Part shown: positions 1 through 41,679 of the stretch, piece after piece
Position numbering within the stretch: the stretch's first letter is position 1
Layout: every line of letters begins with the position of its first letter
Source of the DNA: a virus
Virus record (IMG/VR): IMGVR_UViG_3300045988_173913
Location: 1-41,679 of that record
Length of the DNA stretch: 41,679 nt
Direction: 5' to 3' (one strand)
Notes under the pieces: model-generated
Told to the model about the DNA's origin: nothing
Seen by the model: only the letters and a program-made list of their open reading frames with translations
Database searches by the model: none
Position numbers and translations under genes: made by a program

Positions 1-60
1 AAAAGCACGGGCAAGGATTAAATAAAAGCACGGGCAAGGATTAAATAAAAGCACGGGCAA
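1..60. repeat. Tandem 23-bp repeat (aaaagcacgggcaaggattaaat), 2.6 copies, continuous with the array at the right end of the window
   Basis: Direct reading: the unit repeats at 1-23 and 24-46, with a partial copy at 47-60. The first 15 nt equal the last 15 nt of the window. Confidence 0.9.
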
Positions 61-192
61 GCCGTTTTCGGCGGCTTGTCTGTGCTGGAAAGCCGTCGGA
101 TGTTTCTTGCCTTTCTTGGCAATACGAAAATTTAACAGACGCCGAAAACACGGCGGAAGGGTATTCCAGGAATTATACAAAGATTTAAAAGC

Positions 193-618
193 ATGAATAA
201 GATATTTACAATTCTCACACTTGTTTGCGCCTTAAAAGCGCAAGCGGGTATAATTGCGGACACTCTATATATGGAAGCGCGGGGCGAGGGCGAACACGGA
301 CAAAGAGCTGTTGCAACTGTTATTTACAATCGAGCACACGGGAAGGCGGACAAAATTGAAGGCGTCTGTTTGAAGCCTAAACAATTTTCTTGCTGGAATG
401 GAAAGACGCCCAAAAGCGTCAAAATTGCGCCTAAAAACGCTTTTGACAAGCAAGCCTATATAATTGCCTTAAAAATAGAGAAAGAGCTTTTAAACGGCAA
501 TTTTAAGCCTTTGGGAGACTGGACGCACTACTTTAATCCGAAACTTTGCAATCCATCTTGGGCTAAGGGCGCAAAGCAAACACGGGTAGGGAATCATAAC
601 TTTTTAAAAACTAAATAG
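193..618 (+). CDS. SleB/Hydrolase_2-family cell-wall hydrolase with an N-terminal signal peptide (candidate endolysin or secreted lysin)
   Basis: The N-terminus MNKIFTILTLVCALKAQAG is hydrophobic and signal-like. MEARGEG...QRAVATVIYNR...FSCWN matches the conserved SleB-type hydrolase core. Confidence 0.6.
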   Translation: MNKIFTILTLVCALKAQAGIIADTLYMEARGEGEHGQRAVATVIYNRAHGKADKIEGVCLKPKQFSCWNGKTPKSVKIAPKNAFDKQAYIIALKIEKELLNGNFKPLGDWTHYFNPKLCNPSWAKGAKQTRVGNHNFLKTK

Positions 619-632
619 AAAAGGAATATATC

Positions 633-854
633 ATGGGCGCAACAAATGAATTTCCAAGCACGGGAAATATTGTTTTTGATTATTTGTTTATGGGGCTTAT
701 GCTATTCATGCAGGCTTTAATCTGGTGCGTTGATAAGATATTGAAATACCCTATCTTAACCGCGATTTTCCTCATCGTTGTTCTTATCCTTGCGATAATA
801 AATAGGACAATTGAGACAGAAATACGCGGGAATTTGTGGAAATGGAGACGGTAA
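633..854 (+). CDS. Small membrane protein with two predicted TM helices, possible holin partner of the upstream hydrolase
   Basis: 73 aa with two hydrophobic stretches (IVFDYLFMGLMLFMQALIWC; ILTAIFLIVVLILAII) and a charged C-terminus. It lies immediately downstream of the hydrolase. Confidence 0.35.
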   Translation: MGATNEFPSTGNIVFDYLFMGLMLFMQALIWCVDKILKYPILTAIFLIVVLILAIINRTIETEIRGNLWKWRR

Positions 855-855
855 G

Positions 856-1329
856 ATGAAACAAAGTTCGCTTTCTAAAATACGGGAATGCTTGCAAGAA
901 TATTGCAAAGAGAATTGCATTAACGTAAAGTTAAAGATAAAAAAGCACGGGAAAAACACCGAATATATTGCGCTTTATTTTATTGAAGTTTTCGACGCTT
1001 GCCCAGATGTTTTACAGAAAATCCTTAACTTTGTGGCAAGTATTAAGTTGGATAGAACGCCCACAATGCATTGCCCCGATGAGGGGATTTACCTGCACCC
1101 AGAAGATTTTTATGTTGTCCAAAAATCATTCTCAAAAAAGATAAAGAAAAAGGCAACAAACTTCTTAAAAAGAAGGTTTCCAATATTAGTGTCGCCCTAT
1201 CCTGATTGGGAACTATTAGTTTTTCAATTTCTCTGTGGGAATATACAGATTGGAGACGATGAACATTTGCTTAATAAATTTTGGCAAGAAATAGAACAAA
1301 AGAAGGGAAACAGCAGAAATGGAAAATAA
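856..1329 (+). CDS. Hypothetical protein (start moved to the internal ATG at 856 to avoid overlapping the upstream ORF)
   Basis: The track ORF is 811-1329. The ATG at 856 (MKQSS...) directly follows the stop of 633-854. Confidence 0.4.
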   Translation: MKQSSLSKIRECLQEYCKENCINVKLKIKKHGKNTEYIALYFIEVFDACPDVLQKILNFVASIKLDRTPTMHCPDEGIYLHPEDFYVVQKSFSKKIKKKATNFLKRRFPILVSPYPDWELLVFQFLCGNIQIGDDEHLLNKFWQEIEQKKGNSRNGK

Positions 1330-2440
1330 AGAATTATATGCACACGCAAGCGCATTTGCGCGGGTATGGGCTTGTCCTGCCAGCTTGCGCTTAGAAGATG
1401 GATTGCCGAGCGAAGCGAGCGCGGCAAGCGAGCACGGGGAGTACTTGCACGGGATAATGGAGACGGGATTGAATCCGGACATTGTTTCCAATCTTTCCGA
1501 CGAGGAAAAGCAGGGCTTAAAATATGTATATGAAAGACTTGCGGAAATAGAGCACAATAACGGCGGAATTTTGGAAGAAAAAAGGGAGCTTGCTCTTGAA
1601 TACAAAGACAAGCAGGGCAACAAGTTGCTTTCTGGGCGAATTGACAAGGTTTACATTACGGAATACGGAATTGATATAATTGATTATAAATTCGGTTCTC
1701 TGTCGGTTGAAAGCGCAGAAAAGAATTTGCAACTTGCTTGTTATGCGTTTTTGTATGTTGCGAGCAATCCTGAACTTGCGGGCAATACACGGGTAAGGGT
1801 GCATATTATTGCGCCTTTTGCGATAGGCAAGAAATACTCTACTGCCTTCTATACAGTTGAGGAAATTCGGGATATTATCGGTACTCAGATAATTGAAGCA
1901 ATCCACATTGCAAGAAAGACGAATGCGCGTTTTGCGTCTGATATTGGCGAACATTGCCGTTATTGCCGAGCAATAGGCATTTGCCCGAAACAAAAGGAGA
2001 ATGCTGAAATTGTAGTGGCAGAAGGCGAAAATACGCTAAGGCAAGGCGACTTTGCAATAACGCAAGATAATGCGCTGGAAGTCTTTAAGCAGTTGGAAGA
2101 ATGGAATAAACGTAAGTTGCAAGCGGAAAAGTATGTTGAAAAGGTCAAAGAGAATCTTGAAAGGTACGTCAACGATAGCAAGGACGAGCGTTTTGAATGG
2201 AAGCAGGGCGCACGGGTAATACAGTACACTGCGCAAGATGTTTATAACTATTTTAAGCAACTAATTCCGCCAGACAAATTTATAGACTTTTGCAAACCGC
2301 AAGTAATGAATCTTGTTGAGTATGTTTCTGGGCTTTCAAGGCGCAGCAAGGCGAAGGAAAAGAAAGCATTGGACGAAGCCTTGTTAAGTGCGGGGGTGGA
2401 AGTGAAATACAACAAATCAAAGTTAATTTTGAAGAAATAA
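1319..2440 (+). CDS. Cas4/RecB-like PD-(D/E)XK nuclease with a 4Fe-4S cysteine cluster; C-terminal coiled-coil
   Basis: An N-terminal Cys (WACPASL) plus C-x2-C-x5-C (HCRYCRAIGICP) fits the Cas4/AddB-type iron-sulfur arrangement. IDKVYITEYGIDIIDYKFG fits a D...E.K nuclease motif, and QLACYAFLY fits a QxxxY motif. Confidence 0.6.
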   Translation: MENKELYAHASAFARVWACPASLRLEDGLPSEASAASEHGEYLHGIMETGLNPDIVSNLSDEEKQGLKYVYERLAEIEHNNGGILEEKRELALEYKDKQGNKLLSGRIDKVYITEYGIDIIDYKFGSLSVESAEKNLQLACYAFLYVASNPELAGNTRVRVHIIAPFAIGKKYSTAFYTVEEIRDIIGTQIIEAIHIARKTNARFASDIGEHCRYCRAIGICPKQKENAEIVVAEGENTLRQGDFAITQDNALEVFKQLEEWNKRKLQAEKYVEKVKENLERYVNDSKDERFEWKQGARVIQYTAQDVYNYFKQLIPPDKFIDFCKPQVMNLVEYVSGLSRRSKAKEKKALDEALLSAGVEVKYNKSKLILKK

Positions 2441-2463
2441 CCTAAACGAAAGGAAAAATAAAA

Positions 2464-2778
2464 ATGAAACAATTAGACAAGACTCAGATAGCATTGATAA
2501 ACGCCGCAATCTTTGACGATTGCAAGAAGCTAAAAATCACATATGGAGAGCCAGACTTCTCCGCATATAGAGATGTAAAAGTCAAGGGTTCAAGCTGGAC
2601 AGACTGGATAGATTACTTGCTATCGGGCAAGATAAATCTGGAACAGCATTTCTCGTTCGGAAATTTGAGCCGCCGCCACAATGTGCGCAATGGCTTGTTA
2701 AACGCGAAACAGCTTGCGTTTTGGCAGGGGTACTTTATCGCAAAGTTTGATTGTGACTTTGGCATAAATAATTACTAA
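2464..2778 (+). CDS. Hypothetical protein
   Basis: 104-aa ORF, co-directional with its neighbours and tightly packed against them. Confidence 0.4.
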   Translation: MKQLDKTQIALINAAIFDDCKKLKITYGEPDFSAYRDVKVKGSSWTDWIDYLLSGKINLEQHFSFGNLSRRHNVRNGLLNAKQLAFWQGYFIAKFDCDFGINNY

Positions 2779-2800
2779 TCGGAAGAAAGGAGAATAGAAA

Positions 2801-3223
2801 ATGAGCAAGAAACTAAAAATTCAGTTTTGGAGAGCAGAAAAAGCTTTGGCAATGCAAGTATTAGAGCAGGAAGGTTTGCCTAAAAAGAAAAAAGAAGGCA
2901 ATATCCTCATTCTTGGCATTCCCGAATTCCGCGACGCCTATCTTTATTGGGCGGTTAATGCAATCGCTGATGAGCTGTTCGCGGGCGAAGGAGAGCTTAA
3001 AGTTGGCGAGATGTGCGAGGTGAGAGGTACTGAATTTGATATTTGGGAAAAAATGAAACTCATAGCAATTCTTCCAGAGCAATACAGAGAGCGATTCATT
3101 GCCGAAATGAAGAATTGCCCTACTGAGCACAGTTCTTTTAGATACGCCCGCCCAATTCACAAGCGTACAAAACCTACCGTTGAGGAATGCGGGAATGTTA
3201 TAACTTATACTTGGGAACAATAA
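2801..3223 (+). CDS. Hypothetical protein; its N-terminus is encoded by a 30-bp repeat that recurs at 4728
   Basis: 140-aa ORF preceded by an AAAGGAG RBS. Confidence 0.45.
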   Translation: MSKKLKIQFWRAEKALAMQVLEQEGLPKKKKEGNILILGIPEFRDAYLYWAVNAIADELFAGEGELKVGEMCEVRGTEFDIWEKMKLIAILPEQYRERFIAEMKNCPTEHSSFRYARPIHKRTKPTVEECGNVITYTWEQ

Positions 3224-3250
3224 ATAAACCAAAAAATGAAAGGAATAAAA

Positions 3251-3412
3251 ATGAAAAAGAGAAATAAAAAGCACGGGATAACACAAATCTCAATCTCATT
3301 CCCAAAGGAGATGTTGCCGAAGTTGGACGAATTGGCGCGAAGGCAGATGCGGAATCGTTCAAACTATATAACAACGTTAATTAAGGAACGAATTGAATCA
3401 AAAGAGCTTTAA
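3251..3412 (+). CDS. Ribbon-helix-helix (CopG/Arc/MetJ-like) DNA-binding protein, 53 aa, absent from the ORF track
   Basis: Manual translation gives MKKRNKKHGITQISISFPKEMLPKLDELARRQMRNRSNYITTLIKERIESKEL. The ISISFP..L..LDELA.....RS..I pattern is typical of RHH proteins. The RBS is aaaggaataaaaATG. Confidence 0.6.
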   Translation: MKKRNKKHGITQISISFPKEMLPKLDELARRQMRNRSNYITTLIKERIESKEL

Positions 3413-3435
3413 TTCAAATGAGGAAAGGAAATAAT

Positions 3436-3711
3436 ATGAAAAAAACAATTAAATCAACCAGCCCAAAATTTAAGGTAGGGGACATTGTATGGATTCCCTT
3501 CCCAGCGATATTGGACTCAGAGGGTAGTATATGCTTCATACAAACCACAATAACAGCATTGGTTTTTGAACTTAGAAATGGCAACGGAGTCTTTTGGGGA
3601 TATAAATTAGTAGATTTGCCCAATGGCAAATGTGCGGACGAAGACTCTGTATTTGCCTCAAAGGACGAATGCATTGCCTTCATTAACAAAGAATCGAACG
3701 AAGAACTATGA
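3436..3711 (+). CDS. Hypothetical small protein with a KOW/SH3-like motif (KFKVGDIVWIPFP)
   Basis: The track ORF is 3418-3711. The internal ATG at 3436 is preceded by a GAGGAAAGGA RBS. Confidence 0.45.
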   Translation: MKKTIKSTSPKFKVGDIVWIPFPAILDSEGSICFIQTTITALVFELRNGNGVFWGYKLVDLPNGKCADEDSVFASKDECIAFINKESNEEL

Positions 3712-4565
3712 ACACAGACGAATCAATCCAAATACTAAAAGAGAGTCCTATTGAAGTGGTTGACTCTATAAACCCGATAGAAGCCATTGAAAGGGCTAAT
3801 ATCGATATTCAAATTGCTACGGCAAAGAAGTATCCGAGAAGCTTGGCACGGGTTAAGAATGACATTCTTTCCACTGCCACACTGGACGAGGAAACAGCGG
3901 AGAGTTGTTTCTACGTCTTGCCCGCAAGAGGAAATGAAGGAGGCAAGCCCATACAAGGTGCGAGCGTACGCCTTGCGGAAATCGCAGTCAGTTGCTTTGG
4001 CAATATCAAGGCGGGGGCGAGAATCATTAGCAATGACGGTAATTTTGTCACCGCGCAAGGTATCTGCCACGACGTTGAGAAGAATGTTAGTGTGTCGGTA
4101 GAAGTTCGCAGGTCAATCAAGGGAAAGAATGGTAAGACCTATTCAGACAATATGATACAGGTCACTTCGCAAGCGGCTTGTGCGATTGCCTATCGCAATG
4201 CAGTGTTCAAGGTAGTTCCTCTTGCGCTTGTGAAGCCCGCATTGGACAAAGCCATGCAACTTGCAAAGGGAGACATTAAGAGCCTTTCCGAGAGAAGGGG
4301 CATAATGGTGGACAAATTTGCGAAGCTTGGAATAACGAAAGAAAGGCTCGCAGAGCGCGTTGGCAAGCTCTCCATAGAGGAGATAACCCTTGACGATTTG
4401 CAGACGCTCACAGGCTGCTACAATGCACTTAAAGACGGCGAAGCTGCTGTTGATGATATTTTCCCGCCGACTAAAAAGGAAGCTCCAAAGGCAGATCCTT
4501 TTGCGGACAGGGGAAACAACACAAAGAGTCCCGAAAAGGAAGAAGTAAAGGATTCTTTATTGTAA
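3708..4565 (+). CDS. Putative single-strand annealing/recombination protein (RecT-like)
   Basis: 285 aa. It sits in a phage recombination module next to the Cas4-like exonuclease. The segment QAACAIAYRNAVFKVVP weakly resembles RecT. The assignment is tentative. Confidence 0.4.
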   Translation: MNTDESIQILKESPIEVVDSINPIEAIERANIDIQIATAKKYPRSLARVKNDILSTATLDEETAESCFYVLPARGNEGGKPIQGASVRLAEIAVSCFGNIKAGARIISNDGNFVTAQGICHDVEKNVSVSVEVRRSIKGKNGKTYSDNMIQVTSQAACAIAYRNAVFKVVPLALVKPALDKAMQLAKGDIKSLSERRGIMVDKFAKLGITKERLAERVGKLSIEEITLDDLQTLTGCYNALKDGEAAVDDIFPPTKKEAPKADPFADRGNNTKSPEKEEVKDSLL

Positions 4566-4647
4566 TAAGCAAATGGGTATGCCATTCGGCGACCACTAAA
4601 TACACGGGTGGCATACCGCCTTATAGGGAAAAGAGAAAGAACAGGAA

Positions 4648-4878
4648 ATGATAGAGGAAGCGGACTTTCAGAAGATAGGCAATGCGGCGATTGACTTGTG
4701 CGTATTTGTAGAAAAGTTGCGCTTGGGCAAGAAACTAAAAATTCAGTTTTGGAGAGCCGAACGAGCACAAGCGATGCTCACTTGCTTCGATGTGTTTATA
4801 AATGGATATGGAACGATGCGAGACGCCAAGCGCGGCGCAGAGCGGTTCCTAAGGCGTTTGCAGGAGGCGGTGAAATAG
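4648..4878 (+). CDS. Hypothetical protein carrying an internal copy of the KKLKIQFWRAE peptide
   Basis: 76-aa ORF. It contains the 30-bp repeat shared with 2806-2835. Confidence 0.3.
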   Translation: MIEEADFQKIGNAAIDLCVFVEKLRLGKKLKIQFWRAERAQAMLTCFDVFINGYGTMRDAKRGAERFLRRLQEAVK

Positions 4879-4890
4879 AAAGGATAAGAT

Positions 4891-5250
4891 ATGGATACGA
4901 AATATAAACCCACAATATGTTTAGATTTTGACGGAGTTATAAACTCTTACAGTAAATGGACAGGTTATGATGACATTCCCGACCCGATTGTAGAAGGTGC
5001 GAAGGATTTTATTAACGAAGCAAAAAGCGAGTATAAGATTTGTATTTTTACGACAAGAGCTAAAACCGAAAGCGGAAAATTTGCGGTAAAAGAGTATCTT
5101 GAAAAGAATGATATAGAAGTCTCTGACATAGAAATCACAGATGCCAAACCTCCAGCGATTGTGTATATCGACGATAGGGCTATCTGCTTTACGGGGACTT
5201 TTACGGGATTGTTGGATAAAATAAAAGCATTTAAGCCATGGAATCGTTAA
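4891..5250 (+). CDS. Small HAD-superfamily phosphatase/nucleotidase-like protein
   Basis: The N-terminal ICLDFDGVIN is the HAD motif I (DxDGV). Downstream are IFTTR and YIDDR. Confidence 0.55.
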   Translation: MDTKYKPTICLDFDGVINSYSKWTGYDDIPDPIVEGAKDFINEAKSEYKICIFTTRAKTESGKFAVKEYLEKNDIEVSDIEITDAKPPAIVYIDDRAICFTGTFTGLLDKIKAFKPWNR

Positions 5251-5648
5251 AAGTTATGAACAAAATAAACTCAATCGAACAACTGGACGCACTTGGCGCA
5301 AAGATTTGTGAGCTATTACAAGTTGGGATAGACAAGGCAAGTGTTGTCGTGCCCGAAACGTTGCAACAAATTGTTGCGTGGACGCTCTACAAAAATGCTA
5401 CAATGTCTCTGTTTCTTATTGCCATTATCGCAGTGTTAATCTGGATAATGATACCGCTTTGCAAGAAATGTGTTTCGTCTGGTGACAACCCCGTTGTAAT
5501 GATGTATGGTACGGGAGTTAGTGGGTGCTTCATAGGGATAGCAGCGTCGTGTGAGCAGTTGATTACAGAATCAATCCCATCACTTATCAAGGCACTTGTC
5601 GCGCCAAACCTCGTGATAATCGAACAGCTCGGAGGGTTGGTGAAATGA
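5238..5648 (+). CDS. Membrane protein
   Basis: Strong TM helix MSLFLIAIIAVLIWIMIPLC. Confidence 0.4.
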   Translation: MESLKVMNKINSIEQLDALGAKICELLQVGIDKASVVVPETLQQIVAWTLYKNATMSLFLIAIIAVLIWIMIPLCKKCVSSGDNPVVMMYGTGVSGCFIGIAASCEQLITESIPSLIKALVAPNLVIIEQLGGLVK

Positions 5649-6139
5649 AGGACAAGAACGGAATCAATATTGAATGTCAAATTTGTGAAGCATTTGAATA
5701 CTGCAAAGATAGTTCTGCATATGAACAATGCCAAGATAAGGCATTTTCTCCGAGCAAGGAAGCCTATGAAGCCCGCATTGCGGAGTTTCAAAAGGAGCTG
5801 AATATCGTCCAAGAGTCCGAACGAGCGGAAGCGCAAGAGGCGGATAGGCTTCGAGGGGAAGTCAAAGAGCTGGGGACGAAGCTGACTGAAACCGTCAAGC
5901 TTTTGGGGGAAAGGTCAAGGGAGTGCGGAGAATTAGAAGCATACAATGAGGTGCTTCAAAGGAGGATTAGAGAGTTTTCAATGGAGCTTCTCGACCGAAC
6001 GATGAAAGAGAATAAAGACGTTTTGGAACGGCTTAAAAATTGGGAAGAATATTTGGATAAAGATATGTCGACGCAATCGACAGATGCCGCCGATGTGTCG
6101 AAAAACGGCGAAAAATCGACAGAAAGCGAGGAGAAATGA
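5645..6139 (+). CDS. Coiled-coil protein with an N-terminal Cys cluster
   Basis: The CQICEAFEYC...QCQ segment is followed by a long charged heptad-like region. Confidence 0.4.
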   Translation: MKDKNGINIECQICEAFEYCKDSSAYEQCQDKAFSPSKEAYEARIAEFQKELNIVQESERAEAQEADRLRGEVKELGTKLTETVKLLGERSRECGELEAYNEVLQRRIREFSMELLDRTMKENKDVLERLKNWEEYLDKDMSTQSTDAADVSKNGEKSTESEEK

Positions 6140-6498
6140 ACGACAACTTTTACATTGCAGTATCGGCAAGAGCTATTCTCAAAGACGGAAAGCGCAAATA
6201 CTTTCTTGGCAGGCTGACTTGCGCAAAGGATAGCCCCAAGATGTCTTGGCAAGTGCAAGAGCGAGATGAGCTTCAAAATGAGGATTCTTTAAGCCGAGCG
6301 ACAGCAAGGAAATATGGGATTTTTCTTCTTGCAACAAAAGATTCCATAAAGGACTTGCGCAGAGGTGTTGCGGAGTATTTCCGCAAAAACAATATAAAAA
6401 GCAAAGACGCTTTCGTGCAGTATTTTAGGCAATACATATACAATACAAGAGAAGTAGAGCTTGACTGGGTATTTGAGATAATCGGAAAGGTGAAATAA
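6136..6498 (+). CDS. Hypothetical protein
   Basis: 120-aa ORF with start/stop coupling to its neighbours. Confidence 0.4.
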   Translation: MNDNFYIAVSARAILKDGKRKYFLGRLTCAKDSPKMSWQVQERDELQNEDSLSRATARKYGIFLLATKDSIKDLRRGVAEYFRKNNIKSKDAFVQYFRQYIYNTREVELDWVFEIIGKVK

Positions 6499-6753
6499 AT
6501 GAAACACTATTGGATGCATTTTAAGGAAGATAAAGAAAGAGGGCTAAGAGAAAGTTGGTATTTAACATTGTCTTTTGCAAAACTCCCTTCATCTGGGTGG
6601 CTTTATCAACTCGATAACAAGGAGTGGATATTCTATACATATGACAGCAACACAAAGACGGATATTGAATTTAAAGGCATATCCAAGCGCGAAGCAATGA
6701 AGCGTTGTGTGGCGATTTTAAAACTGTTAAATGAAATGGAGAACGGAAAATGA
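6499..6753 (+). CDS. Hypothetical protein
   Basis: 84-aa ORF, start/stop-coupled to its neighbours. Confidence 0.4.
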   Translation: MKHYWMHFKEDKERGLRESWYLTLSFAKLPSSGWLYQLDNKEWIFYTYDSNTKTDIEFKGISKREAMKRCVAILKLLNEMENGK

Positions 6754-7055
6754 AAAGCAAAAAGAATAAGTCTATTACTGTCAATAAAGTAGGGGTAATG
6801 CCTACTATTGAGGAAATTGAAGTTATTCCTCATTGTACTCAAGATATACAGTATTCAAGTCCAAGTAAAGGCCCTTGGATATATGAAAATAAGATTGCTG
6901 TTCGAGTGACGCATACAGATGTGGAAATTTGTTTTAGATTCTACGAAGATTTACGAGGATTTTCTATGGAAAGTATTCTTAGCGCAATCAGCGATACGTT
7001 AATCAAGCGCGTAAAAGAAGGGAGTATGGCAAATGAGCCAGACATTAGTGTGTAG
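6750..7055 (+). CDS. Hypothetical protein
   Basis: 101-aa ORF, coupled to its neighbours. Confidence 0.4.
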   Translation: MKSKKNKSITVNKVGVMPTIEEIEVIPHCTQDIQYSSPSKGPWIYENKIAVRVTHTDVEICFRFYEDLRGFSMESILSAISDTLIKRVKEGSMANEPDISV

Positions 7056-7178
7056 ATACGTTTATTGCAAGCGGAATTGCCCGTTCTCGTACCGAAACAA
7101 TCCTAACGCAAAGGGAGTGCGCATAGTATCGTGGGAGTGCTTTAAGAATTGCAAAAAGATAAAAAGAAAGGACTAACA

Positions 7179-7394
7179 ATGCTAACATTCACAATAAACG
7201 ATAAACAAGGCGTTGAGCTAACATTTGACGGCGAGGACAAAAGGCTTGCCGAGCTTAACGCAGGGAACGGCGCAACAGCGCAAGACGTAGCTCTTGGCGC
7301 GGCAGTAGTGCAGGCGTTAAAACTAATGAACTATAAGCCGCGAATGGAGCTTGTTAATAATTTGATTAGAGCAAAAGAAAGAAAGGATAAGTAA
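7179..7394 (+). CDS. Hypothetical protein (start set at the internal ATG with an AAAGGA RBS)
   Basis: The track ORF is 7149-7394. The ATG at 7179 has better RBS spacing. Confidence 0.35.
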   Translation: MLTFTINDKQGVELTFDGEDKRLAELNAGNGATAQDVALGAAVVQALKLMNYKPRMELVNNLIRAKERKDK

Positions 7395-7687
7395 TGAATA
7401 ACGATATAAAACTAAAACCGTGCCCATTTTGCGGGCAAATACCAGAACTAATGGGCGAAGAAACTGACGAGCCTATCAGCGTACATTGCAATCAATGCGA
7501 CTATGACATTGGCTATTTTGATACGGTGGAAGAAGCCGCAGAGGCTTGGAATACGAGGAAGGAAGAAACCTTCACAAAAGATGAAGCGGATTGGATTCTA
7601 AACCTTCTTGTGTCGGAGTATACGAACACACCTCAATGTAAATCTATTATTGCAAAGTGCGAAAGAATTTTGGGAACAAAGGATTAA
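7394..7687 (+). CDS. Lar-family restriction-alleviation protein
   Basis: KPCPFCG ... CNQCDY ... EAWNTR matches the conserved Zn-ribbon and AWN(T/R)R signature of the Lar family. Confidence 0.55.
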   Translation: MNNDIKLKPCPFCGQIPELMGEETDEPISVHCNQCDYDIGYFDTVEEAAEAWNTRKEETFTKDEADWILNLLVSEYTNTPQCKSIIAKCERILGTKD

Positions 7688-7910
7688 CGATGGAAGGACG
7701 AAAAAATATAAAGAAAAAATAAGACATGCCGTGGTGTATAGATACAACAAGAAACAACATACTGGTTATCGCTTATTAGCGATTTGTGATACTCGCCAAA
7801 CGGCAGAAAGCAAGATGAAACAAATGTCCAAAGATTTTAAAATTAAATCATTACAAATATCGGTTGAACCTTTTATGGTTTGTAAAACCAGAAACAAAGA
7901 CAAAAAGTAG
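7608..7910 (+). CDS. Doubtful ORF overlapping the Lar gene by 80 nt
   Basis: There is no in-frame ATG before residue 70 once past the overlap. It may start at GTG 7731, or it may be non-coding. Confidence 0.2.
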   Translation: MCRSIRTHLNVNLLLQSAKEFWEQRINDGRTKKYKEKIRHAVVYRYNKKQHTGYRLLAICDTRQTAESKMKQMSKDFKIKSLQISVEPFMVCKTRNKDKK

Positions 7911-7940
7911 ATTAAGAAAGAAATATAAAAGAGGAAAATT

Positions 7941-8426
7941 ATGGAAGAAGTGACCGTAAAAAATTATCAAGAATTGGCAATGCGGACGTGCTTGCCGAGC
8001 GCGAAAAACTGGCAGTATTGCTACTGCCTTATAGCTTCCGAAATAGGAGAGGCGTTCGGGAAGTGGGGCAAGAAATTCCGCGACGGAGAGTTTGACAAAG
8101 ACAAGCTGACCGACGAGCTTGGAGACGTATTCTGGGGAATCGCGTTGGCGTGTGAATTGGGCGGGCACAGTTTTGAGGAATTATGGGAAAAAGAAGAAAG
8201 TTGGGGATTTCATTGTGCAAGCATCCAAATAGATTATCATCTTCCCAATATTTATAGAGAATGGATGTACTATGGAATGAAAAAAAATATCGAAATTTTA
8301 AGCTTCATCAAAACCTTCGCGGAGGAATGCGGTATTGACCCGCTCGACTGCTTACGGCGCAACATTGCAAAGCTCGCAGGGCGCAAGGAACGCGGAACTA
8401 TTGGAGGAAATGGAGACGAAAGATGA
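7941..8426 (+). CDS. MazG-like nucleoside triphosphate pyrophosphohydrolase
   Basis: EIGEAFGK...ELGDVFW matches the EExxE/ELGD metal-binding helices of the MazG/all-alpha NTP-PPase fold. Confidence 0.6.
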   Translation: MEEVTVKNYQELAMRTCLPSAKNWQYCYCLIASEIGEAFGKWGKKFRDGEFDKDKLTDELGDVFWGIALACELGGHSFEELWEKEESWGFHCASIQIDYHLPNIYREWMYYGMKKNIEILSFIKTFAEECGIDPLDCLRRNIAKLAGRKERGTIGGNGDER

Positions 8427-8749
8427 AAACTTCCACAAAGAATAATTCAATGCTCAACAGGCTTGGGCTAACGAAAGCCGATATTAAGGAGGCTTTAAAG
8501 TTTAAACCCAAACCGAAACCTAAGATTCAACGCAGAGGCTCTGTATCGCCCGCAAAAACGCCTTGCAAGTGCGGAGGCACAGGAATGCTTCAACAATGGA
8601 TTGAAAGCGATTCTAAGGGCAATTCCAAGCTCTACGCAATGGTGTTTTGCCAAGATTGCGAGTGCAAGACTAAGATATATTCCGAGCGAACGCTAAACGA
8701 GTCGCGACAGGAAGCTTTAAACGAATGGAATATTAGAAACCGAAAATAA
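8423..8749 (+). CDS. Second Lar-like Zn-ribbon protein
   Basis: CKCGG ... CQDCEC ... ALNEWNIRNR parallels the Lar signature seen at 7394. Confidence 0.45.
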   Translation: MKTSTKNNSMLNRLGLTKADIKEALKFKPKPKPKIQRRGSVSPAKTPCKCGGTGMLQQWIESDSKGNSKLYAMVFCQDCECKTKIYSERTLNESRQEALNEWNIRNRK

Positions 8750-8770
8750 AGTTGCCAAAGGATATACCAG

Positions 8771-9202
8771 TTGGAACGTCTAAGAATAAGAGATATGAAA
8801 GAAATAATTGAACGATTGGATAGAATCATTGAGCTTTTGGAAGGATTGTCTCTTGAAAAGAGAAAAACAAAGGCAAGAAAGGAAGATAAAACCTCTCGCG
8901 GAGACATGGAAACCATAGAGGGGAGAATCAAGAATGTTGAGTTTAAGAAAGGCGCAAAATGCGGAGAATTTGCAATTTTCACATTAGAGGGGACTCAAAA
9001 GGGAGTAGTACCTTGCAAATGCTTTGATAGTAAGCTCTTTGATAAAATTGAGGATAACTTGAAAGTAGTGGCATCGGGGAATTATCAGAACTACAATGGA
9101 TATAATAGTTTCATTGTTAGAGATATAATGGAGAAAGAATTAGAGGATAATCGCTCCACTCAACCTACGGACAACGATAGTGATGACGATATGCCATTTT
9201 AG
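8771..9202 (+). CDS. SSB-like protein with an acidic C-terminal tail DDDMPF
   Basis: The C-terminus DNDSDDDMPF mirrors the bacterial SSB tail DDD(I/L)PF. It is preceded by a compact, beta-rich, OB-like segment. Confidence 0.45.
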   Translation: MERLRIRDMKEIIERLDRIIELLEGLSLEKRKTKARKEDKTSRGDMETIEGRIKNVEFKKGAKCGEFAIFTLEGTQKGVVPCKCFDSKLFDKIEDNLKVVASGNYQNYNGYNSFIVRDIMEKELEDNRSTQPTDNDSDDDMPF

Positions 9203-9222
9203 ATTTAATCATATAGGGAAAG

Positions 9223-9489
9223 GTGCGAATTGATATGGAGAGTGAACAGCAACCATTAAAAAAGACAGGGAGACCAAGAATTGCGGAAGAAATGAAAAAG
9301 AAGCCACTTAGCTTCACTTGTCCTCCAAAATATTACGGGATTCTTTGCAACAATACCACAGAGAAGTTGAATCTTATTCTGCAAATTGTGTTTAGCAATC
9401 CTATGTTGGCAGACCAATATATTGCGACATTACAAAAAATAGAAGGAGTTAATAACGATGAGAATAGAGCTGAACATAACCCCGCCTAA
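9223..9489 (+). CDS. Hypothetical protein
   Basis: 88-aa ORF containing a basic GRPR motif. Confidence 0.35.
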   Translation: MRIDMESEQQPLKKTGRPRIAEEMKKKPLSFTCPPKYYGILCNNTTEKLNLILQIVFSNPMLADQYIATLQKIEGVNNDENRAEHNPA

Positions 9490-9916
9490 AAGCACTGGGC
9501 AATCGGGAAAAAAGCTGACGACCATTGGCGGACACGCAGCGATGTTTGAGACAGCGGAAAGCAAGAGTGTTAAGGCTATGTTCTATGCCTTGTTGAAGGA
9601 TAAACGTCCTGCCAAGCCTTTTTCGGGAGCAATAAGAGTAAACTACTATTATGTGTTCCCTTATCTCAAATCTATGTCAAAGAAGCTTATTAAGCAGAAA
9701 TTGGTTATCCCCAAGACGACAAAGCCCGACTATGACAACATGCCTAAGCAGATACAAGACGTGATGACCAAGTTGGGATTTTGGACTGACGATGCCATAA
9801 TTTTTGACGGCGACAATCTAAAATGCTATTATGAGACGCCTAAAATAGTAATTGATATTCAAGAAGTTTCCGCAACTGACCTAACAAATGAACTAAAAAT
9901 GAAAGGAATTATATGA
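9458..9916 (+). CDS. rusA: RusA-family Holliday junction resolvase
   Basis: KPDYDNMPKQIQDVMTKLGFWTDDAIIFDGD matches the RusA catalytic core (D..DN..K ... DD). Confidence 0.6.
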   Translation: MRIELNITPPKSTGQSGKKLTTIGGHAAMFETAESKSVKAMFYALLKDKRPAKPFSGAIRVNYYYVFPYLKSMSKKLIKQKLVIPKTTKPDYDNMPKQIQDVMTKLGFWTDDAIIFDGDNLKCYYETPKIVIDIQEVSATDLTNELKMKGII

Positions 9917-10488
9917 ACGAAGAAAATGAAAAGAAGAACTCTGTTTACATCTCCAAAGGGAAAGGCTATGAGCTTTTTAAGTTCCTTTTGGCGGCAAAAA
10001 GTACCAATAAATACAGATATATACTAAACCGCATATATTGCGATGAATCCGATAATATGGGAGTGCTTGTTGCTACCGATGGTAAACGTATGCACATTCT
10101 CTATAATGTTTGGAGTTATGGATTCCAACAAGGAGTCCAGTATATGACAAGTATGGACTCACACGGCATCTCATTTGTCCCGATTGTGAATCCAGACGGG
10201 AATTTCCCAAATTGGAAATCCGTAATGCCAAAGTTTGGAGACCAGTCTAAGGAATTTAATATTGAAATAGATAAGAAAACGAAAAATCTTTTGATTGCCA
10301 ATATTTCTTATATTCTTGGGGAAAACCACGCCCCAAAAATTAACGGAGAATTTCTCGCGCCGCTATCTAACTTGCCAGAGGCAAAAATACGCTTTGAGAA
10401 AGACAAAGACCTTATAGAGGTAAGCGGATATGACGTAGTATCCCTTCTGGATTATAAAGCTATAATAATTGGAATGAGGGATTTTTAA
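9913..10488 (+). CDS. Hypothetical protein
   Basis: 191-aa ORF. Confidence 0.4.
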   Translation: MNEENEKKNSVYISKGKGYELFKFLLAAKSTNKYRYILNRIYCDESDNMGVLVATDGKRMHILYNVWSYGFQQGVQYMTSMDSHGISFVPIVNPDGNFPNWKSVMPKFGDQSKEFNIEIDKKTKNLLIANISYILGENHAPKINGEFLAPLSNLPEAKIRFEKDKDLIEVSGYDVVSLLDYKAIIIGMRDF

Positions 10489-10709
10489 TAAAACCCCTAA
10501 GAAACCTTGACAAATAGCCATGGTAGTACATTCTGTTCTTTAAAGTAAGATAATAAAACTCGTTTGAGTAGCGTCCGAGTTTAACTTTAAAAAGGATTAT
10601 TGTAAAAATATAGTTGACATTAAAAGCATTGCGTGGCAGGGTGCTTTTATAAAGTAAAAAACCAAAGTTTTTGCCCTCTCAAACTGCCACTTGGGAGGGC
10701 TTTTTATTT

Positions 10710-11588
10710 ATGGAAGCAAACACGGTTCTTAAGAAAGAGAATATACCGTTCACACAAGTTCCGAACGTTATAATTTATGATGAGAAGCTATCAGCGCAGG
10801 CAAAAGGTGTAGCTTGTTATTTATTCTCACGTCCCGACGGCTGGCGTTTTAGCTATATTGAAATTGCGTCTCATTTTACAAACTCCGAGGATACAATCCG
10901 AAAGCTTTTAGTAAAGCTTGAAGAGGCAGGCTATTTGACGCGAGAAAAGATAAGAGAAGGCGGGAAGTTTGTAAGGGTTGAATACAGGCTAAACTTCACC
11001 GTTCTTGCAAAAACCAAGACTGGTAAAACCAAGACTGATAAAACCGAGCTTGGTTTTTTAGGCACTAATAATACTGAATATAGTAATACTGAATCTAATA
11101 ATAATACATCTATGTCATCTTGCAAGATGACTCCTGCTAAGAAGGCTTCAATAGAAGCAGACAAGATAGCAGAGCTATTCAACTCAACTTGCGTTTCATT
11201 GGCTAAAATCAAGCTCCTAAGCAAGTCAAGAATGTCGCAAGTTGAAGCCCGCCTAAAAGAGCTTAAACAAACTCCAGAGACTTACGTCTCTTTTTTGCAA
11301 GACCTATTCGCAAGAATAGAACGCTCAGACTTCTTGACAAACCGAGGAGGTTTAAACAGAAACAACTGGAGAGCTTCATTTGACTGGATATTTGCGCCAA
11401 GGAACTTTCTAAAAGTAATCGAAGGCAATTACGACAATAAAGGCACAAATACAATATCTAAGCTAACCGAACCAGACGGTTGGCAGGTTTACTTCATAAA
11501 AACATACACAACTGAAGCATTGCCCGCAAGCTGGGCAGATGTACCAGAGAGCAAAAAAATCACAATTTTAAAACAAATAAACAAATAA
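10710..11588 (+). CDS. Putative replication initiation/replisome organizer protein (winged-helix N-terminus)
   Basis: Lies immediately upstream of dnaB and follows a long intergenic region. The track start at 10671 is replaced by the ATG at 10710, which has a GGGAGGG RBS. Confidence 0.45.
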   Translation: MEANTVLKKENIPFTQVPNVIIYDEKLSAQAKGVACYLFSRPDGWRFSYIEIASHFTNSEDTIRKLLVKLEEAGYLTREKIREGGKFVRVEYRLNFTVLAKTKTGKTKTDKTELGFLGTNNTEYSNTESNNNTSMSSCKMTPAKKASIEADKIAELFNSTCVSLAKIKLLSKSRMSQVEARLKELKQTPETYVSFLQDLFARIERSDFLTNRGGLNRNNWRASFDWIFAPRNFLKVIEGNYDNKGTNTISKLTEPDGWQVYFIKTYTTEALPASWADVPESKKITILKQINK

Positions 11589-11589
11589 T

Positions 11590-12924
11590 ATGAACTACGG
11601 TAATCAAATTCAAAACGAACGAGGCTTGCTTGCCGGCATAATGGTAAGCGATGATAATTCTGTTTACGATAATGCAACAACGCTTGGAATTTCTGAAGAT
11701 TGTTTCTTGGAGTCGATTCACAGGAAAATTTTTGAGGCGATGAAGACTTTGTCGGCAAAAAATAAACCTTTAAATGAAGTAGAAGTTGCCAGCGTCTTAC
11801 AAAATGAAGAAGGGATTTTTAAAAAAATAGATGATATATGCGCAAGCGTTGAGACCTCACTACATTGGAAGACCTTTGCAACATTCCTCATAAAGGAAAA
11901 ACAGCGGCGGGATATAAAAAGAGCATATGAACTCTTTACCGAGAATCCCGACAACCTCGACCATGACGAAAATTTGGCTAAGCTTGAAAATTCAATATTT
12001 CAAGTGAATGGTAAAATCTCCGATTTCCCTAATACTGTTCAAATCCTAAACGAATCTCTTGAAGAACTAAAACGCAGGATAGACAACAGAGGCAATATAG
12101 GCATACGAACAGGGTTTCAATTTTTAGATTCATTGCATATCCAAAATGGGAATATGGCAGTATTAGGAGGACGCCCTGCAACAGGGAAAACTGCACTTAT
12201 GCTGAACATTGTTGCAAATATCTTAAAGCAGGATAGACCAACGCCCATACTAATTTTTAGCTTGGAAATGACCAGAAGCGAGCTTGTATCAAGGCTTATA
12301 AGCTTGATAAGCGGAGTAAGCGCAAGCAGTCTTAGAAACGGCATAATACCCGCCACAGACATTCCTAAGATAGAAGGAGCATTCTTTTTTCTAATGAAAA
12401 AGAGCAAGCTATTCCATATTGTCGATAAGGCGAATATGGATTATTTACAGATGTTATCTTGGGCGCGAAAATTCAAGCAGCGGTATGGAATTGGACTTAT
12501 ATTTGTCGATTACCTGCAACTATTAAAGCCCGCATCAAGGAAAACGAGCCGCGAGCAGGAAGTTTCTGAAGTATCTCGAAGCTTAAAGGAAATTGCCAAA
12601 GACTTAGATTGTGCAGTTTTCGCGCTTGCCCAGCTAAACAGAGAGACAGAGAAAGAAAACCGCCCACCGAGACCAAGCGACCTCCGAGAGAGTGGAAGTA
12701 TAGAACAAGACGCAGACTACATAATGATTCTAAGCCGCGTAATAGAGACAACGCACATAAACAGCTCAGGCAACGAGGAGAAAATTACAACCTACAACGT
12801 TCCAGACAATATCAACTTTGATAAGCCTACTATTAAGGTTCATTTGCTAAAAAATCGACATGGCTCAGTTAATGCAACCGACTTGGTATTTAATAAGGCA
12901 TTAACAAAGTTTGAAGAACAATAA
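11590..12924 (+). CDS. dnaB: Replicative DNA helicase (DnaB family)
   Basis: Walker A is GGRPATGKTALMLN and Walker B is IFVDYLQLL. The AQLNRE and SGSIEQDAD motifs are present. The N-terminal region is DnaB-like. Confidence 0.8.
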   Translation: MNYGNQIQNERGLLAGIMVSDDNSVYDNATTLGISEDCFLESIHRKIFEAMKTLSAKNKPLNEVEVASVLQNEEGIFKKIDDICASVETSLHWKTFATFLIKEKQRRDIKRAYELFTENPDNLDHDENLAKLENSIFQVNGKISDFPNTVQILNESLEELKRRIDNRGNIGIRTGFQFLDSLHIQNGNMAVLGGRPATGKTALMLNIVANILKQDRPTPILIFSLEMTRSELVSRLISLISGVSASSLRNGIIPATDIPKIEGAFFFLMKKSKLFHIVDKANMDYLQMLSWARKFKQRYGIGLIFVDYLQLLKPASRKTSREQEVSEVSRSLKEIAKDLDCAVFALAQLNRETEKENRPPRPSDLRESGSIEQDADYIMILSRVIETTHINSSGNEEKITTYNVPDNINFDKPTIKVHLLKNRHGSVNATDLVFNKALTKFEEQ

Positions 12925-13035
12925 AAGAAATGCCTCTAAAAACGATTCTTTTGCCCCTAAAAACGATTTTTATTGTAGATTGGATACGAGTATACCATTA
13001 AGAATAAAAAACCCCTTATAGGCGAAATTTAAAAA

Positions 13036-13401
13036 ATGGCAAAGAAAGATTTAGTAGGAATAACCACTTCTCTTATGGTATTCTATGCAGGAGAACTCGA
13101 AAGAGCTATTATGAGTTCTTTTAAGAAAGCAACAGAATATGATTCATTTATGCGCAAATTAGAAAATTGCGGACTCCTAATTATTGACGACTTTGGCAAA
13201 GAAAAATTCACCGAACGATACGAAGTCAGCGTATTCCAAATCTTCGAGAAAAGATTTGCAAACCTTAAACCAATTATCTTTACTACAAACTATCGCGGCG
13301 AAGAGTTTAAAGCTCGGTTCTCCGATATGGCAAACTATGAACCATTTAGCCGACGAGTGAATGAATTTATGGAACGAATCAACTTTTCAAAAAAAGACTA
13401 A
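13036..13401 (+). CDS. DnaC/IstB-like helicase-loader fragment (Walker B and sensor region only; Walker A half absent)
   Basis: LLIIDDFGKE is a Walker B motif, and IIFTTNY is the sensor motif of DnaC/IstB ATPases. The ORF begins only about 20 aa before Walker B. Confidence 0.5.
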   Translation: MAKKDLVGITTSLMVFYAGELERAIMSSFKKATEYDSFMRKLENCGLLIIDDFGKEKFTERYEVSVFQIFEKRFANLKPIIFTTNYRGEEFKARFSDMANYEPFSRRVNEFMERINFSKKD

Positions 13402-13403
13402 CA

Positions 13404-13805
13404 ATGAAAGACTTAATCGTAAATCTACAAACCATCTATGTAATTGCCAAACATATACATTACAACTATGTAGGCATCAACTTCCTTTCCGTTCACAAAT
13501 ATATGGACGAAGTCGCAGACCCTATCCAAGACGAATTTATTGACGCTATAAAAGAAAAATTCTTTATGGCAAATGGAGAGCAAGTTCCTTCTTTCCCCAA
13601 AATATATAACGCGGTCATCAATTATTGCGAGACACACAACAACTTTTTTACAATAAATGAGTTGTTAGAAGAAATAAGAGTCGCGCTTTATCGGATAGAC
13701 CAACTATCCAGAGACCCTTCTTTGCATTCGGGAACAATAGACCTTCTTGGCAAAATCGCTTCTCATTTCCAAACTAATATCGCACTTCTTCAACATTTGT
13801 CATAA
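13404..13805 (+). CDS. Dps/ferritin-like four-helix-bundle protein
   Basis: The spacing of H/D/E residues (HIHYNYVGINFLSVHKYMDEVADPIQDEFID) resembles the Dps ferroxidase-site helices. The length, 133 aa, is slightly short for Dps. Confidence 0.4.
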   Translation: MKDLIVNLQTIYVIAKHIHYNYVGINFLSVHKYMDEVADPIQDEFIDAIKEKFFMANGEQVPSFPKIYNAVINYCETHNNFFTINELLEEIRVALYRIDQLSRDPSLHSGTIDLLGKIASHFQTNIALLQHLS

Positions 13806-13910
13806 AAAATGTTGACTCGTTCAAAAAAACAATATCATATATCCCACAGAAGCTGAAATTGCTTATTCGCTTATCATATTAAGGTTGAGGCTTAATCCAC
13901 CCCGTAAAAT

Positions 13911-13947
13911 AAAGCCGTAGGCTTTCTTCATTTTTGCCTACGGCTTT
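13911..13947. terminator. Bidirectional rho-independent terminator between the convergent gene blocks
   Basis: Perfect 11-bp inverted repeat aaagccgtagg/cctacggcttt with a 15-nt loop. It is flanked by T-rich runs on both strands. Confidence 0.5.
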
Positions 13948-13960
13948 TCCTTTCCCAGTT

Positions 13961-14251
13961 TTAGAACTTTTGCGCGACTATGTTCGCAACGAACGTTATA
14001 ATTCCTACTGCGCCTACTGCACGCCATTTAAAGGATTCGAGAGCACGCACCCTAAGTTCTAAATCATCAAGCCTAACATGCAATGGCCTGCAAACCGACT
14101 CCCGATGTTCTTTGAATCGAACATACTCACCCTTCATTGAGTCGATTTTCTCTTCGCGACGAAGCGCGTCTGCACGCATCTGGTCAAGCGTGTGGAATAT
14201 TGATTTTTGCATCTCTTCAAGGCGCGCAATGCGCGACGGCTCATCGCCCAT
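13961..14251 (-). CDS. Small coiled-coil protein with a C-terminal TM anchor (lysis-associated?)
   Basis: The C-terminus WRAVGAVGIITFVANIVAQKF is hydrophobic. It is the last gene of the minus-strand block and lies in a GC-rich island. Confidence 0.35.
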   Translation of the reverse strand: MGDEPSRIARLEEMQKSIFHTLDQMRADALRREEKIDSMKGEYVRFKEHRESVCRPLHVRLDDLELRVRALESFKWRAVGAVGIITFVANIVAQKF

Positions 14252-14252
14252 C

Positions 14253-14726
14253 TCATTTCCCCAATTTAAAAGCTTTTCTTGTAAGCCCTGCGCCGACGTA
14301 TGCCGAGACGAGGTTTGCCATCAATTCTTTCCAAACGTCGGCAAGGTAAAATCCGTTCACATACGCCACTGCAAAACTTTCCTTTTCGGGAATCAATCCC
14401 CACAGCCAACCGCCTGTTTGCTCGACAGTCTCCACCGCAACGGGTATATCCTTAAAAAACGCAAACACAAACGGCGCGATTCCAAGCATCGCAAACGCCG
14501 CAAACATCATCGCCCTGCGCGTCCACGTTCCGCCGTCGTCCTTTGTGCGAGTAAATGCCGCGTCGTGCGCCGTTATGTCAGCCGCCTGCTGCTTTTGTAG
14601 GGCTTCCAATACCGCCGTATATTTTTGCGTGTTGAGAGCCGACAGTTGCCCCAAGATTGTGACAAGCCCTGTAAATATCGCGCCAAGCGCTCCCGAATCC
14701 CAAAGAGTCTGTATTACTTCACCCAT
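14253..14726 (-). CDS. Putative holin-like multi-TM membrane protein
   Basis: 3 hydrophobic helices (GALGAIFTGLVTILGQL; AMMFAAFAMLGIAPFVFAFF; LMANLVSAYVGAGL). The start was moved from 14834 to the internal ATG at 14726, which overlaps the upstream stop (ATGA). Confidence 0.35.
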   Translation of the reverse strand: MGEVIQTLWDSGALGAIFTGLVTILGQLSALNTQKYTAVLEALQKQQAADITAHDAAFTRTKDDGGTWTRRAMMFAAFAMLGIAPFVFAFFKDIPVAVETVEQTGGWLWGLIPEKESFAVAYVNGFYLADVWKELMANLVSAYVGAGLTRKAFKLGK

Positions 14727-15171
14727 TTTGCGCTCCCGTTTCTTTGGCGGATTCCGCCTGTCTTGTCGTGCTTTCCGCAAAGGCAATGCACCAAGCGGCT
14801 CTGCCCAATTTGCGCACGAGCGAATACACACCAAGTGCTTTTAATTCCTTCCGCCACTTCCAGCTTGGCGAGCGGTACAAAATTTCATCGAGCATATTTG
14901 CCCTAAATTCCTTGTCGGCTTCGAGCCTTTTTTCCTCTGTGCCGTCCGACTTCGCATAGCGCCAGTCATGCACCGCCGCCGAATACTCTATGAAAGAAAA
15001 CGCCCTTGTGAGTTTTAAGCGCGAATCGTTCGAGAGTCCCGAACCGCCCACTCCGTTGCAAACTTCGCAAAGTTCGTCGATTCCCGCGTCGAAAAATTCC
15101 TGCGGCGCTGACAACCCCGCTTTCTGCACGCCCGCGCGGATAGCCGCCATTTTCTCTTTTGTGTATATCAT
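14719..15171 (-). CDS. Hypothetical protein (GC-rich island)
   Basis: 150-aa ORF with a coding-like codon pattern. Confidence 0.35.
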   Translation of the reverse strand: MIYTKEKMAAIRAGVQKAGLSAPQEFFDAGIDELCEVCNGVGGSGLSNDSRLKLTRAFSFIEYSAAVHDWRYAKSDGTEEKRLEADKEFRANMLDEILYRSPSWKWRKELKALGVYSLVRKLGRAAWCIAFAESTTRQAESAKETGAQNG

Positions 15172-15443
15172 ACATTATCCTCTTGCTCCTGCGCTTGCTC
15201 CTGCGCATCTTCTGATTCCGCTTCAATATCAGCGGGAATCAAGAGTGCCGCAATTTGCGAGACTATCGCGTCGGGAAGCTGGTCAACGTAGCTTTCACCG
15301 TAAACATACGGCTTCGAGAGTCCGTCGCTCCATTCTTCACCGCTCGGGAATTTTGTTATCGCTTCTCCCTTGAGAGTGATTTCTTTCAGCGCGAAGTATA
15401 TTTCAACGCCCTCTTTGCTCTTTATTAAAACTTTCTTAGCCAT
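15168..15443 (-). CDS. Small acidic protein
   Basis: 91 aa with a C-terminal acidic run EAESEDAQEQAQEQEDNV. Confidence 0.35.
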   Translation of the reverse strand: MAKKVLIKSKEGVEIYFALKEITLKGEAITKFPSGEEWSDGLSKPYVYGESYVDQLPDAIVSQIAALLIPADIEAESEDAQEQAQEQEDNV

Positions 15444-17514
15444 TTGATTGATTTATTTGAGTTTTGATTTCATCGACGAAAACTTTTATTGACTGGTCAT
15501 TGTCGCCAGCAACTGTGCCGCTTCCTTGCACTGTCGCGTCATTGGAATTGCCCGAAGCGTCTTTGACAAGCGTAGTCGTTGCATTACGCGCGATTGTGTA
15601 GTTTTCGAGCGCAAGCGAAACTTGCGAAGGCTTTAATGCGGGCGGAATAAGCCTGCCTGCCTCATAGTCCGCAATGCTGTATGGCGAGTCTTCCGCGCTT
15701 ATATCAAAATTAAAAATGTACAAATTGCGCAACATCATCGGATTCGCCGAAGCAGGCTGACTCGAAAAATTATAATTCGACGTATTAACCGCCCACTTCC
15801 TTGTGCCGCTTAGTGAGCTAACTACTGCATTTTTTAAACTTGAAGTTATATTCTGCTTTGCGCCGTCAATATAAATATCCCAATTCAACGCTTCGGCTGT
15901 GACAGCTCGGCAAATGCCTACTATTGTGTGCATTTTGCCTAAAAATTCGGATAGATTTACATCGCAATTTATTTCGGTTGTCTTTTGCGCTCCGTCTATC
16001 ATTAACGCAATTAACAAGCGAATTCGAGGAATATCGGAATTATTCGCAAAACTCAAAGCCATCCACGGGTCTGTTGAGCTCCCGTGGTCGCCGCATTGAA
16101 ACATGGTTTGAGCGAAACTGTCGCTTTGCCACGCATCAATTCGCACTGTCGCGCAAATCGAAAACGGGAAATTGGGAATCGCAAAATTTGAGCCTGAAAG
16201 CTTGCCTGAGTTAAAATACAGCGTGCCATACGGAAGCTTGGATAAAGTTAACGTAGATACATCTGCCTGAATCCCTGAGATTGCAGACTTATTCTGACTT
16301 ACGTTGCTTACAATATCTGACATACTTCCAGTCGAGATTGTCCCAGTGACAGTAAGATTTCCCGTAAAAGAAGTATTGCTAGATGTAGCAGACTGATTCT
16401 GTGTTTTAACTTTAATAGCCTGTACATCTGTCTGTAAATTGGATATATTATTTTCTGTTTCCTGCAACGATTCTTCTGTCAATTCAACACTACCTACTGA
16501 AACAGAACTTTCTACATCAATACTTCCTGAAAAATGCCCATTGGTAGCAGTAATTGAAGCCGTTTCGGAAGGTTGTGGATAACTGCCCGCAGCTAATACA
16601 AGATTGCCACCATAATCCACTGTACAGACGTTTTTGAGGTCTGACCCCCAACCGCCACCAACTATAAATAGAAGTTTCTGGTTATAATCAGGGGAGTTGT
16701 TTCTACCACACACAAATTGAGCATAAGACCCAGCTGTTGTACCTCTTCCCGTCGCAATGGAATAAGCTCCATAAGCATTAGAATCAAATCCTTGTGCAAA
16801 GGAAGCTTTACCAAGAGAATTGAGATTTGCGCCAAATGCAAAGGCGATATTGTTTAATACCACACTGCCTAATGTGGGACGAGTCATATTCCATAAGGAA
16901 TAAGCGTCGAAATTTAGCTCTGTTTGGCCTGCTCCTTCGTCAGGCAACCAAGTAGTGGTATTTGGCATCTCTTCTAATACAAAGTCTGTAAACTGACCAA
17001 GCGTTATCTTATTGCCCGATATAGCAGTTATTTGACCGCCGCAGATAAAGGTGTATTTGTTGCGGAAAGATATTAAGTCTCCAACTTCATACTGGGTGGT
17101 GAAGCCCGCCTTATAGAAATTACTCGCTGGGCTACTCTGATTTTCAATCCCTTGCTCATAAGTAAGCTCTTCATCTCCAACGTATATATCCATTGTCCCA
17201 GTTCCGTTGGAGAAATTTGTCTTATCAAAATATTGAATAAAGTACCCTTTGACTTGGACAGTATTGGGAGCTGCTATTTCTGTGGGTTTATTGGATATAG
17301 AATCCGAAAACTGTAAATTCCCAGATACTGTTAGCCCCTTCTCTATGGAAGTCCCACTTGGGCTGGCAGACATATTCTGGGTTCTTTCCTGCAAAATCCC
17401 TAATGCAGGATTAGCCGAGAGTAGTTCTTCTGCGGTAGGAGCAACCAACTCATTATCCTGATTTACAGATAACGATAAAGTTGGGTTTTCAGATGGTGTA
17501 AATTTTTCTGCCAT
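15436..17514 (-). CDS. Tail fibre protein
   Basis: 692 aa, rich in S/T/N/G. Last large gene of the tail module. It contains a coiled-coil-like segment and a repetitive beta-rich C-terminus. Confidence 0.5.
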   Translation of the reverse strand: MAEKFTPSENPTLSLSVNQDNELVAPTAEELLSANPALGILQERTQNMSASPSGTSIEKGLTVSGNLQFSDSISNKPTEIAAPNTVQVKGYFIQYFDKTNFSNGTGTMDIYVGDEELTYEQGIENQSSPASNFYKAGFTTQYEVGDLISFRNKYTFICGGQITAISGNKITLGQFTDFVLEEMPNTTTWLPDEGAGQTELNFDAYSLWNMTRPTLGSVVLNNIAFAFGANLNSLGKASFAQGFDSNAYGAYSIATGRGTTAGSYAQFVCGRNNSPDYNQKLLFIVGGGWGSDLKNVCTVDYGGNLVLAAGSYPQPSETASITATNGHFSGSIDVESSVSVGSVELTEESLQETENNISNLQTDVQAIKVKTQNQSATSSNTSFTGNLTVTGTISTGSMSDIVSNVSQNKSAISGIQADVSTLTLSKLPYGTLYFNSGKLSGSNFAIPNFPFSICATVRIDAWQSDSFAQTMFQCGDHGSSTDPWMALSFANNSDIPRIRLLIALMIDGAQKTTEINCDVNLSEFLGKMHTIVGICRAVTAEALNWDIYIDGAKQNITSSLKNAVVSSLSGTRKWAVNTSNYNFSSQPASANPMMLRNLYIFNFDISAEDSPYSIADYEAGRLIPPALKPSQVSLALENYTIARNATTTLVKDASGNSNDATVQGSGTVAGDNDQSIKVFVDEIKTQINQSNG

Positions 17515-17526
17515 ATTGTTATCTCT

Positions 17527-18276
17527 TTATTGTCCGATACAAGGATAGAACGCAATTCTGCCGATGCTCTTAACTTTATTTATAACTGAGTTAGATGGAA
17601 CGGGAATGAAAATTGCGCCAGTCCCGGTTCCCTCGTCATGATTTTGACCTCCTATCTCAAAAGGAATATTGTTAATTACTATATAAGAGTTATTCCATTC
17701 GCATACCGATGTGGCCGCGAAAACCCAACCGTAAGTATTTGGTAATGAATAATTCCAATTTTCATTATTATAATTGGAAGTAATTATCCATTGGGCTTTG
17801 CTATAATCAGGGAAAGAAGCATATGGATTTATGTTGACTGGCAATAGTTGCTTCCACCCAGTCCCAACTGAACTTGTTGCAACGTTATAGGGAACGTTTG
17901 TATTATTATCAATAGTGGATTGAAATAGCATTCTATTCGACCAATCACTATTTGGGACAACCCATATTATCGCTCCATTTGGATAACCTCCAATGCTAAC
18001 CTGATATGTCGCGTCATAAGTATTTATCATTTGCCCCATTTGAGTATTCATAAGTAGAGCAGATACCAACCCAAAAAGCCCATTAAAGTCTGCGCCCGAC
18101 GGCGCATTATTTGGCTGAAAGGTTTGTTCTGGGAATCCGTCTTGCCAAGATGCCTTTACCGACCCAGACGGTGAGGTTGTAGGAATACTTGCAGGCAATG
18201 TCTTATATGTCGCATTGCTTCCAAACACATTTGGTATCTTAAAATTATTTCCTTCTAAACTGCCCGCAACTGCCAT
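17527..18276 (-). CDS. Tail fibre/baseplate-associated protein
   Basis: 249-aa ORF rich in N/G/W, sitting in the tail module. Confidence 0.35.
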   Translation of the reverse strand: MAVAGSLEGNNFKIPNVFGSNATYKTLPASIPTTSPSGSVKASWQDGFPEQTFQPNNAPSGADFNGLFGLVSALLMNTQMGQMINTYDATYQVSIGGYPNGAIIWVVPNSDWSNRMLFQSTIDNNTNVPYNVATSSVGTGWKQLLPVNINPYASFPDYSKAQWIITSNYNNENWNYSLPNTYGWVFAATSVCEWNNSYIVINNIPFEIGGQNHDEGTGTGAIFIPVPSNSVINKVKSIGRIAFYPCIGQ

Positions 18277-18617
18277 TATTCAGTCCCTTCTTGATAAATA
18301 TAAAATTGTGGAGGCGTCTCTAATTCACCTTGTATATATACATTGTACCATAGCCCATTGTCAACATTATACAGTTGAAAGTTTCCGTCACTGTCAAGTC
18401 TATAATTGGACTTTACTCCACCAGGTACATAAGGAATTATACCGTCAGGCAATTTCATCTCAACGCCCTCTAAATCAGGCAATTCAGATGTCGCAATTTG
18501 CAAAGTTCCATCTTGCCCAACTATCCATATCTGATGAAATCCGCCTTGCCCATTATTACTATCTGGGTTGAAGATTTCAAACATATAAGATGTTGTTATT
18601 CTAAAATTAGTAGCCAT
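18276..18617 (-). CDS. Tail-module hypothetical protein
   Basis: 113-aa ORF, coupled to its neighbours by ATGA overlap. Confidence 0.35.
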   Translation of the reverse strand: MATNFRITTSYMFEIFNPDSNNGQGGFHQIWIVGQDGTLQIATSELPDLEGVEMKLPDGIIPYVPGGVKSNYRLDSDGNFQLYNVDNGLWYNVYIQGELETPPQFYIYQEGTE

Positions 18618-18638
18618 AACAATATAAAGTTATATGTG

Positions 18639-19427
18639 TTAAAACTGCGATAGCGCACCATATCCGCTTTCCCATTCCGCTACGTCGCCAGTTGAAGTTA
18701 GGGGTAGCCACGTTTTCATTTGAGCTTCATTCCACCCAAATGTGTTCCCAATATCTACAAATCCATAATTCATCATTACACCCATAGGTCTTGGAGAGAA
18801 GTCATCGCTTGTAATGATAGATAAATCTGCCGCGGAGGGAAGTTCCTTATTAAAAACGATGCTCATCGTCATATCATAATAGTCCTGAACATATGCATTG
18901 TAATTCTTTTTCCACCCAGTTTCAGGAGAGAACTCGCCCAATACACTTTGGAGAAAATCATTTATGTCAACGATACTTGCATTACTGTGCAAAAGCTTCA
19001 ACTTTGCCAATAGGCATCTACGGAAGGTTTCATCGTCTAACTGATTAGGTCGCGGGATAGAATCTTCAAGCGGAGAAGATTCTATATTCAGCTGCGGCAC
19101 TGTCCCAGAAATCCATACCGAGTGCCATCTCCCAGTATCGACATTCTTGAATCGGAATATCCCATTTTTGTCAATTCCCCCATTAACAGCCTGCACCGAT
19201 GGGCGTTTCACTCCCAAAATATTTGCCCATACATTTAATCCAAAAGTATTTGCTGTAAGCAAGTTAAAAACGTCGTTGTACCAATCATTGAAGAAATCCC
19301 TTACGTTCTTGTTGTAAAATGCAAATTCATTCTCAATTATTTGAGCCAAATTAGGAGCATTGCAATATTGCCAGATAAGAACATCGTTCTCTCCCCAAAT
19401 TGAAAAATCTGCTTTCCCTATTTGCAT
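18639..19427 (-). CDS. Baseplate protein (gpI-like position)
   Basis: 262-aa ORF downstream of the large baseplate gene. Confidence 0.35.
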   Translation of the reverse strand: MQIGKADFSIWGENDVLIWQYCNAPNLAQIIENEFAFYNKNVRDFFNDWYNDVFNLLTANTFGLNVWANILGVKRPSVQAVNGGIDKNGIFRFKNVDTGRWHSVWISGTVPQLNIESSPLEDSIPRPNQLDDETFRRCLLAKLKLLHSNASIVDINDFLQSVLGEFSPETGWKKNYNAYVQDYYDMTMSIVFNKELPSAADLSIITSDDFSPRPMGVMMNYGFVDIGNTFGWNEAQMKTWLPLTSTGDVAEWESGYGALSQF

Positions 19428-19432
19428 TGTCT

Positions 19433-21067
19433 TTAAGATAAAAGATTTACGGTTATATTGTTTGTAGTTATTGTAGCTATCTGAATTTTTGAGATAGCAA
19501 TCTCATTAGAGGTATTAGGATTTGGAGATGTCCCTATGTAGCAAGAAGGAATGTATATGGGAAGATTCTGCATCAATATACTTGATATTTCAAATGCGGA
19601 TATACTCCTGCCAATCTTTATTTTTAAAGATTCGTCAATATCTAAGTTCCCTGAAAACCAATTTAATAATACCTCCTGTATGGCAACTTCTACATTGCCG
19701 CCATATCCATTGTTTCTAACGTCTAAGTAAACGTATATGGGAACGGGAGTCGCATAATTAAACGTCATAGTGTAAGAGCCGCCATCGCTTCCTGTGATAT
19801 TTACGTTTCTTACATTGTCGGGATTTGAGACAGGTTGCATTCCGCAACCACCAGAACGTTTACTCAGAATCGCATTAGCGACTAAATTATCAAAGTCTCC
19901 CGCACTATTCCCACCAGCAACAACAATCATAACACTATGGGAATTTATTTGTTCTCCCTCTGGGATTGGTATGCCAAAACTATTATTAGAAGTTAGTGTT
20001 TGACTTGTATAGTTCTCGATTACTTCGCAACTTAGCAACCCATTTATATCAAACAAAGCGGCTTTTAGAGACTCTACCGTTCCAGTCGAGTACTTTGCCT
20101 TTGTGTCCTGCACATATACCCTAAATTGAGAATCGGACATAGAGTCAAATCCCACATTAGCCATACTGGGATTATAAACCGTCTCTAAGCCATCTGGCGG
20201 ATTTACGAGTACTGTAAGCTCGCCAACTCCTACTACTATTGCCCCACTATTTTGAGCTACAAACGTCCCATAGCCCTGACCAGTAGAATCTAAAAGTATT
20301 CCTGAACTTAGCGAAAAAAGTTCTCCATTTGTTGCTTGCGCAACCGTTCCTGCGGGAGCGTAGCAATAATTCAACGCATTTTCACTCGTAATATTATCGG
20401 AAGTTGTTGAATCGGACAATGAATATGATGCAGTTATTTGATTTCTTGAATTTTGAGAAGGCAATATAGTTGCTGTAATGGTCACCACATTGCTACTCGC
20501 AACTGCATTCATTGTTGTTGCGCCAGAAGGATTTAAAGTAGTATTTGCGTTTATAGCATTTGCAATATTTGTTGCCGTTTGAGCAGTTGTAGTGCCAATC
20601 TGAACTCCTCCTGATGTCCCGAAAGTAAATACGGACTCAGTTGCCGAGGCGAAATCATTGTTCAATACATAAGATACTGTTAATGTATCATTTGCAGATG
20701 GATTTTTGTTTACAGTAATTGTCGCAGTTGGATAATTTGCAGGCGTACCCGTCAAAAGAACGTTTAATATCTCGCTATTTCTTCCAGACGGTCTATTGAC
20801 TCCAAAAAATGCACCGTGCGCATCTAAAAATATCCCAAAAGCCCGATTAGGATTAAGTTGGTTTGCGACCATTGTACACGCTCCTAATGTACCCTTTCTA
20901 ATCATTGCTTCCGTTTCTATTATGCGCCCTTGCGGAGTACTACTATCAACAGATAGCTGAGAGCCAAAGAGATTTTTCCACTCTGTCTGCAATTCAGAAA
21001 TAACGCTATCTGTATTGGGAACAATTGTCCCGCTACTTGTTATATAAGTTATAAGGTCATCAGCCAT
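19433..21067 (-). CDS. Baseplate wedge protein (gpJ/gp6-like position) with a central Ig-like insertion
   Basis: 544 aa. Lies between the gp25-like gene and the gpI-like gene. AAGGA RBS. Confidence 0.4.
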   Translation of the reverse strand: MADDLITYITSSGTIVPNTDSVISELQTEWKNLFGSQLSVDSSTPQGRIIETEAMIRKGTLGACTMVANQLNPNRAFGIFLDAHGAFFGVNRPSGRNSEILNVLLTGTPANYPTATITVNKNPSANDTLTVSYVLNNDFASATESVFTFGTSGGVQIGTTTAQTATNIANAINANTTLNPSGATTMNAVASSNVVTITATILPSQNSRNQITASYSLSDSTTSDNITSENALNYCYAPAGTVAQATNGELFSLSSGILLDSTGQGYGTFVAQNSGAIVVGVGELTVLVNPPDGLETVYNPSMANVGFDSMSDSQFRVYVQDTKAKYSTGTVESLKAALFDINGLLSCEVIENYTSQTLTSNNSFGIPIPEGEQINSHSVMIVVAGGNSAGDFDNLVANAILSKRSGGCGMQPVSNPDNVRNVNITGSDGGSYTMTFNYATPVPIYVYLDVRNNGYGGNVEVAIQEVLLNWFSGNLDIDESLKIKIGRSISAFEISSILMQNLPIYIPSCYIGTSPNPNTSNEIAISKIQIATITTNNITVNLLS

Positions 21068-21458
21068 TTGTAAAAATCCTGTATCCGTAAGTTGTTGTTA
21101 TTCCGCAAGTATATTTAAGCTTTCTATTTGCGCTGTCCAATTCTGGGTTTATATATGCAACAGACACTACTTCGTCCGTGCCTTCTATTGTCTTTTTTAA
21201 ATTATCTGCCCACAGTGGCAAGTAAAAAGGATTATCAAATATTGTTTCGACGTAAGGAATCCCTTTATTCATATCAAAGAGTAGCTCATACTTGCGAGTT
21301 TGGACTCTATTTTTCACAACTCGCATTACGGCTTCCTCCCCAGACAACATCGCCAAATTCTTACCAGACTCGTCTAATCCAATATCGTTCTCACATAGTC
21401 CAACATAGTTGCCATTGTTGTCATATTTTGTGTAGTCAAATGTCTTTAAAGTAGTCAT
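21060..21458 (-). CDS. Baseplate wedge protein (gp25/gpW-like), started at the ATG that overlaps the upstream stop
   Basis: The track start at 21503 is a TTG with no RBS. The ATG at 21458 gives a 132-aa protein, a size typical of gp25-like proteins. Confidence 0.35.
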   Translation of the reverse strand: MTTLKTFDYTKYDNNGNYVGLCENDIGLDESGKNLAMLSGEEAVMRVVKNRVQTRKYELLFDMNKGIPYVETIFDNPFYLPLWADNLKKTIEGTDEVVSVAYINPELDSANRKLKYTCGITTTYGYRIFTNG

Positions 21459-23164
21459 TAGTTTTTCATTCCCGACGTAGCCCCATGTACTCCTTGATGC
21501 CAATGAGTGGTGACATTTATATCATTGTTAGTCAATGTTCCGTTAATAGTAGTATTCGCGTTAATTGTCAATGATTTAGCATTGATTATAATTGTGCCAT
21601 CTGGATTTACCACTATGCCTCCTACCCCATCTAAGGACTGAATACAGATACCGTTATTACCGCCATTTGTTATAGAAAAACCCTTTGGTAGTATTATTTC
21701 AGGCTCAAAGTATCCCCAAGATAATTGGTGGAAAAGTTGCGAACGCGGATTCACCCCTCCCTTTGGAAATTCACTGCTCTGACGCCAAACATCAGCGTCT
21801 ATATCAGATGCGACCACCCAACCAGTTGTTCCTTCGACAACTGGGAATCTTATAACACACCCGTTTGCAGCAGGCATTTTTATTGGTATATTGTAAAGAT
21901 TCTGATAGGGAATGAACTCTCGCTGCCCATTTTTTATCAATGTGCTCATCTTCTGAATCGGAATAGAAACACTCACGGTATTTTTACCCGAATTTACAGA
22001 AGTCACAACGCAAGGAATCCTAACTTGCAATCCATCAAAAGCTGCCCCAGAAATCGATTGGGCTGTTTGGATAAGGGTTCTTGGAGGATTGCTCATCATA
22101 TTTTCAAATGACGCACTAAATATGCTACTATTCTGAGAGGTAGATGAACTATTCTCTTTTATGTAGCGAATTGCCTTTATATTTTGATAGAAGCTTTGTC
22201 CTCTAAGTTGCAATTCATAAGAAACGGAAGTTATCTCATAAGGGATATTATAGCTTGAAGCATCGTTCCCAGTGGCAAAAACTTTACTTTTAAGCAAGAA
22301 TTGCTCACCCGCTCTAACCTTCTCTGAAAATAGAGTTTTCAACTCCACCCCATAGAAATTAGGGTCAGGAATGCCAATCATAGTAGCCATAGTCCCATTT
22401 GTATGGGCACTGATTACCTTGCCTGCATTTTCCAACGCAGGAGAACTCATATTTGAAAGATAAATGTTATAATCTAAATCGTTAGGCAGAAGCTTTATAT
22501 TCATTCCCTCCTGAATGAATTGCATTCCGTTGAATTTGAACAATTCATTTTGCAAGAAATTGCTCATCTTCCCACTATACATATATCCATTTGATATTAG
22601 TGTATAGTATTTTAAGGCAACTGGTGTACGATTACTCATCAGCCAATCAAACACAGATATATCTACCGTAAACTTATAATAGGTAAGTATCTTTACTACC
22701 ATATCCAACATAGATATTTCTGTATCAGCATTTATCCCTACCGATGACAGATTTATGTCAACATTCATATTAGAGAAGTTCTCCATCGCCGTGATTGAGA
22801 ATATTGTATCTGGCCGCCCTTGCGTTAATTTGGCGAACAGAACTTCTCCCGAATAGACTAAGGGAAGATTCTCCTTCGTCTTTGGAGAATCCCTATCCTC
22901 GTATCCCGCATAAATCTTAACTTCTTTCTTTTGTTCTGGGTAATAATTCTTTGTCGTAAAAGAACTTACTACGTTAGGATTTAAGTTAAAAATCAGTATG
23001 CTTGCTTGCCCAAGACCTCCAACGCTTCGCTCCCAAGACGCTTGAACTTCGGCAATATTTTGCTTCTCATTGACAATATAAGTACTATTTGTCGCAGTAT
23101 CTATAAGTTCTACAATAATACGTCTTTGCGAGAGCTTTTGACTTAACCGTACGTCCTCTGCCAT
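21458..23164 (-). CDS. Baseplate hub/central spike protein with a C-terminal beta-helix and an HxH apex motif
   Basis: The C-terminus NGGNNGICIQSLDGVGGIVVNPDGTIIINAKSLTINANTTINGTLTNNDINVTTHWHQGVHG carries repetitive beta-helix-like GxxV repeats. Terminal His pairs of this kind occur in gpV/gp5 spike tips. Confidence 0.45.
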   Translation of the reverse strand: MAEDVRLSQKLSQRRIIVELIDTATNSTYIVNEKQNIAEVQASWERSVGGLGQASILIFNLNPNVVSSFTTKNYYPEQKKEVKIYAGYEDRDSPKTKENLPLVYSGEVLFAKLTQGRPDTIFSITAMENFSNMNVDINLSSVGINADTEISMLDMVVKILTYYKFTVDISVFDWLMSNRTPVALKYYTLISNGYMYSGKMSNFLQNELFKFNGMQFIQEGMNIKLLPNDLDYNIYLSNMSSPALENAGKVISAHTNGTMATMIGIPDPNFYGVELKTLFSEKVRAGEQFLLKSKVFATGNDASSYNIPYEITSVSYELQLRGQSFYQNIKAIRYIKENSSSTSQNSSIFSASFENMMSNPPRTLIQTAQSISGAAFDGLQVRIPCVVTSVNSGKNTVSVSIPIQKMSTLIKNGQREFIPYQNLYNIPIKMPAANGCVIRFPVVEGTTGWVVASDIDADVWRQSSEFPKGGVNPRSQLFHQLSWGYFEPEIILPKGFSITNGGNNGICIQSLDGVGGIVVNPDGTIIINAKSLTINANTTINGTLTNNDINVTTHWHQGVHGATSGMKN

Positions 23165-23544
23165 TATGAAGAACTTTCTATTTCCGATAAAGGAACAAAT
23201 TTTAGATTTTGAGACTGGTTGAAATAATAGAAATACGGATATTTTCGGGCAGGAGTATAAAGCGGCGCAATATTACTTGGGAGCGTGAAACTATTCCAAG
23301 ACGGGGATTCCTCTCCCCTACAATCAAACATAAAATTTCCACCTATTTGATTTTGCAAATATTCAGGCAAAATATATTCGTTTGGAACACATAATATACC
23401 TCTACATATCCAGTTTCCGTTCATCTGAATATCGATAAATGTAAATCCATTGTATGAAAACAAATGGATAACATACGCATTATCGCCATAAGAGAAAGTA
23501 TATTCCTTATTATGTAGCCTGTCTATTTGTACATTCTCTGCCAT
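23164..23544 (-). CDS. Tail-module hypothetical protein (start moved to the ATG at 23544 with a GGAG RBS)
   Basis: The track ORF 23164-23631 overlaps the upstream gene by 74 nt. The internal ATG removes the overlap. Confidence 0.35.
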   Translation of the reverse strand: MAENVQIDRLHNKEYTFSYGDNAYVIHLFSYNGFTFIDIQMNGNWICRGILCVPNEYILPEYLQNQIGGNFMFDCRGEESPSWNSFTLPSNIAPLYTPARKYPYFYYFNQSQNLKFVPLSEIESSS

Positions 23545-23557
23545 TAAAATCTCCTTC

Positions 23558-24190
23558 CTATGAGGTTGGGACTCCTGATTGCTTTTCAAGTGGATATACC
23601 ATTTGAACCTCTCTCCAATTCGTATTAACAACTATGCGACTCATCTTTTCTACTGTATATGAAGGATAAAATCCCTGTAATGCCATATTCCGATAAGTCC
23701 TGCCTTTTGCTACAATCACACAGAGCGTTTGTTTATTTAGGAGGTCATTCAACTCATTAAATACTTCTGTATAAAAGAAGTTGGGAGTAGAAATCATCGC
23801 AGTAAATGTATCAGGATTACGAATAGAATGGTCTGTTATGAAGTTTTGCGCATTAGGTTGCGACGAATCAGATACATTCCATTCTAATGGGTGTGTGAAA
23901 GTAGTGACAGATGACCCTCCATCAGCTTGAATTGGTTCATTCTCAAATGCCCACGCAATAACGGCGTTCAGAATGTTGTTATCTATTGCCGACTTGCCTC
24001 CAACAAGAATTTCCTCCGTCGTCCCCGAAAACACTCCGCCTAAAACGGTGTTTGTATCTATGCCAATCATACTTAGCAATCCATTGCCTTCTTCGTATCC
24101 GTCCTCTTTAAAGAAGGCTATATTTTTCTGGTTTAATAATAATCCAGAAGCCGTTTTTGCTAAGTTTATGATGTTTGCTAAATCTGCCAT
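23558..24190 (-). CDS. Post-tape-measure tail protein
   Basis: 210-aa ORF directly downstream of the tape measure gene. Confidence 0.35.
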   Translation of the reverse strand: MADLANIINLAKTASGLLLNQKNIAFFKEDGYEEGNGLLSMIGIDTNTVLGGVFSGTTEEILVGGKSAIDNNILNAVIAWAFENEPIQADGGSSVTTFTHPLEWNVSDSSQPNAQNFITDHSIRNPDTFTAMISTPNFFYTEVFNELNDLLNKQTLCVIVAKGRTYRNMALQGFYPSYTVEKMSRIVVNTNWREVQMVYPLEKQSGVPTS

Positions 24191-24196
24191 ATCTCA

Positions 24197-25855
24197 TCAA
24201 TAGTTAGGCGCATAATAAAGTGCATTGCGTTCCCAAGTATCGGGATTTCTCAGATAGAATGGGACAACAGAGTTCTGTTGAGGTTGGGAATAATATATGT
24301 TATAATTATTATTAGTAGTATTATAGCTATCTGTTATGCTTGATTTCTCGATAGACGAGGCCATGTCTTGCAACCAACCTAATTCAGACACTCCATATTT
24401 CCTATCTAAATATTTCTTGCGGTCAGCTTCTGAAAGTAGATGCAAATTCTCGTCCATTGTACCGCCTCCCATAGGGGTAGGAGTAAGCGAAAGCGTAGCT
24501 CCGCCTAAAAGCCTACTAATAAATGCTCCCCCACGAGCCATACCGCCACTGACCTTAGAACCGAAATTCTTTGCGGAAGTCCAAATTTTCCCAAACTTAG
24601 AGGTAATCGCTCCTGCCGCTGCACCGCCGAATATCCCTGATAACGAATTTGCCAAGCTTGAACCTATTTGTGGAATTAGACCTGCAAGCTCTTTTATCGC
24701 ATTAGAGTTTACCATAATGCCCGCTATCAATTCAGAATTTGACTGTATAAGCCCACTAATCTTATTGTCAATAGGAGAAAAAAAGGCGAGAGCTTTCTCG
24801 GTTGAGCTTCTAAGAGATTCTGTTGCAATCGCATTCTGCTCTAATGCTTGAATATTTCTCTCATCGACTGAGAATGTCCCTAATTCTCCACTAAATAAGT
24901 CGGCGCGAGATGACATTATCGCCCTTTTCTGGGCATCATCAAGTGGCAGCTGAGAAAGGAGGGCATTTATCTCATTTCTGCTTAAATCTCCACGCTGAAC
25001 TCTTGCGCGGATTTTATTGATTAGTTGCTCAGGAGAAGTCCGAGGAGATATTCCTCCAATGCCATACATACCCAGAGTTTGCAACAGCCCTGTATCTCCC
25101 CTTGCAATGCCTCCTAATCCCGCTGAAAGCGCACTTAAAGTGCCTAATGTGCCTTCGGCACTACCTCCCAACGATACCATTTTTGCCGCATAATTTCTTG
25201 CGCGAGCATTGCCAATCCCAGAAAGCATTAGCAAATTCTCATAACGAAGATTCTCGCTCCGAAGTCCCATTCGGTTTTGGTAATCCCCATAAGTGGCAAG
25301 CCCTAACTTCCCCAAGAATTTAGTAATTGCGACTATTCTATTTGAGAAATTCTTTCTTCGCGTTTCCGCTTCCCTTGCGGCGGCTTTTTCCTCTCTTGCA
25401 GCTTCTTTCGCTGCTCTAAGCTTTTCTCTCGCTGCTTCTTTTGCAGCTCTTTCTTCTATTTTTGCCGCTTTTTCTGCCGCTTCGATTCTGAGTAATTCTG
25501 GGCTTTTCTGCGTAATTCTTACAGATACTCTTCCTCCAAGACTCTTTAATTCTTTGGAGGTTAATGCCATTCCCTTAAACTCTTTGTTTATAAGTTTTAA
25601 TGCAGATACTTCCTTGCCCAATGCGGCGGTTGAAGCCTTTGTCCCTACCAATACAGCCTCATTAGCTTTCTTTACAGATTCCTTTATCTTATTGGAAATA
25701 TCTCCTAACTTATTGGCAATTTTAAGTTGAGATTGCCCAAGAGACGCACTGAATTTGTCAAGGTCTTTTCCTAAATGCGTAATGAGAGTCCGTATTTCTT
25801 GAACTCCCTTCGCTTGAAAGTTTATGTATGCTGTCTTTAAGACCTCTTTACTCAT
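24197..25855 (-). CDS. Tail tape measure protein
   Basis: 552 aa. It has a long Ala/Lys/Glu coiled-coil (AEKAAKIEERAAKEAAREKLRAAKEAAREEKAAAREAETRRK) and Gly-rich C-terminal segments. It sits after the chaperone gene. Confidence 0.6.
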   Translation of the reverse strand: MSKEVLKTAYINFQAKGVQEIRTLITHLGKDLDKFSASLGQSQLKIANKLGDISNKIKESVKKANEAVLVGTKASTAALGKEVSALKLINKEFKGMALTSKELKSLGGRVSVRITQKSPELLRIEAAEKAAKIEERAAKEAAREKLRAAKEAAREEKAAAREAETRRKNFSNRIVAITKFLGKLGLATYGDYQNRMGLRSENLRYENLLMLSGIGNARARNYAAKMVSLGGSAEGTLGTLSALSAGLGGIARGDTGLLQTLGMYGIGGISPRTSPEQLINKIRARVQRGDLSRNEINALLSQLPLDDAQKRAIMSSRADLFSGELGTFSVDERNIQALEQNAIATESLRSSTEKALAFFSPIDNKISGLIQSNSELIAGIMVNSNAIKELAGLIPQIGSSLANSLSGIFGGAAAGAITSKFGKIWTSAKNFGSKVSGGMARGGAFISRLLGGATLSLTPTPMGGGTMDENLHLLSEADRKKYLDRKYGVSELGWLQDMASSIEKSSITDSYNTTNNNYNIYYSQPQQNSVVPFYLRNPDTWERNALYYAPNY

Positions 25856-26426
25856 TGCCTTCCACTTCTTCTCAACTCGTTGTAGAACTTATTTTGTTCT
25901 ATGTCAAGATATTCATTATATGAGGGTACTATATAACTTTCCCATATCTTGTATAAGTCCTCCAATGAGTAATATTCTTCTATTTCTTTAAGAGTGGCTA
26001 AATTCTTTGATATTAGCCCTCCAACTAATGGGTCTATATTTTGGTATTCAAAACGGCGAGAAAGTCTCGGACTTCGGAAGGGAACATTATTATTCCCTTT
26101 TGTTATTAACTCTGGGAGTTCTCGCCATTTTTTAAAAAACCTATGGTCAGGTCAACTACTTTATCTCCCAACTCCTTCATTGATGCGAATGAAAGATTGT
26201 CATTTATGACATCTTCCGTATCAAGCCTAAGCCATACGTTCGGGGAGGTCTCTACCTCGACATTAGATAGGATTTTCTTAAAGAGCACTTGATTCTCTTC
26301 CCCTAAATCGTTCTTAGACAAGCTATCGTCCCATTTCATAAGGACTTGTCGTGCCATAAGAGGAGGCATCTCGCTCACCCTGTATTTTCTTCCCTCTAAT
26401 TCTACTATTTCTTGTTTTCTTGCCAT
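25852..26426 (-). CDS. Tail assembly chaperone GT-like product made by a programmed -1 frameshift at T TTT TTA (26133-26139)
   Basis: After a -1 slip the reading frame stays open for about 93 codons, with no stop, to a TGA that overlaps the tape measure ATG (25852-25854). I translated this by hand. Confidence 0.5.
26106..26426 (-). CDS. Tail assembly chaperone (G-like), start at ATG 26426
   Basis: Lies between the tube and tape measure genes and ends just after a slippery heptamer. The track's TTG start at 26444 was replaced by the ATG with an AAAGG RBS. Confidence 0.5.
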   Translation of the reverse strand: MARKQEIVELEGRKYRVSEMPPLMARQVLMKWDDSLSKNDLGEENQVLFKKILSNVEVETSPNVWLRLDTEDVINDNLSFASMKELGDKVVDLTIGFLKNGENSQS

Positions 26427-26453
26427 AGGTCGCCTTTCTATCAATTATTTAGA

Positions 26454-26894
26454 TTAAAATGCCTGCATTGTTCCTTGAAAGGTGTACAATCTCGCTTGGA
26501 GCTTGCCGTCAACAGCCATCGTATTGCAAAGTGCGCCAGAAGTCATTGTGCAATCGGCGAAATTGCTTGTTTTTCCAGTGATTGCTTCGGTAAACACGAT
26601 ATTGATTGAATCAATATTCACAGCAGCACCTTGCTGCGGTCTATCAGTAGCAACCATTGCTTTAAGAGCTTTGTCGTTGTCTCCATTAGCAAATACTCCT
26701 ATTCTTATAGTGTAAACACTTCCATGCATATAGGAAATCTTATGTCCATTTGCACCGACATTTACAGTACCAAACACAGGGTCATCTATCTCAAAAAGAG
26801 CGATGTCGTCTGCCGCTTCTGTAATTGTTATTCCTTGCGGGTTGTTCAAACTCCTTATGGTCACACTTGACCCAAATCCCGTTGCGTCTGCCAT
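26454..26894 (-). CDS. Tail tube protein
   Basis: 146 aa, directly downstream of the sheath gene. AAGGAG RBS. Confidence 0.55.
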   Translation of the reverse strand: MADATGFGSSVTIRSLNNPQGITITEAADDIALFEIDDPVFGTVNVGANGHKISYMHGSVYTIRIGVFANGDNDKALKAMVATDRPQQGAAVNIDSINIVFTEAITGKTSNFADCTMTSGALCNTMAVDGKLQARLYTFQGTMQAF

Positions 26895-26921
26895 ATTATA
26901 TTACTCCTTCTTTATTGTTAA

Positions 26922-28490
26922 TTACGAGTTTCTCGCGGAACTTGTTATAGCAATGTGCGTACCTTCAATACTGTTAATGGTATCGGCGGCAGCATATATA
27001 AGCCTATAAGAGAAGCTCCTTGTCCCATTAGGATTAGTATTTATGCTAAATGTAAATATATATCCCTGACTCTGGACAATCTGCCAATCGGAGTCATTAC
27101 CAGTTATTGCGGATATAGAGGCTTTCTCGTCAGAAGTTAGGAACTTACCTACTTGAATTGCCCCATTATTTTTTGCGCTTGTCCATACGTCAAGTAATGC
27201 TGCTTGAACTTTTGCAACTCCTTGCTGGTTCGCATAAATCGCGTCATTGAGAACAAAGACAGTCAATGCGGTTGTTTCTATTTGACCTTTCAACCACCAA
27301 GCACCTACGGCAACTGTGGTAGAAGTCGGAGAGCCTTGTAGCAATCCGTCCTGCAAGAAACTTGTCTTTTGGCCGCCTTGCTGAGTTGATGCGTAGTAGT
27401 TTACATACGAAGCATCAAGATTTTGATAGAGATTCATTCCACCACTGACTGTCATTACATTATCAGGCGTGAAATTAGGATAAGTCTGATACATAAAGTT
27501 TGGCAAGCTATTCTGTTGCTCGAAGTTTATGCAAGCACCCGCCATCATAGGCATCAGATACTTATTTTCGTTCGCAGCATCATATTGTATCCATACAAAA
27601 GAGTAAGATGCAAGTGCCGATTGGTATTCAGCCCACTGCGAAGCTGTCGGAGGCTGCACAATGAACAGAACAGAGCCGTTCTGTTGTTCCGTCCAAGTCG
27701 CTGCTTCTACCGCTTGGTCTTGGGATATATCGGAAGGATTGAGGAATGCGAATGTCATAAAATTGTTATTCACATTCATCATATTGTTTAGTTCTTCCGT
27801 AAGAGTATCGGCATCTTTACCTTCTGAAAGGATAACACTTGTGGCGGAAGTAAGACCCAACAATGTCGCCAGTCCATCTTCGCCGCTGGTAAATGCGCTA
27901 AAACTGCCTACTTGCGACCCATCGCCAACTGTTGGTGCTGTAATGACAAACCTCGCTCCGCTATTATTCAGAGAAGCTTCATATTTGACAGTAGCATCTT
28001 CAAATACAGCTTGAAGGCTGGTCTGAATCGTAGAAGCTACTGTCGCAAAGCTATCTGCTGACGATAGATTTATAGCAGTGACTTGATATGGCGTTGCCTT
28101 CCCTGTTGCATCCGTATAGGAGAAATTTAGTGTACCATTCGATATAGCAGTAAAGCTCGTAAGCGCAAAAGTAGTTATGCCGCTCGTCGCTGTGGCATTT
28201 ACTGCACTTGTTGACCATCTCCAAAATGACAATTTCTGTGGGCGAGTATATTTCTTACTTGTCCAATTAAAGTACTGTGACGCAACTGCATATTCAGCAG
28301 ATGAAGCCCCGAAGTAGCCCAGCACATTCTGTAATGCAGTCGCCCCTGAAAATTCCAATGCTTGCCCATAAGGAACAAGAGAATTAGTTGTCATAATACG
28401 ACCAATAGGTTCGCGCGTTCCGACCACACTGCCACCCGCAAATTCATTTGTTATTCGTACATATTTGGAGATTGGTATGCTTAGATTCAT
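26922..28490 (-). CDS. Contractile tail sheath protein
   Basis: 522 aa. Its position, ahead of the tube-chaperone-tape measure genes, is typical of myoviruses. AAGGA RBS. Confidence 0.6.
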   Translation of the reverse strand: MNLSIPISKYVRITNEFAGGSVVGTREPIGRIMTTNSLVPYGQALEFSGATALQNVLGYFGASSAEYAVASQYFNWTSKKYTRPQKLSFWRWSTSAVNATATSGITTFALTSFTAISNGTLNFSYTDATGKATPYQVTAINLSSADSFATVASTIQTSLQAVFEDATVKYEASLNNSGARFVITAPTVGDGSQVGSFSAFTSGEDGLATLLGLTSATSVILSEGKDADTLTEELNNMMNVNNNFMTFAFLNPSDISQDQAVEAATWTEQQNGSVLFIVQPPTASQWAEYQSALASYSFVWIQYDAANENKYLMPMMAGACINFEQQNSLPNFMYQTYPNFTPDNVMTVSGGMNLYQNLDASYVNYYASTQQGGQKTSFLQDGLLQGSPTSTTVAVGAWWLKGQIETTALTVFVLNDAIYANQQGVAKVQAALLDVWTSAKNNGAIQVGKFLTSDEKASISAITGNDSDWQIVQSQGYIFTFSINTNPNGTRSFSYRLIYAAADTINSIEGTHIAITSSARNS

Positions 28491-28509
28491 TGCTCTATCC
28501 TTTTGTAGA

Positions 28510-29106
28510 TTATGTTATTGGGTATATCCCATTCGTATTGTTTTTAAATGCTTCTTGCTGTTCTTCTTTTGTGATGAAATTTTCTGTCTCGTCAATAGAA
28601 ATTGACTCTTTGGTTATGAATTTTGCTCTTATGACAGGAAAACGAGAATCCTTCCCAGAGTCATCTTCTGCTATCCCATTGTAAATATCAGGGGTGTTCT
28701 CTGTCCAATATCCAACCTTAAACAAAGCCTCTCTTGCATATTGGCTTTGAAGATATGCCAAGAACTGATTCGCAATATCGTAGGCGGTCTGGTATGTAGT
28801 TAAATCTGTATTGGGATTAGACATATCCTTTCTATCTTTCCAGAACGTAAACGACATAGAGATTTCATTATTCCAATAGATAATCCCTTCCCCTGTTTGG
28901 GATTCAGAATCCCATTTATAGATAGTCGAAGTCCACCCATAACGACGACTGTTGTAAAAATCCAAAAGTATTAAAGGCGAACGCAATCCTTGTATGCTCG
29001 GCTGTCCCCATTGTATTACATTCCAATCGGTAAGTTGCTTATCCTGCAACCAATTCCCTACTAATGTAATAAAATCGTTATAAATTGTAAGCTCGGATTT
29101 TGTCAT
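28510..29106 (-). CDS. Neck/tail completion protein
   Basis: 198-aa ORF between the head-tail genes and the sheath gene. Confidence 0.35.
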   Translation of the reverse strand: MTKSELTIYNDFITLVGNWLQDKQLTDWNVIQWGQPSIQGLRSPLILLDFYNSRRYGWTSTIYKWDSESQTGEGIIYWNNEISMSFTFWKDRKDMSNPNTDLTTYQTAYDIANQFLAYLQSQYAREALFKVGYWTENTPDIYNGIAEDDSGKDSRFPVIRAKFITKESISIDETENFITKEEQQEAFKNNTNGIYPIT

Positions 29107-29471
29107 TTATTATAGTCCTTCTCCGCAATAGCTATAATCTCATTCCACCCATCATATAGATACCATTGTTTTACACTTATGACTATCCACGTTGAGCCTT
29201 CGTAGGTTATTCTATCGGGAGACGCATTGCTATTCTCTAATGCAAGCGCATTAGAGCTTAAAAAAAACCGCATATAACGCTTCTGAAAGTCCAACCCATA
29301 GTCTTTATAGAGTTTATTACTCAAAGGCTGTGCAATGGCATTAGAGACCGTTATAGGGGCATTGTAAGAATTTTGAGCAACTCCTCCAAATCCCACATTT
29401 TGCGACGCATATTGCTCATAGATTATAGGAGTTTTTCTCAGCGTTGCCAATGCTTGATTTAAAAGATTCAT
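29103..29471 (-). CDS. Head-tail joining protein
   Basis: 122-aa ORF, coupled to its neighbours. Confidence 0.35.
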   Translation of the reverse strand: MNLLNQALATLRKTPIIYEQYASQNVGFGGVAQNSYNAPITVSNAIAQPLSNKLYKDYGLDFQKRYMRFFLSSNALALENSNASPDRITYEGSTWIVISVKQWYLYDGWNEIIAIAEKDYNK

Positions 29472-29986
29472 TACTTCTTCCTAACAACTTTTCCTTTTAC
29501 ATTCTTTCTCATAGAACCAGTATCAACAAGAGGCTTTGTCGAGCCATTCCCTCTCAATCGGATTGTCAATCCGCTTAATTGTGGATTAAATACTGAATCT
29601 ATATTCTCTCTTATCTGGTTCGCACCCTGCTCTGCTGCCTTTTGGAAAGCATTTCTAACATTAGAGGCTTTTAACTCTCTATTCTCTTGCAGTGAAGATA
29701 TTACCTCGTCTGCGACCTTATCCATATTTTGGAAAATGAATGGTCTTGGTGGTCTATCTCTCCCTTTCGAGCTTGGTTTCCCAAACTCATTAGCTACGGC
29801 CTTGTAGGCATCATATGCCCCAGTATCTTCCCTATCATCAGAACGTATTGAACTTTTAGTATTAAACCAACCTACCTGGATTTCACTCTGCTCTAAGGTA
29901 TTAAGAACAGACATCAAATGTCTCATTCCCTCACCGTTTTTTACGGTGACCTTTACTGCATTAAATCCCATCAGTAGGAAGTCCAA
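29471..29986 (-). CDS. Head-tail joining protein
   Basis: 171-aa ORF, coupled to its neighbours. Confidence 0.35.
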   Translation of the reverse strand: MDFLLMGFNAVKVTVKNGEGMRHLMSVLNTLEQSEIQVGWFNTKSSIRSDDREDTGAYDAYKAVANEFGKPSSKGRDRPPRPFIFQNMDKVADEVISSLQENRELKASNVRNAFQKAAEQGANQIRENIDSVFNPQLSGLTIRLRGNGSTKPLVDTGSMRKNVKGKVVRKK

Positions 29987-30423
29987 TAAATTCGGTTAAA
30001 GCTTCCGCCATAAAACAGTGGCATATTATGCGATGCAATCAGCCCTATAAGTTGTTGTCCCCACGGAGTTTGAGCCAACCAACTTCTAAATAATGTTAAT
30101 CCAGTAGGCACTGCCATAGACACTTCGACTTCGCCAACCTTTGAACGTTGAACTAATCCCATTCCCAATGAAGCCCCTCCGCCAGATGCCGCCGATTGCG
30201 CTTGATTACTTAGCCACAATAAATGCGCAGTCATAAGCTCTATCATTAAGACTCTACAAGGGCAAGGATTGTTAGGGTTTCCGTAATTAGATACATAGCA
30301 ATAGGATTGGGAAATTATCTGCTCAACCAACGAATCAGGATAAAGCTCTTGCGTGAAGGCGGGAAATGCCGTCCTAAACTGCTCTACCGTTATCGTTATC
30401 TGATTAGAATTATCTCCACACAT
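29971..30423 (-). CDS. Head-tail connector-like protein
   Basis: The N-terminus TVEQFRTAFPAFTQ...DSLVEQII resembles phage head-tail connector/adaptor families. Confidence 0.35.
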   Translation of the reverse strand: MCGDNSNQITITVEQFRTAFPAFTQELYPDSLVEQIISQSYCYVSNYGNPNNPCPCRVLMIELMTAHLLWLSNQAQSAASGGGASLGMGLVQRSKVGEVEVSMAVPTGLTLFRSWLAQTPWGQQLIGLIASHNMPLFYGGSFNRIYWTSY

Positions 30424-30448
30424 ATATCCTATTGCTATGCTTTCTAAA

Positions 30449-30955
30449 TTAACGTTTTCTCTGCGCTTTACCTCTTTTGGTTTTGGTTGCTACTTTATCT
30501 TCAAGCTTGGCGTCTATTACTCTCGATTCAGGAATATTCGATTTTAATATCGGATTCCCTTTTCTATCAAGTAAATCCAGATTTTTAACATCAGGAGAAG
30601 CGGTAGGCATATAGTCCTTTGACCATTGGGCAGAACCATCTTTCGGATTCATGTCCTTTGCGACTTCTTCTATATCTACCTTCTGCGCCTTGCGTTGGTC
30701 TCCGATGACTATTAAATGACCTCTTTCTACCATTCTGGTAAAATATGGCAATTTGTTAAGTTCCTCTAATTCGTCCTCCGAGACCCAAACTGCTTGCGCA
30801 CTCCTCATAATGTTGTATTTTTGGTCAAATACTCCATTGCCTCCTGGAATGCTAATTTTTCTCTGAGTTATGTTGTTCCCCTGAGCGTCTTTTGCGATGA
30901 CCTCAAAGTTCACAGCAGCACCAAGTGTTGATAAGATTTTATACATGTTTGCCAT
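30449..30955 (-). CDS. Structural hypothetical protein downstream of the capsid gene
   Basis: 168 aa. It shares an identical 17-nt translation initiation region with the chaperone gene (aaaggcgacctatggca). Confidence 0.35.
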   Translation of the reverse strand: MANMYKILSTLGAAVNFEVIAKDAQGNNITQRKISIPGGNGVFDQKYNIMRSAQAVWVSEDELEELNKLPYFTRMVERGHLIVIGDQRKAQKVDIEEVAKDMNPKDGSAQWSKDYMPTASPDVKNLDLLDRKGNPILKSNIPESRVIDAKLEDKVATKTKRGKAQRKR

Positions 30956-30982
30956 AGGTCGCCTTTGGTTAGTTTTTACAAG

Positions 30983-32083
30983 TTAGCACCCAATGTAGCG
31001 TACAACGCCAATCGGATAGCGGACAAATACGCCAGCAGTAGCGTTGCTGTACACTTCTATTGTGCTGGTGGACTTTCTTTCGTATCCTACCATGAAGAGA
31101 CGAGCGGGAACATACTGCTTTACCGTATCCGACCCCATTACGTCGTCTTTTACGATATACATTACGTTTTCACCGCCAACAGCTTCGTTGAACTGCGGAA
31201 TGAATTTTACTTCGCAATTCGGCCAAGTCGTCTTTATGAAGGCTTCCACCGAGAACGGAGCATTGCCGTTAGTGTATTGCGGGACAGCCGTAAGAGCCAA
31301 CTGGCAGTTCACAGGCAACCAAATAGCGAACTTATCCGACTGCGGATTGAAGTTGCCATTTAGTTGAGTCGCCAAATCTTGAACTCCTTTACGGAGGTCA
31401 TTGATTATTTCAATGTGCGTCTTAGAAGCAAACGTTGTATCGCCAGAATTTCCAACCGAGAGTGTGCCATAAGGAAGCAGATTCGGGTCATTCAAAACGC
31501 CATAAACCGCTTCTGTACCTTCTAAATAACCAGTAAATGCGGCTTGGTTGCGCATAACGTCAAGAGCCAAATGTGCAGCCTTAGTTGCTCCCGCCCTTGC
31601 GTTATACCTCATTTGCCCAGCTCGTTTTTCCTGCAGGAAGCCTACCTGAACGGATTTCTGGAATCTCAGTATGGCGCGAGTCTGGAAGTTCAAGTTGTAC
31701 TGCGCATTGCTCGGATTTGCATAGTCAGAATAAAGCACTGCGTTCCCAATCAGTTCTTCAATGGTCTGCACTATTTGCGCATCTTCCCAAGAGCCTGCGG
31801 TGACAGTAGTCATAAGCTCATCTGCCATTTGCTTGGCAAATATAGTCTTAATCAAGTCTGGCTCCCAGTATTGGCTGAACTGCACAGGAGTTCCTATCGA
31901 AGGCGTAGTAGCCATCGCAGGATATTCGATAGCGTCCATTGCCATCGCTCTTAGCGCGTGCGGGCTGACCGAAAATCCGAGCCTTGCCAAAGTAGGTTCA
32001 TCGGTTTCGTCGTTAGCGAAGGTGAAGTTTACCCTCTGGTTTCTTCTTATCTCCGAGTGTATCGGTAAATCTATTTCAGGCAT
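30983..32083 (-). CDS. Major capsid protein
   Basis: 366 aa. Lies downstream of the portal, protease and decoration genes. Strong AAGGAG RBS. Confidence 0.55.
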   Translation of the reverse strand: MPEIDLPIHSEIRRNQRVNFTFANDETDEPTLARLGFSVSPHALRAMAMDAIEYPAMATTPSIGTPVQFSQYWEPDLIKTIFAKQMADELMTTVTAGSWEDAQIVQTIEELIGNAVLYSDYANPSNAQYNLNFQTRAILRFQKSVQVGFLQEKRAGQMRYNARAGATKAAHLALDVMRNQAAFTGYLEGTEAVYGVLNDPNLLPYGTLSVGNSGDTTFASKTHIEIINDLRKGVQDLATQLNGNFNPQSDKFAIWLPVNCQLALTAVPQYTNGNAPFSVEAFIKTTWPNCEVKFIPQFNEAVGGENVMYIVKDDVMGSDTVKQYVPARLFMVGYERKSTSTIEVYSNATAGVFVRYPIGVVRYIGC

Positions 32084-32109
32084 TGTAATCTCCTTTGTTA
32101 GTCGTTAAA

Positions 32110-32910
32110 TTAAACCTGCGGGATAATGCTAATGAGAACAGGAGTGCCTGCCGCGCCACCTACCTCAACCTTTGCGCCCTTAATCTGAGTCTGACTACCC
32201 GAAGCAGTGCCAGCACTCAAAGCTCCCGAAGCATTCGTATAGTAAATAGCGTCTCCAACATTAGAGGCATTAGAAAGAGCTACCCAAATATATCCGCTTA
32301 CGCAGAGTTCTCCGATGACTCCATCAGGTACTTTCAATGTCGGGGTAAGTCCGTTGTATACAATTTGCTGGTCGGGATTTACAAGTATTCCAGCAAATTT
32401 CCCAGTGCCTCCCATTATGGCAATATTCGGGTTCTTAGATACCACAGTAAAAGCATTGCCTATTGTAGCATTGTTTCCTGCGACATAATCCGCTCCGCCA
32501 GCAAGGCTTGCACCTACCGTTATTGCGGAAGAATTGCTCGTTGCAAGCGCAATAGAATTTCCTTGTGCGCCAGTCTCCGAAGCAGTCACTGTCACCGTAT
32601 TTGTCGAGGAAGTCGCAGTAGCAATACCACTAATTATAGCTGCAAGATTTGTAGCCGTATCGGTCGCAGAGCCTCCGATAAGAACTTGCTGTCCAACGGG
32701 GTCTGCCGACACAAATTCATAGACAGTAGAGCCTACCGTCACCGTGTCGCCCGCAGTGGGATTGGCGGTTATCGTTATCGCCCCAGTTGCAGCAACCGAA
32801 GGAGTCGCACCAGTCCCTCTGAGGCTGTACGAGAATGCGGATTTAAGCCTATCAGTTGCCCAGGTTCCTACTTTTGCAATCGCAGGAAAGATATTTACTT
32901 TTGTCTGCAT
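32110..32910 (-). CDS. Head decoration/auxiliary capsid protein (T/S/G/A-rich, beta-rich)
   Basis: 266 aa of low-complexity, T/A/G-rich repeats. It lies between the protease/scaffold gene and the capsid gene. Confidence 0.4.
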
Positions 32911-32937
32911 GTTTTTGTCCTTTGTTAATTGTTTAAA

Positions 32938-34374
32938 TTACTGAATGGCGGATTTTACCCTATCGTTTACCGACATTCTTCTTTTCTCAACAGAATCCAT
33001 CGAGAAAGTCGCGCTTTTCTTAGCGGCCGCAAGATAGCCCTCTATTGTTGCCAGAGGATTGCCATAGTCTTTAAGTCCCAGCTTTTTGCAGGCTTCTGCC
33101 GCCATATCTTCAACAGAATCCATTTCATCGTAAGCAAACGTACCGCAATAAGGGAAAATCTTTTTACCAAAGTTTTCCTGTTCGCGGATAGTCCTTAGAA
33201 CCGACTTGCGGATTTCAGCTTCATCGCCAGCAAAGCCTTTCTTGCCTTCACCTTCGCCTTCGCCCTCTTTTTTCTTGTCATCTTCCTTTTGGGGTTCGCC
33301 AGAAGACTCAGCATCTTTCGCTTGCGTGCCTTCACCGCCGCCACAACCGTCATTGGCAGTGCCCTCCAACGATTTATTATAGGCTATCTTTTCAGCGAGA
33401 CCAGCAATCGTTCTTTCTTTTTCCTCTGCACCGCCCTTAAATTCGCTTTCGGGCTTCGCAGCGATTGCCATAATCTCCCTTATCGCCCCTCTCTTATCGA
33501 CATCGGCGTCATTTGCGGACTGTTCTCCGCCGCCGCTTTTCCCTTTATCTTCGTCCATATTTTTGTCCTTTTGCTCGTTGTCTTTGTTGTTAGATGTCAC
33601 AAAATTTGTCCTGGAAGAATCCGTTGGGGTGACGACTCGTTTGTCACCCTTATCCCTACGTTGGTATTTGTTCTCGTCTATCCATTTTACGTCATTAGGA
33701 TAGCGTTGTTTAAGCAGAGTCACGTCTATAAATTCATCTTCGGCTGTTTGGTCGGGATTGCCTTCCATATTATCTTGTCCTTCCTTGTTATTATTATTTA
33801 GCTCTATTGAGTCACAAGCAAATTTCATTTCACTTGAATCAAGCGCAATGCTCGCTTCCTCTCCCATTTTACCTTTTTGCACAATAGCTAAATGATTGGG
33901 ATACAAATTCTTTTGAACAAAATCATATATTTTCCCATTGAATACCCCGTGTTCTGGAATGTACTCACAAGCATATCCTAATGATAGTTCGTCTTTGCCA
34001 CCTCTTATGGTGTCTATGATTTTTTTGGAATAAAGTGTTATGTCTCCTAATACCTTACCTAATTGAGATTTAAGCGCAAAGAGAACCCCTTGCGCAGGCT
34101 TTTCGTCATAGGATACGCTCCCATTCATTCCCTCTTTGTTAAGGATTACATGGCCTTCTATAATGGGAATCGGCTTGTCTCCATTCTCATTCCAAGCCTT
34201 CACCATTTTCTCAATTTCTTCCATTGGGCGATATACTGGGTAAAGCCTGTTGGCATCTAATCCCGCAAGCCCAAGACTACGACCAGAATATTCAAATACA
34301 CCTTCTTTGGTTATGGTGTTATCTCGTATCGTCGTATAATTGTTAGAATCTACCTCAATATTTTTCTTTGCCAT
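32938..34374 (-). CDS. Prohead protease/scaffold-like protein with a highly acidic, repetitive C-terminal half
   Basis: Lies between the portal and capsid genes. The C-terminal half is KEDDKKKEGEGEGEGKK-type low complexity. The start was moved from TTG 34380 to ATG 34374. Confidence 0.4.
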   Translation of the reverse strand: MAKKNIEVDSNNYTTIRDNTITKEGVFEYSGRSLGLAGLDANRLYPVYRPMEEIEKMVKAWNENGDKPIPIIEGHVILNKEGMNGSVSYDEKPAQGVLFALKSQLGKVLGDITLYSKKIIDTIRGGKDELSLGYACEYIPEHGVFNGKIYDFVQKNLYPNHLAIVQKGKMGEEASIALDSSEMKFACDSIELNNNNKEGQDNMEGNPDQTAEDEFIDVTLLKQRYPNDVKWIDENKYQRRDKGDKRVVTPTDSSRTNFVTSNNKDNEQKDKNMDEDKGKSGGGEQSANDADVDKRGAIREIMAIAAKPESEFKGGAEEKERTIAGLAEKIAYNKSLEGTANDGCGGGEGTQAKDAESSGEPQKEDDKKKEGEGEGEGKKGFAGDEAEIRKSVLRTIREQENFGKKIFPYCGTFAYDEMDSVEDMAAEACKKLGLKDYGNPLATIEGYLAAAKKSATFSMDSVEKRRMSVNDRVKSAIQ

Positions 34375-34519
34375 TACCAATTTTTTGTCTAACTTCGCTA
34401 CATTTTACTTTTTACATTGCTTGTCAAGCATTTATTAAAAAAATAGAAGGGGGGACGTAGATTTTACTCTACGCCTCCCCCAGCGTATGAACGCGACCAA
34501 TCCATTCGCTGTAAATCGG

Positions 34520-36163
34520 CTATTCTCCATCGTTCTTACTTTCTATCTCCTTTTTCCGCCTTATGTCTCGCTTGCTCGGCACTCTATTCCCCACTGTTAG
34601 AGGCTTAGGGAGAGGTCGCCCCTGATTGTCTTTTTCAGCCGAAAAACTGTTATCTAACTGGTCTGGGCTATCTACAAATTGCGCATCTATGTCTTTTAAT
34701 TGCGGAGGAAGCTCTGGGTCAAGATTTACCCACCCGTCATTCGGGTCATTCGCCATACGTTCCCTTTCCTCCTCTCTTGTAGTCAGATGCGCTCCAACTC
34801 TCATCATTGCCGACTTCGTTTTAAGGTCGCTTATCTGCGCTCTTGTCACCTCATCAGGAGAATCTATCGGATTAAATATTGTTTTAAGCTCTATTTCCTT
34901 CCCAAACTCGGATTTGGCCATAAGCTTATTATGAAAATCTATAATTGGCAAATACTGGGAAAGTCGTATCTTTTCCAGCCTATTATTCACGTCATAACGC
35001 TCAAATTTACCTGCGCCACTATTAGAGCCGCCCTTTATTATCTTTTTAAAAAGGTCTGCGGGAGACATTTGGGTCTTTGCACATAGTCTGTCTTGCAGGC
35101 ACTCTATAACTTCATAAAGCCCTGTTAATGTGGTATCAAACTGCTTTACATTTGAATCCATATCTACTGCAAATATCCCATAATTGTCTTTTGCATCAGC
35201 AGAAATCCTCATCTTCTGATTAAATTCTTCGGGATTTGTAATAGCGGTAAACATATCTCCCTCTATGCAAGCAGTTCTCTTAGTAAGCAACAGTTGCAAA
35301 AGCTCATTTACCGCCTTTTCATAGGCATAAACGTCCTCATATATCATTTGAGTTAGAGGAACTCCGCCATACATATACTTGGGCTTCAATATATCCCCAA
35401 CTGGATAAGGTATATTCTTTATACACCAACTTCTATGGATTCTCATTCTCCCATTTATATCATAATAAGTCGGCTCAAAGAAATGTTGTGTCCACGCGTC
35501 CACTAAATCCTCCCCTTCAAGCTGAGGAACTATCCAATATGGCTCAATAGTAGCCATTCCCGTATAATTCCCCTTCTTTACCAAGCTTATATCAAAGGGA
35601 GTGGTCATATCTACGTCCTCCTTAAAAGTCGGAACCGTCAAAGAATATCCATATTGAAAGGCATTTATCGCACTTTGTATGCAAACGTCCTGAATCTTAT
35701 ACTTAGATTGCGAAATCTCCTCTAAATGGTCTAATTCGCCATCAGAATCCTTCTTGCCCTCCTCTAAATAGCCTAACTTGTATCCCACCATCATCGCTTT
35801 CTGCGCTGGCAACGTACAAGCGTTGCTTATTATCGCATTTTGCATCAAAATTGCGCAGTTTTGCCACCCTATAAATAGGTCGTGAAACTTACTTATTACC
35901 GCATAACTCAAATTTGGGCGGAATTGAGCACTTATCGCGCAACAAGAATCATCTTCTATCGAGTCAAACGCTATTTTTTCGCCTTGCTCGTTGACTCGCA
36001 CCAAACGATTCAACGAAGAACCTATCATCTCTTTACCATATTCAGAGACAATCGAATCCTCATATTGCTTCCGAAGCTTCTGATGGTATTTAATGCTATC
36101 CTCTCGTTGCCTCCTCTCGGCTTCCGTAGGCTCTTTCCTTCTTGTCTTGCGCGTATTACTCAT
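34520..36163 (-). CDS. Portal protein
   Basis: 547 aa, immediately downstream of the terminase large subunit gene. Confidence 0.6.
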   Translation of the reverse strand: MSNTRKTRRKEPTEAERRQREDSIKYHQKLRKQYEDSIVSEYGKEMIGSSLNRLVRVNEQGEKIAFDSIEDDSCCAISAQFRPNLSYAVISKFHDLFIGWQNCAILMQNAIISNACTLPAQKAMMVGYKLGYLEEGKKDSDGELDHLEEISQSKYKIQDVCIQSAINAFQYGYSLTVPTFKEDVDMTTPFDISLVKKGNYTGMATIEPYWIVPQLEGEDLVDAWTQHFFEPTYYDINGRMRIHRSWCIKNIPYPVGDILKPKYMYGGVPLTQMIYEDVYAYEKAVNELLQLLLTKRTACIEGDMFTAITNPEEFNQKMRISADAKDNYGIFAVDMDSNVKQFDTTLTGLYEVIECLQDRLCAKTQMSPADLFKKIIKGGSNSGAGKFERYDVNNRLEKIRLSQYLPIIDFHNKLMAKSEFGKEIELKTIFNPIDSPDEVTRAQISDLKTKSAMMRVGAHLTTREEERERMANDPNDGWVNLDPELPPQLKDIDAQFVDSPDQLDNSFSAEKDNQGRPLPKPLTVGNRVPSKRDIRRKKEIESKNDGE

Positions 36164-36234
36164 AAATTTTTATTGCTAATATGCTTTTTTGACTATTTAC
36201 ACAAATTTGCAAGCTTTTTTTATTCAAATCCTTA

Positions 36235-38121
36235 TTAAAATCCACCTCGACGGTTATACGCAACCTCCGCCGCTTGCGCTATCATATCTGCAATATCGTC
36301 ATGCTTCGCCTTCCCATCTTCTGTAAGCAATAATAACTCCTTCATTACTAATTGACTTACACGATGAGATGCGTTCTCAGGGAAAAGAATATTCCCACTC
36401 TCTATCATCGGCTTCATATCCATTACCCTCATCATCTTATCCCTACCCCTCGGCTTAAATCTCCTTACCGGTATCCCTCCAAGACGCCTTAAATCCTCTA
36501 TAAGCCTCATTCCACTCGCCGCATCTTCTATCCAAACACTCGTTATCCTCTGCCGATTCCCCACTCTACCATTCCACGTCCGATAAAATGTCATAAATTT
36601 CCTAACCAACTCCTCACTCGATATTTTCCCATACAACAAGTCTATCAAATGCAATCGGTTAGTATCCATTGTCCTTCCCCACAACCCTATCGCTGTGTTG
36701 TCGGCTGTCTCACTTGAACGAAAAGCCGTATCAGAAGCCATAAATACCTCACGATACTGCGTCCCAGGCACATAATGGTAAAACTTAAACCACTCCGCTT
36801 TAAACATATTCCCATTGTACAATACTGGCTCTTGTTGCCTCTGAGCCGCAAATACCGCTGGATTCGCAAGTTGCTCCTTCAACAGCATCTCCACTGGAAA
36901 TTGGCTCTCCCAAAAACTCCTCGGCGGATTCACTGTATCATCTAACGCAGGTACTTTTATCACTTCAAAGTCATTCCTATACTTCTCCAATACATACCCC
37001 ACCAAATCATCTACCGCAACCCTCTGCATTATTATGATTATTGGCGTCTTTGTCGGATTATTTAGTCGCTTGCTAAATACTGTCTCATACGATTCCTTTA
37101 CTATTCGCTTCTTGGTTTCCGAATTGAAAAATAATGGATTTAAGGCGTCGTCGATTACTACACAGCCTCCCCATTCGTCTCCGTGAACCCCGCAATTATG
37201 TACAAGAATTTTACTGTGAGTTATAAAAAAGTTATTAACATTCTTTACGGAAAGGCAATAACTTGGTTTATTATGAATATTAACAATGCTTTTTATGCGC
37301 CTATACCCCATTTTGAAGGGTATTCTATCATTACACGAATTAGAGCCGAGGTTAGACGAAAGAAGCTCTCCAACTTGTAGCTCATATCCCCTTTTTAAAC
37401 CTTCTGATGTGTAAAAAATATGGTCGGTAGTGGCTTCAATTACCTCTCCTCCTTCTATCTCTATTCTTAAATATTTATCTTCCTTATTATACACATAATC
37501 AACAACTTCTGATAATACCCTTTCCCCGCTTTCTTTCATTCCCCATACTTTTAATCCACTGGGTTTATCTTCGACTAATTTTCCTATCTTCTCAAATCCA
37601 TTCTCACACTCCACTAATGTATCATAATCAAAACAACCAAAACTCGTAATAGCACTCTCTATTGGCGCACTCCTAAATCCTCCCTTCGCAGCTGTCTCCC
37701 ACAACTCCTTCGCTTGCGTCGTACTACTCAACTTCACCCCAAACATCTTCTGCCATACAGGGTGTCTCATTATCGCCAATATGTCATCGCTCGTCCGATT
37801 ACATACCTGCTCCTGATAACTCGTAAATATAAAATTGCTCTTAGGATTGTGTATGAACCCCCAAGTTATGAAAAATTGCATTATTACGCTCTTCCCACTC
37901 CTCGGACTCATGCTTATTACCAAATTCTTCTTCTTGTTCGTCCCAAATACATACGACTCCAATGCCTCGCATATCTTCTTGTGAAAAGGCAAAAATGTAA
38001 AATCTGTCCCATACAACAACCGAAAAAAGAATATCAAATATAAGCTAAAATCACTCCTCAACGCCGTCGCTGTCGATTGTATGTTGGCAGGGTCTAACAA
38101 TTTCTCAAAGTCTATTTTCAT
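36235..38121 (-). CDS. terL: Terminase large subunit containing a mini-intein
   Basis: Walker A is MSPRSGKSVIM, with an ATPase N-domain and a nuclease C-domain. The intein blocks are CFDYDTLV (A), TTDHIF (B) and LVHN/C (G). Confidence 0.75.
   Translation of the reverse strand: MKIDFEKLLDPANIQSTATALRSDFSLYLIFFFRLLYGTDFTFLPFHKKICEALESYVFGTNKKKNLVISMSPRSGKSVIMQFFITWGFIHNPKSNFIFTSYQEQVCNRTSDDILAIMRHPVWQKMFGVKLSSTTQAKELWETAAKGGFRSAPIESAITSFGCFDYDTLVECENGFEKIGKLVEDKPSGLKVWGMKESGERVLSEVVDYVYNKEDKYLRIEIEGGEVIEATTDHIFYTSEGLKRGYELQVGELLSSNLGSNSCNDRIPFKMGYRRIKSIVNIHNKPSYCLSVKNVNNFFITHSKILVHNCGVHGDEWGGCVVIDDALNPLFFNSETKKRIVKESYETVFSKRLNNPTKTPIIIIMQRVAVDDLVGYVLEKYRNDFEVIKVPALDDTVNPPRSFWESQFPVEMLLKEQLANPAVFAAQRQQEPVLYNGNMFKAEWFKFYHYVPGTQYREVFMASDTAFRSSETADNTAIGLWGRTMDTNRLHLIDLLYGKISSEELVRKFMTFYRTWNGRVGNRQRITSVWIEDAASGMRLIEDLRRLGGIPVRRFKPRGRDKMMRVMDMKPMIESGNILFPENASHRVSQLVMKELLLLTEDGKAKHDDIADMIAQAAEVAYNRRGGF
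37195..37635 (-). mobile_element. Mini-intein (147 aa, residues 163-309 of TerL; no homing-endonuclease domain)
   Basis: Begins with Cys (CFDYDTLV), has the internal TxxH block (EATTDHIF), and ends ...ILVHN followed by a +1 Cys. The coding-region composition differs from the flanking extein. Confidence 0.7.
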
Positions 38122-38157
38122 AAGTCGCTACAAATAACAATATTAACAATAATAGCC

Positions 38158-38871
38158 CTAAATGTCTATTATCTCTCCGCTCTCACGCTTCTCCTTAACC
38201 TTCTCCTGCTCCTCTGCCACCGCACTCGTATCATGATAACCCTCCGCCTCTAAATCCGTACTGCTATCCCTTATCGCCATCAACTCACCCCTTATCTCCT
38301 TTATCTTGTTCATATCTATCGTATGCTTGTGATTCACCTCCATATTCACTGTACTCGTACTCTTACCAAAATTCTCCCTGTCCAACCTCTCCAATATCCA
38401 CTTACTGTCATTCACGTCCTTATTCTTTATCACATTCTCCGCTATGTTCAATAACGCCTGACTCACCAATCGCTCACTCAACGCCTCTAACCTGTCCCCA
38501 AGCTTTACATACTTCTCCTTCAACTTCCTAAACTTACTCGGCATTATGTCACAATAGGCACACAACTTCCCCCCCTTTAACCCATTCTGCGCCCCCTCCT
38601 TCATCCGCTTATACAAATTTACTCCCAAATACACATAATAGCTACTCTTCCGCTTCTCCTCCTCCGCTATACCAGGGTCTATCGCCTTGAATACGTCCTT
38701 GTCCGCCTCCTCCATAGCATCAAATTCTACCGCATTCTTTATCCCCCTTCCATGTATCCTCCACTCATTCTCCCCATACAAATGCTTATACCTCACCGAG
38801 TTCGCCTGCGCCTTCAACAACTTCTCGCTGCTTCCCCCTTCCACAACTCCATTTGAACCTTCTTCTAACAT
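38158..38871 (-). CDS. Putative terminase small subunit
   Basis: 237 aa, directly upstream of terL. GGAGG RBS. The C-terminal ...WILERLDRENFG resembles TerS families. The assignment is tentative. Confidence 0.4.
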   Translation of the reverse strand: MLEEGSNGVVEGGSSEKLLKAQANSVRYKHLYGENEWRIHGRGIKNAVEFDAMEEADKDVFKAIDPGIAEEEKRKSSYYVYLGVNLYKRMKEGAQNGLKGGKLCAYCDIMPSKFRKLKEKYVKLGDRLEALSERLVSQALLNIAENVIKNKDVNDSKWILERLDRENFGKSTSTVNMEVNHKHTIDMNKIKEIRGELMAIRDSSTDLEAEGYHDTSAVAEEQEKVKEKRESGEIIDI

Positions 38872-38874
38872 ACC

Positions 38875-39275
38875 TAGCCTCCATTACTCATTGTTATCTC
38901 TAATCTTACTATTACCCCCCCCCTCTCTCACATACGCGTACCATTGTCAAGCATTTTATCTACTCCCACATACCCCTTTTCTTATATTTTTTTCCAAAAC
39001 GCCTCCCCCTCCCTCACAACAATATCGCGTCCCCCATACCACCACACACCTCCACCACCCCCCTCTCCCTATCCCCATATCCCTTGCTACCACTACCAGC
39101 AACCCTACCTCTACTTCTTTCCCTTAACATACCCTACCTTTCGTTATATCCCTTATCTTATATCCCTTACCTTAGGTTCTATCTTATCTCTCTCTCTCTT
39201 ACATCGTACCTCAACACCCCCACCCCCTAAACCCCCCTCCCCCTCGCTTGCGTTTTTGCTATGGGGGGGGTATTT
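38875..39275. promoter_or_regulatory. Non-coding polypyrimidine (C/T on + strand) tract with C9 and G8 homopolymers
   Basis: About 400 bp with almost no G on the + strand. ccccccccc lies at about 38915 and gggggggg at about 39263. The ORFs called here by the track are proline-rich low-complexity artefacts. Confidence 0.5.
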
Positions 39276-39639
39276 TAGGGCAAAAAAGCTAAAATCCTCT
39301 AAAACGCGCAAAATTACACTTAAAATCGATTTTGTTTAAAAAGGTATATGATCATATAGGCAACACAATAAAAATCGTTTTTAGGTGGCTTTTTGTTGCA
39401 AATAGAGGCACTCACAATTTGGGGGGCAATCGTTTTTTTGGGGGAAAGCCGACAAATACACAACTTTTTGCCGATTGCAGTTTAAGGCCGCCTTTTATCG
39501 TTTGTAAGTGCTTCATTATCAATGAGTTGCGATCGGCAAATGGGACAAAATTAGACATAATGAACCTTATGCGACAAAACATAAGTTGTTGATTATCAAC
39601 TAACTATTATTTATTGGGTTTATTTTGTCATTTTTTAAG

Positions 39640-39770
39640 GATTGCTGACAGGCAATCCGCGCAATCTGTCAAAGGCCACAAACGCAAGCAACAATCGCAA
39701 GCCGTTGCAATCTGTGGAGTCGGACAATCCGCGCAAGCCCTTTGCCGCAAACGCAAGCAACGGCGAAAAA
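39640..39770. promoter_or_regulatory. Iteron-like cluster (caatccgcgcaa x2, aaacgcaagcaac x2, gcaatctgt x2)
   Basis: The short direct repeats were read directly from the sequence. Candidate origin or binding-site array. Confidence 0.4.
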
Positions 39771-39910
39771 AGAAAAAAGTCTTTCGCAGCCCTACTTTCT
39801 GCAGCTTGTGAATTTTCGGGAAATTTTTTGGGAAAGTACAAATGGATTTTTGTCGTCGAAAAAAAACGAAACGAAAAAAAAAGAAAAAGAGAAAAAAAAA
39901 AGAAAGAAAG

Positions 39911-39939
39911 AAAAAAAACGCCTTTACGCAAGTAAAGGC
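39911..39939 (-). terminator. Rho-independent terminator for leftward transcription
   Basis: Stem gccttta/taaaggc with loop cgcaag, followed on the minus strand by a U9 run. Confidence 0.45.
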
Positions 39940-40043
39940 TAAAAAAAAAGAAAGCCCTTGAAAAAAAAAAGAGAAAAGAAAAAAAATCCGCGCGCGGAAC
40001 AATTTTTGGGGGGGCGCGAAAAGTTAGATGGGTGTAACAAGCC

Positions 40044-40180
40044 GAAAGCGAGCGGCGCAAAAAAATATAATAAAATTGCTTGACAATTTTAAAAAAAGAG
40101 TCTGCGAAAAGGAAAGCGAGCGGCGCAAAAAAAATATAAAAAATTGCTTGACAATTTTAAAAAAAGAGTCTTGCGAAAAG
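40044..40180. repeat. Tandem duplication of a 68-bp unit; each copy carries a TTGACA box
   Basis: The unit gaaagcgagcggcgcaaaaaaatataa(t/a)aaaattgcttgacaattttaaaaaaagagtct(t)gcgaaaag occurs at 40044-40111 and again at 40112-40180. Confidence 0.8.
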
Positions 40181-40311
40181 CGGCTAACTTTTTTTGAGGC
40201 GGGAAGGGAAAAGCGCAAAAAAAAGATAAAAATATATAAAAAATTTAAGGGCGTTGCGCAAGTGGTTGAAAATGAAGGAAATAAAATTTTAAAAAAAATA
40301 TAAAAAAAATG

Positions 40312-40340
40312 TTGACATTGAAAAAGAAAAGTGTGATTAT
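40312..40340 (+). promoter_or_regulatory. Sigma70-like promoter TTGACA-17-TGTGATTAT (extended -10)
   Basis: TTGACA is at 40312-40317. A 17-nt spacer leads to TGn + GATTAT at 40332-40340. It points into the GC-rich segment 40345-40700. Confidence 0.45.
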
Positions 40341-40743
40341 GCGTGCATGAAAAATGAAGATTACGCTGCAAGGAGACGCCCGGGGGATAATATCGCGATA
40401 TTGTCCCGCGCCGGGGAAGTATTTTTTTGCAAAAATCTCAACGGGGTTTGCGCATTTGCGACCAAAAACAGAGCCGCGGAACAATATCGTTTTTACGCGA
40501 CGGAGGGCGGATTGTTGTTTTGCGCGGTGCAAATCTTTGTTGCAAGCAAAGAGTCCGTTAGCGTTGACACGCGTGCAGGGGGTTTTTGCTTTTTGACAAA
40601 AAGCAAAGATGACACTCTTCGTCTCCCGACACACGCGGAACTCCGAGAGGTCTTTGCTTTTGTCGGCTGGCAACGCGAATATCACTTTTATGCGCAAATA
40701 GATTCCTATTTTGCATAATCAACACATGGAAAGGTAAAAAAAA

Positions 40744-41004
40744 ATGAAGGTAAACGCAAAAAATTATGATAAGGCGCTAAAGCGTCTTTGCTTTAACGAC
40801 ATAAACGCGGCACTGCGCCTGTCTCGAAAAGTCACGGCTAATCCGGGCGCCGAATATGTCAAAGATTACGGCTATATTGCGCGCGGCGACGCGTGGATGG
40901 ACAACAACGGATTGCGCGGCCGCTATTATTACGGCAAGCGAGGGGATCTCATCGAGTTTGATCTAACGGATGCCGACCAATGTCAAATTTTAGGGTGGAT
41001 TTAA
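40744..41004 (+). CDS. Hypothetical small protein whose stop lies inside the R element, directly abutting the CRISPR array
   Basis: 86 aa. Its 26-nt 5' region, including ATGAAG, is identical to that of ORF 41227. Confidence 0.35.
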   Translation: MKVNAKNYDKALKRLCFNDINAALRLSRKVTANPGAEYVKDYGYIARGDAWMDNNGLRGRYYYGKRGDLIEFDLTDADQCQILGWI

Positions 41005-41010
41005 ACACGG

Positions 41011-41174
41011 GTTTCAATCCACGCGCCCCCCGCGGGGGGCGCGACCCGCAAATAGATTCCTATTTTGCATAATTTTATTGTTTCAATCCACGCGCCCGCG
41101 GGGGCGCGACGTTTGCGCTTTTGCGAATAAAAACAAGGGGGCGGTTTCAATCCACGCGCCCGCGGGGGCGCGAC
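41011..41174 (-). CRISPR. Orphan mini-CRISPR array with a type I-C-like repeat (3 repeats, 2 spacers; minus-strand repeat GTCGCGCCCGCGGGGGCGCGTGGATTGAAAC)
   Basis: Repeats lie at 41011-41045 (35 bp, with homopolymer-expanded C6/G6), 41080-41110 and 41144-41174 (identical, 31 bp). Spacers lie at 41046-41079 (34 nt) and 41111-41143 (33 nt). The repeat's reverse complement ends GCGTGGATTGAAAC, as in type I-C repeats. Confidence 0.8.
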
Positions 41175-41226
41175 AATATCAAATTTTAGGGTGGATTTAA
41201 ACACAAACATGGAAAGGTAAAAAAAA

Positions 41227-41574
41227 ATGAAGATCAAATTAACAAGAAATGATTTAAGGAACAATTTTGGCGTTATTGTAAGCTGCGGATGTTGCGAATT
41301 GCAATCCCTTCTAAGCATAAAAAACCGCGTCGGATATAACAAGGGCGTTTGCGGCTGGAATTTTGATATTTTCGATTTTGGCGGCGTCGGCTTAATTACG
41401 GGATACCGCACACGCGGCGCGGATATTAAACTTTCACGGGAATTTTGCACGCGCTGGAACGACCGCGCAAGCAATGCAACTTATGAGGGAAGAAAGCAAA
41501 TTCTTAATGAATTTGAAAGGGAATTGCAAAGACTTGCACGGGAATTTGTAGAAATTAAGATTAAAAGCAAATAA
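41227..41574 (+). CDS. Hypothetical Cys-rich small protein downstream of the array; it carries two GCACGGGAAT motifs
   Basis: 115 aa. Shares its 5' region with ORF 40744. Contains SCGCCELQ and CGWNFD cysteines. Confidence 0.4.
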   Translation: MKIKLTRNDLRNNFGVIVSCGCCELQSLLSIKNRVGYNKGVCGWNFDIFDFGGVGLITGYRTRGADIKLSREFCTRWNDRASNATYEGRKQILNEFERELQRLAREFVEIKIKSK

Positions 41575-41679
41575 AAGCACGGGCAAGGATTAAAGAAAAG
41601 CACGGGCAAGGATTAAAGAAAAGCACGGGCAAGGATTAAATAAAAGCACGGGCAAGGATTAAATAAAAGCACGGGCAAG
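41573..41679. repeat. Tandem 23-bp repeat, 4.6 copies in two variants (...attaaag x2, ...attaaat x2, then a partial copy), continuous with 1-60
   Basis: Direct reading: the last 15 nt equal the first 15 nt of the window. Confidence 0.9.

Follow-up and report, generated by a model that had tools for sequence, protein, structure and literature searches.

What reads a short word that a phage writes over and over on a single strand of its early genes? The question is raised by the window, the whole 41,679-nt stretch of DNA analyzed here, which comes from a human-gut phage: an E217/PB1-like myovirus whose host is an uncultured bacterium of the human gut, with a TerL only ~33% identical to that of any isolate. 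In this phage and its relatives the motif RCACGGG occurs ~30x above chance, on one strand, across the first ~5 kb of early genes. A CRISPR spacer match (L062) connects the phage family with a human-gut bacterium that has a type I-C system, the spacers of which target the family, and host contigs of up to 352 kb exist. As a separate observation, this phage has itself captured a piece of a CRISPR array, with a CRISPR-type repeat junction near 41006.

The first 61 nt of the contig are identical to the last 61 nt, indicating a circular or permuted sequence with a 61-nt assembly overlap. On the resulting 41.6-kb de-duplicated circle, the motif zone spans 6.1 kb, from 40300 through the contig junction to 4781, and carries a module comprising a DUF2800/PD-(D/E)XK exonuclease (Cas4-like), an annealing-protein-like gene, and a cell-wall hydrolase. 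A candidate early promoter lies at ~40310; copies begin 0.7-1.6 kb downstream of it and end before the replication genes. According to the gene tables, the cluster begins 1.4-2.5 kb from the start codon of terS (38158-38871), across a non-coding region.

The original prediction held that CACGGG clusters on the + strand, and exact k-mer counts on both strands bear this out more strongly than was claimed. CACGGG occurs 23 times on the + strand and twice on the - strand, while shuffles give 7.2 +/- 2.7 copies over both strands, with a maximum of 14. GCACGGG (16 copies, 2.1 expected) and RCACGGGH (20 copies, 2.8 expected) are found exclusively on the + strand. Once the 61-nt overlap is removed, 19 of the 20 + copies of CACGGG fall within the 6.1-kb zone (p = 2.5e-15), making it the most clustered of the 2788 6-mers tested on the de-duplicated circle, and with a tandem array at the contig junction left out, 14 of 15 dispersed + copies are still inside (p = 2.7e-11). 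GCACGGG, with 13 copies against 0.86 expected, is also the most over-represented of the 885 7-mers that have at least eight copies. Information around the site does not extend beyond positions -1 and +1 to +3, and the core, RCACGGG, is short and non-palindromic.

Some details of the earlier description needed revision. Its 11 dispersed copies were all recovered, none more than 10 nt from where it had placed them. A + strand supposedly empty from ~4.7 to 41.4 kb in fact has copies at 16064, the one + copy outside the zone, and at 41006, and the supposedly single - copy has a companion (16081-16086 and 33946-33951). Two gcacgggaat sites had been placed near 41441 and 41538; the latter stands, at 41537, while the former, at 41435, reads tCACGGGaat, and the copy at 41006 had been missed. 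The minus-strand late operon contains no more copies than chance predicts. In order along the circular map, the features of the zone are:

41006..41011, + strand: motif copy created where phage sequence meets the first CRISPR-type repeat, likely incidental
41435..41440, + strand: motif copy tCACGGGa, inside ORF 41227-41574
41537..41542, + strand: motif copy gCACGGGa, close to the 3' end of ORF 41227-41574
41569..41679, + strand: tandem array of 4.8 x 23 bp (AAAAGCACGGGCAAGGATTAAAK) with 5 motif copies, detected by TRF
50..86, + strand: hairpin AGCACGGGCAAGCCG..CGGCTTGTCTGTGCT, pairing the last unit of the array with sequence downstream of it (RNA fold -29.7 kcal/mol, z = -5.3)
337..342, + strand: motif copy in the Hydrolase_2 gene (193-618), frame 0
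581..586, + strand: motif copy near the 3' end of the Hydrolase_2 gene, frame 1, kept in all close relatives
659..664, + strand: motif copy 26 nt into ORF 633-854, frame 2
946..951, + strand: motif copy in ORF 856-1329, frame 0
1433..1453, + strand: motif doublet (1433 and 1448, 15 nt apart) in the DUF2800/PD-(D/E)XK exonuclease gene
1788..1793, + strand: motif copy in the exonuclease gene, frame 1
2211..2216, + strand: motif copy in the exonuclease gene, frame 1
3272..3277, + strand: motif copy in the 5' part of the RHH gene 3236-3412
3847..3852, + strand: motif copy in the phrog_3657 gene 3708-4565, which sits where the deep relative L040 has RecT
4576..4617, + strand: intergenic hairpin with the last motif copy, at 4603-4608 (RNA fold -23 kcal/mol, z = -3.8), its sequence kept in all close relatives

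About 60% of copies lie inside genes and, as first supposed, the sites of the window occupy all three reading frames in addition to intergenic DNA. Twelve in-gene copies are observed, where within-gene synonymous shuffling predicts 2.4 +/- 1.4 and the codon usage of genes outside the zone predicts 0.96. In keeping with this, 74% of His codons in the zone are CAC, compared with 35% elsewhere. Selection acts on the nucleotide sequence itself, overriding codon choice.

The 23-bp repeat had been described as terminal, with eight tandem copies. It is instead one internal, intergenic array of 4.8 units split by the contig cut, and it was called terminal because of where the circular contig had been cut, not because of a real genome end: window positions 1-61 are array DNA duplicated by the assembly overlap, unique sequence resumes at 62, and the array lies between ORF 41227-41574 and the hydrolase gene. 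Close relatives have only one or two single units at this position, and none of the seven relatives, nor L040 or L050, has the tandem array. It would be a recent tandem amplification of one intergenic copy, merely raising dose. The hairpin at its edge, with the motif in the 5' arm, has G-U pairs in its stem and is therefore limited to the + strand; it is partly conserved in L030 and L035. Replication-origin iterons were considered for the array and rejected, as it lies ~10 kb from the O-like initiator gene (10671-11588), which has internal repeats of its own at 11010-11103, and relatives lack it.

Terminase or pac recognition had been among the functions first suggested. In this reading the small terminase would bind a pac- or cosB-like signal, the array being its main site. 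Known pac sites, for example those of P1 and SPP1, do contain repeated short motifs, and the cluster lies ~2 kb from terS. Against this, the copies spread over 4-9 kb, compared with a few hundred bp for known pac or cosB sites; they lie mostly in genes at positions that are not conserved; the terS-adjacent non-coding region contains none; and the array is unique to the window. Packaging signals are an exceedingly improbable explanation.

In related genomes the clustering persists. It recurs in seven mosaic relatives and in the deeply diverged L040 (TerL 48%, exonuclease 33%, and hydrolase 55% identical; GC 0.42), which keeps CACGGG. Across the zones of eight genomes (46.2 kb), the early sense strand carries 129 copies and the opposite strand 0, where ~4 are expected; outside the zones of the same genomes (130 kb), 1 copy is on the early sense strand and 10 are opposite. 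L050 has 21 copies against 0 on the other strand. The phage family carries 12-21 co-oriented copies per genome, or approximately one per 270-540 bp over 4-9 kb, in a cluster whose center is always the module of Cas4-like DUF2800 exonuclease, cell-wall hydrolase, and annealing protein. Copy number is kept while positions turn over between relatives: there are ~50 independent positions, in many unrelated genes, all frames, and intergenic linkers, and just one of the 15 copies in L040 is at a position common to the window family. A further lineage, L049 (exonuclease 37% identical, GC 0.28), has no CACGGG at all and instead has 12 copies of CACGTG in 4.3 kb, against 0.18 expected. Of these, 8 read GCACGTG and none CACGTGC, such that a palindromic hexamer core has an asymmetric flank. 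Because this low-GC lineage has GCACGTG instead, sequence comparison suggests that the motif tracks a host-like property rather than phage phylogeny.

This pattern bears directly on whether a phage protein binds the sites. Cluster A mycobacteriophages offer a precedent: their stoperators, asymmetric 13-mers numbering more than 20, are bound by an L5-type repressor, and inversion of a site leads to loss of repression (PMC9283540). There, as here, many asymmetric copies have an orientation strictly tied to the direction of transcription (PMC9283540, PMC6550527), all copies in the present case being on the sense strand of the early operon. A transcription-oriented DNA-binding protein could use them in the same manner or, in a variant of the idea, assemble a nucleoprotein array with the 23-bp array, the spacing of which resembles iteron-type sites, as high-affinity core. 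The RHH gene, which lies inside the zone and bears a copy itself, was the regulator named in the original prediction. Its product is disfavored as reader: the gene is truncated in L024, the part of L035 that was fetched yields no match, and no RHH turned up among the early-operon proteins of L040 (comparison with the window family, Pfam), yet each of these genomes keeps 12-16 copies. More generally, no small DNA-binding protein common to the window family and L040 was found among the early-operon proteins compared, despite the identical motif. Stoperators also serve a phage-encoded monomeric HTH repressor in temperate phages, and here no conserved cognate repressor, integrase, or CI-like repressor was found. 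Whereas stoperators are 13-mers in promoters and short intergenic gaps of both arms of the genome, the core here has only ~7 informative bases, and the copies lie mostly in genes of one zone. With the putative high-affinity array absent from all relatives, we regard stoperator-like binding as distinctly unlikely.

The early region is extremely mosaic, which raises the prospect that motif-bearing intergenic units are boundaries for cassette exchange, with the array as a product of unequal crossing-over. Several homology blocks do end exactly at intergenic copies (for example, L026 8620/L031 2639, L028 8619/window 41587, and L030 9781/L035 1587), and a 65-aa gene of L030 is bracketed by two units, at 8284 and 8509. 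Taken over all breakpoints, however, 21 of 222 fall within 15 nt of a motif, against 18.8 +/- 4.2 expected (p = 0.32); most copies are inside conserved genes, where exchange would disrupt; and microhomology needs no strand lock. It is very doubtful that recombination linkers explain the motif, although linker behavior would not conflict with Chi-like activity and might result from it.

RNA provides a second level at which a polar signal might be read. RCACGGG in early mRNA could be the cleavage or binding site of an endoribonuclease or RNA-binding protein, from host or phage, involved in inter-cistron processing or the timing of decay, much as the T4 RegB endoribonuclease acts on GGAG in early mRNAs. 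Both are short sense-strand motifs concentrated in early transcripts, often inter-cistronic and just upstream of start codons. Every copy is on the sense strand of one operon, between its candidate promoter and the replication genes, and many intergenic copies follow a stop codon and precede the ribosome-binding site of the next gene, in a recurring linker of stop codon, A-run, CACGGG, YAAG, Shine-Dalgarno, and ATG. In-gene copies appear enriched near 5' ends, with about 14 of 24 positions within the first 20% of the ORF by a tally that carries no formal statistic, and two copies sit in strong, G-U-using hairpins specific to the + strand. Still, GGAG doubles as Shine-Dalgarno, while RCACGGG lies upstream of it or in genes; no RegB-like gene was found; and no ribonuclease is known to have a specificity for RCACGGG. 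Most sites are without conserved flanking structure, Rfam gives no match, the array hairpin shows no compensatory changes, and a tandem array of five cleavage sites would have no obvious use. The reader would, moreover, have to be a host factor, because the motif is constant across lineages without common small early proteins. An RNA-level signal is on balance unlikely.

The reading we favor, tentatively and at somewhat less than even chances, is that RCACGGG serves as a Chi-like signal, polar and determined by the host, close to the genome end that adjoins the packaging genes. It would be a DNA-level cis-signal read on one strand by a host enzyme tracking from a free end, most likely an AddAB/RecBCD-type helicase-nuclease. 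The defining features of Chi are an excess with leading-strand skew on the host chromosome and recognition by the host's nuclease, with attenuated degradation. We infer the identity of this reader, the physical position of the end, and the strand read, be it RCACGGG or the complement CCCGTGY. Were the packaging site beside terS, as is usual, the zone end would stay free during packaging and be the leading end on entry into the next cell. Closely spaced sites in the proper orientation would then confront a nuclease that enters at this end, and there it would switch from degradation to production of a RecA-loading 3' tail. The genome would thereby be saved, with circularization or recombination-dependent replication favored and substrates for CRISPR spacers limited. 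This Chi-like reading is preferred because of the absolute strand lock, the cluster near terS, a motif that seems to track a host-like property, and the existence of an analog in the phages LLS and MD8.

In LLS (Escherichia coli), 20 of 23 Chi sites share one orientation, as do 32 of 32 in MD8 (Pseudomonas aeruginosa), and in both the sites gather at the cos-adjacent end, at a distance from the terminase genes (Zheng et al. 2025, PMC12315714). Chi is the most over-represented k-mer in these two phages and in P1 (PMC12315714). The likeness extends to a short oligomer that is the top k-mer in near-single orientation and, for LLS and MD8, to sites that are packaging-adjacent yet away from terminase genes, fall within genes, and are gained and lost as modules shuffle. 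There are differences too. The Chi sequences of LLS and MD8 are host-specific and known, whereas RCACGGG matches no known Chi; their density is approximately one per kb, against one per 0.3-0.5 kb here; and one genome here has amplified a copy into a tandem array. LLS and MD8 are, furthermore, lambdoid, while the present phage is an E217/PB1-like myovirus with its own exonuclease and annealing-type module. In length (7 nt) and non-palindromic form the motif suits known Chi sites. Close to it in sequence is the Chi of Lactococcus lactis and Streptococcus, GCGCGTG, of the RexAB/AddAB class (PMC5959072 Table 3), which differs from GCACGTG of L049 by one mismatch and from GCACGGG by two, all three 7-mers fitting GCNCGNG. 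This likeness is confined to sequence, and the present host is not known to be a lactic acid bacterium.

The recombination module cuts both ways. In a survey of lambdoid phages, most Chi-rich genomes were without an exonuclease/annealing module, although Chi-richness was also frequent where a phage has a nuclease and an annealing protein yet no anti-RecBCD protein (PMC12315714). Proteins of the zone have no Pfam or PHROGs match to Gam-, Abc2-, or gp5.9-type anti-RecBCD proteins, which may count for the Chi-like reading, several small ORFs being without assigned function. The presence of the phage's own exonuclease, OB-fold protein, and annealing-protein-like gene counts against it. So does polarity itself, in that reading at the RNA level fits sense-strand copies of one operon equally well, and so does the apparent placement of copies at 5' ends and in intergenic linkers, which Chi does not predict. 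With lambda-like geometry the strand read would be the C-rich CCCGTGY, as opposed to the G-rich known Chi sites. The palindromic core of the L049 variant and the copy-free stretches, namely the 1.4-kb non-coding region nearest the presumed end and the first 0.7-1.5 kb of the operon, likewise sit uneasily with a Chi-like role.

A different proposal is on the unlikely side in our estimation: RCACGGG, together with GCACGTG in the low-GC lineage, may not be the host's Chi but a polar code specific to this phage group. Such a code might be a phage-encoded equivalent of Chi, in which the phage's own recombination nuclease is sequence-regulated, as could be the case because the cluster is always centered on its module, or it might belong to an RNA-level machine that times early-gene expression. 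If true, at either the DNA or RNA level, this would represent a cis-element of a new class, embedded in coding sequence in all three frames.

Whatever the reader, the locus is a clean example of strong nucleotide-level selection, relevant to phage engineering and recoding. If the motif is Chi-like, the sequence of a phage genome is enough to reveal the recombination hotspot of an uncultured bacterium of the human gut, with the low-GC lineage supplying, for a second host, a variant one base away. Accumulation of host Chi at an exposed end would then extend beyond proteobacterial lambdoid phages, to myoviruses with their own recombination module, and a connection would be drawn between this strategy and CRISPR adaptation, for which the same nuclease supplies the material as it degrades DNA.

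The core hexamer CACGGG is strikingly biased in both strand and position, occurring 23 times on the + strand of the window versus twice on the - strand, where dinucleotide-preserving shuffles yield 7.2 +/- 2.7 copies for both strands summed. The longer forms GCACGGG (n = 16; the top over-represented 7-mer of this genome) and RCACGGGH (n = 20) lie on the + strand every time. On the de-duplicated circle, 19 of the 20 + copies of CACGGG fall within 6.1 kb (40300..4781, here termed the zone; p = 2.5e-15, best among all 6-mers), and with the tandem array excluded the zone still holds 14 of 15 dispersed + copies (p = 2.7e-11). Counting on both strands thus bears out the strand-specific clustering of the original prediction, whose eleven dispersed positions were right to within 10 nt. 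Its single - strand copy becomes two, and its claim that + copies are absent between about 4.7 and 41.4 kb stands for the most part, with exceptions at 16064 and 41006. The zone corresponds to the first 5-6 kb of the early operon, with the following features in and around it:

36235-38121, - strand: large terminase gene (terL), 628 aa, with a Hint/intein splicing domain at residues ~156-309
38158-38871, - strand: terS
~40310, in the non-coding control region: sigma-70-type promoter, a good match
~40347 to ~14 kb, + strand: early operon
41006, + strand: additional CACGGG copy
41011-41174: three type I-C-like CRISPR repeats (reverse complement GTCGCGCCCCCGCGGGCGCGTGGATTGAAAC), with flanks at 40976-41010 and 41175-41209
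41569-41679, + strand: 23-bp tandem array of 4.8 units, continuing into unique sequence at position 62
193-618, + strand: Hydrolase_2 cell-wall hydrolase gene
1319-2440, + strand: DUF2800 / PD-(D/E)XK Cas4-like exonuclease gene
3236-3412, + strand: RHH protein gene
3708-4565, + strand: phrog_3657 protein gene
16064, + strand: stray CACGGG copy outside the zone

Later in the early operon, which also encodes small ORFs, lie genes for an OB-fold protein, RusA, an O-like initiator with internal repeats, DnaB, and a DnaC-like loader. On the - strand, terS is accompanied by the intein-containing terL, a portal gene, and structural genes of E217/PB1-like myovirus type; between terS and the early operon lie 1.4 kb of A-rich non-coding DNA. 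The terminases of three close relatives (L024, L026, and L030) are 481-482 aa and lack the intein. Within the control region, 39850-39990 contains a purine-only A-rich tract of ~130 nt and 40044-40180 two copies of a 68-bp direct repeat (95% identical), each with a TTGACA-type promoter-like hexamer; contigs of several relatives break in this region. Scans of the zone for Rfam families, tRNAs, promoters, and terminators returned no matches. Downstream, two 15-bp tandem repeat families at 11010-11103, within the initiator gene (10671-11588), are likely origin iterons by analogy: the lambda ori is situated within gene O. A 54-nt direct repeat (2802-2855 and 4724-4777; 83% identical) marks a coding segment duplicated within the zone, its first copy lying over the 5' end of ORF 2801-3223 and its second overlapping ORFs 4648-4878 and 4698-4907. 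The phrog_3657 protein is without a Pfam match, lacks significant sequence matches in the PDB, and does not resemble the RecT of L040, a deep relative; by gene position only, it is a candidate annealing protein.

Positions 1-61 of the window are identical to 41619-41679, an assembly-type terminal overlap inside the 23-bp array, so that the contig represents a circular or permuted genome cut within a repeat. As the overlap falls in the repeat, the eight tandem copies originally described as a terminal repeat resolve into a single intergenic array of 4.8 units of 23 bp, internal to the genome and flanked by ORF 41227-41574 on one side and the hydrolase gene on the other; its true copy number may be under-called in the assembly. 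Units are 97-100% identical, and the tandem array occurs in none of the six close relatives, which bear one or two single units at the corresponding place instead (in L030, two units flank a 65-aa gene). On these two grounds, recent amplification of a single intergenic copy is the best account of the array. The exact unit has no match in IMG/VR. In a distant phage with a phrog_3657 homologue (L001; GC 0.60), a 30-bp unit is repeated 11 times in tandem at the contig end (1-340), ~2 kb upstream of that gene, likewise an early-region array at an assembly break.

Sequence logos from the window family show R at -1, not-G at +1, and A-rich +2/+3, with further positions unconserved. Because R at -1 is the sole flanking preference kept in L040 and its IMG/VR relative L050, we take RCACGGG as the core. 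None of the known Chi sequences of E. coli, B. subtilis, L. lactis, S. aureus, Pseudomonas, or H. influenzae clusters in the window. Resemblances to the sigma-54 -24 element (TGGCACG), a MotA-box-like middle promoter, CsrA sites, and KOPS were judged by eye and set aside, as the flanking elements that these need are unconserved. Separately, TTGCGC (n = 42) and its complement GCGCAA (n = 39) are distributed over the whole genome, each at ~6.5 times its expected frequency on the + strand; the full palindrome TTGCGCAA occurs only four times.

Selection in the zone genes is on the DNA word itself. In-gene copies number 12, versus 2.4 +/- 1.4 under within-zone synonymous-codon shuffling (maximum 8 of 2000) and 0.96 expected when codons are resampled at the frequencies seen outside the zone; within the zone 74% of His codons are CAC, versus 35% elsewhere. 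Copies in all three frames agree with the original observation that the sites fall in different reading frames.

Conservation in relatives extends the pattern well beyond one genome. Exonuclease relatives 85-94% identical lie on phage-sized contigs of 40-45 kb, and six non-redundant exonuclease-bearing contigs make up the close-relative set. In each, a zone of 4.8-9.1 kb has 12-17 CACGGG copies, every one of them on the early sense strand. Their gene content is strongly mosaic. Many unrelated genes contain copies, with every reading frame represented, and further copies occupy intergenic linkers in which a stop codon, A-run, CACGGG, YAAG, Shine-Dalgarno, and ATG follow one another. L040, with 48% identity to the window in TerL, 33% in the exonuclease, and 55% in the hydrolase, has the same layout with RecT in place of the phrog_3657 protein and the same strand-locked cluster (15 vs 1 by strand); only one copy position is common with the window family. 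L050 has 21 vs 0, and L046, a further relative with an exonuclease 49% identical, 3 vs 0 in 2.9 kb. The zones of eight genomes together hold 129 + versus 0 - copies (~4 expected) at ~50 independent positions; with L050 included, the tally is 150 vs 0. Outside the zones of the eight genomes (130 kb), the cluster-strand motif occurs once versus 11.2 expected (P = 1.6e-4) and the other strand has 10, at expectation; this depletion may reflect the base composition of the coding strand or selection acting on stray copies. No close relatives of the phage were found in INPHARED, nor relatives of its exonuclease in IMG/VR. Distant IMG/VR loci reached through the phrog_3657 protein (L001-L023; GC 0.37-0.64) were set aside as too distant: they have no CACGGG cluster, coding bias dominates their de novo strand-biased k-mers, and a 42-nt period in L008 is a proline-rich coding repeat. 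No motif is clustered in L045, whose TerL is 37% identical and whose divergent layout is the same, without DUF2800 or hydrolase.

That the copies are pac sites, as once suggested, is barely credible, since they are widely spread, their positions turn over, and the array is absent from relatives. Stoperator-like or RHH binding sites have precedent in orientation-locked repressor sites (PMC9283540) but seem quite improbable here: in three genomes that bear the cluster RHH, the regulator first proposed, is either truncated (L024) or was not found (the part of L035 examined; the early proteins of L040), the lineages have no candidate binding protein in common, no lysogeny genes are seen in the phage, and the sites are short and mostly inside genes. 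Recombination linkers, into which several homology blocks that end precisely at intergenic copies would fit, are very doubtful, as homology breakpoints show no overall enrichment at motif positions (not significant).

A change in the word itself points to where its reader originates. In the low-GC lineage L049 (GC 0.28), which has a hydrolase adjoining an exonuclease 37% identical to that of the window, CACGGG is absent and CACGTG occurs 12 times in 4.26 kb (0.18 expected), mostly as GCACGTGT (L049 800-3500), with GCACGTG at 8 versus 0 for CACGTGC. The word thus differs by one base in a lineage of very different GC yet is identical in L040, whose proteins are equally diverged, which suggests that the host, not the phage, provides the reader. 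That host is indicated by spacers. A metagenome scan with the CRISPR repeat led to L062 1-745 (ENA UOJE01014242, human gut metagenome), a 12-repeat type I-C array in which one spacer matches L035, a close relative, at 7614-7647 (34/34, TTC PAM adjoining) and a second matches window 15383-15415 (32/33); the host is thus a human-gut bacterium of ~42% GC with a type I-C system. P0156, the host protein flanking this array, occurs on contigs up to 352 kb. The L062 host flank has no plasmid match, and the remaining spacers have none in IMG/VR or INPHARED. Among species genomes, the exact repeat was found only in Marinobacter, a Methylotenera MAG, and a Spirochaetia MAG, whose spacers lack matches.

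Phage sequence of 31 nt is duplicated on either side of the window's own CRISPR insert, whose 'spacer' 1 matches 40693-40719 of the phage itself (27/27). The form of the insert suggests a circle of three repeats and three spacers that left a host array and was integrated through recombination between spacer and protospacer; alternatively, it could be a phage mini-array or RNA anti-CRISPR. Its spacers have no match in the parts of the relatives that were compared.

Strand lock over ~50 independent sites means that the word is read on one strand, or by something moving directionally. Together with a dose maintained while positions turn over, and a word that appears to follow the host, this favors a host AddAB/RecBCD-type helicase-nuclease as the best-fitting candidate reader among the kinds considered; we tentatively regard RCACGGG as a putative Chi-like site, a reading that falls somewhat short of probable. 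The nearest precedent on record comes from P1 and lambdoid phages of the LLS/MD8 class, in which Chi is the most frequent k-mer in the genome; in LLS and MD8 it lies in one orientation (20/23 and 32/32, respectively), concentrated at the genome end adjoining cos, away from the terminase genes, where RecBCD enters (PMC12315714). Phages with a nuclease and annealing protein and without anti-RecBCD are often Chi-rich too (PMC12315714). Here the cluster starts 1.4-2.5 kb from the terS start codon, away from terL, which on a lambda-style map is the equivalent location. In such a geometry, the strand 3'-ending at the free end would carry CCCGTGY, and a leading-strand rule with an origin within the initiator gene at ~11 kb would give the same strand. 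Were packaging to run in the opposite direction, the word read would be RCACGGG itself, and the drifting terminal redundancy of a headful series would fall on the zone. As a lead by sequence only, one or two mismatches separate these seven-base words of the form GCNCGNG from the Lactococcus/Streptococcus Chi, GCGCGTG (PMC5959072).

Several observations count against the Chi-like reading: the non-coding DNA nearest the presumed end has no copies, the phage has its own exonuclease module, copies favor gene boundaries (by tally, ~14 of 24 in-gene positions are in the first fifth of the ORF), and two lie in strong + strand hairpins. Every copy is also on the sense strand of one operon, a polarity that an RNA processing or decay signal would fit equally well. 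We nonetheless consider the latter unlikely, as the sites show no conserved structure and no Rfam match. To our knowledge, RCACGGG has no known reader at the RNA level.

For a Chi-like site, the phenomenon itself has a known counterpart; what is new here is the word, the phage group, and the uncultured gut host, along with a strand signal that is unusually clean. If the Chi-like reading is true, the Chi of a host would be readable from the genome of its phage.

Follow-up and report, generated by a model that had tools for sequence, protein, structure and literature searches.

A mini-intein in a phage large terminase that is probably an in-frame deletion derivative of an intein with an opposite-strand HNH endonuclease gene

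The locus described here raises the question of what the segment interrupting the ATPase domain of a phage large terminase subunit (TerL) is, and how it came to have its present form. The window, that is, the whole stretch of DNA analysed, comprises 41,679 nucleotides (positions 1 to 41,679 of the IMG/VR virus record IMGVR_UViG_3300045988_173913). The terL gene (36235-38121, minus strand) is an open reading frame for a precursor of 628 aa, made up of an N-extein, an intein and a C-extein. The N-extein (TerL residues 1-162; 37636-38121, minus strand) contains the Walker A motif SPRSGKS, ends in ...AITSFG and aligns without gaps to two intein-free terminases (P0036 and P0038). The C-extein, including the stop codon (36235-37194, minus strand), reads CGVHGDEWGGCVVIDDA; the Walker B motif follows the junction and is in turn followed by an RNaseH-like nuclease domain. 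Both Walker A and Walker B (VVIDD) are legible in the sequence, as in large terminases of the Terminase_6 type, and the protein matched the Pfam family Terminase_6C with 37.5-38.1 bits (cut-off 22.6), outside the intein segment. The host protein is thus a Terminase_6C-type TerL, distantly related to those of Klebsiella JD001-like phages, whose annotated large terminases showed 33% identity to it in a tblastn search. The neighbours of terL are a portal gene, recognised as Phage_portal_3 in homologous loci, and an ORF resembling terS.

An earlier note, made from the DNA alone, had placed a mini-intein at 37195-37635 (minus strand; TerL residues 163-309), and these coordinates proved to be exact: codon 37635-37633 specifies residue 163, and the codon of residue 309 has its last base at 37195. 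The segment runs from CFDYDTLV through EATTDHIF to ILVHN and is followed by CGVHGDEW. When the isolated segment was compared with Pfam, as the note had advised, it matched Intein_splicing (PF14890) with 41.6 bits, above the cut-off of 35.8; weak matches to Hint (PF01079) and PT-HINT were below the cut-offs. The AlphaFold model (mean pLDDT 80) is all-beta and consists of a single Hint domain, and Foldseek matched it to PhoCDC21-1, Mtu RecA, Ssp DnaB, Npu DnaE and gp41-1 (E about 1e-8, TM about 0.75-0.8). In agreement with the note, neither the Pfam profiles, in either frame, nor the predicted fold contained an endonuclease domain between the splicing blocks of the 147 residues.

The residues on which the note had relied are all present. 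They are Cys1 (37633-37635), the nucleophile for the N-S acyl shift; the TxxH motif of Block B, T69-T-D-H72 (37420-37431); His146-Asn147 of Block G (37195-37200), the terminal Asn being the residue that cyclises; and Cys+1 (Cys310, codon TGC, 37192-37194), the first residue of the C-extein, which is Cys in every intein-bearing allele. All of these codons are on the minus strand. In an alignment (A2) of close and 46-50% identical intein-bearing relatives, C1, T69, D71, H72, H146 and N147 were invariant, and the whole set including Cys+1 was invariant or nearly so. More distant relatives have SN or KN at Block G, with the Asn always retained. At Block F, the window intein has Cys, in contrast to Asp in many inteins. 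Sequence and predicted fold identify a class-1 mini-intein, situated in the TerL ATPase domain a few residues before Walker B.

Comparison with intein-free alleles showed that the insertion is precise, as the note had expected. An empty TerL (P0036, locus L002), 95-97% identical, lacks exactly 147 aa (441 nt) and reads TSFG/AGIHGDEW across the junction, which lies at about nt 1128 of L002. Excision of the intein from the window TerL restores a contiguous protein of 481 aa, which is the length of P0036. The insertion site, G/CG, lies nine residues ahead of the Walker B strand. TerLs without the segment align across the gap at 95-97%, 68% and 35-48% identity. The +1 residue in empty alleles is Ala (GCC in L002), with Val in one case and Cys in one case. 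Since empty, endonuclease-bearing and occupied mini alleles coexist at 95-99% TerL identity, the note was right in suggesting that the intein had been acquired separately from its host gene.

The endonuclease-bearing alleles bear on the history of the segment. In a 97% identical allele (L001), the DNA alignment showed 558 extra nt (186 codons) between window positions 37324 and 37325. The antisense strand of L001, whose TerL has 814 aa, contains an intact ORF of 221 aa (1566-2228 of the locus, minus strand) in the same codon register as the intein frame. The ORF matched HNH_3 with 37.1 bits (cut-off 24.8), while its matches to NUMOD4 (19.2 bits, cut-off 23.4) and HTH (17.9 bits, cut-off 25) were both below the Pfam cut-offs. 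Site-specific nicking by the enzyme I-HmuI drives the homing of an intron. The ORF matched the I-HmuI structure 1U3E with E = 5e-11 over the NUMOD4 and HNH regions, with the His/Asn motif conserved, and R78, H79, N87, N91 and N100 were invariant in the alignment of the antisense endonucleases (A4). With an HNH_3 match above the cut-off, the ORF appears to encode an I-HmuI-like NUMOD4/HNH_3/HTH homing endonuclease. In the parent-type elements the endonuclease ORF is of a free-standing kind, has about 215-225 aa, arises from about 560 extra nt and overlaps the intein coding sequence at both ends; the same-register antisense overlap is about 650 nt long.

The same architecture was found in TerLs only 33-48% identical to that of the window (loci L003-L009, L015, L017/L020 and L021-L023), and the antisense endonuclease ORF within the intein is intact in L001, L003-L009, L015, L017, L018 and L021-L022. 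The antisense-HNH inteins sit at three nearby TerL sites around Walker B, outside actinophages. One carrier is the cultured Escherichia phage BUCT618, in which the antisense ORF (OM735461.1, 1001-1672; predicted active-site His in the motif VRHLDGN) is unannotated, the GenBank record giving only the terminase. L010-L013 and L024 are free-standing relatives, with no such nesting in a long ORF of the other strand, and at L014 the match lies within a long sense ORF. The TerL/HNH overlap of phage rV5 was set aside as a different architecture, its HNH being on the sense strand in an annotated split (intron-type) gene. Promoter and terminator scans covered the surroundings of the antisense ORF in L001 and in the window. 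Ahead of the HNH start, the antisense strand of L001 showed no promoter-like site when scanned with a sigma-70 consensus, which may not be that of the host, and the counts of promoter-like sites in L001 were not above the shuffled expectation. These scans say nothing as to expression. No clear Shine-Dalgarno sequence was found within 15 nt of the L001 HNH ATG. Since the TerL start is also without one, and other genes in the window likewise show no obvious one, this is not diagnostic.

In the window, the 558 nt are missing at 37324-37325. The scar falls, in the sense frame, within the codon for Arg104 (...SNSCND/RIPFK...), and the plus-strand junction is GTATT/CTATC. Intein residues 100-103, which adjoin the scar, form the sole internal stretch of the model with a pLDDT below 50. 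On the plus strand, a fusion of 35 codons (37273-37380) aligns to both ends of the 221-aa ORF and its homologues: its opening 17 codons (MNINNAFYAPIPHFEGY) are those with which the ORF begins and correspond to the start of the NUMOD4 motif; a single junction codon joins them to the 17 codons with which the ORF closes (IITRIRAEVRRKKLSNL), and a stop comes next. The remnant is without the HNH catalytic core and the HTH, and its translation had no Pfam match of its own. In some sister alleles the start codon itself is gone (sense-frame change NIHNKP to NIPNKP), and the remnant is therefore not under selection. An intact ORF, which would mark a non-canonical intein with an antisense homing endonuclease, is absent from the window. 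With only a stub here and intact ORFs in its relatives, the window intein would be a derivative of such an intein, not a current member of the class.

The mini alleles of the same phage species were informative in this respect. Five of them have deletions of 558, 552, 570, 540 and 507 nt, each divisible by 3. At the protein level, the linkers of the mini alleles fall into seven classes, which retain nested amounts of the full-length sequence. Mini alleles with at least five different deletion end-points are 96-99% identical to one another. The presence of at least five different in-frame deletions in one phage species means that empty, full and decayed alleles coexist. As the microhomology at the deletion junctions amounts to 0-3 nt only, no deletion mechanism can be inferred from it. 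We consider it very probable that the window mini-intein arose by in-frame deletion from a larger intein that carried an HNH homing endonuclease gene on the opposite strand.

It might be supposed instead that the intein was small from the beginning and never had an endonuclease, that the long form in L001 results from a later HNH insertion, and that the compositional anomaly described below reflects a foreign origin. The window indeed has no endonuclease domain, and invasion by free-standing endonucleases is the accepted origin of composite inteins (bioRxiv 10.1101/2025.01.02.630785). A single insertion, however, would give one junction and not at least five deletion end-points with nested retained sequence, and the window keeps both termini of the endonuclease ORF. 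Moreover, TerLs only 33-48% identical have the long form in common, the site being the same and the endonuclease homologous, and this form therefore predates this phage species. We regard this order of events as very unlikely.

In the preferred reading, derivation from the larger intein, the endonuclease gene of the parent element would have lain on the opposite strand, in the loop that separates the N-terminal from the C-terminal splicing blocks, and the parent form would persist in phages with 97% identity as well as in numerous TerL lineages that are less closely related. On the sense strand, the only constraint on the insert would be to avoid stop codons; its translation product would be a linker without structure, removed together with the intein. 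The endonuclease, whose activity, target and homing we infer, would presumably nick or cut intein-less terL in co-infection, so that the whole element is copied (homing). Once useless, the endonuclease would be lost and, since TerL is essential, only in-frame deletions sparing the Hint domain would survive. The window would represent one such survivor, in which a dead stub and a compositional footprint are left. It also seems reasonably likely that the window intein is the decay product of an undescribed family of terminase inteins, in which an I-HmuI-like HNH endonuclease is encoded antisense, codon-for-codon in register. This family would be widespread in uncultured phages, present in BUCT618 and located at three adjacent sites, with one species displaying the homing cycle in all its stages, from the empty site through the endonuclease-bearing form to at least five independent mini forms.

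The substitutions in the overlap indicated which of the two frames is selected. For L005-L008, substitutions at the three sense codon positions numbered 31/8/7 in the overlap, compared with 80/34/194 in the exteins (chi-square p = 3e-9), and the same test gave p between 3e-4 and 6e-6 for four further divergent pairs. The sequences under comparison lack phylogenetic independence, and any probability pooled over them exaggerates the significance. The variation in the overlap falls on sense position 1, which is the antisense third position, while the Hint-only codons follow the pattern of the exteins. When the overlap was translated, the antisense products differed at fewer amino acids than the sense products. 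Judged by these counts, the antisense frame is the one under selection in the overlap. The triplets TTA, CTA and TCA, which would make stops in the sense frame, were absent from 10/10 endonuclease ORFs checked; the chance of this, estimated from extein codon usage, was 10^-1.7 to 10^-8.5 per ORF in the 7 ORFs computed. As far as codon usage tells, the sense frame is actively kept open in the overlap.

These observations also bear on the idea that the sense insert is a real novel intein domain, which the window has lost, and that the antisense HNH is due to chance or non-functional. At every locus some 190 consecutive sense codons are free of stops, as such a domain would need. The codon-position pattern, however, is reversed in the overlap, the antisense translation is the better conserved, and the homology of the antisense ORF to HNH_3 and I-HmuI is significant and includes the catalytic residues, which are conserved. 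The sense read-through of the insert matched no Pfam family and had no confident fold: residues 262-455 of the long form gave pLDDT 21-40, against 74-97 for the flanking Hint and TerL parts, although the alignments given to AlphaFold had few rows (14 and 25) and the low values are thus supporting evidence only. A genuine sense-strand domain is therefore highly improbable.

The selected antisense frame is relevant to the base composition as well. The earlier note had described terL as G-poor on the plus strand except at about 37195-37400, within the intein. The discontinuity was real, but its cause was not a gain of G. The exteins have, on the plus strand, 13.3% G and 29.9% C, with a GC content of 0.43 and a skew of about -0.38. 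In 37195-37400, G is 15.5%, a value indistinguishable from that of the exteins (Fisher p = 0.39), and enrichment in G was thereby rejected. C is only 17.0% (p = 7e-5), GC is 0.325 and the skew is -0.04. The skew disappears in this zone because C is lost and GC lowered. In the N-terminal half of the intein (37401-37635), G is 7.2%, below the exteins (p = 0.008). The least-skewed 206-nt intervals in terL all start at 37175-37240. Within the complete block of minus-strand genes (15436-39200), the skew of 37195-37400 reaches only the 76th percentile, which makes the anomaly a local feature of terL. In L001, the zone of near-zero skew comprises the antisense HNH ORF and about 90 nt of its 5' flank. 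The anomaly would thus be mainly the footprint of the antisense gene and its 5' flank, and not a generic signature of foreign DNA. The reading given in the note is supported, and is extended in two respects, namely that the intein appears to be a deletion derivative and that the anomaly is mainly an antisense footprint.

Splicing of the intein was considered on the basis of allele comparisons. Between the window and L001, the Hint-only codons differ by 0/0/12 substitutions by codon position, with one amino-acid change, while the exteins differ by 5/3/31. By this measure the splicing domain is under strong purifying selection. A TerL 100% identical to that of the window (P0001) occurs on five metagenome contigs, the longest of 40.3 kb, and more than 30 distinct near-identical sequences were found on contigs of 40-44 kb in many samples. 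Since TerL is essential, the Hint codons are under purifying selection and the allele is abundant, we infer that the intein splices. TerL would be translated as the 628-aa precursor, the Hint domain would fold and Cys1 would form a thioester. The N-extein would be transferred to Cys+1, Asn147 would cyclise with the assistance of His146 to free the intein, and an S-N shift would yield TerL of 481 aa (...AITSFG-CGVHGDEW...), with the tryptic junction peptide SAPIESAITSFGCGVHGDEWGGCVVIDDALNPLFFNSETK.

A splicing-dead intein in a terL pseudogene of a defective phage, or a mis-assembly, is just as improbable as a sense-strand domain: it conflicts with the identical protein on five contigs and its near-identical relatives, with the selection on the Hint codons and with the intact catalytic residues, and every deletion is in frame. 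Least credible, and in effect already refuted by the alignments with intein-free alleles, is a native, non-splicing TerL domain, which the note had named as the finding that would speak against an intein, or a Hint of the BIL or Hedgehog type that is retained or only cleaves, since the sub-cut-off Hint and PT-HINT matches are outweighed by Intein_splicing as the top family and above its cut-off, by close and distant homologues without the segment, by an insertion splitting the conserved ATPase core just ahead of Walker B, and by the presence of Cys1, HN and Cys+1, the last co-varying with the intein (Ala in empty alleles).

TerL is the commonest host protein of phage inteins, and several TerL inteins of (actino)bacteriophages have been shown to splice and home (Kelley et al. 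2016, mBio, PMC5050341). The window intein resembles these in its ATPase-domain site at or adjoining the nucleotide-binding motifs (P-loop, Walker B, C-motif). Theirs, however, have in-frame endonucleases, mostly LAGLIDADG, in actinophage TerLs, whereas the window intein has none in frame. With Mtu RecA delta-I, the Ssp DnaB mini-intein, Npu DnaE and gp41-1 it shares an endonuclease-free Hint fold of about 130-160 aa. As in the engineered RecA and DnaB mini-inteins, the endonuclease-coding insert appears to have been deleted at the canonical loop; the sequence identity is only 17-26%, though, and the deletion in the window would be natural and would have removed an antisense gene, not an in-frame domain.

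Antisense homing endonucleases in inteins were described in Gorbalenya 1998 and Gogarten et al. 2002, as cited in Gosselin, Arsenault and Gogarten (bioRxiv 10.1101/2025.01.02.630785). In that preprint, the antisense cases are LAGLIDADG and VSR-like (EDxHD), and HNH is given only as an in-frame type. The preprint also proposes that non-canonical inteins originate by invasion of a free-standing endonuclease, and predicts a mini-intein as their decay product. The parent element is like these inteins in having an opposite-strand ORF between the splicing blocks, with the sense frame open so that splicing persists. It would differ in its enzyme, which is I-HmuI-like NUMOD4/HNH_3/HTH, and the window has only the deleted relic. 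I-HmuI itself (PDB 1U3E) comes from the sense strand of a group I intron of Bacillus phage SPO1, while the L001 homologue is antisense inside a protein-splicing element and the stub in the window is without the catalytic part. We found no report of an antisense HNH endonuclease in an intein in the literature on inteins with opposite-strand endonucleases. The paper on Campylobacter phage IBB_35 mentions a TerL with "an intein and an intron enclosing an HNH". As antisense LAGLIDADG and VSR-like endonucleases in inteins are already published, what appears to be new is the HNH parent form and its in-frame decay.

If this reading is true, the locus would provide the first antisense HNH case and the clearest natural record of mini-inteins arising from non-canonical inteins. 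A natural series in one phage species (empty, full composite and independent deletions) would document both the homing cycle and the origin of mini-inteins. The locus fits the "splicing first" model, in which free-standing endonucleases invade splicing elements, and would extend a rare antisense architecture to HNH enzymes. It also offers overlapping genes in which one strand is under protein-level selection and the other only under the constraint of having no stop codon. BUCT618 would then be a tractable system for antisense expression against a late operon, with the complement being translated.

For annotation, the window terL should be read as the presumably spliced 481-aa protein, and the terminases of roughly 800 aa in related phages would hide an unannotated opposite-strand gene. 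The copy in the window is an ordinary mini-intein with a presumed function, its added interest lying in its history and relatives. The phages to which this TerL belongs are uncultured and probably gut phages. The MAG labels of the relatives (Acutalibacteraceae, Clostridia, Bacillota and Bacteroidales) are suggestive only as a hint to the host.

The terL ORF occupies 36235..38121 on the minus strand and encodes a 628-aa protein, in which TerL residues 163-309 correspond exactly to 37635..37195 on the same strand. As the earlier note had described, translation of this segment shows CFDYDTLV at the start, the TxxH block in EATTDHIF and ILVHN at the end, followed directly by the Cys of CGVHGDEW. 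In the Pfam search that the note had proposed, the isolated segment matched Intein_splicing with 41.6 bits, above the cut-off of 35.8. TerL outside the segment matched Terminase_6C, and the Pfam search of the whole window TerL gave no match to an endonuclease family. The AlphaFold model of the 147 residues, built from a shallow alignment, was an all-beta domain with a mean pLDDT of 80, the only internal stretch of low confidence being residues 100-103. Its best Foldseek matches in the PDB were solved inteins and mini-inteins (PhoCDC21-1, the Mtu RecA splicing domain, Ssp DnaB mini, Ssp and Npu DnaE, gp41-1), with E about 1e-8 and TM about 0.75-0.8. The domain match, the Hint-like model and the lack of an endonuclease family together bear out the reading of a complete Hint domain with no endonuclease insert.

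The insertion is also precise, as the note had proposed. By tblastn, the window TerL was 33% identical to large terminases annotated in Klebsiella phage JD001-like phages, a distant relationship, and these matches were split into two pieces that skipped the intein segment. Close relatives in the protein collection comprised a protein of identical sequence and over 30 near-identical variants of 624-645 aa, on contigs of about 40-44 kb, together with an intein-free form (P0036; 481 aa, 95-97% identity, standing for 51 member sequences) and a long form (P0025; 814 aa, 97% identity, standing for 39). P0036 and other intein-free TerLs, from 68% down to 35% identity, aligned straight through the site (...TSFG|AGIHGDEWGGCVVIDD). 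In the DNA alignment, the gap of the empty allele L002 relative to the window is exactly 441 nt. The +1 codon is GCC (Ala) in L002 and TGC (Cys) in the occupied alleles, and several more differences lie within the first 16 nt past the site. Separately, in P0045, an intein-free TerL of 500 aa and 48% identity, the +1 residue of the empty site is Cys (TGFG|CGRSG); it is Ala or Val in the other empty alleles. The Cys may be a footprint of precise intein loss, or the site may have been pre-adapted.

Residues C1, T69, H72, H146 and N147 of the intein were unchanged in the alignment of close and of 46-50% identical intein-bearing relatives. Between the window and the locus of the long form (L001), all 12 nucleotide differences in the Hint-only codons fell at third positions, with one amino-acid change, and those in the exteins were distributed 5/3/31 over the codon positions. 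Purifying selection therefore acts on the splicing domain just as it does on TerL, the essential host protein. We rate the window element as an ordinary, functional-looking mini-intein. According to established intein chemistry, splicing would begin with an N-S acyl shift at Cys1. Trans-thioesterification would then move the N-extein to Cys+1, Asn147 would cyclise with the assistance of His146, and an S-N shift would yield a 481-aa TerL with the junction ...SFG-CGVHG.... Both mini-inteins and inteins of TerL are familiar elements; in mycobacteriophage TerLs, splicing and homing have been demonstrated, and it has been argued that, with an intein at the ATPase motifs, the ATPase can form only after splicing (PMC5050341).

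The architecture of the long allele was observed directly. The L001 terL gene is collinear with that of the window, with 95-100% identity per 100-nt block, except for a stretch of 558 nt (186 codons) between ...SNSCND and RIPFK..., whose absence leaves a scar at 37324/37325 in the window. Translated in sense, this stretch has many F, I, S, N, K and R residues and matched no Pfam family. On the opposite strand, L001 has an ORF whose length is 221 aa if counted from the Met of MNINN and 251 aa if counted from a GTG upstream of it. This ORF matched Pfam HNH_3 with 37.1 bits (cut-off 24.8), gave NUMOD4 and HTH matches below the Pfam cut-offs, and aligned at E = 5e-11 with I-HmuI (1U3E), an HNH homing endonuclease of known structure, the HNH motif being conserved. 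It lies in the codon register of terL, each antisense codon being the reverse complement of one sense codon. Its first ~17 codons share DNA with intein sequence directly upstream of block F, and its last ~18 codons with the end of the N-terminal splicing region. For this gene, neither a sigma-70 consensus scan nor a Shine-Dalgarno check gave anything convincing; the consensus may not fit the promoters of the host, and other genes here also have no obvious Shine-Dalgarno sequence.

In order to see which strand is selected, a codon alignment of nine terL genes was divided into exteins, Hint-only codons and the HNH overlap, and the substitutions in each were counted at the three sense codon positions; the sequences in this and the codon-avoidance test are related, so that the probabilities are a guide rather than exact values. 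The pair L005-L008, of moderate divergence, had 80/34/194 in the exteins, 14/2/32 in the Hint-only codons and 31/8/7 in the overlap (overlap versus exteins, chi-square p = 3e-9, related sequences). In the overlap, then, it is at sense position 1, corresponding to antisense position 3, that the variation lies. Four more divergent pairs gave p from 3e-4 to 6e-6, and the Hint-only codons never differed from the exteins. In every divergent pair the overlap had fewer amino-acid differences in the antisense than in the sense translation (e.g. 95 versus 145); the exteins showed the opposite. The sense frame stays open through the overlap, where only the antisense codons TTA, CTA and TCA would create sense stops. 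All three were absent from 10 of 10 endonuclease ORFs examined, whereas TTA and CTA made up 24-73% of Leu codons in the exteins of the same genes; the chance of such complete avoidance was 10^-1.7 to 10^-8.5 per ORF (seven ORFs computed, related sequences). In AlphaFold (shallow alignment), the sense read-through of P0025, residues 262-455, had a pLDDT of 21-40, compared with 74-97 for the adjoining Hint and TerL. The picture is that the antisense strand is selected for a protein and the sense strand only to stay translatable.

Among TerLs 96-99% identical to that of the window, the linker from ...SSNLGS to ...PFKMGYRR fell into seven classes with nested amounts of long-form sequence. Five deletion alleles were resolved at the DNA level, of 558, 552, 570, 540 and 507 nt, all multiples of three, spanning nt 797-1355, 780-1332, 780-1350, 815-1355 and 825-1332 of the full gene, respectively, with 0-3 nt of microhomology at the junctions. 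Since several junctions could not result from one insertion, the long form is ancestral and the endonuclease was lost repeatedly. A second clade (P0039-P0044, 47-48% identity) likewise has both long and mini forms. In the window, the endonuclease remnant is a 35-codon fusion ORF without the catalytic core (37273-37380, plus strand; MNINNAFYAPIPHFEGY-S-IITRIRAEVRRKKLSNL), the start codon of which is gone in some sister alleles. By homology to I-HmuI, the enzyme of the parent element would nick or cleave intein-less terL in co-infection, and repair would copy the element into it. A single phage species has empty, full and decayed alleles side by side, as the homing-cycle model predicts. The deletion end-points also recur in different combinations among L001 and the deletion alleles L025-L028 (left 780, right 1332 and right 1355 twice each), which suggests either hot spots of breakage or recombination among the deletion alleles.

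The note had further reported a local break in composition at 37195-37400. The contrast with terL is real, but not in the G level: on the plus strand this part has 15.5% G against 13.3% in the exteins (p = 0.39) and 17.0% C against 29.9% (p = 7e-5), with a GC of 0.325 and a skew of -0.04; 37401-37635 has 7.2% G. Against the whole minus-strand block, its skew lies at an unremarkable 76th percentile, so that it stands out only against the strongly skewed terL. The genome's genes are purine-rich on the coding strand. The sense-strand skew of L001 ranges from +0.25 to +0.76 in the exteins and N-terminal Hint, and from -0.14 to +0.21 over the antisense ORF together with some 90 nt of its 5' flank. 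Coding on the opposite strand cancels the purine bias, and the anomaly in the window is a leftover of the antisense zone after the deletion.

The terS-terL region as a whole (36000-39250) has an unusually purine-rich, C-poor coding strand, with a strand skew of -0.34 to -0.60 per kb against -0.03 to -0.23 in other minus-strand structural genes. Upstream of the terS-like ORF (38158..38871, minus strand), about 400 apparently non-coding nt (38872-39290) border the minus-strand late gene block and plus-strand genes. Here the minus strand is almost C-free, with many G-runs and GA repeats (GGGGAGGGGGG, GGGGGTGGGGG, GAGAGAGAGAGA), and the plus-strand GC skew is -0.75 to -0.86. The stretch may serve as a packaging site, origin or promoter region, or may be an element prone to G-quadruplexes.

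Inteins with an antisense endonuclease are rare, but cases have been published (bioRxiv 10.1101/2025.01.02.630785). The antisense cases of Gorbalenya 1998 and Gogarten et al. 2002, as cited in that preprint, are LAGLIDADG enzymes, and VSR-like (EDxHD) enzymes are the other published antisense kind; the present family has an antisense HNH, a type that the preprint gives solely as in-frame. The preprint also predicted mini-inteins as relics of antisense-endonuclease inteins and called for a survey for them. A Campylobacter phage TerL has been reported to contain an intein together with an HNH-bearing intron. Full-text literature searches, of incomplete coverage, turned up no antisense HNH within an intein; we rate the parent family as a probable new variant of a known, rare architecture.

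The arrangement recurs. A search of IMG/VR with the endonuclease found seven loci (L003-L009) with a 46-56% identical ORF nested antisense in TerLs of 800-845 aa, and free-standing, non-nested relatives; the P0044 and P0051 loci have the same arrangement. The best match among GenBank phages was the cultured Escherichia phage BUCT618 (OM735461.1), where an unannotated 223-aa antisense HNH ORF (1001-1672, plus strand) lies inside the annotated 789-aa terminase CDS (20-2389, minus strand), itself carrying an unannotated intein at a different site (GFGG|C...SN|CIIIDD). Further contigs came from a genome scan and were binned with Acutalibacteraceae, Clostridia, Bacillota and Bacteroidales MAGs. Around Walker B, three insertion sites occur in a span of about 15 residues: TGFG|CG (window), GFGG|CIIIDD (BUCT618) and GFLL|CDD (L021). 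At the three loci checked (BUCT618, L021 and L022), the codon register was the same and the three stop-creating codons were absent. L005 and L008 differ at 7% of nt in the overlap and 21% in the exteins, as would be expected of an element moving between phages.

In L017/L020 (JAZQTG010000023.1, an Acutalibacteraceae MAG), the HNH motif is degenerate (TRHINSIKTDN...YGTAQDNTND versus the conserved VRHLDGN...YGTQSDNEQD), which may represent early decay of the endonuclease with the ORF still open. A second intein was seen in the P-loop (PRWGK|L...HN|S) of P0044 and P0048, TerL relatives of 47-48% identity (L015, 2001-4928). The P0048 copy has an in-frame LAGLIDADG_3 domain and the P0044 copy is shorter; since P0044 also has the antisense-HNH intein, its terL holds two inteins.

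Follow-up and report, generated by a model that had tools for sequence, protein, structure and literature searches.

CRISPR mini-arrays with one or two spacers form an established class in viruses that lack cas genes; their usual targets are close relatives, and the leaders found in phages are unlike those of host arrays (PMC7099407, PMC6858448, PMC11656645). What is known of such virus-borne arrays comes largely from surveys, together with a single experimental system in archaea. Phages also carry RNA anti-CRISPRs (Racrs), defined by a single repeat-like unit; Racrs including RacrIC1, and even a non-targeting crRNA, lower interference (Camara-Wilpert et al. 2023, PMC10651486). Viral Cracr arrays, among them two-spacer type I-C arrays in phages, have spacers from host CreR/CreA which pair through their PAM-proximal part with host promoters (bioRxiv 10.1101/2024.10.29.618823). 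Recombination between the spacers of a CRISPR locus and the protospacers of a phage has also been described (Varble et al. 2019, as cited in PMC7099407).

Here we analyse a locus that belongs to the established class of virus-borne mini-arrays and is most likely aimed at relatives, and in which the footprint of the insertion is unusually legible. The window, i.e. the whole stretch of DNA that was analysed, is 41,679 nucleotides long (IMG/VR record IMGVR_UViG_3300045988_173913). This phage assembly is circular, its ends overlapping by 61 nt, and corresponds to a genome of 41,618 bp that encodes a terminase, a portal protein, DnaB and an endolysin.

Results

A type I-C mini-array with its crRNA sense on the minus strand

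The array extends from 41011 to 41174 and contains three repeats and two spacers, with the minus strand as the crRNA sense. In window order these are rep1 (41011-41045), spacer 1 (41046-41079, 34 nt), rep2 (41080-41110), spacer 2 (41111-41143, 33 nt) and rep3 (41144-41174). At 35 nt, rep1 is a variant whose stem has extended runs of C and G; this odd repeat is located at the leader-distal end, as are degenerate repeats in bacterial arrays.

Three bacterial arrays contain the exact 31-nt repeat as a variant unit, and two of them have the consensus GTCGCGCCCCCCGCGGGCGCGTGGATTGAAAC, at 32 nt one base longer than the phage repeat. Near-identical repeats are present in Marinobacter, Methylotenera and a Spirochaetia MAG. 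The array of Marinobacter litoralis comes after cas4-cas1-cas2, and the Cas1 encoded there scores 493 bits against TIGR03640 (type I-C Cas1c), for which the cut-off is 385. Since the phage repeat is shared with an array adjoining a type I-C cas4-cas1-cas2 module, it is a type I-C repeat; its crRNA sense is the window's minus strand. A type I-C repeat, the substrate of Cas5c and the source of the 5' handle, forms a stem-loop with an 11-nt tail whose last bases are AUUGAAAC. Read on the minus strand, each of the three phage repeats takes this form, folding as ..(((((((....)))))))..........., with the 11-nt tail UGGAUUGAAAC. Rfam likewise assigned the repeats to CRISPR-DR9 on the minus strand, with scores below the gathering threshold. 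The phage spacers measure 33-34 nt, compared to 33-36 nt in the bacterial arrays with near-identical repeats. None of the spacers in the Marinobacter and Spirochaetia arrays matched this phage, and no host was identified in that way. Cas families were absent from the scanned ORFs, a set that comprised part of the small ORFs, and from the annotations of relatives. The only Cas-like signal was a weak Cas4-like match of a DUF2800/PD-(D/E)XK recombination nuclease that is common to all relatives.

The region between 40693 and 41232 is found without a single difference in four independent ENA assemblies and the locus is thus real, not an assembly artefact. A sequence-only reading of this region had described an array embedded in a mosaic of duplicated elements, and the identities on which that description was built are all exact. 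Element P (40693-40719 and 41047-41073, the latter within spacer 1) is identical over 27/27 nt, element R, which flanks the array as a direct repeat (40984-41008 and 41180-41204), over 25/25 nt, and element Q, which precedes both flanking ORFs (40724-40749 and 41207-41232), over 26/26 nt. R can be extended to 40978-41008 and 41174-41204, with 30/31 identical positions. P, Q and R have no further copy in the window at up to three mismatches, and shuffles yielded 0 expected matches. The "mosaic" resolves, however, into three separate things: a spacer/protospacer match, a target duplication and a module containing a ribosome-binding site (RBS).

Searching the GenBank phage collection in near and distant modes left the locus and half the genome without a match. 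IMG/VR scans returned nothing for the exact repeat, P, spacer 2 (with the flipped positions set to N), TerL, ORF2 or an ORF2 profile, and a scan with a shorter repeat core retrieved only an unrelated virus with a solitary I-C-like repeat. The ORF2 profile identified 47 distant loci in JGI metagenomes (31-53% identity), none of which contained the repeats, R, P or Q.

Both spacers match the first gene of the early operon

A strong promoter-like site on the plus strand (40312-40340; TTGACA-17-GATTAT, with a TG) is kept in relatives and is predicted to drive an early operon, ORF0-ORF1-(array)-ORF2, on that strand. ORF0 (40347-40718, plus strand, 123 aa) is the first early gene and a rare accessory gene. 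A word-indexed protein search found only ORF0 itself; an exhaustive search recovered homologues with 54% and 34% identity, and the allele targeted by the spacers is not among them. The 54% homologue is the first gene after the early promoter in a related phage (L062-L064). More generally, the slot between this promoter and ORF1 is variable, being empty in L010 and L059, occupied by unrelated small ORFs in L060 and L061, and occupied by ORF0 here. No function could be assigned to ORF0, ORF1 or ORF2 from Pfam, PHROGs or PADLOC, and the AlphaFold model of ORF0 (pLDDT 59) was too poor for a fold search.

ORF0 bears the self sites of both spacers: spacer 1 matches its 3' end at 27/34 positions and spacer 2 matches it at 26/33. 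The two sites share a strand and are 246 nt apart, and no shuffle came near these scores. P is not, then, a duplicated mosaic element as had been proposed, but one side of a spacer/protospacer relationship, of which spacer 2 has its own in the same gene. The match of spacer 2 had been overlooked in the first reading.

The spacer 1 self site (40692-40725, minus strand, PAM position at 40726-40728) contains the P copy at 40693-40719 and covers the last 8 codons and the stop codon of ORF0, followed by the intergenic linker. Spacer 1 encodes PQIDSYFA* where the carrier encodes AQIDSYFA*, and identity ends one base past the stop codon. The PAM of type I-C systems is a 5'-TTC adjoining the protospacer. 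In crRNA orientation, spacer 1 mismatches its self site at positions 1-6 and 34, and CAT, not TTC, stands at the PAM position, in agreement with the earlier observation that the two copies diverge at the PAM-proximal seed and lack a TTC. The spacer 2 self site (40446-40478, minus strand) is adjoined by GAA at 40479-40481, which reads as a 5'-TTC PAM. The score of 26 for spacer 2 against ORF0 compares to 20 for the next best site in the genome, and 0/1000 shuffled spacers reached 26. In frame, spacer 2 encodes VCAFANKNKGA versus VCAFATKNRAA in the carrier, the changes being conservative. Its mismatches fall at crRNA positions 4, 5, 7, 8, 16, 17 and 25, with the seed disrupted.

In the 54% homologue of ORF0 (L062), GAA follows both equivalent sites and, at the spacer 1 site, this GAA begins the RBS GAAAGG. 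The source of spacer 1 most likely read ...GCATAATTTTATT running directly into GAAAGG.... The carrier reads TAAT-CAACACATG-GAAAGG instead, with a different linker that is 3 nt longer, and consequently both the seed match and the PAM register are lost at this site. Both spacers thus come from an ORF0-like gene, probably a diverged allele carried by a relative of this phage. The allele targeted by them would contain GTTTGCGCTTTTGCGAATAAAAACAAGGGGGCG followed by GAA and CCGCAAATAGATTCCTATTTTGCATAATTTTATT followed by GAA.

Neither spacer should be able to direct cutting of the carrier: at both sites in its ORF0 the seed is disrupted, and at the spacer 1 site there is no PAM either. That the mismatches would avoid self-targeting had been proposed for spacer 1 in the sequence-only reading, and the seed mismatch and missing PAM bear this out. 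The same reading had raised the idea of a perfect match to spacer 1 in relatives; this was not confirmed, as searches of IMG/VR, the relatives that were fetched and the protein databases turned up no sequence that either spacer matches perfectly. Regulation of ORF0 by the phage's own crRNAs was also considered and was rejected, the pairing being PAM-distal and the seeds mismatched.

ORF0 is hyper-variable even among near-identical strains, with 11 variable sites in 372 nt versus 2 in the next 831 nt (Fisher p = 9e-5). A cluster of variants at 40616-40622 falls on a plus-strand TTC and the two bases after it, and three contigs each have a different variant there. This pattern would fit repeated escape from a type I-C spacer, and with it ongoing I-C pressure, and we take it as only a hint.

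The array was inserted behind ORF1 and duplicated its target

ORF1 (40744-41004, plus strand, 86 aa) is kept in relatives and its C-terminal coding end, ..QILGWI*, is R. The left copy, R1 (40978-41008, plus strand), includes the last codons and the stop codon of ORF1 and has TGT where both relatives and the right copy have TAT. The right copy, R2 (41174-41204, plus strand), is non-coding and shares its first base with the end of rep3. Thus, it is R2 that keeps the ancestral CAATATC, and the coding copy R1 that has CAATGTC.

We compared the locus to sets of homologues of ORF1 (n = 9) and ORF2 (n = 73 clusters). L010, L059, L060 and L061 all contain ORF1 with a single R, and contain no CRISPR repeats, no second R and no P. 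In L010 and L060, ORF1 ends in ...YQILGW[IL]* and ORF2 begins 26-35 nt later; in L059 and L061 other genes come next. Since the single R of relatives is the coding end of ORF1, the second R was made by the insertion of the array. The array is therefore a lineage-specific insertion of 165 bp just past the ORF1 stop codon, accompanied by a target duplication of 30-32 bp. The inserted segment (41009-41173, minus strand) consists of GG and the mini-array. Both its ends lie within 2 nt of repeat boundaries, and both neighbouring genes and their RBSs are spared. The array-free arrangement ORF1-R-ORF2, for which the sequence-only reading had suggested looking in related genomes, thus exists in L010 and L060, and no relative was found in which P, Q or R is duplicated without CRISPR repeats.

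The target site itself resembles the repeat. As noted from the sequence at the outset, the reverse complement of R matches 12 of the 14 nucleotides at the repeat start. Only 3 other 14-mers in the genome score as high. The duplicated site is thereby counted among only three places in the genome that match the repeat at 12/14 or better, and 0.09% of random 31-nt sites hold such a match. The duplication (30-32 bp) has the length of one repeat (31-32 bp) and is offset by 2 nt from the repeat-like alignment. At the right junction, the end of rep3 shares a CGAC microhomology with the sequence to the left of R1. It had been suggested that the array arose or moved by recombination or by integration at repeat-like sequence. 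The insertion at a repeat-like site is upheld by the array-free relatives; the role of R as a pre-existing flanking homology is not.

We rejected a direct homologous exchange between R and a repeat of the host as the route of insertion, because R is inverted relative to the array repeats and the product would be arranged differently. Our default route of insertion is microhomology-mediated capture, for example by template switching. A second route would be that the host Cas1-Cas2(-Cas4) integrase put the whole repeat-spacer block into the phage DNA and left the duplication as its footprint. Nivala et al. 2018 reportedly described off-target ('neo-CRISPR') integration by Cas1-Cas2. The repeat-length duplication, the choice of one of the three most repeat-like sites and the ends of the insert near repeat boundaries speak for such an event. 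Of the features of off-target integration, the length of the duplication and the repeat-like site are found here and the insert size of one spacer (33-36 bp) is not. As the insert is far larger than one spacer, we regard integrase-mediated insertion as a minority reading, and an unlikely one. The repeat-length duplication at a repeat-like site is nevertheless the most interesting residue of the locus.

Q shows no sign of a link to the array

Copy 1 of Q (40724-40749, plus strand) comprises an RBS module and the ATGAAG start of ORF1, and copy 2 (41207-41232, plus strand) lies before ORF2, which with the same ATGAAG starts MK. ORF2 (41227-41574, plus strand, 115 aa) is a conserved early gene with 73 homologue clusters. 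In this phage as in its relatives, many early genes are preceded by a module of the form GAAAGG(T/A)AAAAAA-ATGAA, which makes Q a generic RBS module of the phage group. In relatives, the intergenic sequence after ORF1 is already Q-like. The identity over 26 nt therefore reflects a recent homogenisation of two neighbouring intergenic regions that were already similar. Codon 2 of ORF2 encodes K here versus N in 27/28 aligned homologues and D in P0043, which points to Q having been copied from the ORF1 side to the ORF2 side. Q had been counted as part of the array's origin; we found no evidence tying it to the arrival of the array.

Transcription of the array

The array is antisense to the early operon, which reads through it. 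In the crRNA sense, the only promoter-like site upstream of the array is a candidate at 41304-41275 on the minus strand (41275-41304 in window numbering; TTGCAA-18-TACAAT, 9/12), located inside the ORF2 coding sequence, and array-free relatives have it too. There is no host-type leader at the array. RNA folds of either strand were uninformative. The antisense position, together with a promoter candidate of only 9/12, is the main weakness of any functional reading of the locus.

Discussion

Together, these results lead us to favour, with a probability of roughly 0.55, the interpretation that the locus is a virus-borne mini-CRISPR array with type I-C repeats which serves as a weapon against closely related phages. 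The original source of both spacers, taken up next to TTC PAMs, would be a closely related phage with a diverged ORF0 allele; such a phage is the expected source because ORF0 is the variable first gene of the early operon. A 165-bp piece with three repeats and two spacers would have been inserted after the ORF1 stop in one phage lineage, duplicating about 31 bp. A minus-strand transcript, if made, would have its repeats cut by the host Cas5c. The two crRNAs would load into the Cascade of a presumed host type I-C system, and this Cascade would direct Cas3 against co-infecting or superinfecting relatives bearing the targeted ORF0 allele, which we assume to be still circulating.

The most serious competitor, although we consider it improbable, is a passive relic, i.e. 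a trailer-end fragment of a host type I-C array that was captured illegitimately through microhomology and is functionless in the phage. The host would have been immunised against the phage family, possibly by primed adaptation, and the ORF0 match would be the host's memory of a relative. The CGAC microhomology at the right junction, the leader-distal position of the variant repeat, as in host arrays, and the array's antisense orientation to the early operon without a leader or clear promoter speak for this reading; the derivation of two spacers from the same strand of a single 372-nt gene looks like primed type I adaptation, and no live target was found. Against this, all three repeats are intact, with complete handles and hairpins, and the insert is bounded within 2 nt of the repeat boundaries with neighbouring genes and RBSs spared. 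The array is also unchanged in five assemblies from different samples, an identity that carries no statistical weight as the flanking genes are almost invariant too. Finally, surveys find that viral mini-arrays preferentially target relatives (PMC11656645).

Could the repeats matter and the spacers not? An RNA anti-CRISPR decoy, Racr-like or acting as a non-targeting crRNA, would titrate Cas5c, Cas7 and Cas8c so that fewer are left for the host crRNAs aimed at this phage, with the identity of the spacers irrelevant. The array lies in the variable accessory slot after the early promoter, the usual place of counter-defence genes, the spacers indicate that I-C systems adapt against this phage family, and Racrs, like a non-targeting crRNA, lower interference, as mentioned above. 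However, the locus has three repeats and full-length spacers of 33-34 nt rather than a solitary repeat, no known Acr family was detected in its neighbours and the strongly transcribed strand is the reverse complement of the repeat, to which Cas5c should not bind. We thus think it doubtful that the locus acts as a decoy.

Regulatory roles appear more improbable still. As a viral Cracr array, the locus would use its spacers to guide Cascade, by partial PAM-proximal pairing, to the promoters of host cas or defence genes. Two-spacer type I-C Cracr arrays do exist in phages, and the PAM-proximal part of spacer 1 (AATAAAATTATG) is AT-rich and promoter-like. Alternatively, the plus-strand early transcript might act as an antisense 'anti-repeat' RNA that pairs with host pre-crRNA repeats and blocks their processing; the early operon must indeed transcribe three perfect anti-repeats, but we know of no precedent for anti-repeat RNAs against type I systems. 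Against a regulatory role, acquisition from an ORF0 allele fully explains both spacers.

Lastly, an alternative raised earlier was that flanking homology, here R, Q and P, lets the array pass as a cassette from phage to phage by homologous exchange. Direct repeats do flank it, but this idea is left with next to no probability: relatives have one R, which is ORF1 coding sequence and whose second copy came from the insertion, Q-like modules are generic, P lies within the array as a spacer, and no other holder of the cassette was found among the 73 ORF2-homologue clusters, the 9 ORF1 homologues, the 47 distant loci and IMG/VR.

If the favoured weapon reading is right, the locus is a test case of how a phage may discriminate self from a near-identical competitor, by divergence of seed and PAM in a hyper-variable first early gene. 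The locus further points to type I-C pressure on ORF0 within the phage group. It is also a test case of how arrays enter phage genomes, by microhomology capture or by integrase-mediated insertion. Were the integrase reading true, the adaptation machinery itself would seed virus-borne arrays, an undescribed route of array birth or mobilisation.

How does the locus compare to described systems? It resembles the RNA anti-CRISPRs and solitary repeat units, including RacrIC1 (Camara-Wilpert et al. 2023, PMC10651486), as a phage mimic of a type I-C repeat among early accessory genes. Unlike the single repeat-like unit that defines these, it has three repeats and spacers of canonical length (34 and 33 nt), it has no recognised neighbouring Acr, and its orientation is opposite to that of the operon. 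With viral Cracr arrays (bioRxiv 10.1101/2024.10.29.618823) it shares the format of a two-spacer type I-C array in a phage; whereas Cracr spacers come from host CreR/CreA and pair PAM-proximally with host promoters, the spacers here would be phage-derived and their known match is PAM-distal.

Spacer-protospacer recombination between phages and CRISPR loci, as far as it is presented in PMC7099407 (citing Varble et al. 2019), likewise places array DNA with phage-matching spacers in a phage. Here, by contrast, the junctions are not at spacer/protospacer homology, and the array is 290 bp from the nearest protospacer-like site. Off-target integration by Cas1-Cas2, like the event at this locus, leaves a direct duplication of roughly one repeat length where the target resembles the repeat, but what it inserts is a single spacer of about 34 bp, as against a whole mini-array of 165 bp here.

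The closest parallel is with virus-borne mini-arrays (Faure et al. 2019; Medvedeva et al. 2019, PMC6858448; Iranzo et al. 2020, PMC7099407; PMC11656645). As in those, two spacers are found in a viral genome without detected cas genes, the repeats are of a cellular subtype, the spacers appear to come from a close relative, the carrier is predicted to escape and, as in phage mini-arrays, a host-type leader is lacking. Three points differ. Firstly, the gene to which both spacers map, in the form of a diverged allele, is still present in the carrier itself. Secondly, the array is antisense to the surrounding operon. Thirdly, relatives preserve the empty site, so that the footprint, a 30-32-bp duplication at a repeat-like site, can be read directly. 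The empty site can thus be compared directly with the filled one, with the duplicated target and with the carrier's mismatched version of the targeted gene.

Strain-level variation in ORF0

When near-identical assemblies were compared, strain-level SNPs were found to be concentrated in ORF0 (40347-40718, plus strand), the first early gene, in which the self sites of both array spacers lie: 11 of its 372 nucleotides vary, versus 2 in the following 831 (p = 9e-5). The variable positions lie at 40403/40409, 40444/40445, 40541-40552 and 40616-40622. The last of these, 7 nucleotides long, differs in three contigs, each of which carries its own distinct change, and it spans a plus-strand TTC (40618-40620) and the two bases after it. 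Such a distribution would be consistent with evasion of an unseen type I-C spacer. ORF0 also contains a palindrome, CGGGGGATAATATCGCGATATTGTCCCGCG, with a 15-nt inverted partner (40381-40410 and 40475-40489), and the motif GAACAATATC, which comes immediately after the spacer 2 site (40446-40478) and is similar to the left-edge sequence that relatives have at R, the 3' coding end of ORF1 (duplicated in this phage).

Other features of the genome

Upstream of ORF0, a 68-bp sequence occurs twice as a direct repeat, with a third copy that is partial (40044-40171 and 40291-40329). Each of the three contains a TTGACA box flanked by A/T-rich sequence, and together they look like stacked promoter-like elements in the divergent control region that separates the terminase genes from the early operon. 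The 1.1 kb or so at 38900-40000, with the small terminase gene on one side and the early promoters on the other, is without convincing ORFs; it contains short repeats and extended runs of A and of T, and may hold the packaging site or origin. Downstream of ORF2 (41569-41679, running on into 1-61), a 23-bp unit, AAA(T/G)AAAAGCACGGGCAAGGATT, is present in five tandem copies, after which comes a hairpin. These units, whose sequences differ among strains at 41595 and 41618, could be iterons or an array of protein-binding sites.

In the recombination module, the DUF2800/PD-(D/E)XK nuclease (1319-2440, plus strand) gave a weak Cas4 match in PADLOC (E = 2e-5). It is common to all relatives and is therefore not particular to the array-bearing lineage. 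The large terminase (628 aa; 36235-38121, minus strand) appears to hold an intein: there is a C...HNC block mid-sequence, homologues in the genomes L011 and L065 have Pfam Intein_splicing/Hint matches, and that of L060 is 481 aa long and lacks one.

Repeat-like sites within and outside the phage

The interior of ORF1 contains a second repeat-like stretch, GCGACGCGTGGATGGAC (40886-40902), matching the CRISPR repeat in its sense orientation at 12 or more of 14 positions. Both this stretch and R are among only three sites in the genome that do so. Because relatives read GAAGA(N)TGGA at the equivalent position, the array-bearing lineage is the more repeat-like there. A solitary type I-C-like repeat, GTCGCACCCCCGCGGGCGCGTGGATTGAAAT, is also found at 320-354 of an unrelated, GC-rich viral contig (L069; IMGVR_UViG_3300038318_000271), where it is a candidate Racr-type solitary unit.

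Follow-up and report, generated by a model that had tools for sequence, protein, structure and literature searches.

An orphan type I-C CRISPR mini-array in a myovirus genome, with spacers that appear to derive from a divergent allele of a phage early gene

Why would a phage genome in which no cas gene is recognised carry a small CRISPR array of its own, and against what would such an array be directed? We address this question for IMG/VR record IMGVR_UViG_3300045988_173913, analysed as one stretch of 41,679 nucleotides that we refer to as the window. The window is a complete tailed phage (myovirus) of 41.7 kb. The minus strand carries genes for the large and small terminase, portal, head protease, major capsid and tail sheath, and the plus strand encodes a DnaB helicase, RusA, a DUF2800/PD-(D/E)XK nuclease, a cell-wall hydrolase and two Lar-like genes. 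A 23-nt tandem repeat spans the window ends and another contig reads through that junction, making the genome circularly complete, as the initial annotation had presumed on seeing the sequence alone. Its statement that the phage has no cas genes holds for the approximately 40 ORFs scanned, which comprised most of the larger plus-strand ORFs, the main structural genes and only a minority of the minus-strand tail-module ORFs. Two features that had been placed beside the array lie at some distance from it. The Lar-like genes (7394-7687 and 8423-8749), cited as adjoining anti-restriction genes, are about 8 kb away, and the nuclease that had been called Cas4-like (1319-2440) lies some 2 kb off on the other side of the circular junction, with no match among NCBIfam Cas4 models. 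GenBank phages show no similarity to the array locus or to the structural module. Because the portal homologues are just ~30% identical, no host can be inferred from the portal.

The array consists of three repeats separated by spacers of 34 and 33 nt, as originally described (Table 1). Repeats R2 and R3 are identical 31-mers, GTTTCAATCCACGCGCCCGCGGGGGCGCGAC on the plus strand, for which the expected number of chance matches is 0.00 with three mismatches allowed. The minus-strand repeat, taken as the true reverse complement, is GTCGCGCCCCCGCGGGCGCGTGGATTGAAAC; the string first given for this strand had been mis-transcribed. The repeat is 74% GC compared with ~41% for the genome, so the reported excess over the genome stands. 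The distal copy, R1', had been described as a C/G homopolymer expansion, and it does contain added C and G residues in its core, with both stem arms longer and a stem of 9 bp versus 7 bp. Its ends are kept, with 5' GUCGCG and the 3' handle intact, and a lengthened stem between intact ends marks the changes in R1' as compensatory. A region of 271 nt that covers the array is base-for-base the same in four other metagenome assemblies (five copies in all), and the homopolymer variant is therefore real and no assembly error. All five copies of the array are invariant, at a strain divergence too low for either turnover or purifying selection to show. We are almost certain that the locus is a real, CRISPR-derived type I-C mini-array.

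Table 1. Features of the array locus and its surroundings (window coordinates)
Feature	Position	Strand	Description
Sigma-70-type early promoter	40312..40340	+	strong; TTGACA-17-GATTAT with upstream TG
ORF123	40347..40718	+	first early gene; 123 aa, 372 nt; gene family of both spacers
Own mismatched S2 protospacer copy	40446..40481	+	copy 40446-40478 plus GAA 40479-40481; GAA is the TTC PAM on the crRNA-sense strand
Own partial S1 protospacer copy	40693..40719	+	last 8 codons and stop of ORF123
geneA	40744..41004	+	86 aa, no known family; next gene upstream of the array
D8L	40978..41008	+	left copy of 31-nt duplication; native geneA 3' end (…QILGWI*)
Repeat R1'	41011..41045	-	35-nt trailer-end variant
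Spacer S1	41046..41079	-	34 nt; crRNA sense AATAAAATTATGCAAAATAGGAATCTATTTGCGG
Repeat R2	41080..41110	-	same as R3; 31-mer also in I-C arrays of L001 and L003
Spacer S2	41111..41143	-	33 nt; crRNA sense CGCCCCCTTGTTTTTATTCGCAAAAGCGCAAAC
Repeat R3	41144..41174	-	exact 31-mer; leader-proximal in crRNA sense
D8R	41174..41204	+	right copy of 31-nt duplication, 97% identical; between R3 and geneB ribosome-binding site
geneB	41227..41574	+	115 aa; early gene conserved across the phage group; next gene downstream of the array
Best minus-strand promoter candidate	41275..41304	-	TTGCAA-18-TACAAT, 9/12, inside geneB; weak

The family of the repeat was established by considering where else it occurs. The exact 31-mer is found once each in three bacterial genomes from unrelated taxa of different GC, with flanks of 47-56% GC compared with 41% for the phage. 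In two of these genomes it is a one-base-shorter variant inside long arrays built from the 32-nt unit GTCGCGCCCCCCGCGGGCGCGTGGATTGAAAC, of which there are 22 copies in a Marinobacter litoralis array and 11 in the array of a Spirochaetia MAG. The phage repeat differs from the Marinobacter repeat by one deleted C, and with that C optional the array repeat can be written GTCGCGCCCCC(C)GCGGGCGCGTGGATTGAAAC. The Marinobacter litoralis array (NZ_QMDL01000001, L001) lies directly downstream of cas4-cas1c-cas2, and its cas1c scores 493 bits against TIGR03640, where the cut-off is 385. The repeat there reads GTCGCG...GAAAC on the cas strand, and the exact 31-mer is the last unit of the array.

Folding supports the same orientation. 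ViennaRNA folds the minus-strand repeat as ..(((((((....)))))))..........., which in R3 gives 2 nt, a 7-bp stem, a 4-nt loop and an 11-nt tail. A Cas5c substrate has a 2-nt 5' overhang, a 7-bp stem, a 4-5-nt loop and an 11-nt 3' tail of the form UGG...AUUGAAAC (PMC8524198). The 11-nt tail of the minus-strand repeat, UGG...GAAAC, reproduces this layout, and in plus-strand RNA the layout is reversed. Repeat and spacer lengths likewise agree with the I-C pattern (repeats of ~32 nt, spacers of 33-35 nt). Rfam gives no match anywhere in the window at gathering thresholds. Below threshold, CRISPR-DR9 is detected on the minus strand only, at 21.8 bits for R3 and 24.8 bits for R1' against a gathering score of 45; these low scores say little because members of the DR9 family are 37 nt long and have a longer stem. 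Judged by their sequence and predicted fold, the repeats are shown to belong to a bona fide I-C family oriented on the minus strand. The initial annotation had proposed both the type and the orientation, and the cas-adjacent Marinobacter array and the Cas5c substrate layout bear it out; comparison with bacterial genomes confirmed I-C through the Marinobacter litoralis and Spirochaetia arrays. We also considered the repeats as intrinsic terminators and rejected this, as neither strand shows a T-run after them and no terminator is predicted. Two candidate degenerate repeats, at 40879-40901 inside geneA and in a palindrome at ~39986-40025, were discarded as native sequence kept in array-less relatives.

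The spacers had been called unique. Both have counterparts in the phage's own genome that were missed at first reading. Within S1, positions 41047-41073 equal 40693-40719 at all 27 of 27 positions, and S2 matches 40446-40478 at 26/33, the next-best site in the genome scoring 20. When spacers were shuffled, 0 of 1000 reached the observed score of S1 or of S2. The two sites lie on the same strand of ORF123, within 280 nt of each other and 300-650 nt upstream of the array. S1 spans the last 8 codons of ORF123, the stop and 7 nt beyond, and differs from the own-genome site in the PAM-proximal 6-7 nt and in the base at the far end. S2 is in frame with ORF123 and encodes VCAFANKNKGA where the phage's own protein has VCAFATKNRAA, one of the changes being synonymous. 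An exhaustive HMMER search recovered ORF123 homologues at 54% and 34% identity. In related ~43.5-kb phages of like architecture, the 54% homologue (L024) takes the place of first early gene, and because it reads ICAFANEKDAT at this segment, S2 represents a third allele of the family. ORF123 is absent from L015, the closest array-less relative.

The PAM of type I-C is TTC (10.1101/2022.06.15.496202; PMC8406640), which reads GAA on the opposite strand. GAA follows the S2 site in L024 as well as in the phage's own copy, and it also follows the S1-equivalent site in L024. The PAM is thus seen at homologous sites, the true source sequence of the spacers not being among those found. Taken together, the frame, strand and scores of the matches show, at the level of sequence, that both spacers derive from one strand of a divergent, unsampled allele of ORF123. 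The spacers would thus look like products of I-C adaptation, taken from the first early gene of a relative and oriented as the repeats predict. The carrier itself is, as read from its sequence, a poor target of its own array. The seven S2 mismatches, read from sequence, fall at spacer positions 4, 5, 7, 8, 16, 17 and 25, with four of the seven in the 8-nt seed. At the own S1 site the seed-side flank differs and ATG stands at the GAA position, leaving no PAM, so that for S1 both seed and PAM are absent.

A perfect protospacer for S1 or S2 was found in none of the JGI metagenome contigs, IMG/VR, GenBank phages or related loci fetched. Neither S1 nor the S2 core is present in JGI metagenome contigs or IMG/VR, collections whose coverage of this phage group is poor, since the window itself is absent from both. 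Against GenBank phages the spacers gave chance-level matches only, and the matches to related phages that the initial annotation had expected from such a search did not appear. A gapped 23/24 match of S2 in a Helicobacter cinaedi prophage was set aside, being intergenic, in an unrelated context and with the wrong PAM. The 27-nt copy inside S1 was also considered as a plus-strand promoter and rejected: a usable -35 is missing, and the copy corresponds to nothing more than the 3' end of ORF123. Sequence tags for the putative target allele of ORF123 would be CCGCAAATAGATTCCTATTTTGCATAATTTTATTGAA and GTTTGCGCTTTTGCGAATAAAAACAAGGGGGCGGAA, and its protein would contain VCAFANKNKGA and end in PQIDSYFA*.

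ORF123 also stands out in how it varies. Compared with the window, four further contigs of this phage show 6-9 substitutions per ~1.2 kb. Almost every one lies in ORF123 or its promoter (40319-40622), and synonymous and non-synonymous changes are mixed. The 5956 nt downstream hold only two differences among strains. In one strain, L004, 5 of the 8 differences over 7.1 kb fall within the 372 nt of ORF123. On these sequence comparisons ORF123 is a local SNP hotspot, as expected under targeting pressure or an arms race.

Relatives of the phage show where the array entered. In L015 and three further relatives with geneA, that gene terminates in ...CAATATCAAATTTTAGGnTGGATTTAA, and the next gene begins no more than ~25-40 nt later. 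No I-C repeat occurs in any related locus examined, including relatives with both geneA and geneB, and the array is for that reason a lineage-specific insertion between two early genes. The segment duplicated as D8L and D8R (Table 1) is also the geneA end in the array-less L015, L020, L021 and L022. It terminates in GTGGATTTAAAC, which agrees with the I-C handle at 11/12 positions but in inverted orientation, and a CGAC microhomology lies at the R3 junction. In addition, a 26-nt ribosome-binding-site/start module of geneA has been copied in front of geneB, which starts MK here compared with MN in 33 of 33 aligned relatives. As read from the sequence, such scars suggest that the array came from a host array by template switching or illegitimate recombination. 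Recombination with host arrays is the proposed route by which phage mini-arrays, without host-like leaders, arise (PMC7099407, PMC6858448). The flanking proteins themselves are unfamiliar: searches of ORF123, geneA and geneB against Pfam, PHROGs, NCBIfam and PDB sequences gave no match, and none of the three could be identified as an Acr. geneB has 73 homologue clusters, and its AlphaFold (AF2) model (pLDDT 84.8) has no significant PDB fold match. IMG/VR holds no relatives of geneA or geneB.

Whether the array is expressed in the orientation of its repeats is less obvious. The early promoter precedes ORF123-geneA-(array)-geneB and is conserved in L015 and L016. Because this promoter is strong and all neighbouring genes are on the plus strand, the array lies antisense within an early operon. 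Minus-strand promoter candidates within 250 bp upstream of the repeats match at 9/12 or less; besides the best one (Table 1) there is a second weak candidate, TTTAAA-17-TATTGT, at 41201->41173. The sequence upstream of R3 has no similarity to the single I-C leader compared, that of Marinobacter. With no cas gene in the scanned ORFs, no leader similarity and weak promoter candidates only, the array is an orphan. A modelled minus-strand transcript retains all three repeat hairpins. As judged from sequence complementarity, base-pairing between the R3 handle and the inverted handle-like 12 nt of the duplicated flank could interfere with S2 crRNA processing.

What, then, might the array do? We consider its likeliest function to be the exclusion of relatives with a matching ORF123 allele through the host's Cascade-Cas3, a reading to which we give about an even chance of being correct. 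The array would have been captured from a host I-C array, or built by the host Cas1-Cas2-Cas4. Its minus strand would be transcribed, and host Cas5c would cut at the 3' base of each hairpin. The products would be crRNAs of ~64 and ~69 nt, each with an 11-nt UGGAUUGAAAC handle, spacer and hairpin, R3 supplying the 5' handle of the S2 crRNA. Loaded into host Cascade (Cas5c, Cas7c, Cas8c), these crRNAs would recruit Cas3, and co-infecting or superinfecting relatives with a matching ORF123 allele would be destroyed. The carrier would be spared through its seed and PAM mismatches, amounting to heterotypic superinfection exclusion. The initial annotation had already invoked interviral conflict, and this gains support from the apparent origin of both spacers in a divergent ORF123 allele, with the TTC PAM placed as expected. 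Against exclusion are the antisense position in a strongly promoted operon, the weak minus-strand promoters and the lack of leader similarity, and also that no perfect target sequence was found in the collections searched, of which the JGI contigs and IMG/VR cover the group poorly. The GC gap between the phage and the flanks of the repeat in bacterial genomes, the possible pairing with the R3 handle and the invariance of all five copies likewise weigh against it.

These same features have led us to weigh other explanations. The array could flood the host I-C Cas proteins with harmless crRNAs as an RNA decoy, whether Racr-like or by competition, so that the phage evades host spacers and the spacer matches are incidental. 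There is precedent, in that a non-targeting crRNA and a solitary repeat both reduce interference and an I-C Racr has been validated beside acrIC5 (Camara-Wilpert et al. 2023, PMC10651486). A place among the first early genes is typical of anti-defence loci, both spacers are disabled against the phage's own genome, and 70 of 90 IMG/VR viral contigs with the I-C repeat half carry it as a single copy. However, three complete repeats and two full-length spacers would yield ordinary crRNAs and not aberrant complexes, the proteins encoded alongside resemble neither a known Acr nor any other family, and RacrIC1 is co-oriented with its operon while the array here is antisense. Nor does a decoy explain why both spacers trace non-randomly to a single gene of relatives. 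We regard it as possible but rather unlikely. We are similarly doubtful that the array is an inert passenger, a fragment of a host I-C array with spacers against this lineage that was recently captured by illegitimate recombination or template switching and has no current function. Its confinement to one lineage, the insertion scar formed by the 31-nt duplication bracket and the CGAC microhomology at one junction, the antisense position in the operon and the want of a convincing promoter or leader would all fit a passenger, as would the identity of all copies, by which the array may be very young, and the thought that phage mini-arrays arise via host-array recombination (PMC7099407, PMC6858448). 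Yet R2 and R3 are still perfect, R1' has kept its handle with compensatory stem changes, and it is rare for a small phage genome to retain ~200 nt without use in a compact early operon. That the S2 allele is 7/33 off the phage's own gene moreover argues for a distinct relative rather than simple escape by the carrier.

Two further possibilities turn on what the RNA would pair with. If only the plus strand were transcribed, three segments of 31-35 nt, perfectly complementary to host I-C repeats, would act as antisense anti-repeat RNA, pairing with host pre-crRNA or crRNA handles and blocking Cas5c processing or Cascade assembly. In its plus-strand sense the array does lie within an early transcript driven by a strong promoter, the minus-strand promoters are weak, and plus-strand RNA, having no Cas5c substrate layout, would persist unprocessed. 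On the other hand, we found no published precedent, the inverted orientation could be an accident, and PAM-consistent spacers only require a minus-orientation origin, which any capture could provide. We think it quite improbable; if true, it would be an antisense-RNA anti-CRISPR, a mechanism for which we found no published description. Nine two-spacer I-C Cracr arrays have been reported in viruses (10.1101/2024.10.29.618823), in which crRNA-like RNAs guide host Cascade to bind, without cutting, a cas promoter or the CreT toxin gene and so silence immunity. Here, both spacers map in frame to the phage protein-coding gene ORF123 and are full length, and the repeats are canonical instead of degenerate pseudo-repeats, which makes a Cracr-type array scarcely credible.

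The array can be compared with several described systems. Viral mini-arrays carry one or two spacers, no cas and repeats that match the host's (Faure et al. 2019, via PMC7099407 and PMC11656645; Medvedeva et al. 2019, PMC6858448). Their spacers target nearby loci of close relatives, and the carrier's own orthologous locus is mutated (PMC6858448; PMC7099407; PMC11656645). The present locus resembles the virus-borne mini-arrays of Faure et al. 2019 and of SPV1/SPV2 (PMC6858448) in combining a cas-less viral genome, two spacers and cellular-type repeats. It also shares with them spacers that match a near-array locus, similar but non-identical in the carrier, which would prevent self-targeting, and, with phage mini-arrays, the lack of a host-like leader. 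The portogloboviruses carry archaeal I-A/III repeats, whereas here the repeat is bacterial I-C and the carrier a myovirus. Unlike known viral mini-arrays, it runs antisense to its operon, between the two copies of a 31-nt duplication. Neither reciprocal targeting nor spacer turnover is documented here, and a matching rival was not found.

With RacrIC1 (PMC10651486) the locus shares an I-C-type repeat in a cas-less phage at an early, anti-defence-like position, and it could likewise compete for Cas5c and Cas7c. Solitary Racr repeats differ from its three repeats and two normal-length spacers, its orientation opposite to the flanking genes and its lack of a recognised acr neighbour. Viral Cracr arrays (Liu et al., 10.1101/2024.10.29.618823) are similarly multi-spacer, cas-less and borne by phages, with I-C two-spacer examples among them. 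Their pseudo-spacers, however, pair partially and PAM-proximally with host cas or creT promoters, at least nine PAM-proximal matches to such a promoter being the criterion, and the spacers here match phage coding sequence. The chromosomal I-C (Dvulg) array of Marinobacter litoralis has the same spacer lengths, hairpin and handle; the phage array, in contrast, has two spacers, no adjacent cas4-cas1-cas2 and no related leader, and lies in a phage of 41% GC. The exact 31-nt repeat has no match in IMG/VR. The I-C repeat half GGGCGCGTGGATTGAAAC, however, is present in 90 IMG/VR viral contigs, single-copy in most, with 2-4 copies in 11 and long arrays in the rest, which indicates that I-C repeat units are common in viruses. 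The novelty implied by the initial annotation was thus overstated, the class having been described in 2019. The locus joins a known class of virus-borne mini-arrays and reveals no new kind of system.

To our knowledge, the use of viral mini-arrays as inter-virus weapons has been tested experimentally in only one archaeal virus pair, and the evidence from bacteriophages is bioinformatic. The present locus is a clean bacterial I-C case, in which the carrier's copy is disabled in seed or PAM and the target gene is a variation hotspot among co-circulating strains. From the array-less sister phage and the duplication scar one can read the site at which the array entered and, in outline, the manner of its entry. 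The locus could therefore be used to test both the use of CRISPR by phage against phage and the capture of arrays by phages.

The array is bracketed by a direct duplication of the 3' end of geneA, the early gene on its left. At 31 nt, the duplicated segment is about as long as one CRISPR repeat, and at its end stands GTGGATTTAAAC, which nearly copies the type I-C handle (the 11-nt 3' tail of the repeat) in inverted orientation. The left copy (D8L) could pair with the handle of the adjoining repeat R1', with a 4-nt loop between them, and the right copy (D8R) could pair over a longer range with the handle of R3. Identical copies of a 26-nt module, comprising a ribosome-binding site and a start codon, lie upstream of geneA and of geneB, the early gene to the right of the array. 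The N-terminus of geneB reads MK in this phage, while each of the 33 relatives aligned has MN there; this difference indicates a recombination junction within the first two codons.

Positions of the features described here, in the phage genome unless another record is named
Feature	Position	Strand	Detail
Lar-type restriction-alleviation genes (two paralogues)	7394-7687, 8423-8749		Pfam PF14354, E = 4e-13 and 2e-6
Large terminase	36235-38121	minus	628 aa
Conserved upstream region	39857-40330
A-rich tract	39859-39918
68-nt tandem duplication	40044-40180		TTGACA in each copy
ORF123 and promoter, strain-variable segment	40319-40622		clusters at 40403-40409, 40444-40445, 40539-40552, 40614-40622
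26-nt module	40724-40749, 41207-41232		upstream of geneA, geneB
31-nt duplication	40978-41008, 41174-41204		D8L, D8R
23-nt tandem array	41569-41679 and 1-61		across window ends
Solitary I-C repeat, Methylotenera MAG	2068-2098 of JAURWJ010000039		exact 31 nt
Solitary I-C repeats, viral contig	372-389, 969-986 of IMGVR_UViG_3300031673_000079

Solitary copies of the I-C repeat were also found elsewhere. The copy in the Methylotenera MAG comes immediately after the last unit of an array in which another repeat type (GTAAGCCGCCGCACACGCGGCTTAGAAA, 60-nt period) occurs 34 times. The viral contig carries two, about 600 nt apart, one of which, in sense orientation, directly precedes the ribosome-binding site and start of a gene; the array studied here is arranged the other way round.

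Among five near-identical strains of the phage, nearly every difference falls within ORF123, the first early gene, and its promoter, where the changes are clustered and mix synonymous with non-synonymous. For one such strain (contig L004), five of the eight differences over 7.1 kb lie inside the 372-nt ORF123. The family, which includes proteins P0074, P0084 and P0085 with weak matches to P0086-P0088, had no match in Pfam or PDB. The C-terminal half of ORF123 (…TLRLPT.AEL…W.RE…) weakly matches, in multiple stretches, repeated domains of 883-1436-aa proteins, and these matches hint at a repeat-domain fold.

PHROG matches to the large terminase fall into two blocks, residues 22-162 and 382-621, separated by an insert of ~220 aa. 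Its homologues in the related phages L010 and L016, each 628 aa, have Intein_splicing/Hint Pfam matches, and the insert is missing from the terminases of relatives L021 and L023, which have 481 and 493 aa respectively. The phage terminase probably contains an intein. The Lar-type pair is located in the early region.

Upstream of the early promoter, the long A-rich tract is followed on its 3' side by the 68-nt duplication, and more TTGACA-bearing units lie between the duplication and the promoter. Conservation of the region extends to relatives L010, L012 and L016, and it may hold stacked early promoters or have a regulatory role. Between geneB and the cell-wall hydrolase gene, a 23-nt unit (AAAAGCACGGGCAAGGATTAAAT) is repeated in tandem. 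Its copies differ from one another by single-base variants and number about 6-7 in this genome, a count that is uncertain at the assembly junction, versus five in L004. These units could be iterons, mark an origin or form an array to which a protein binds.
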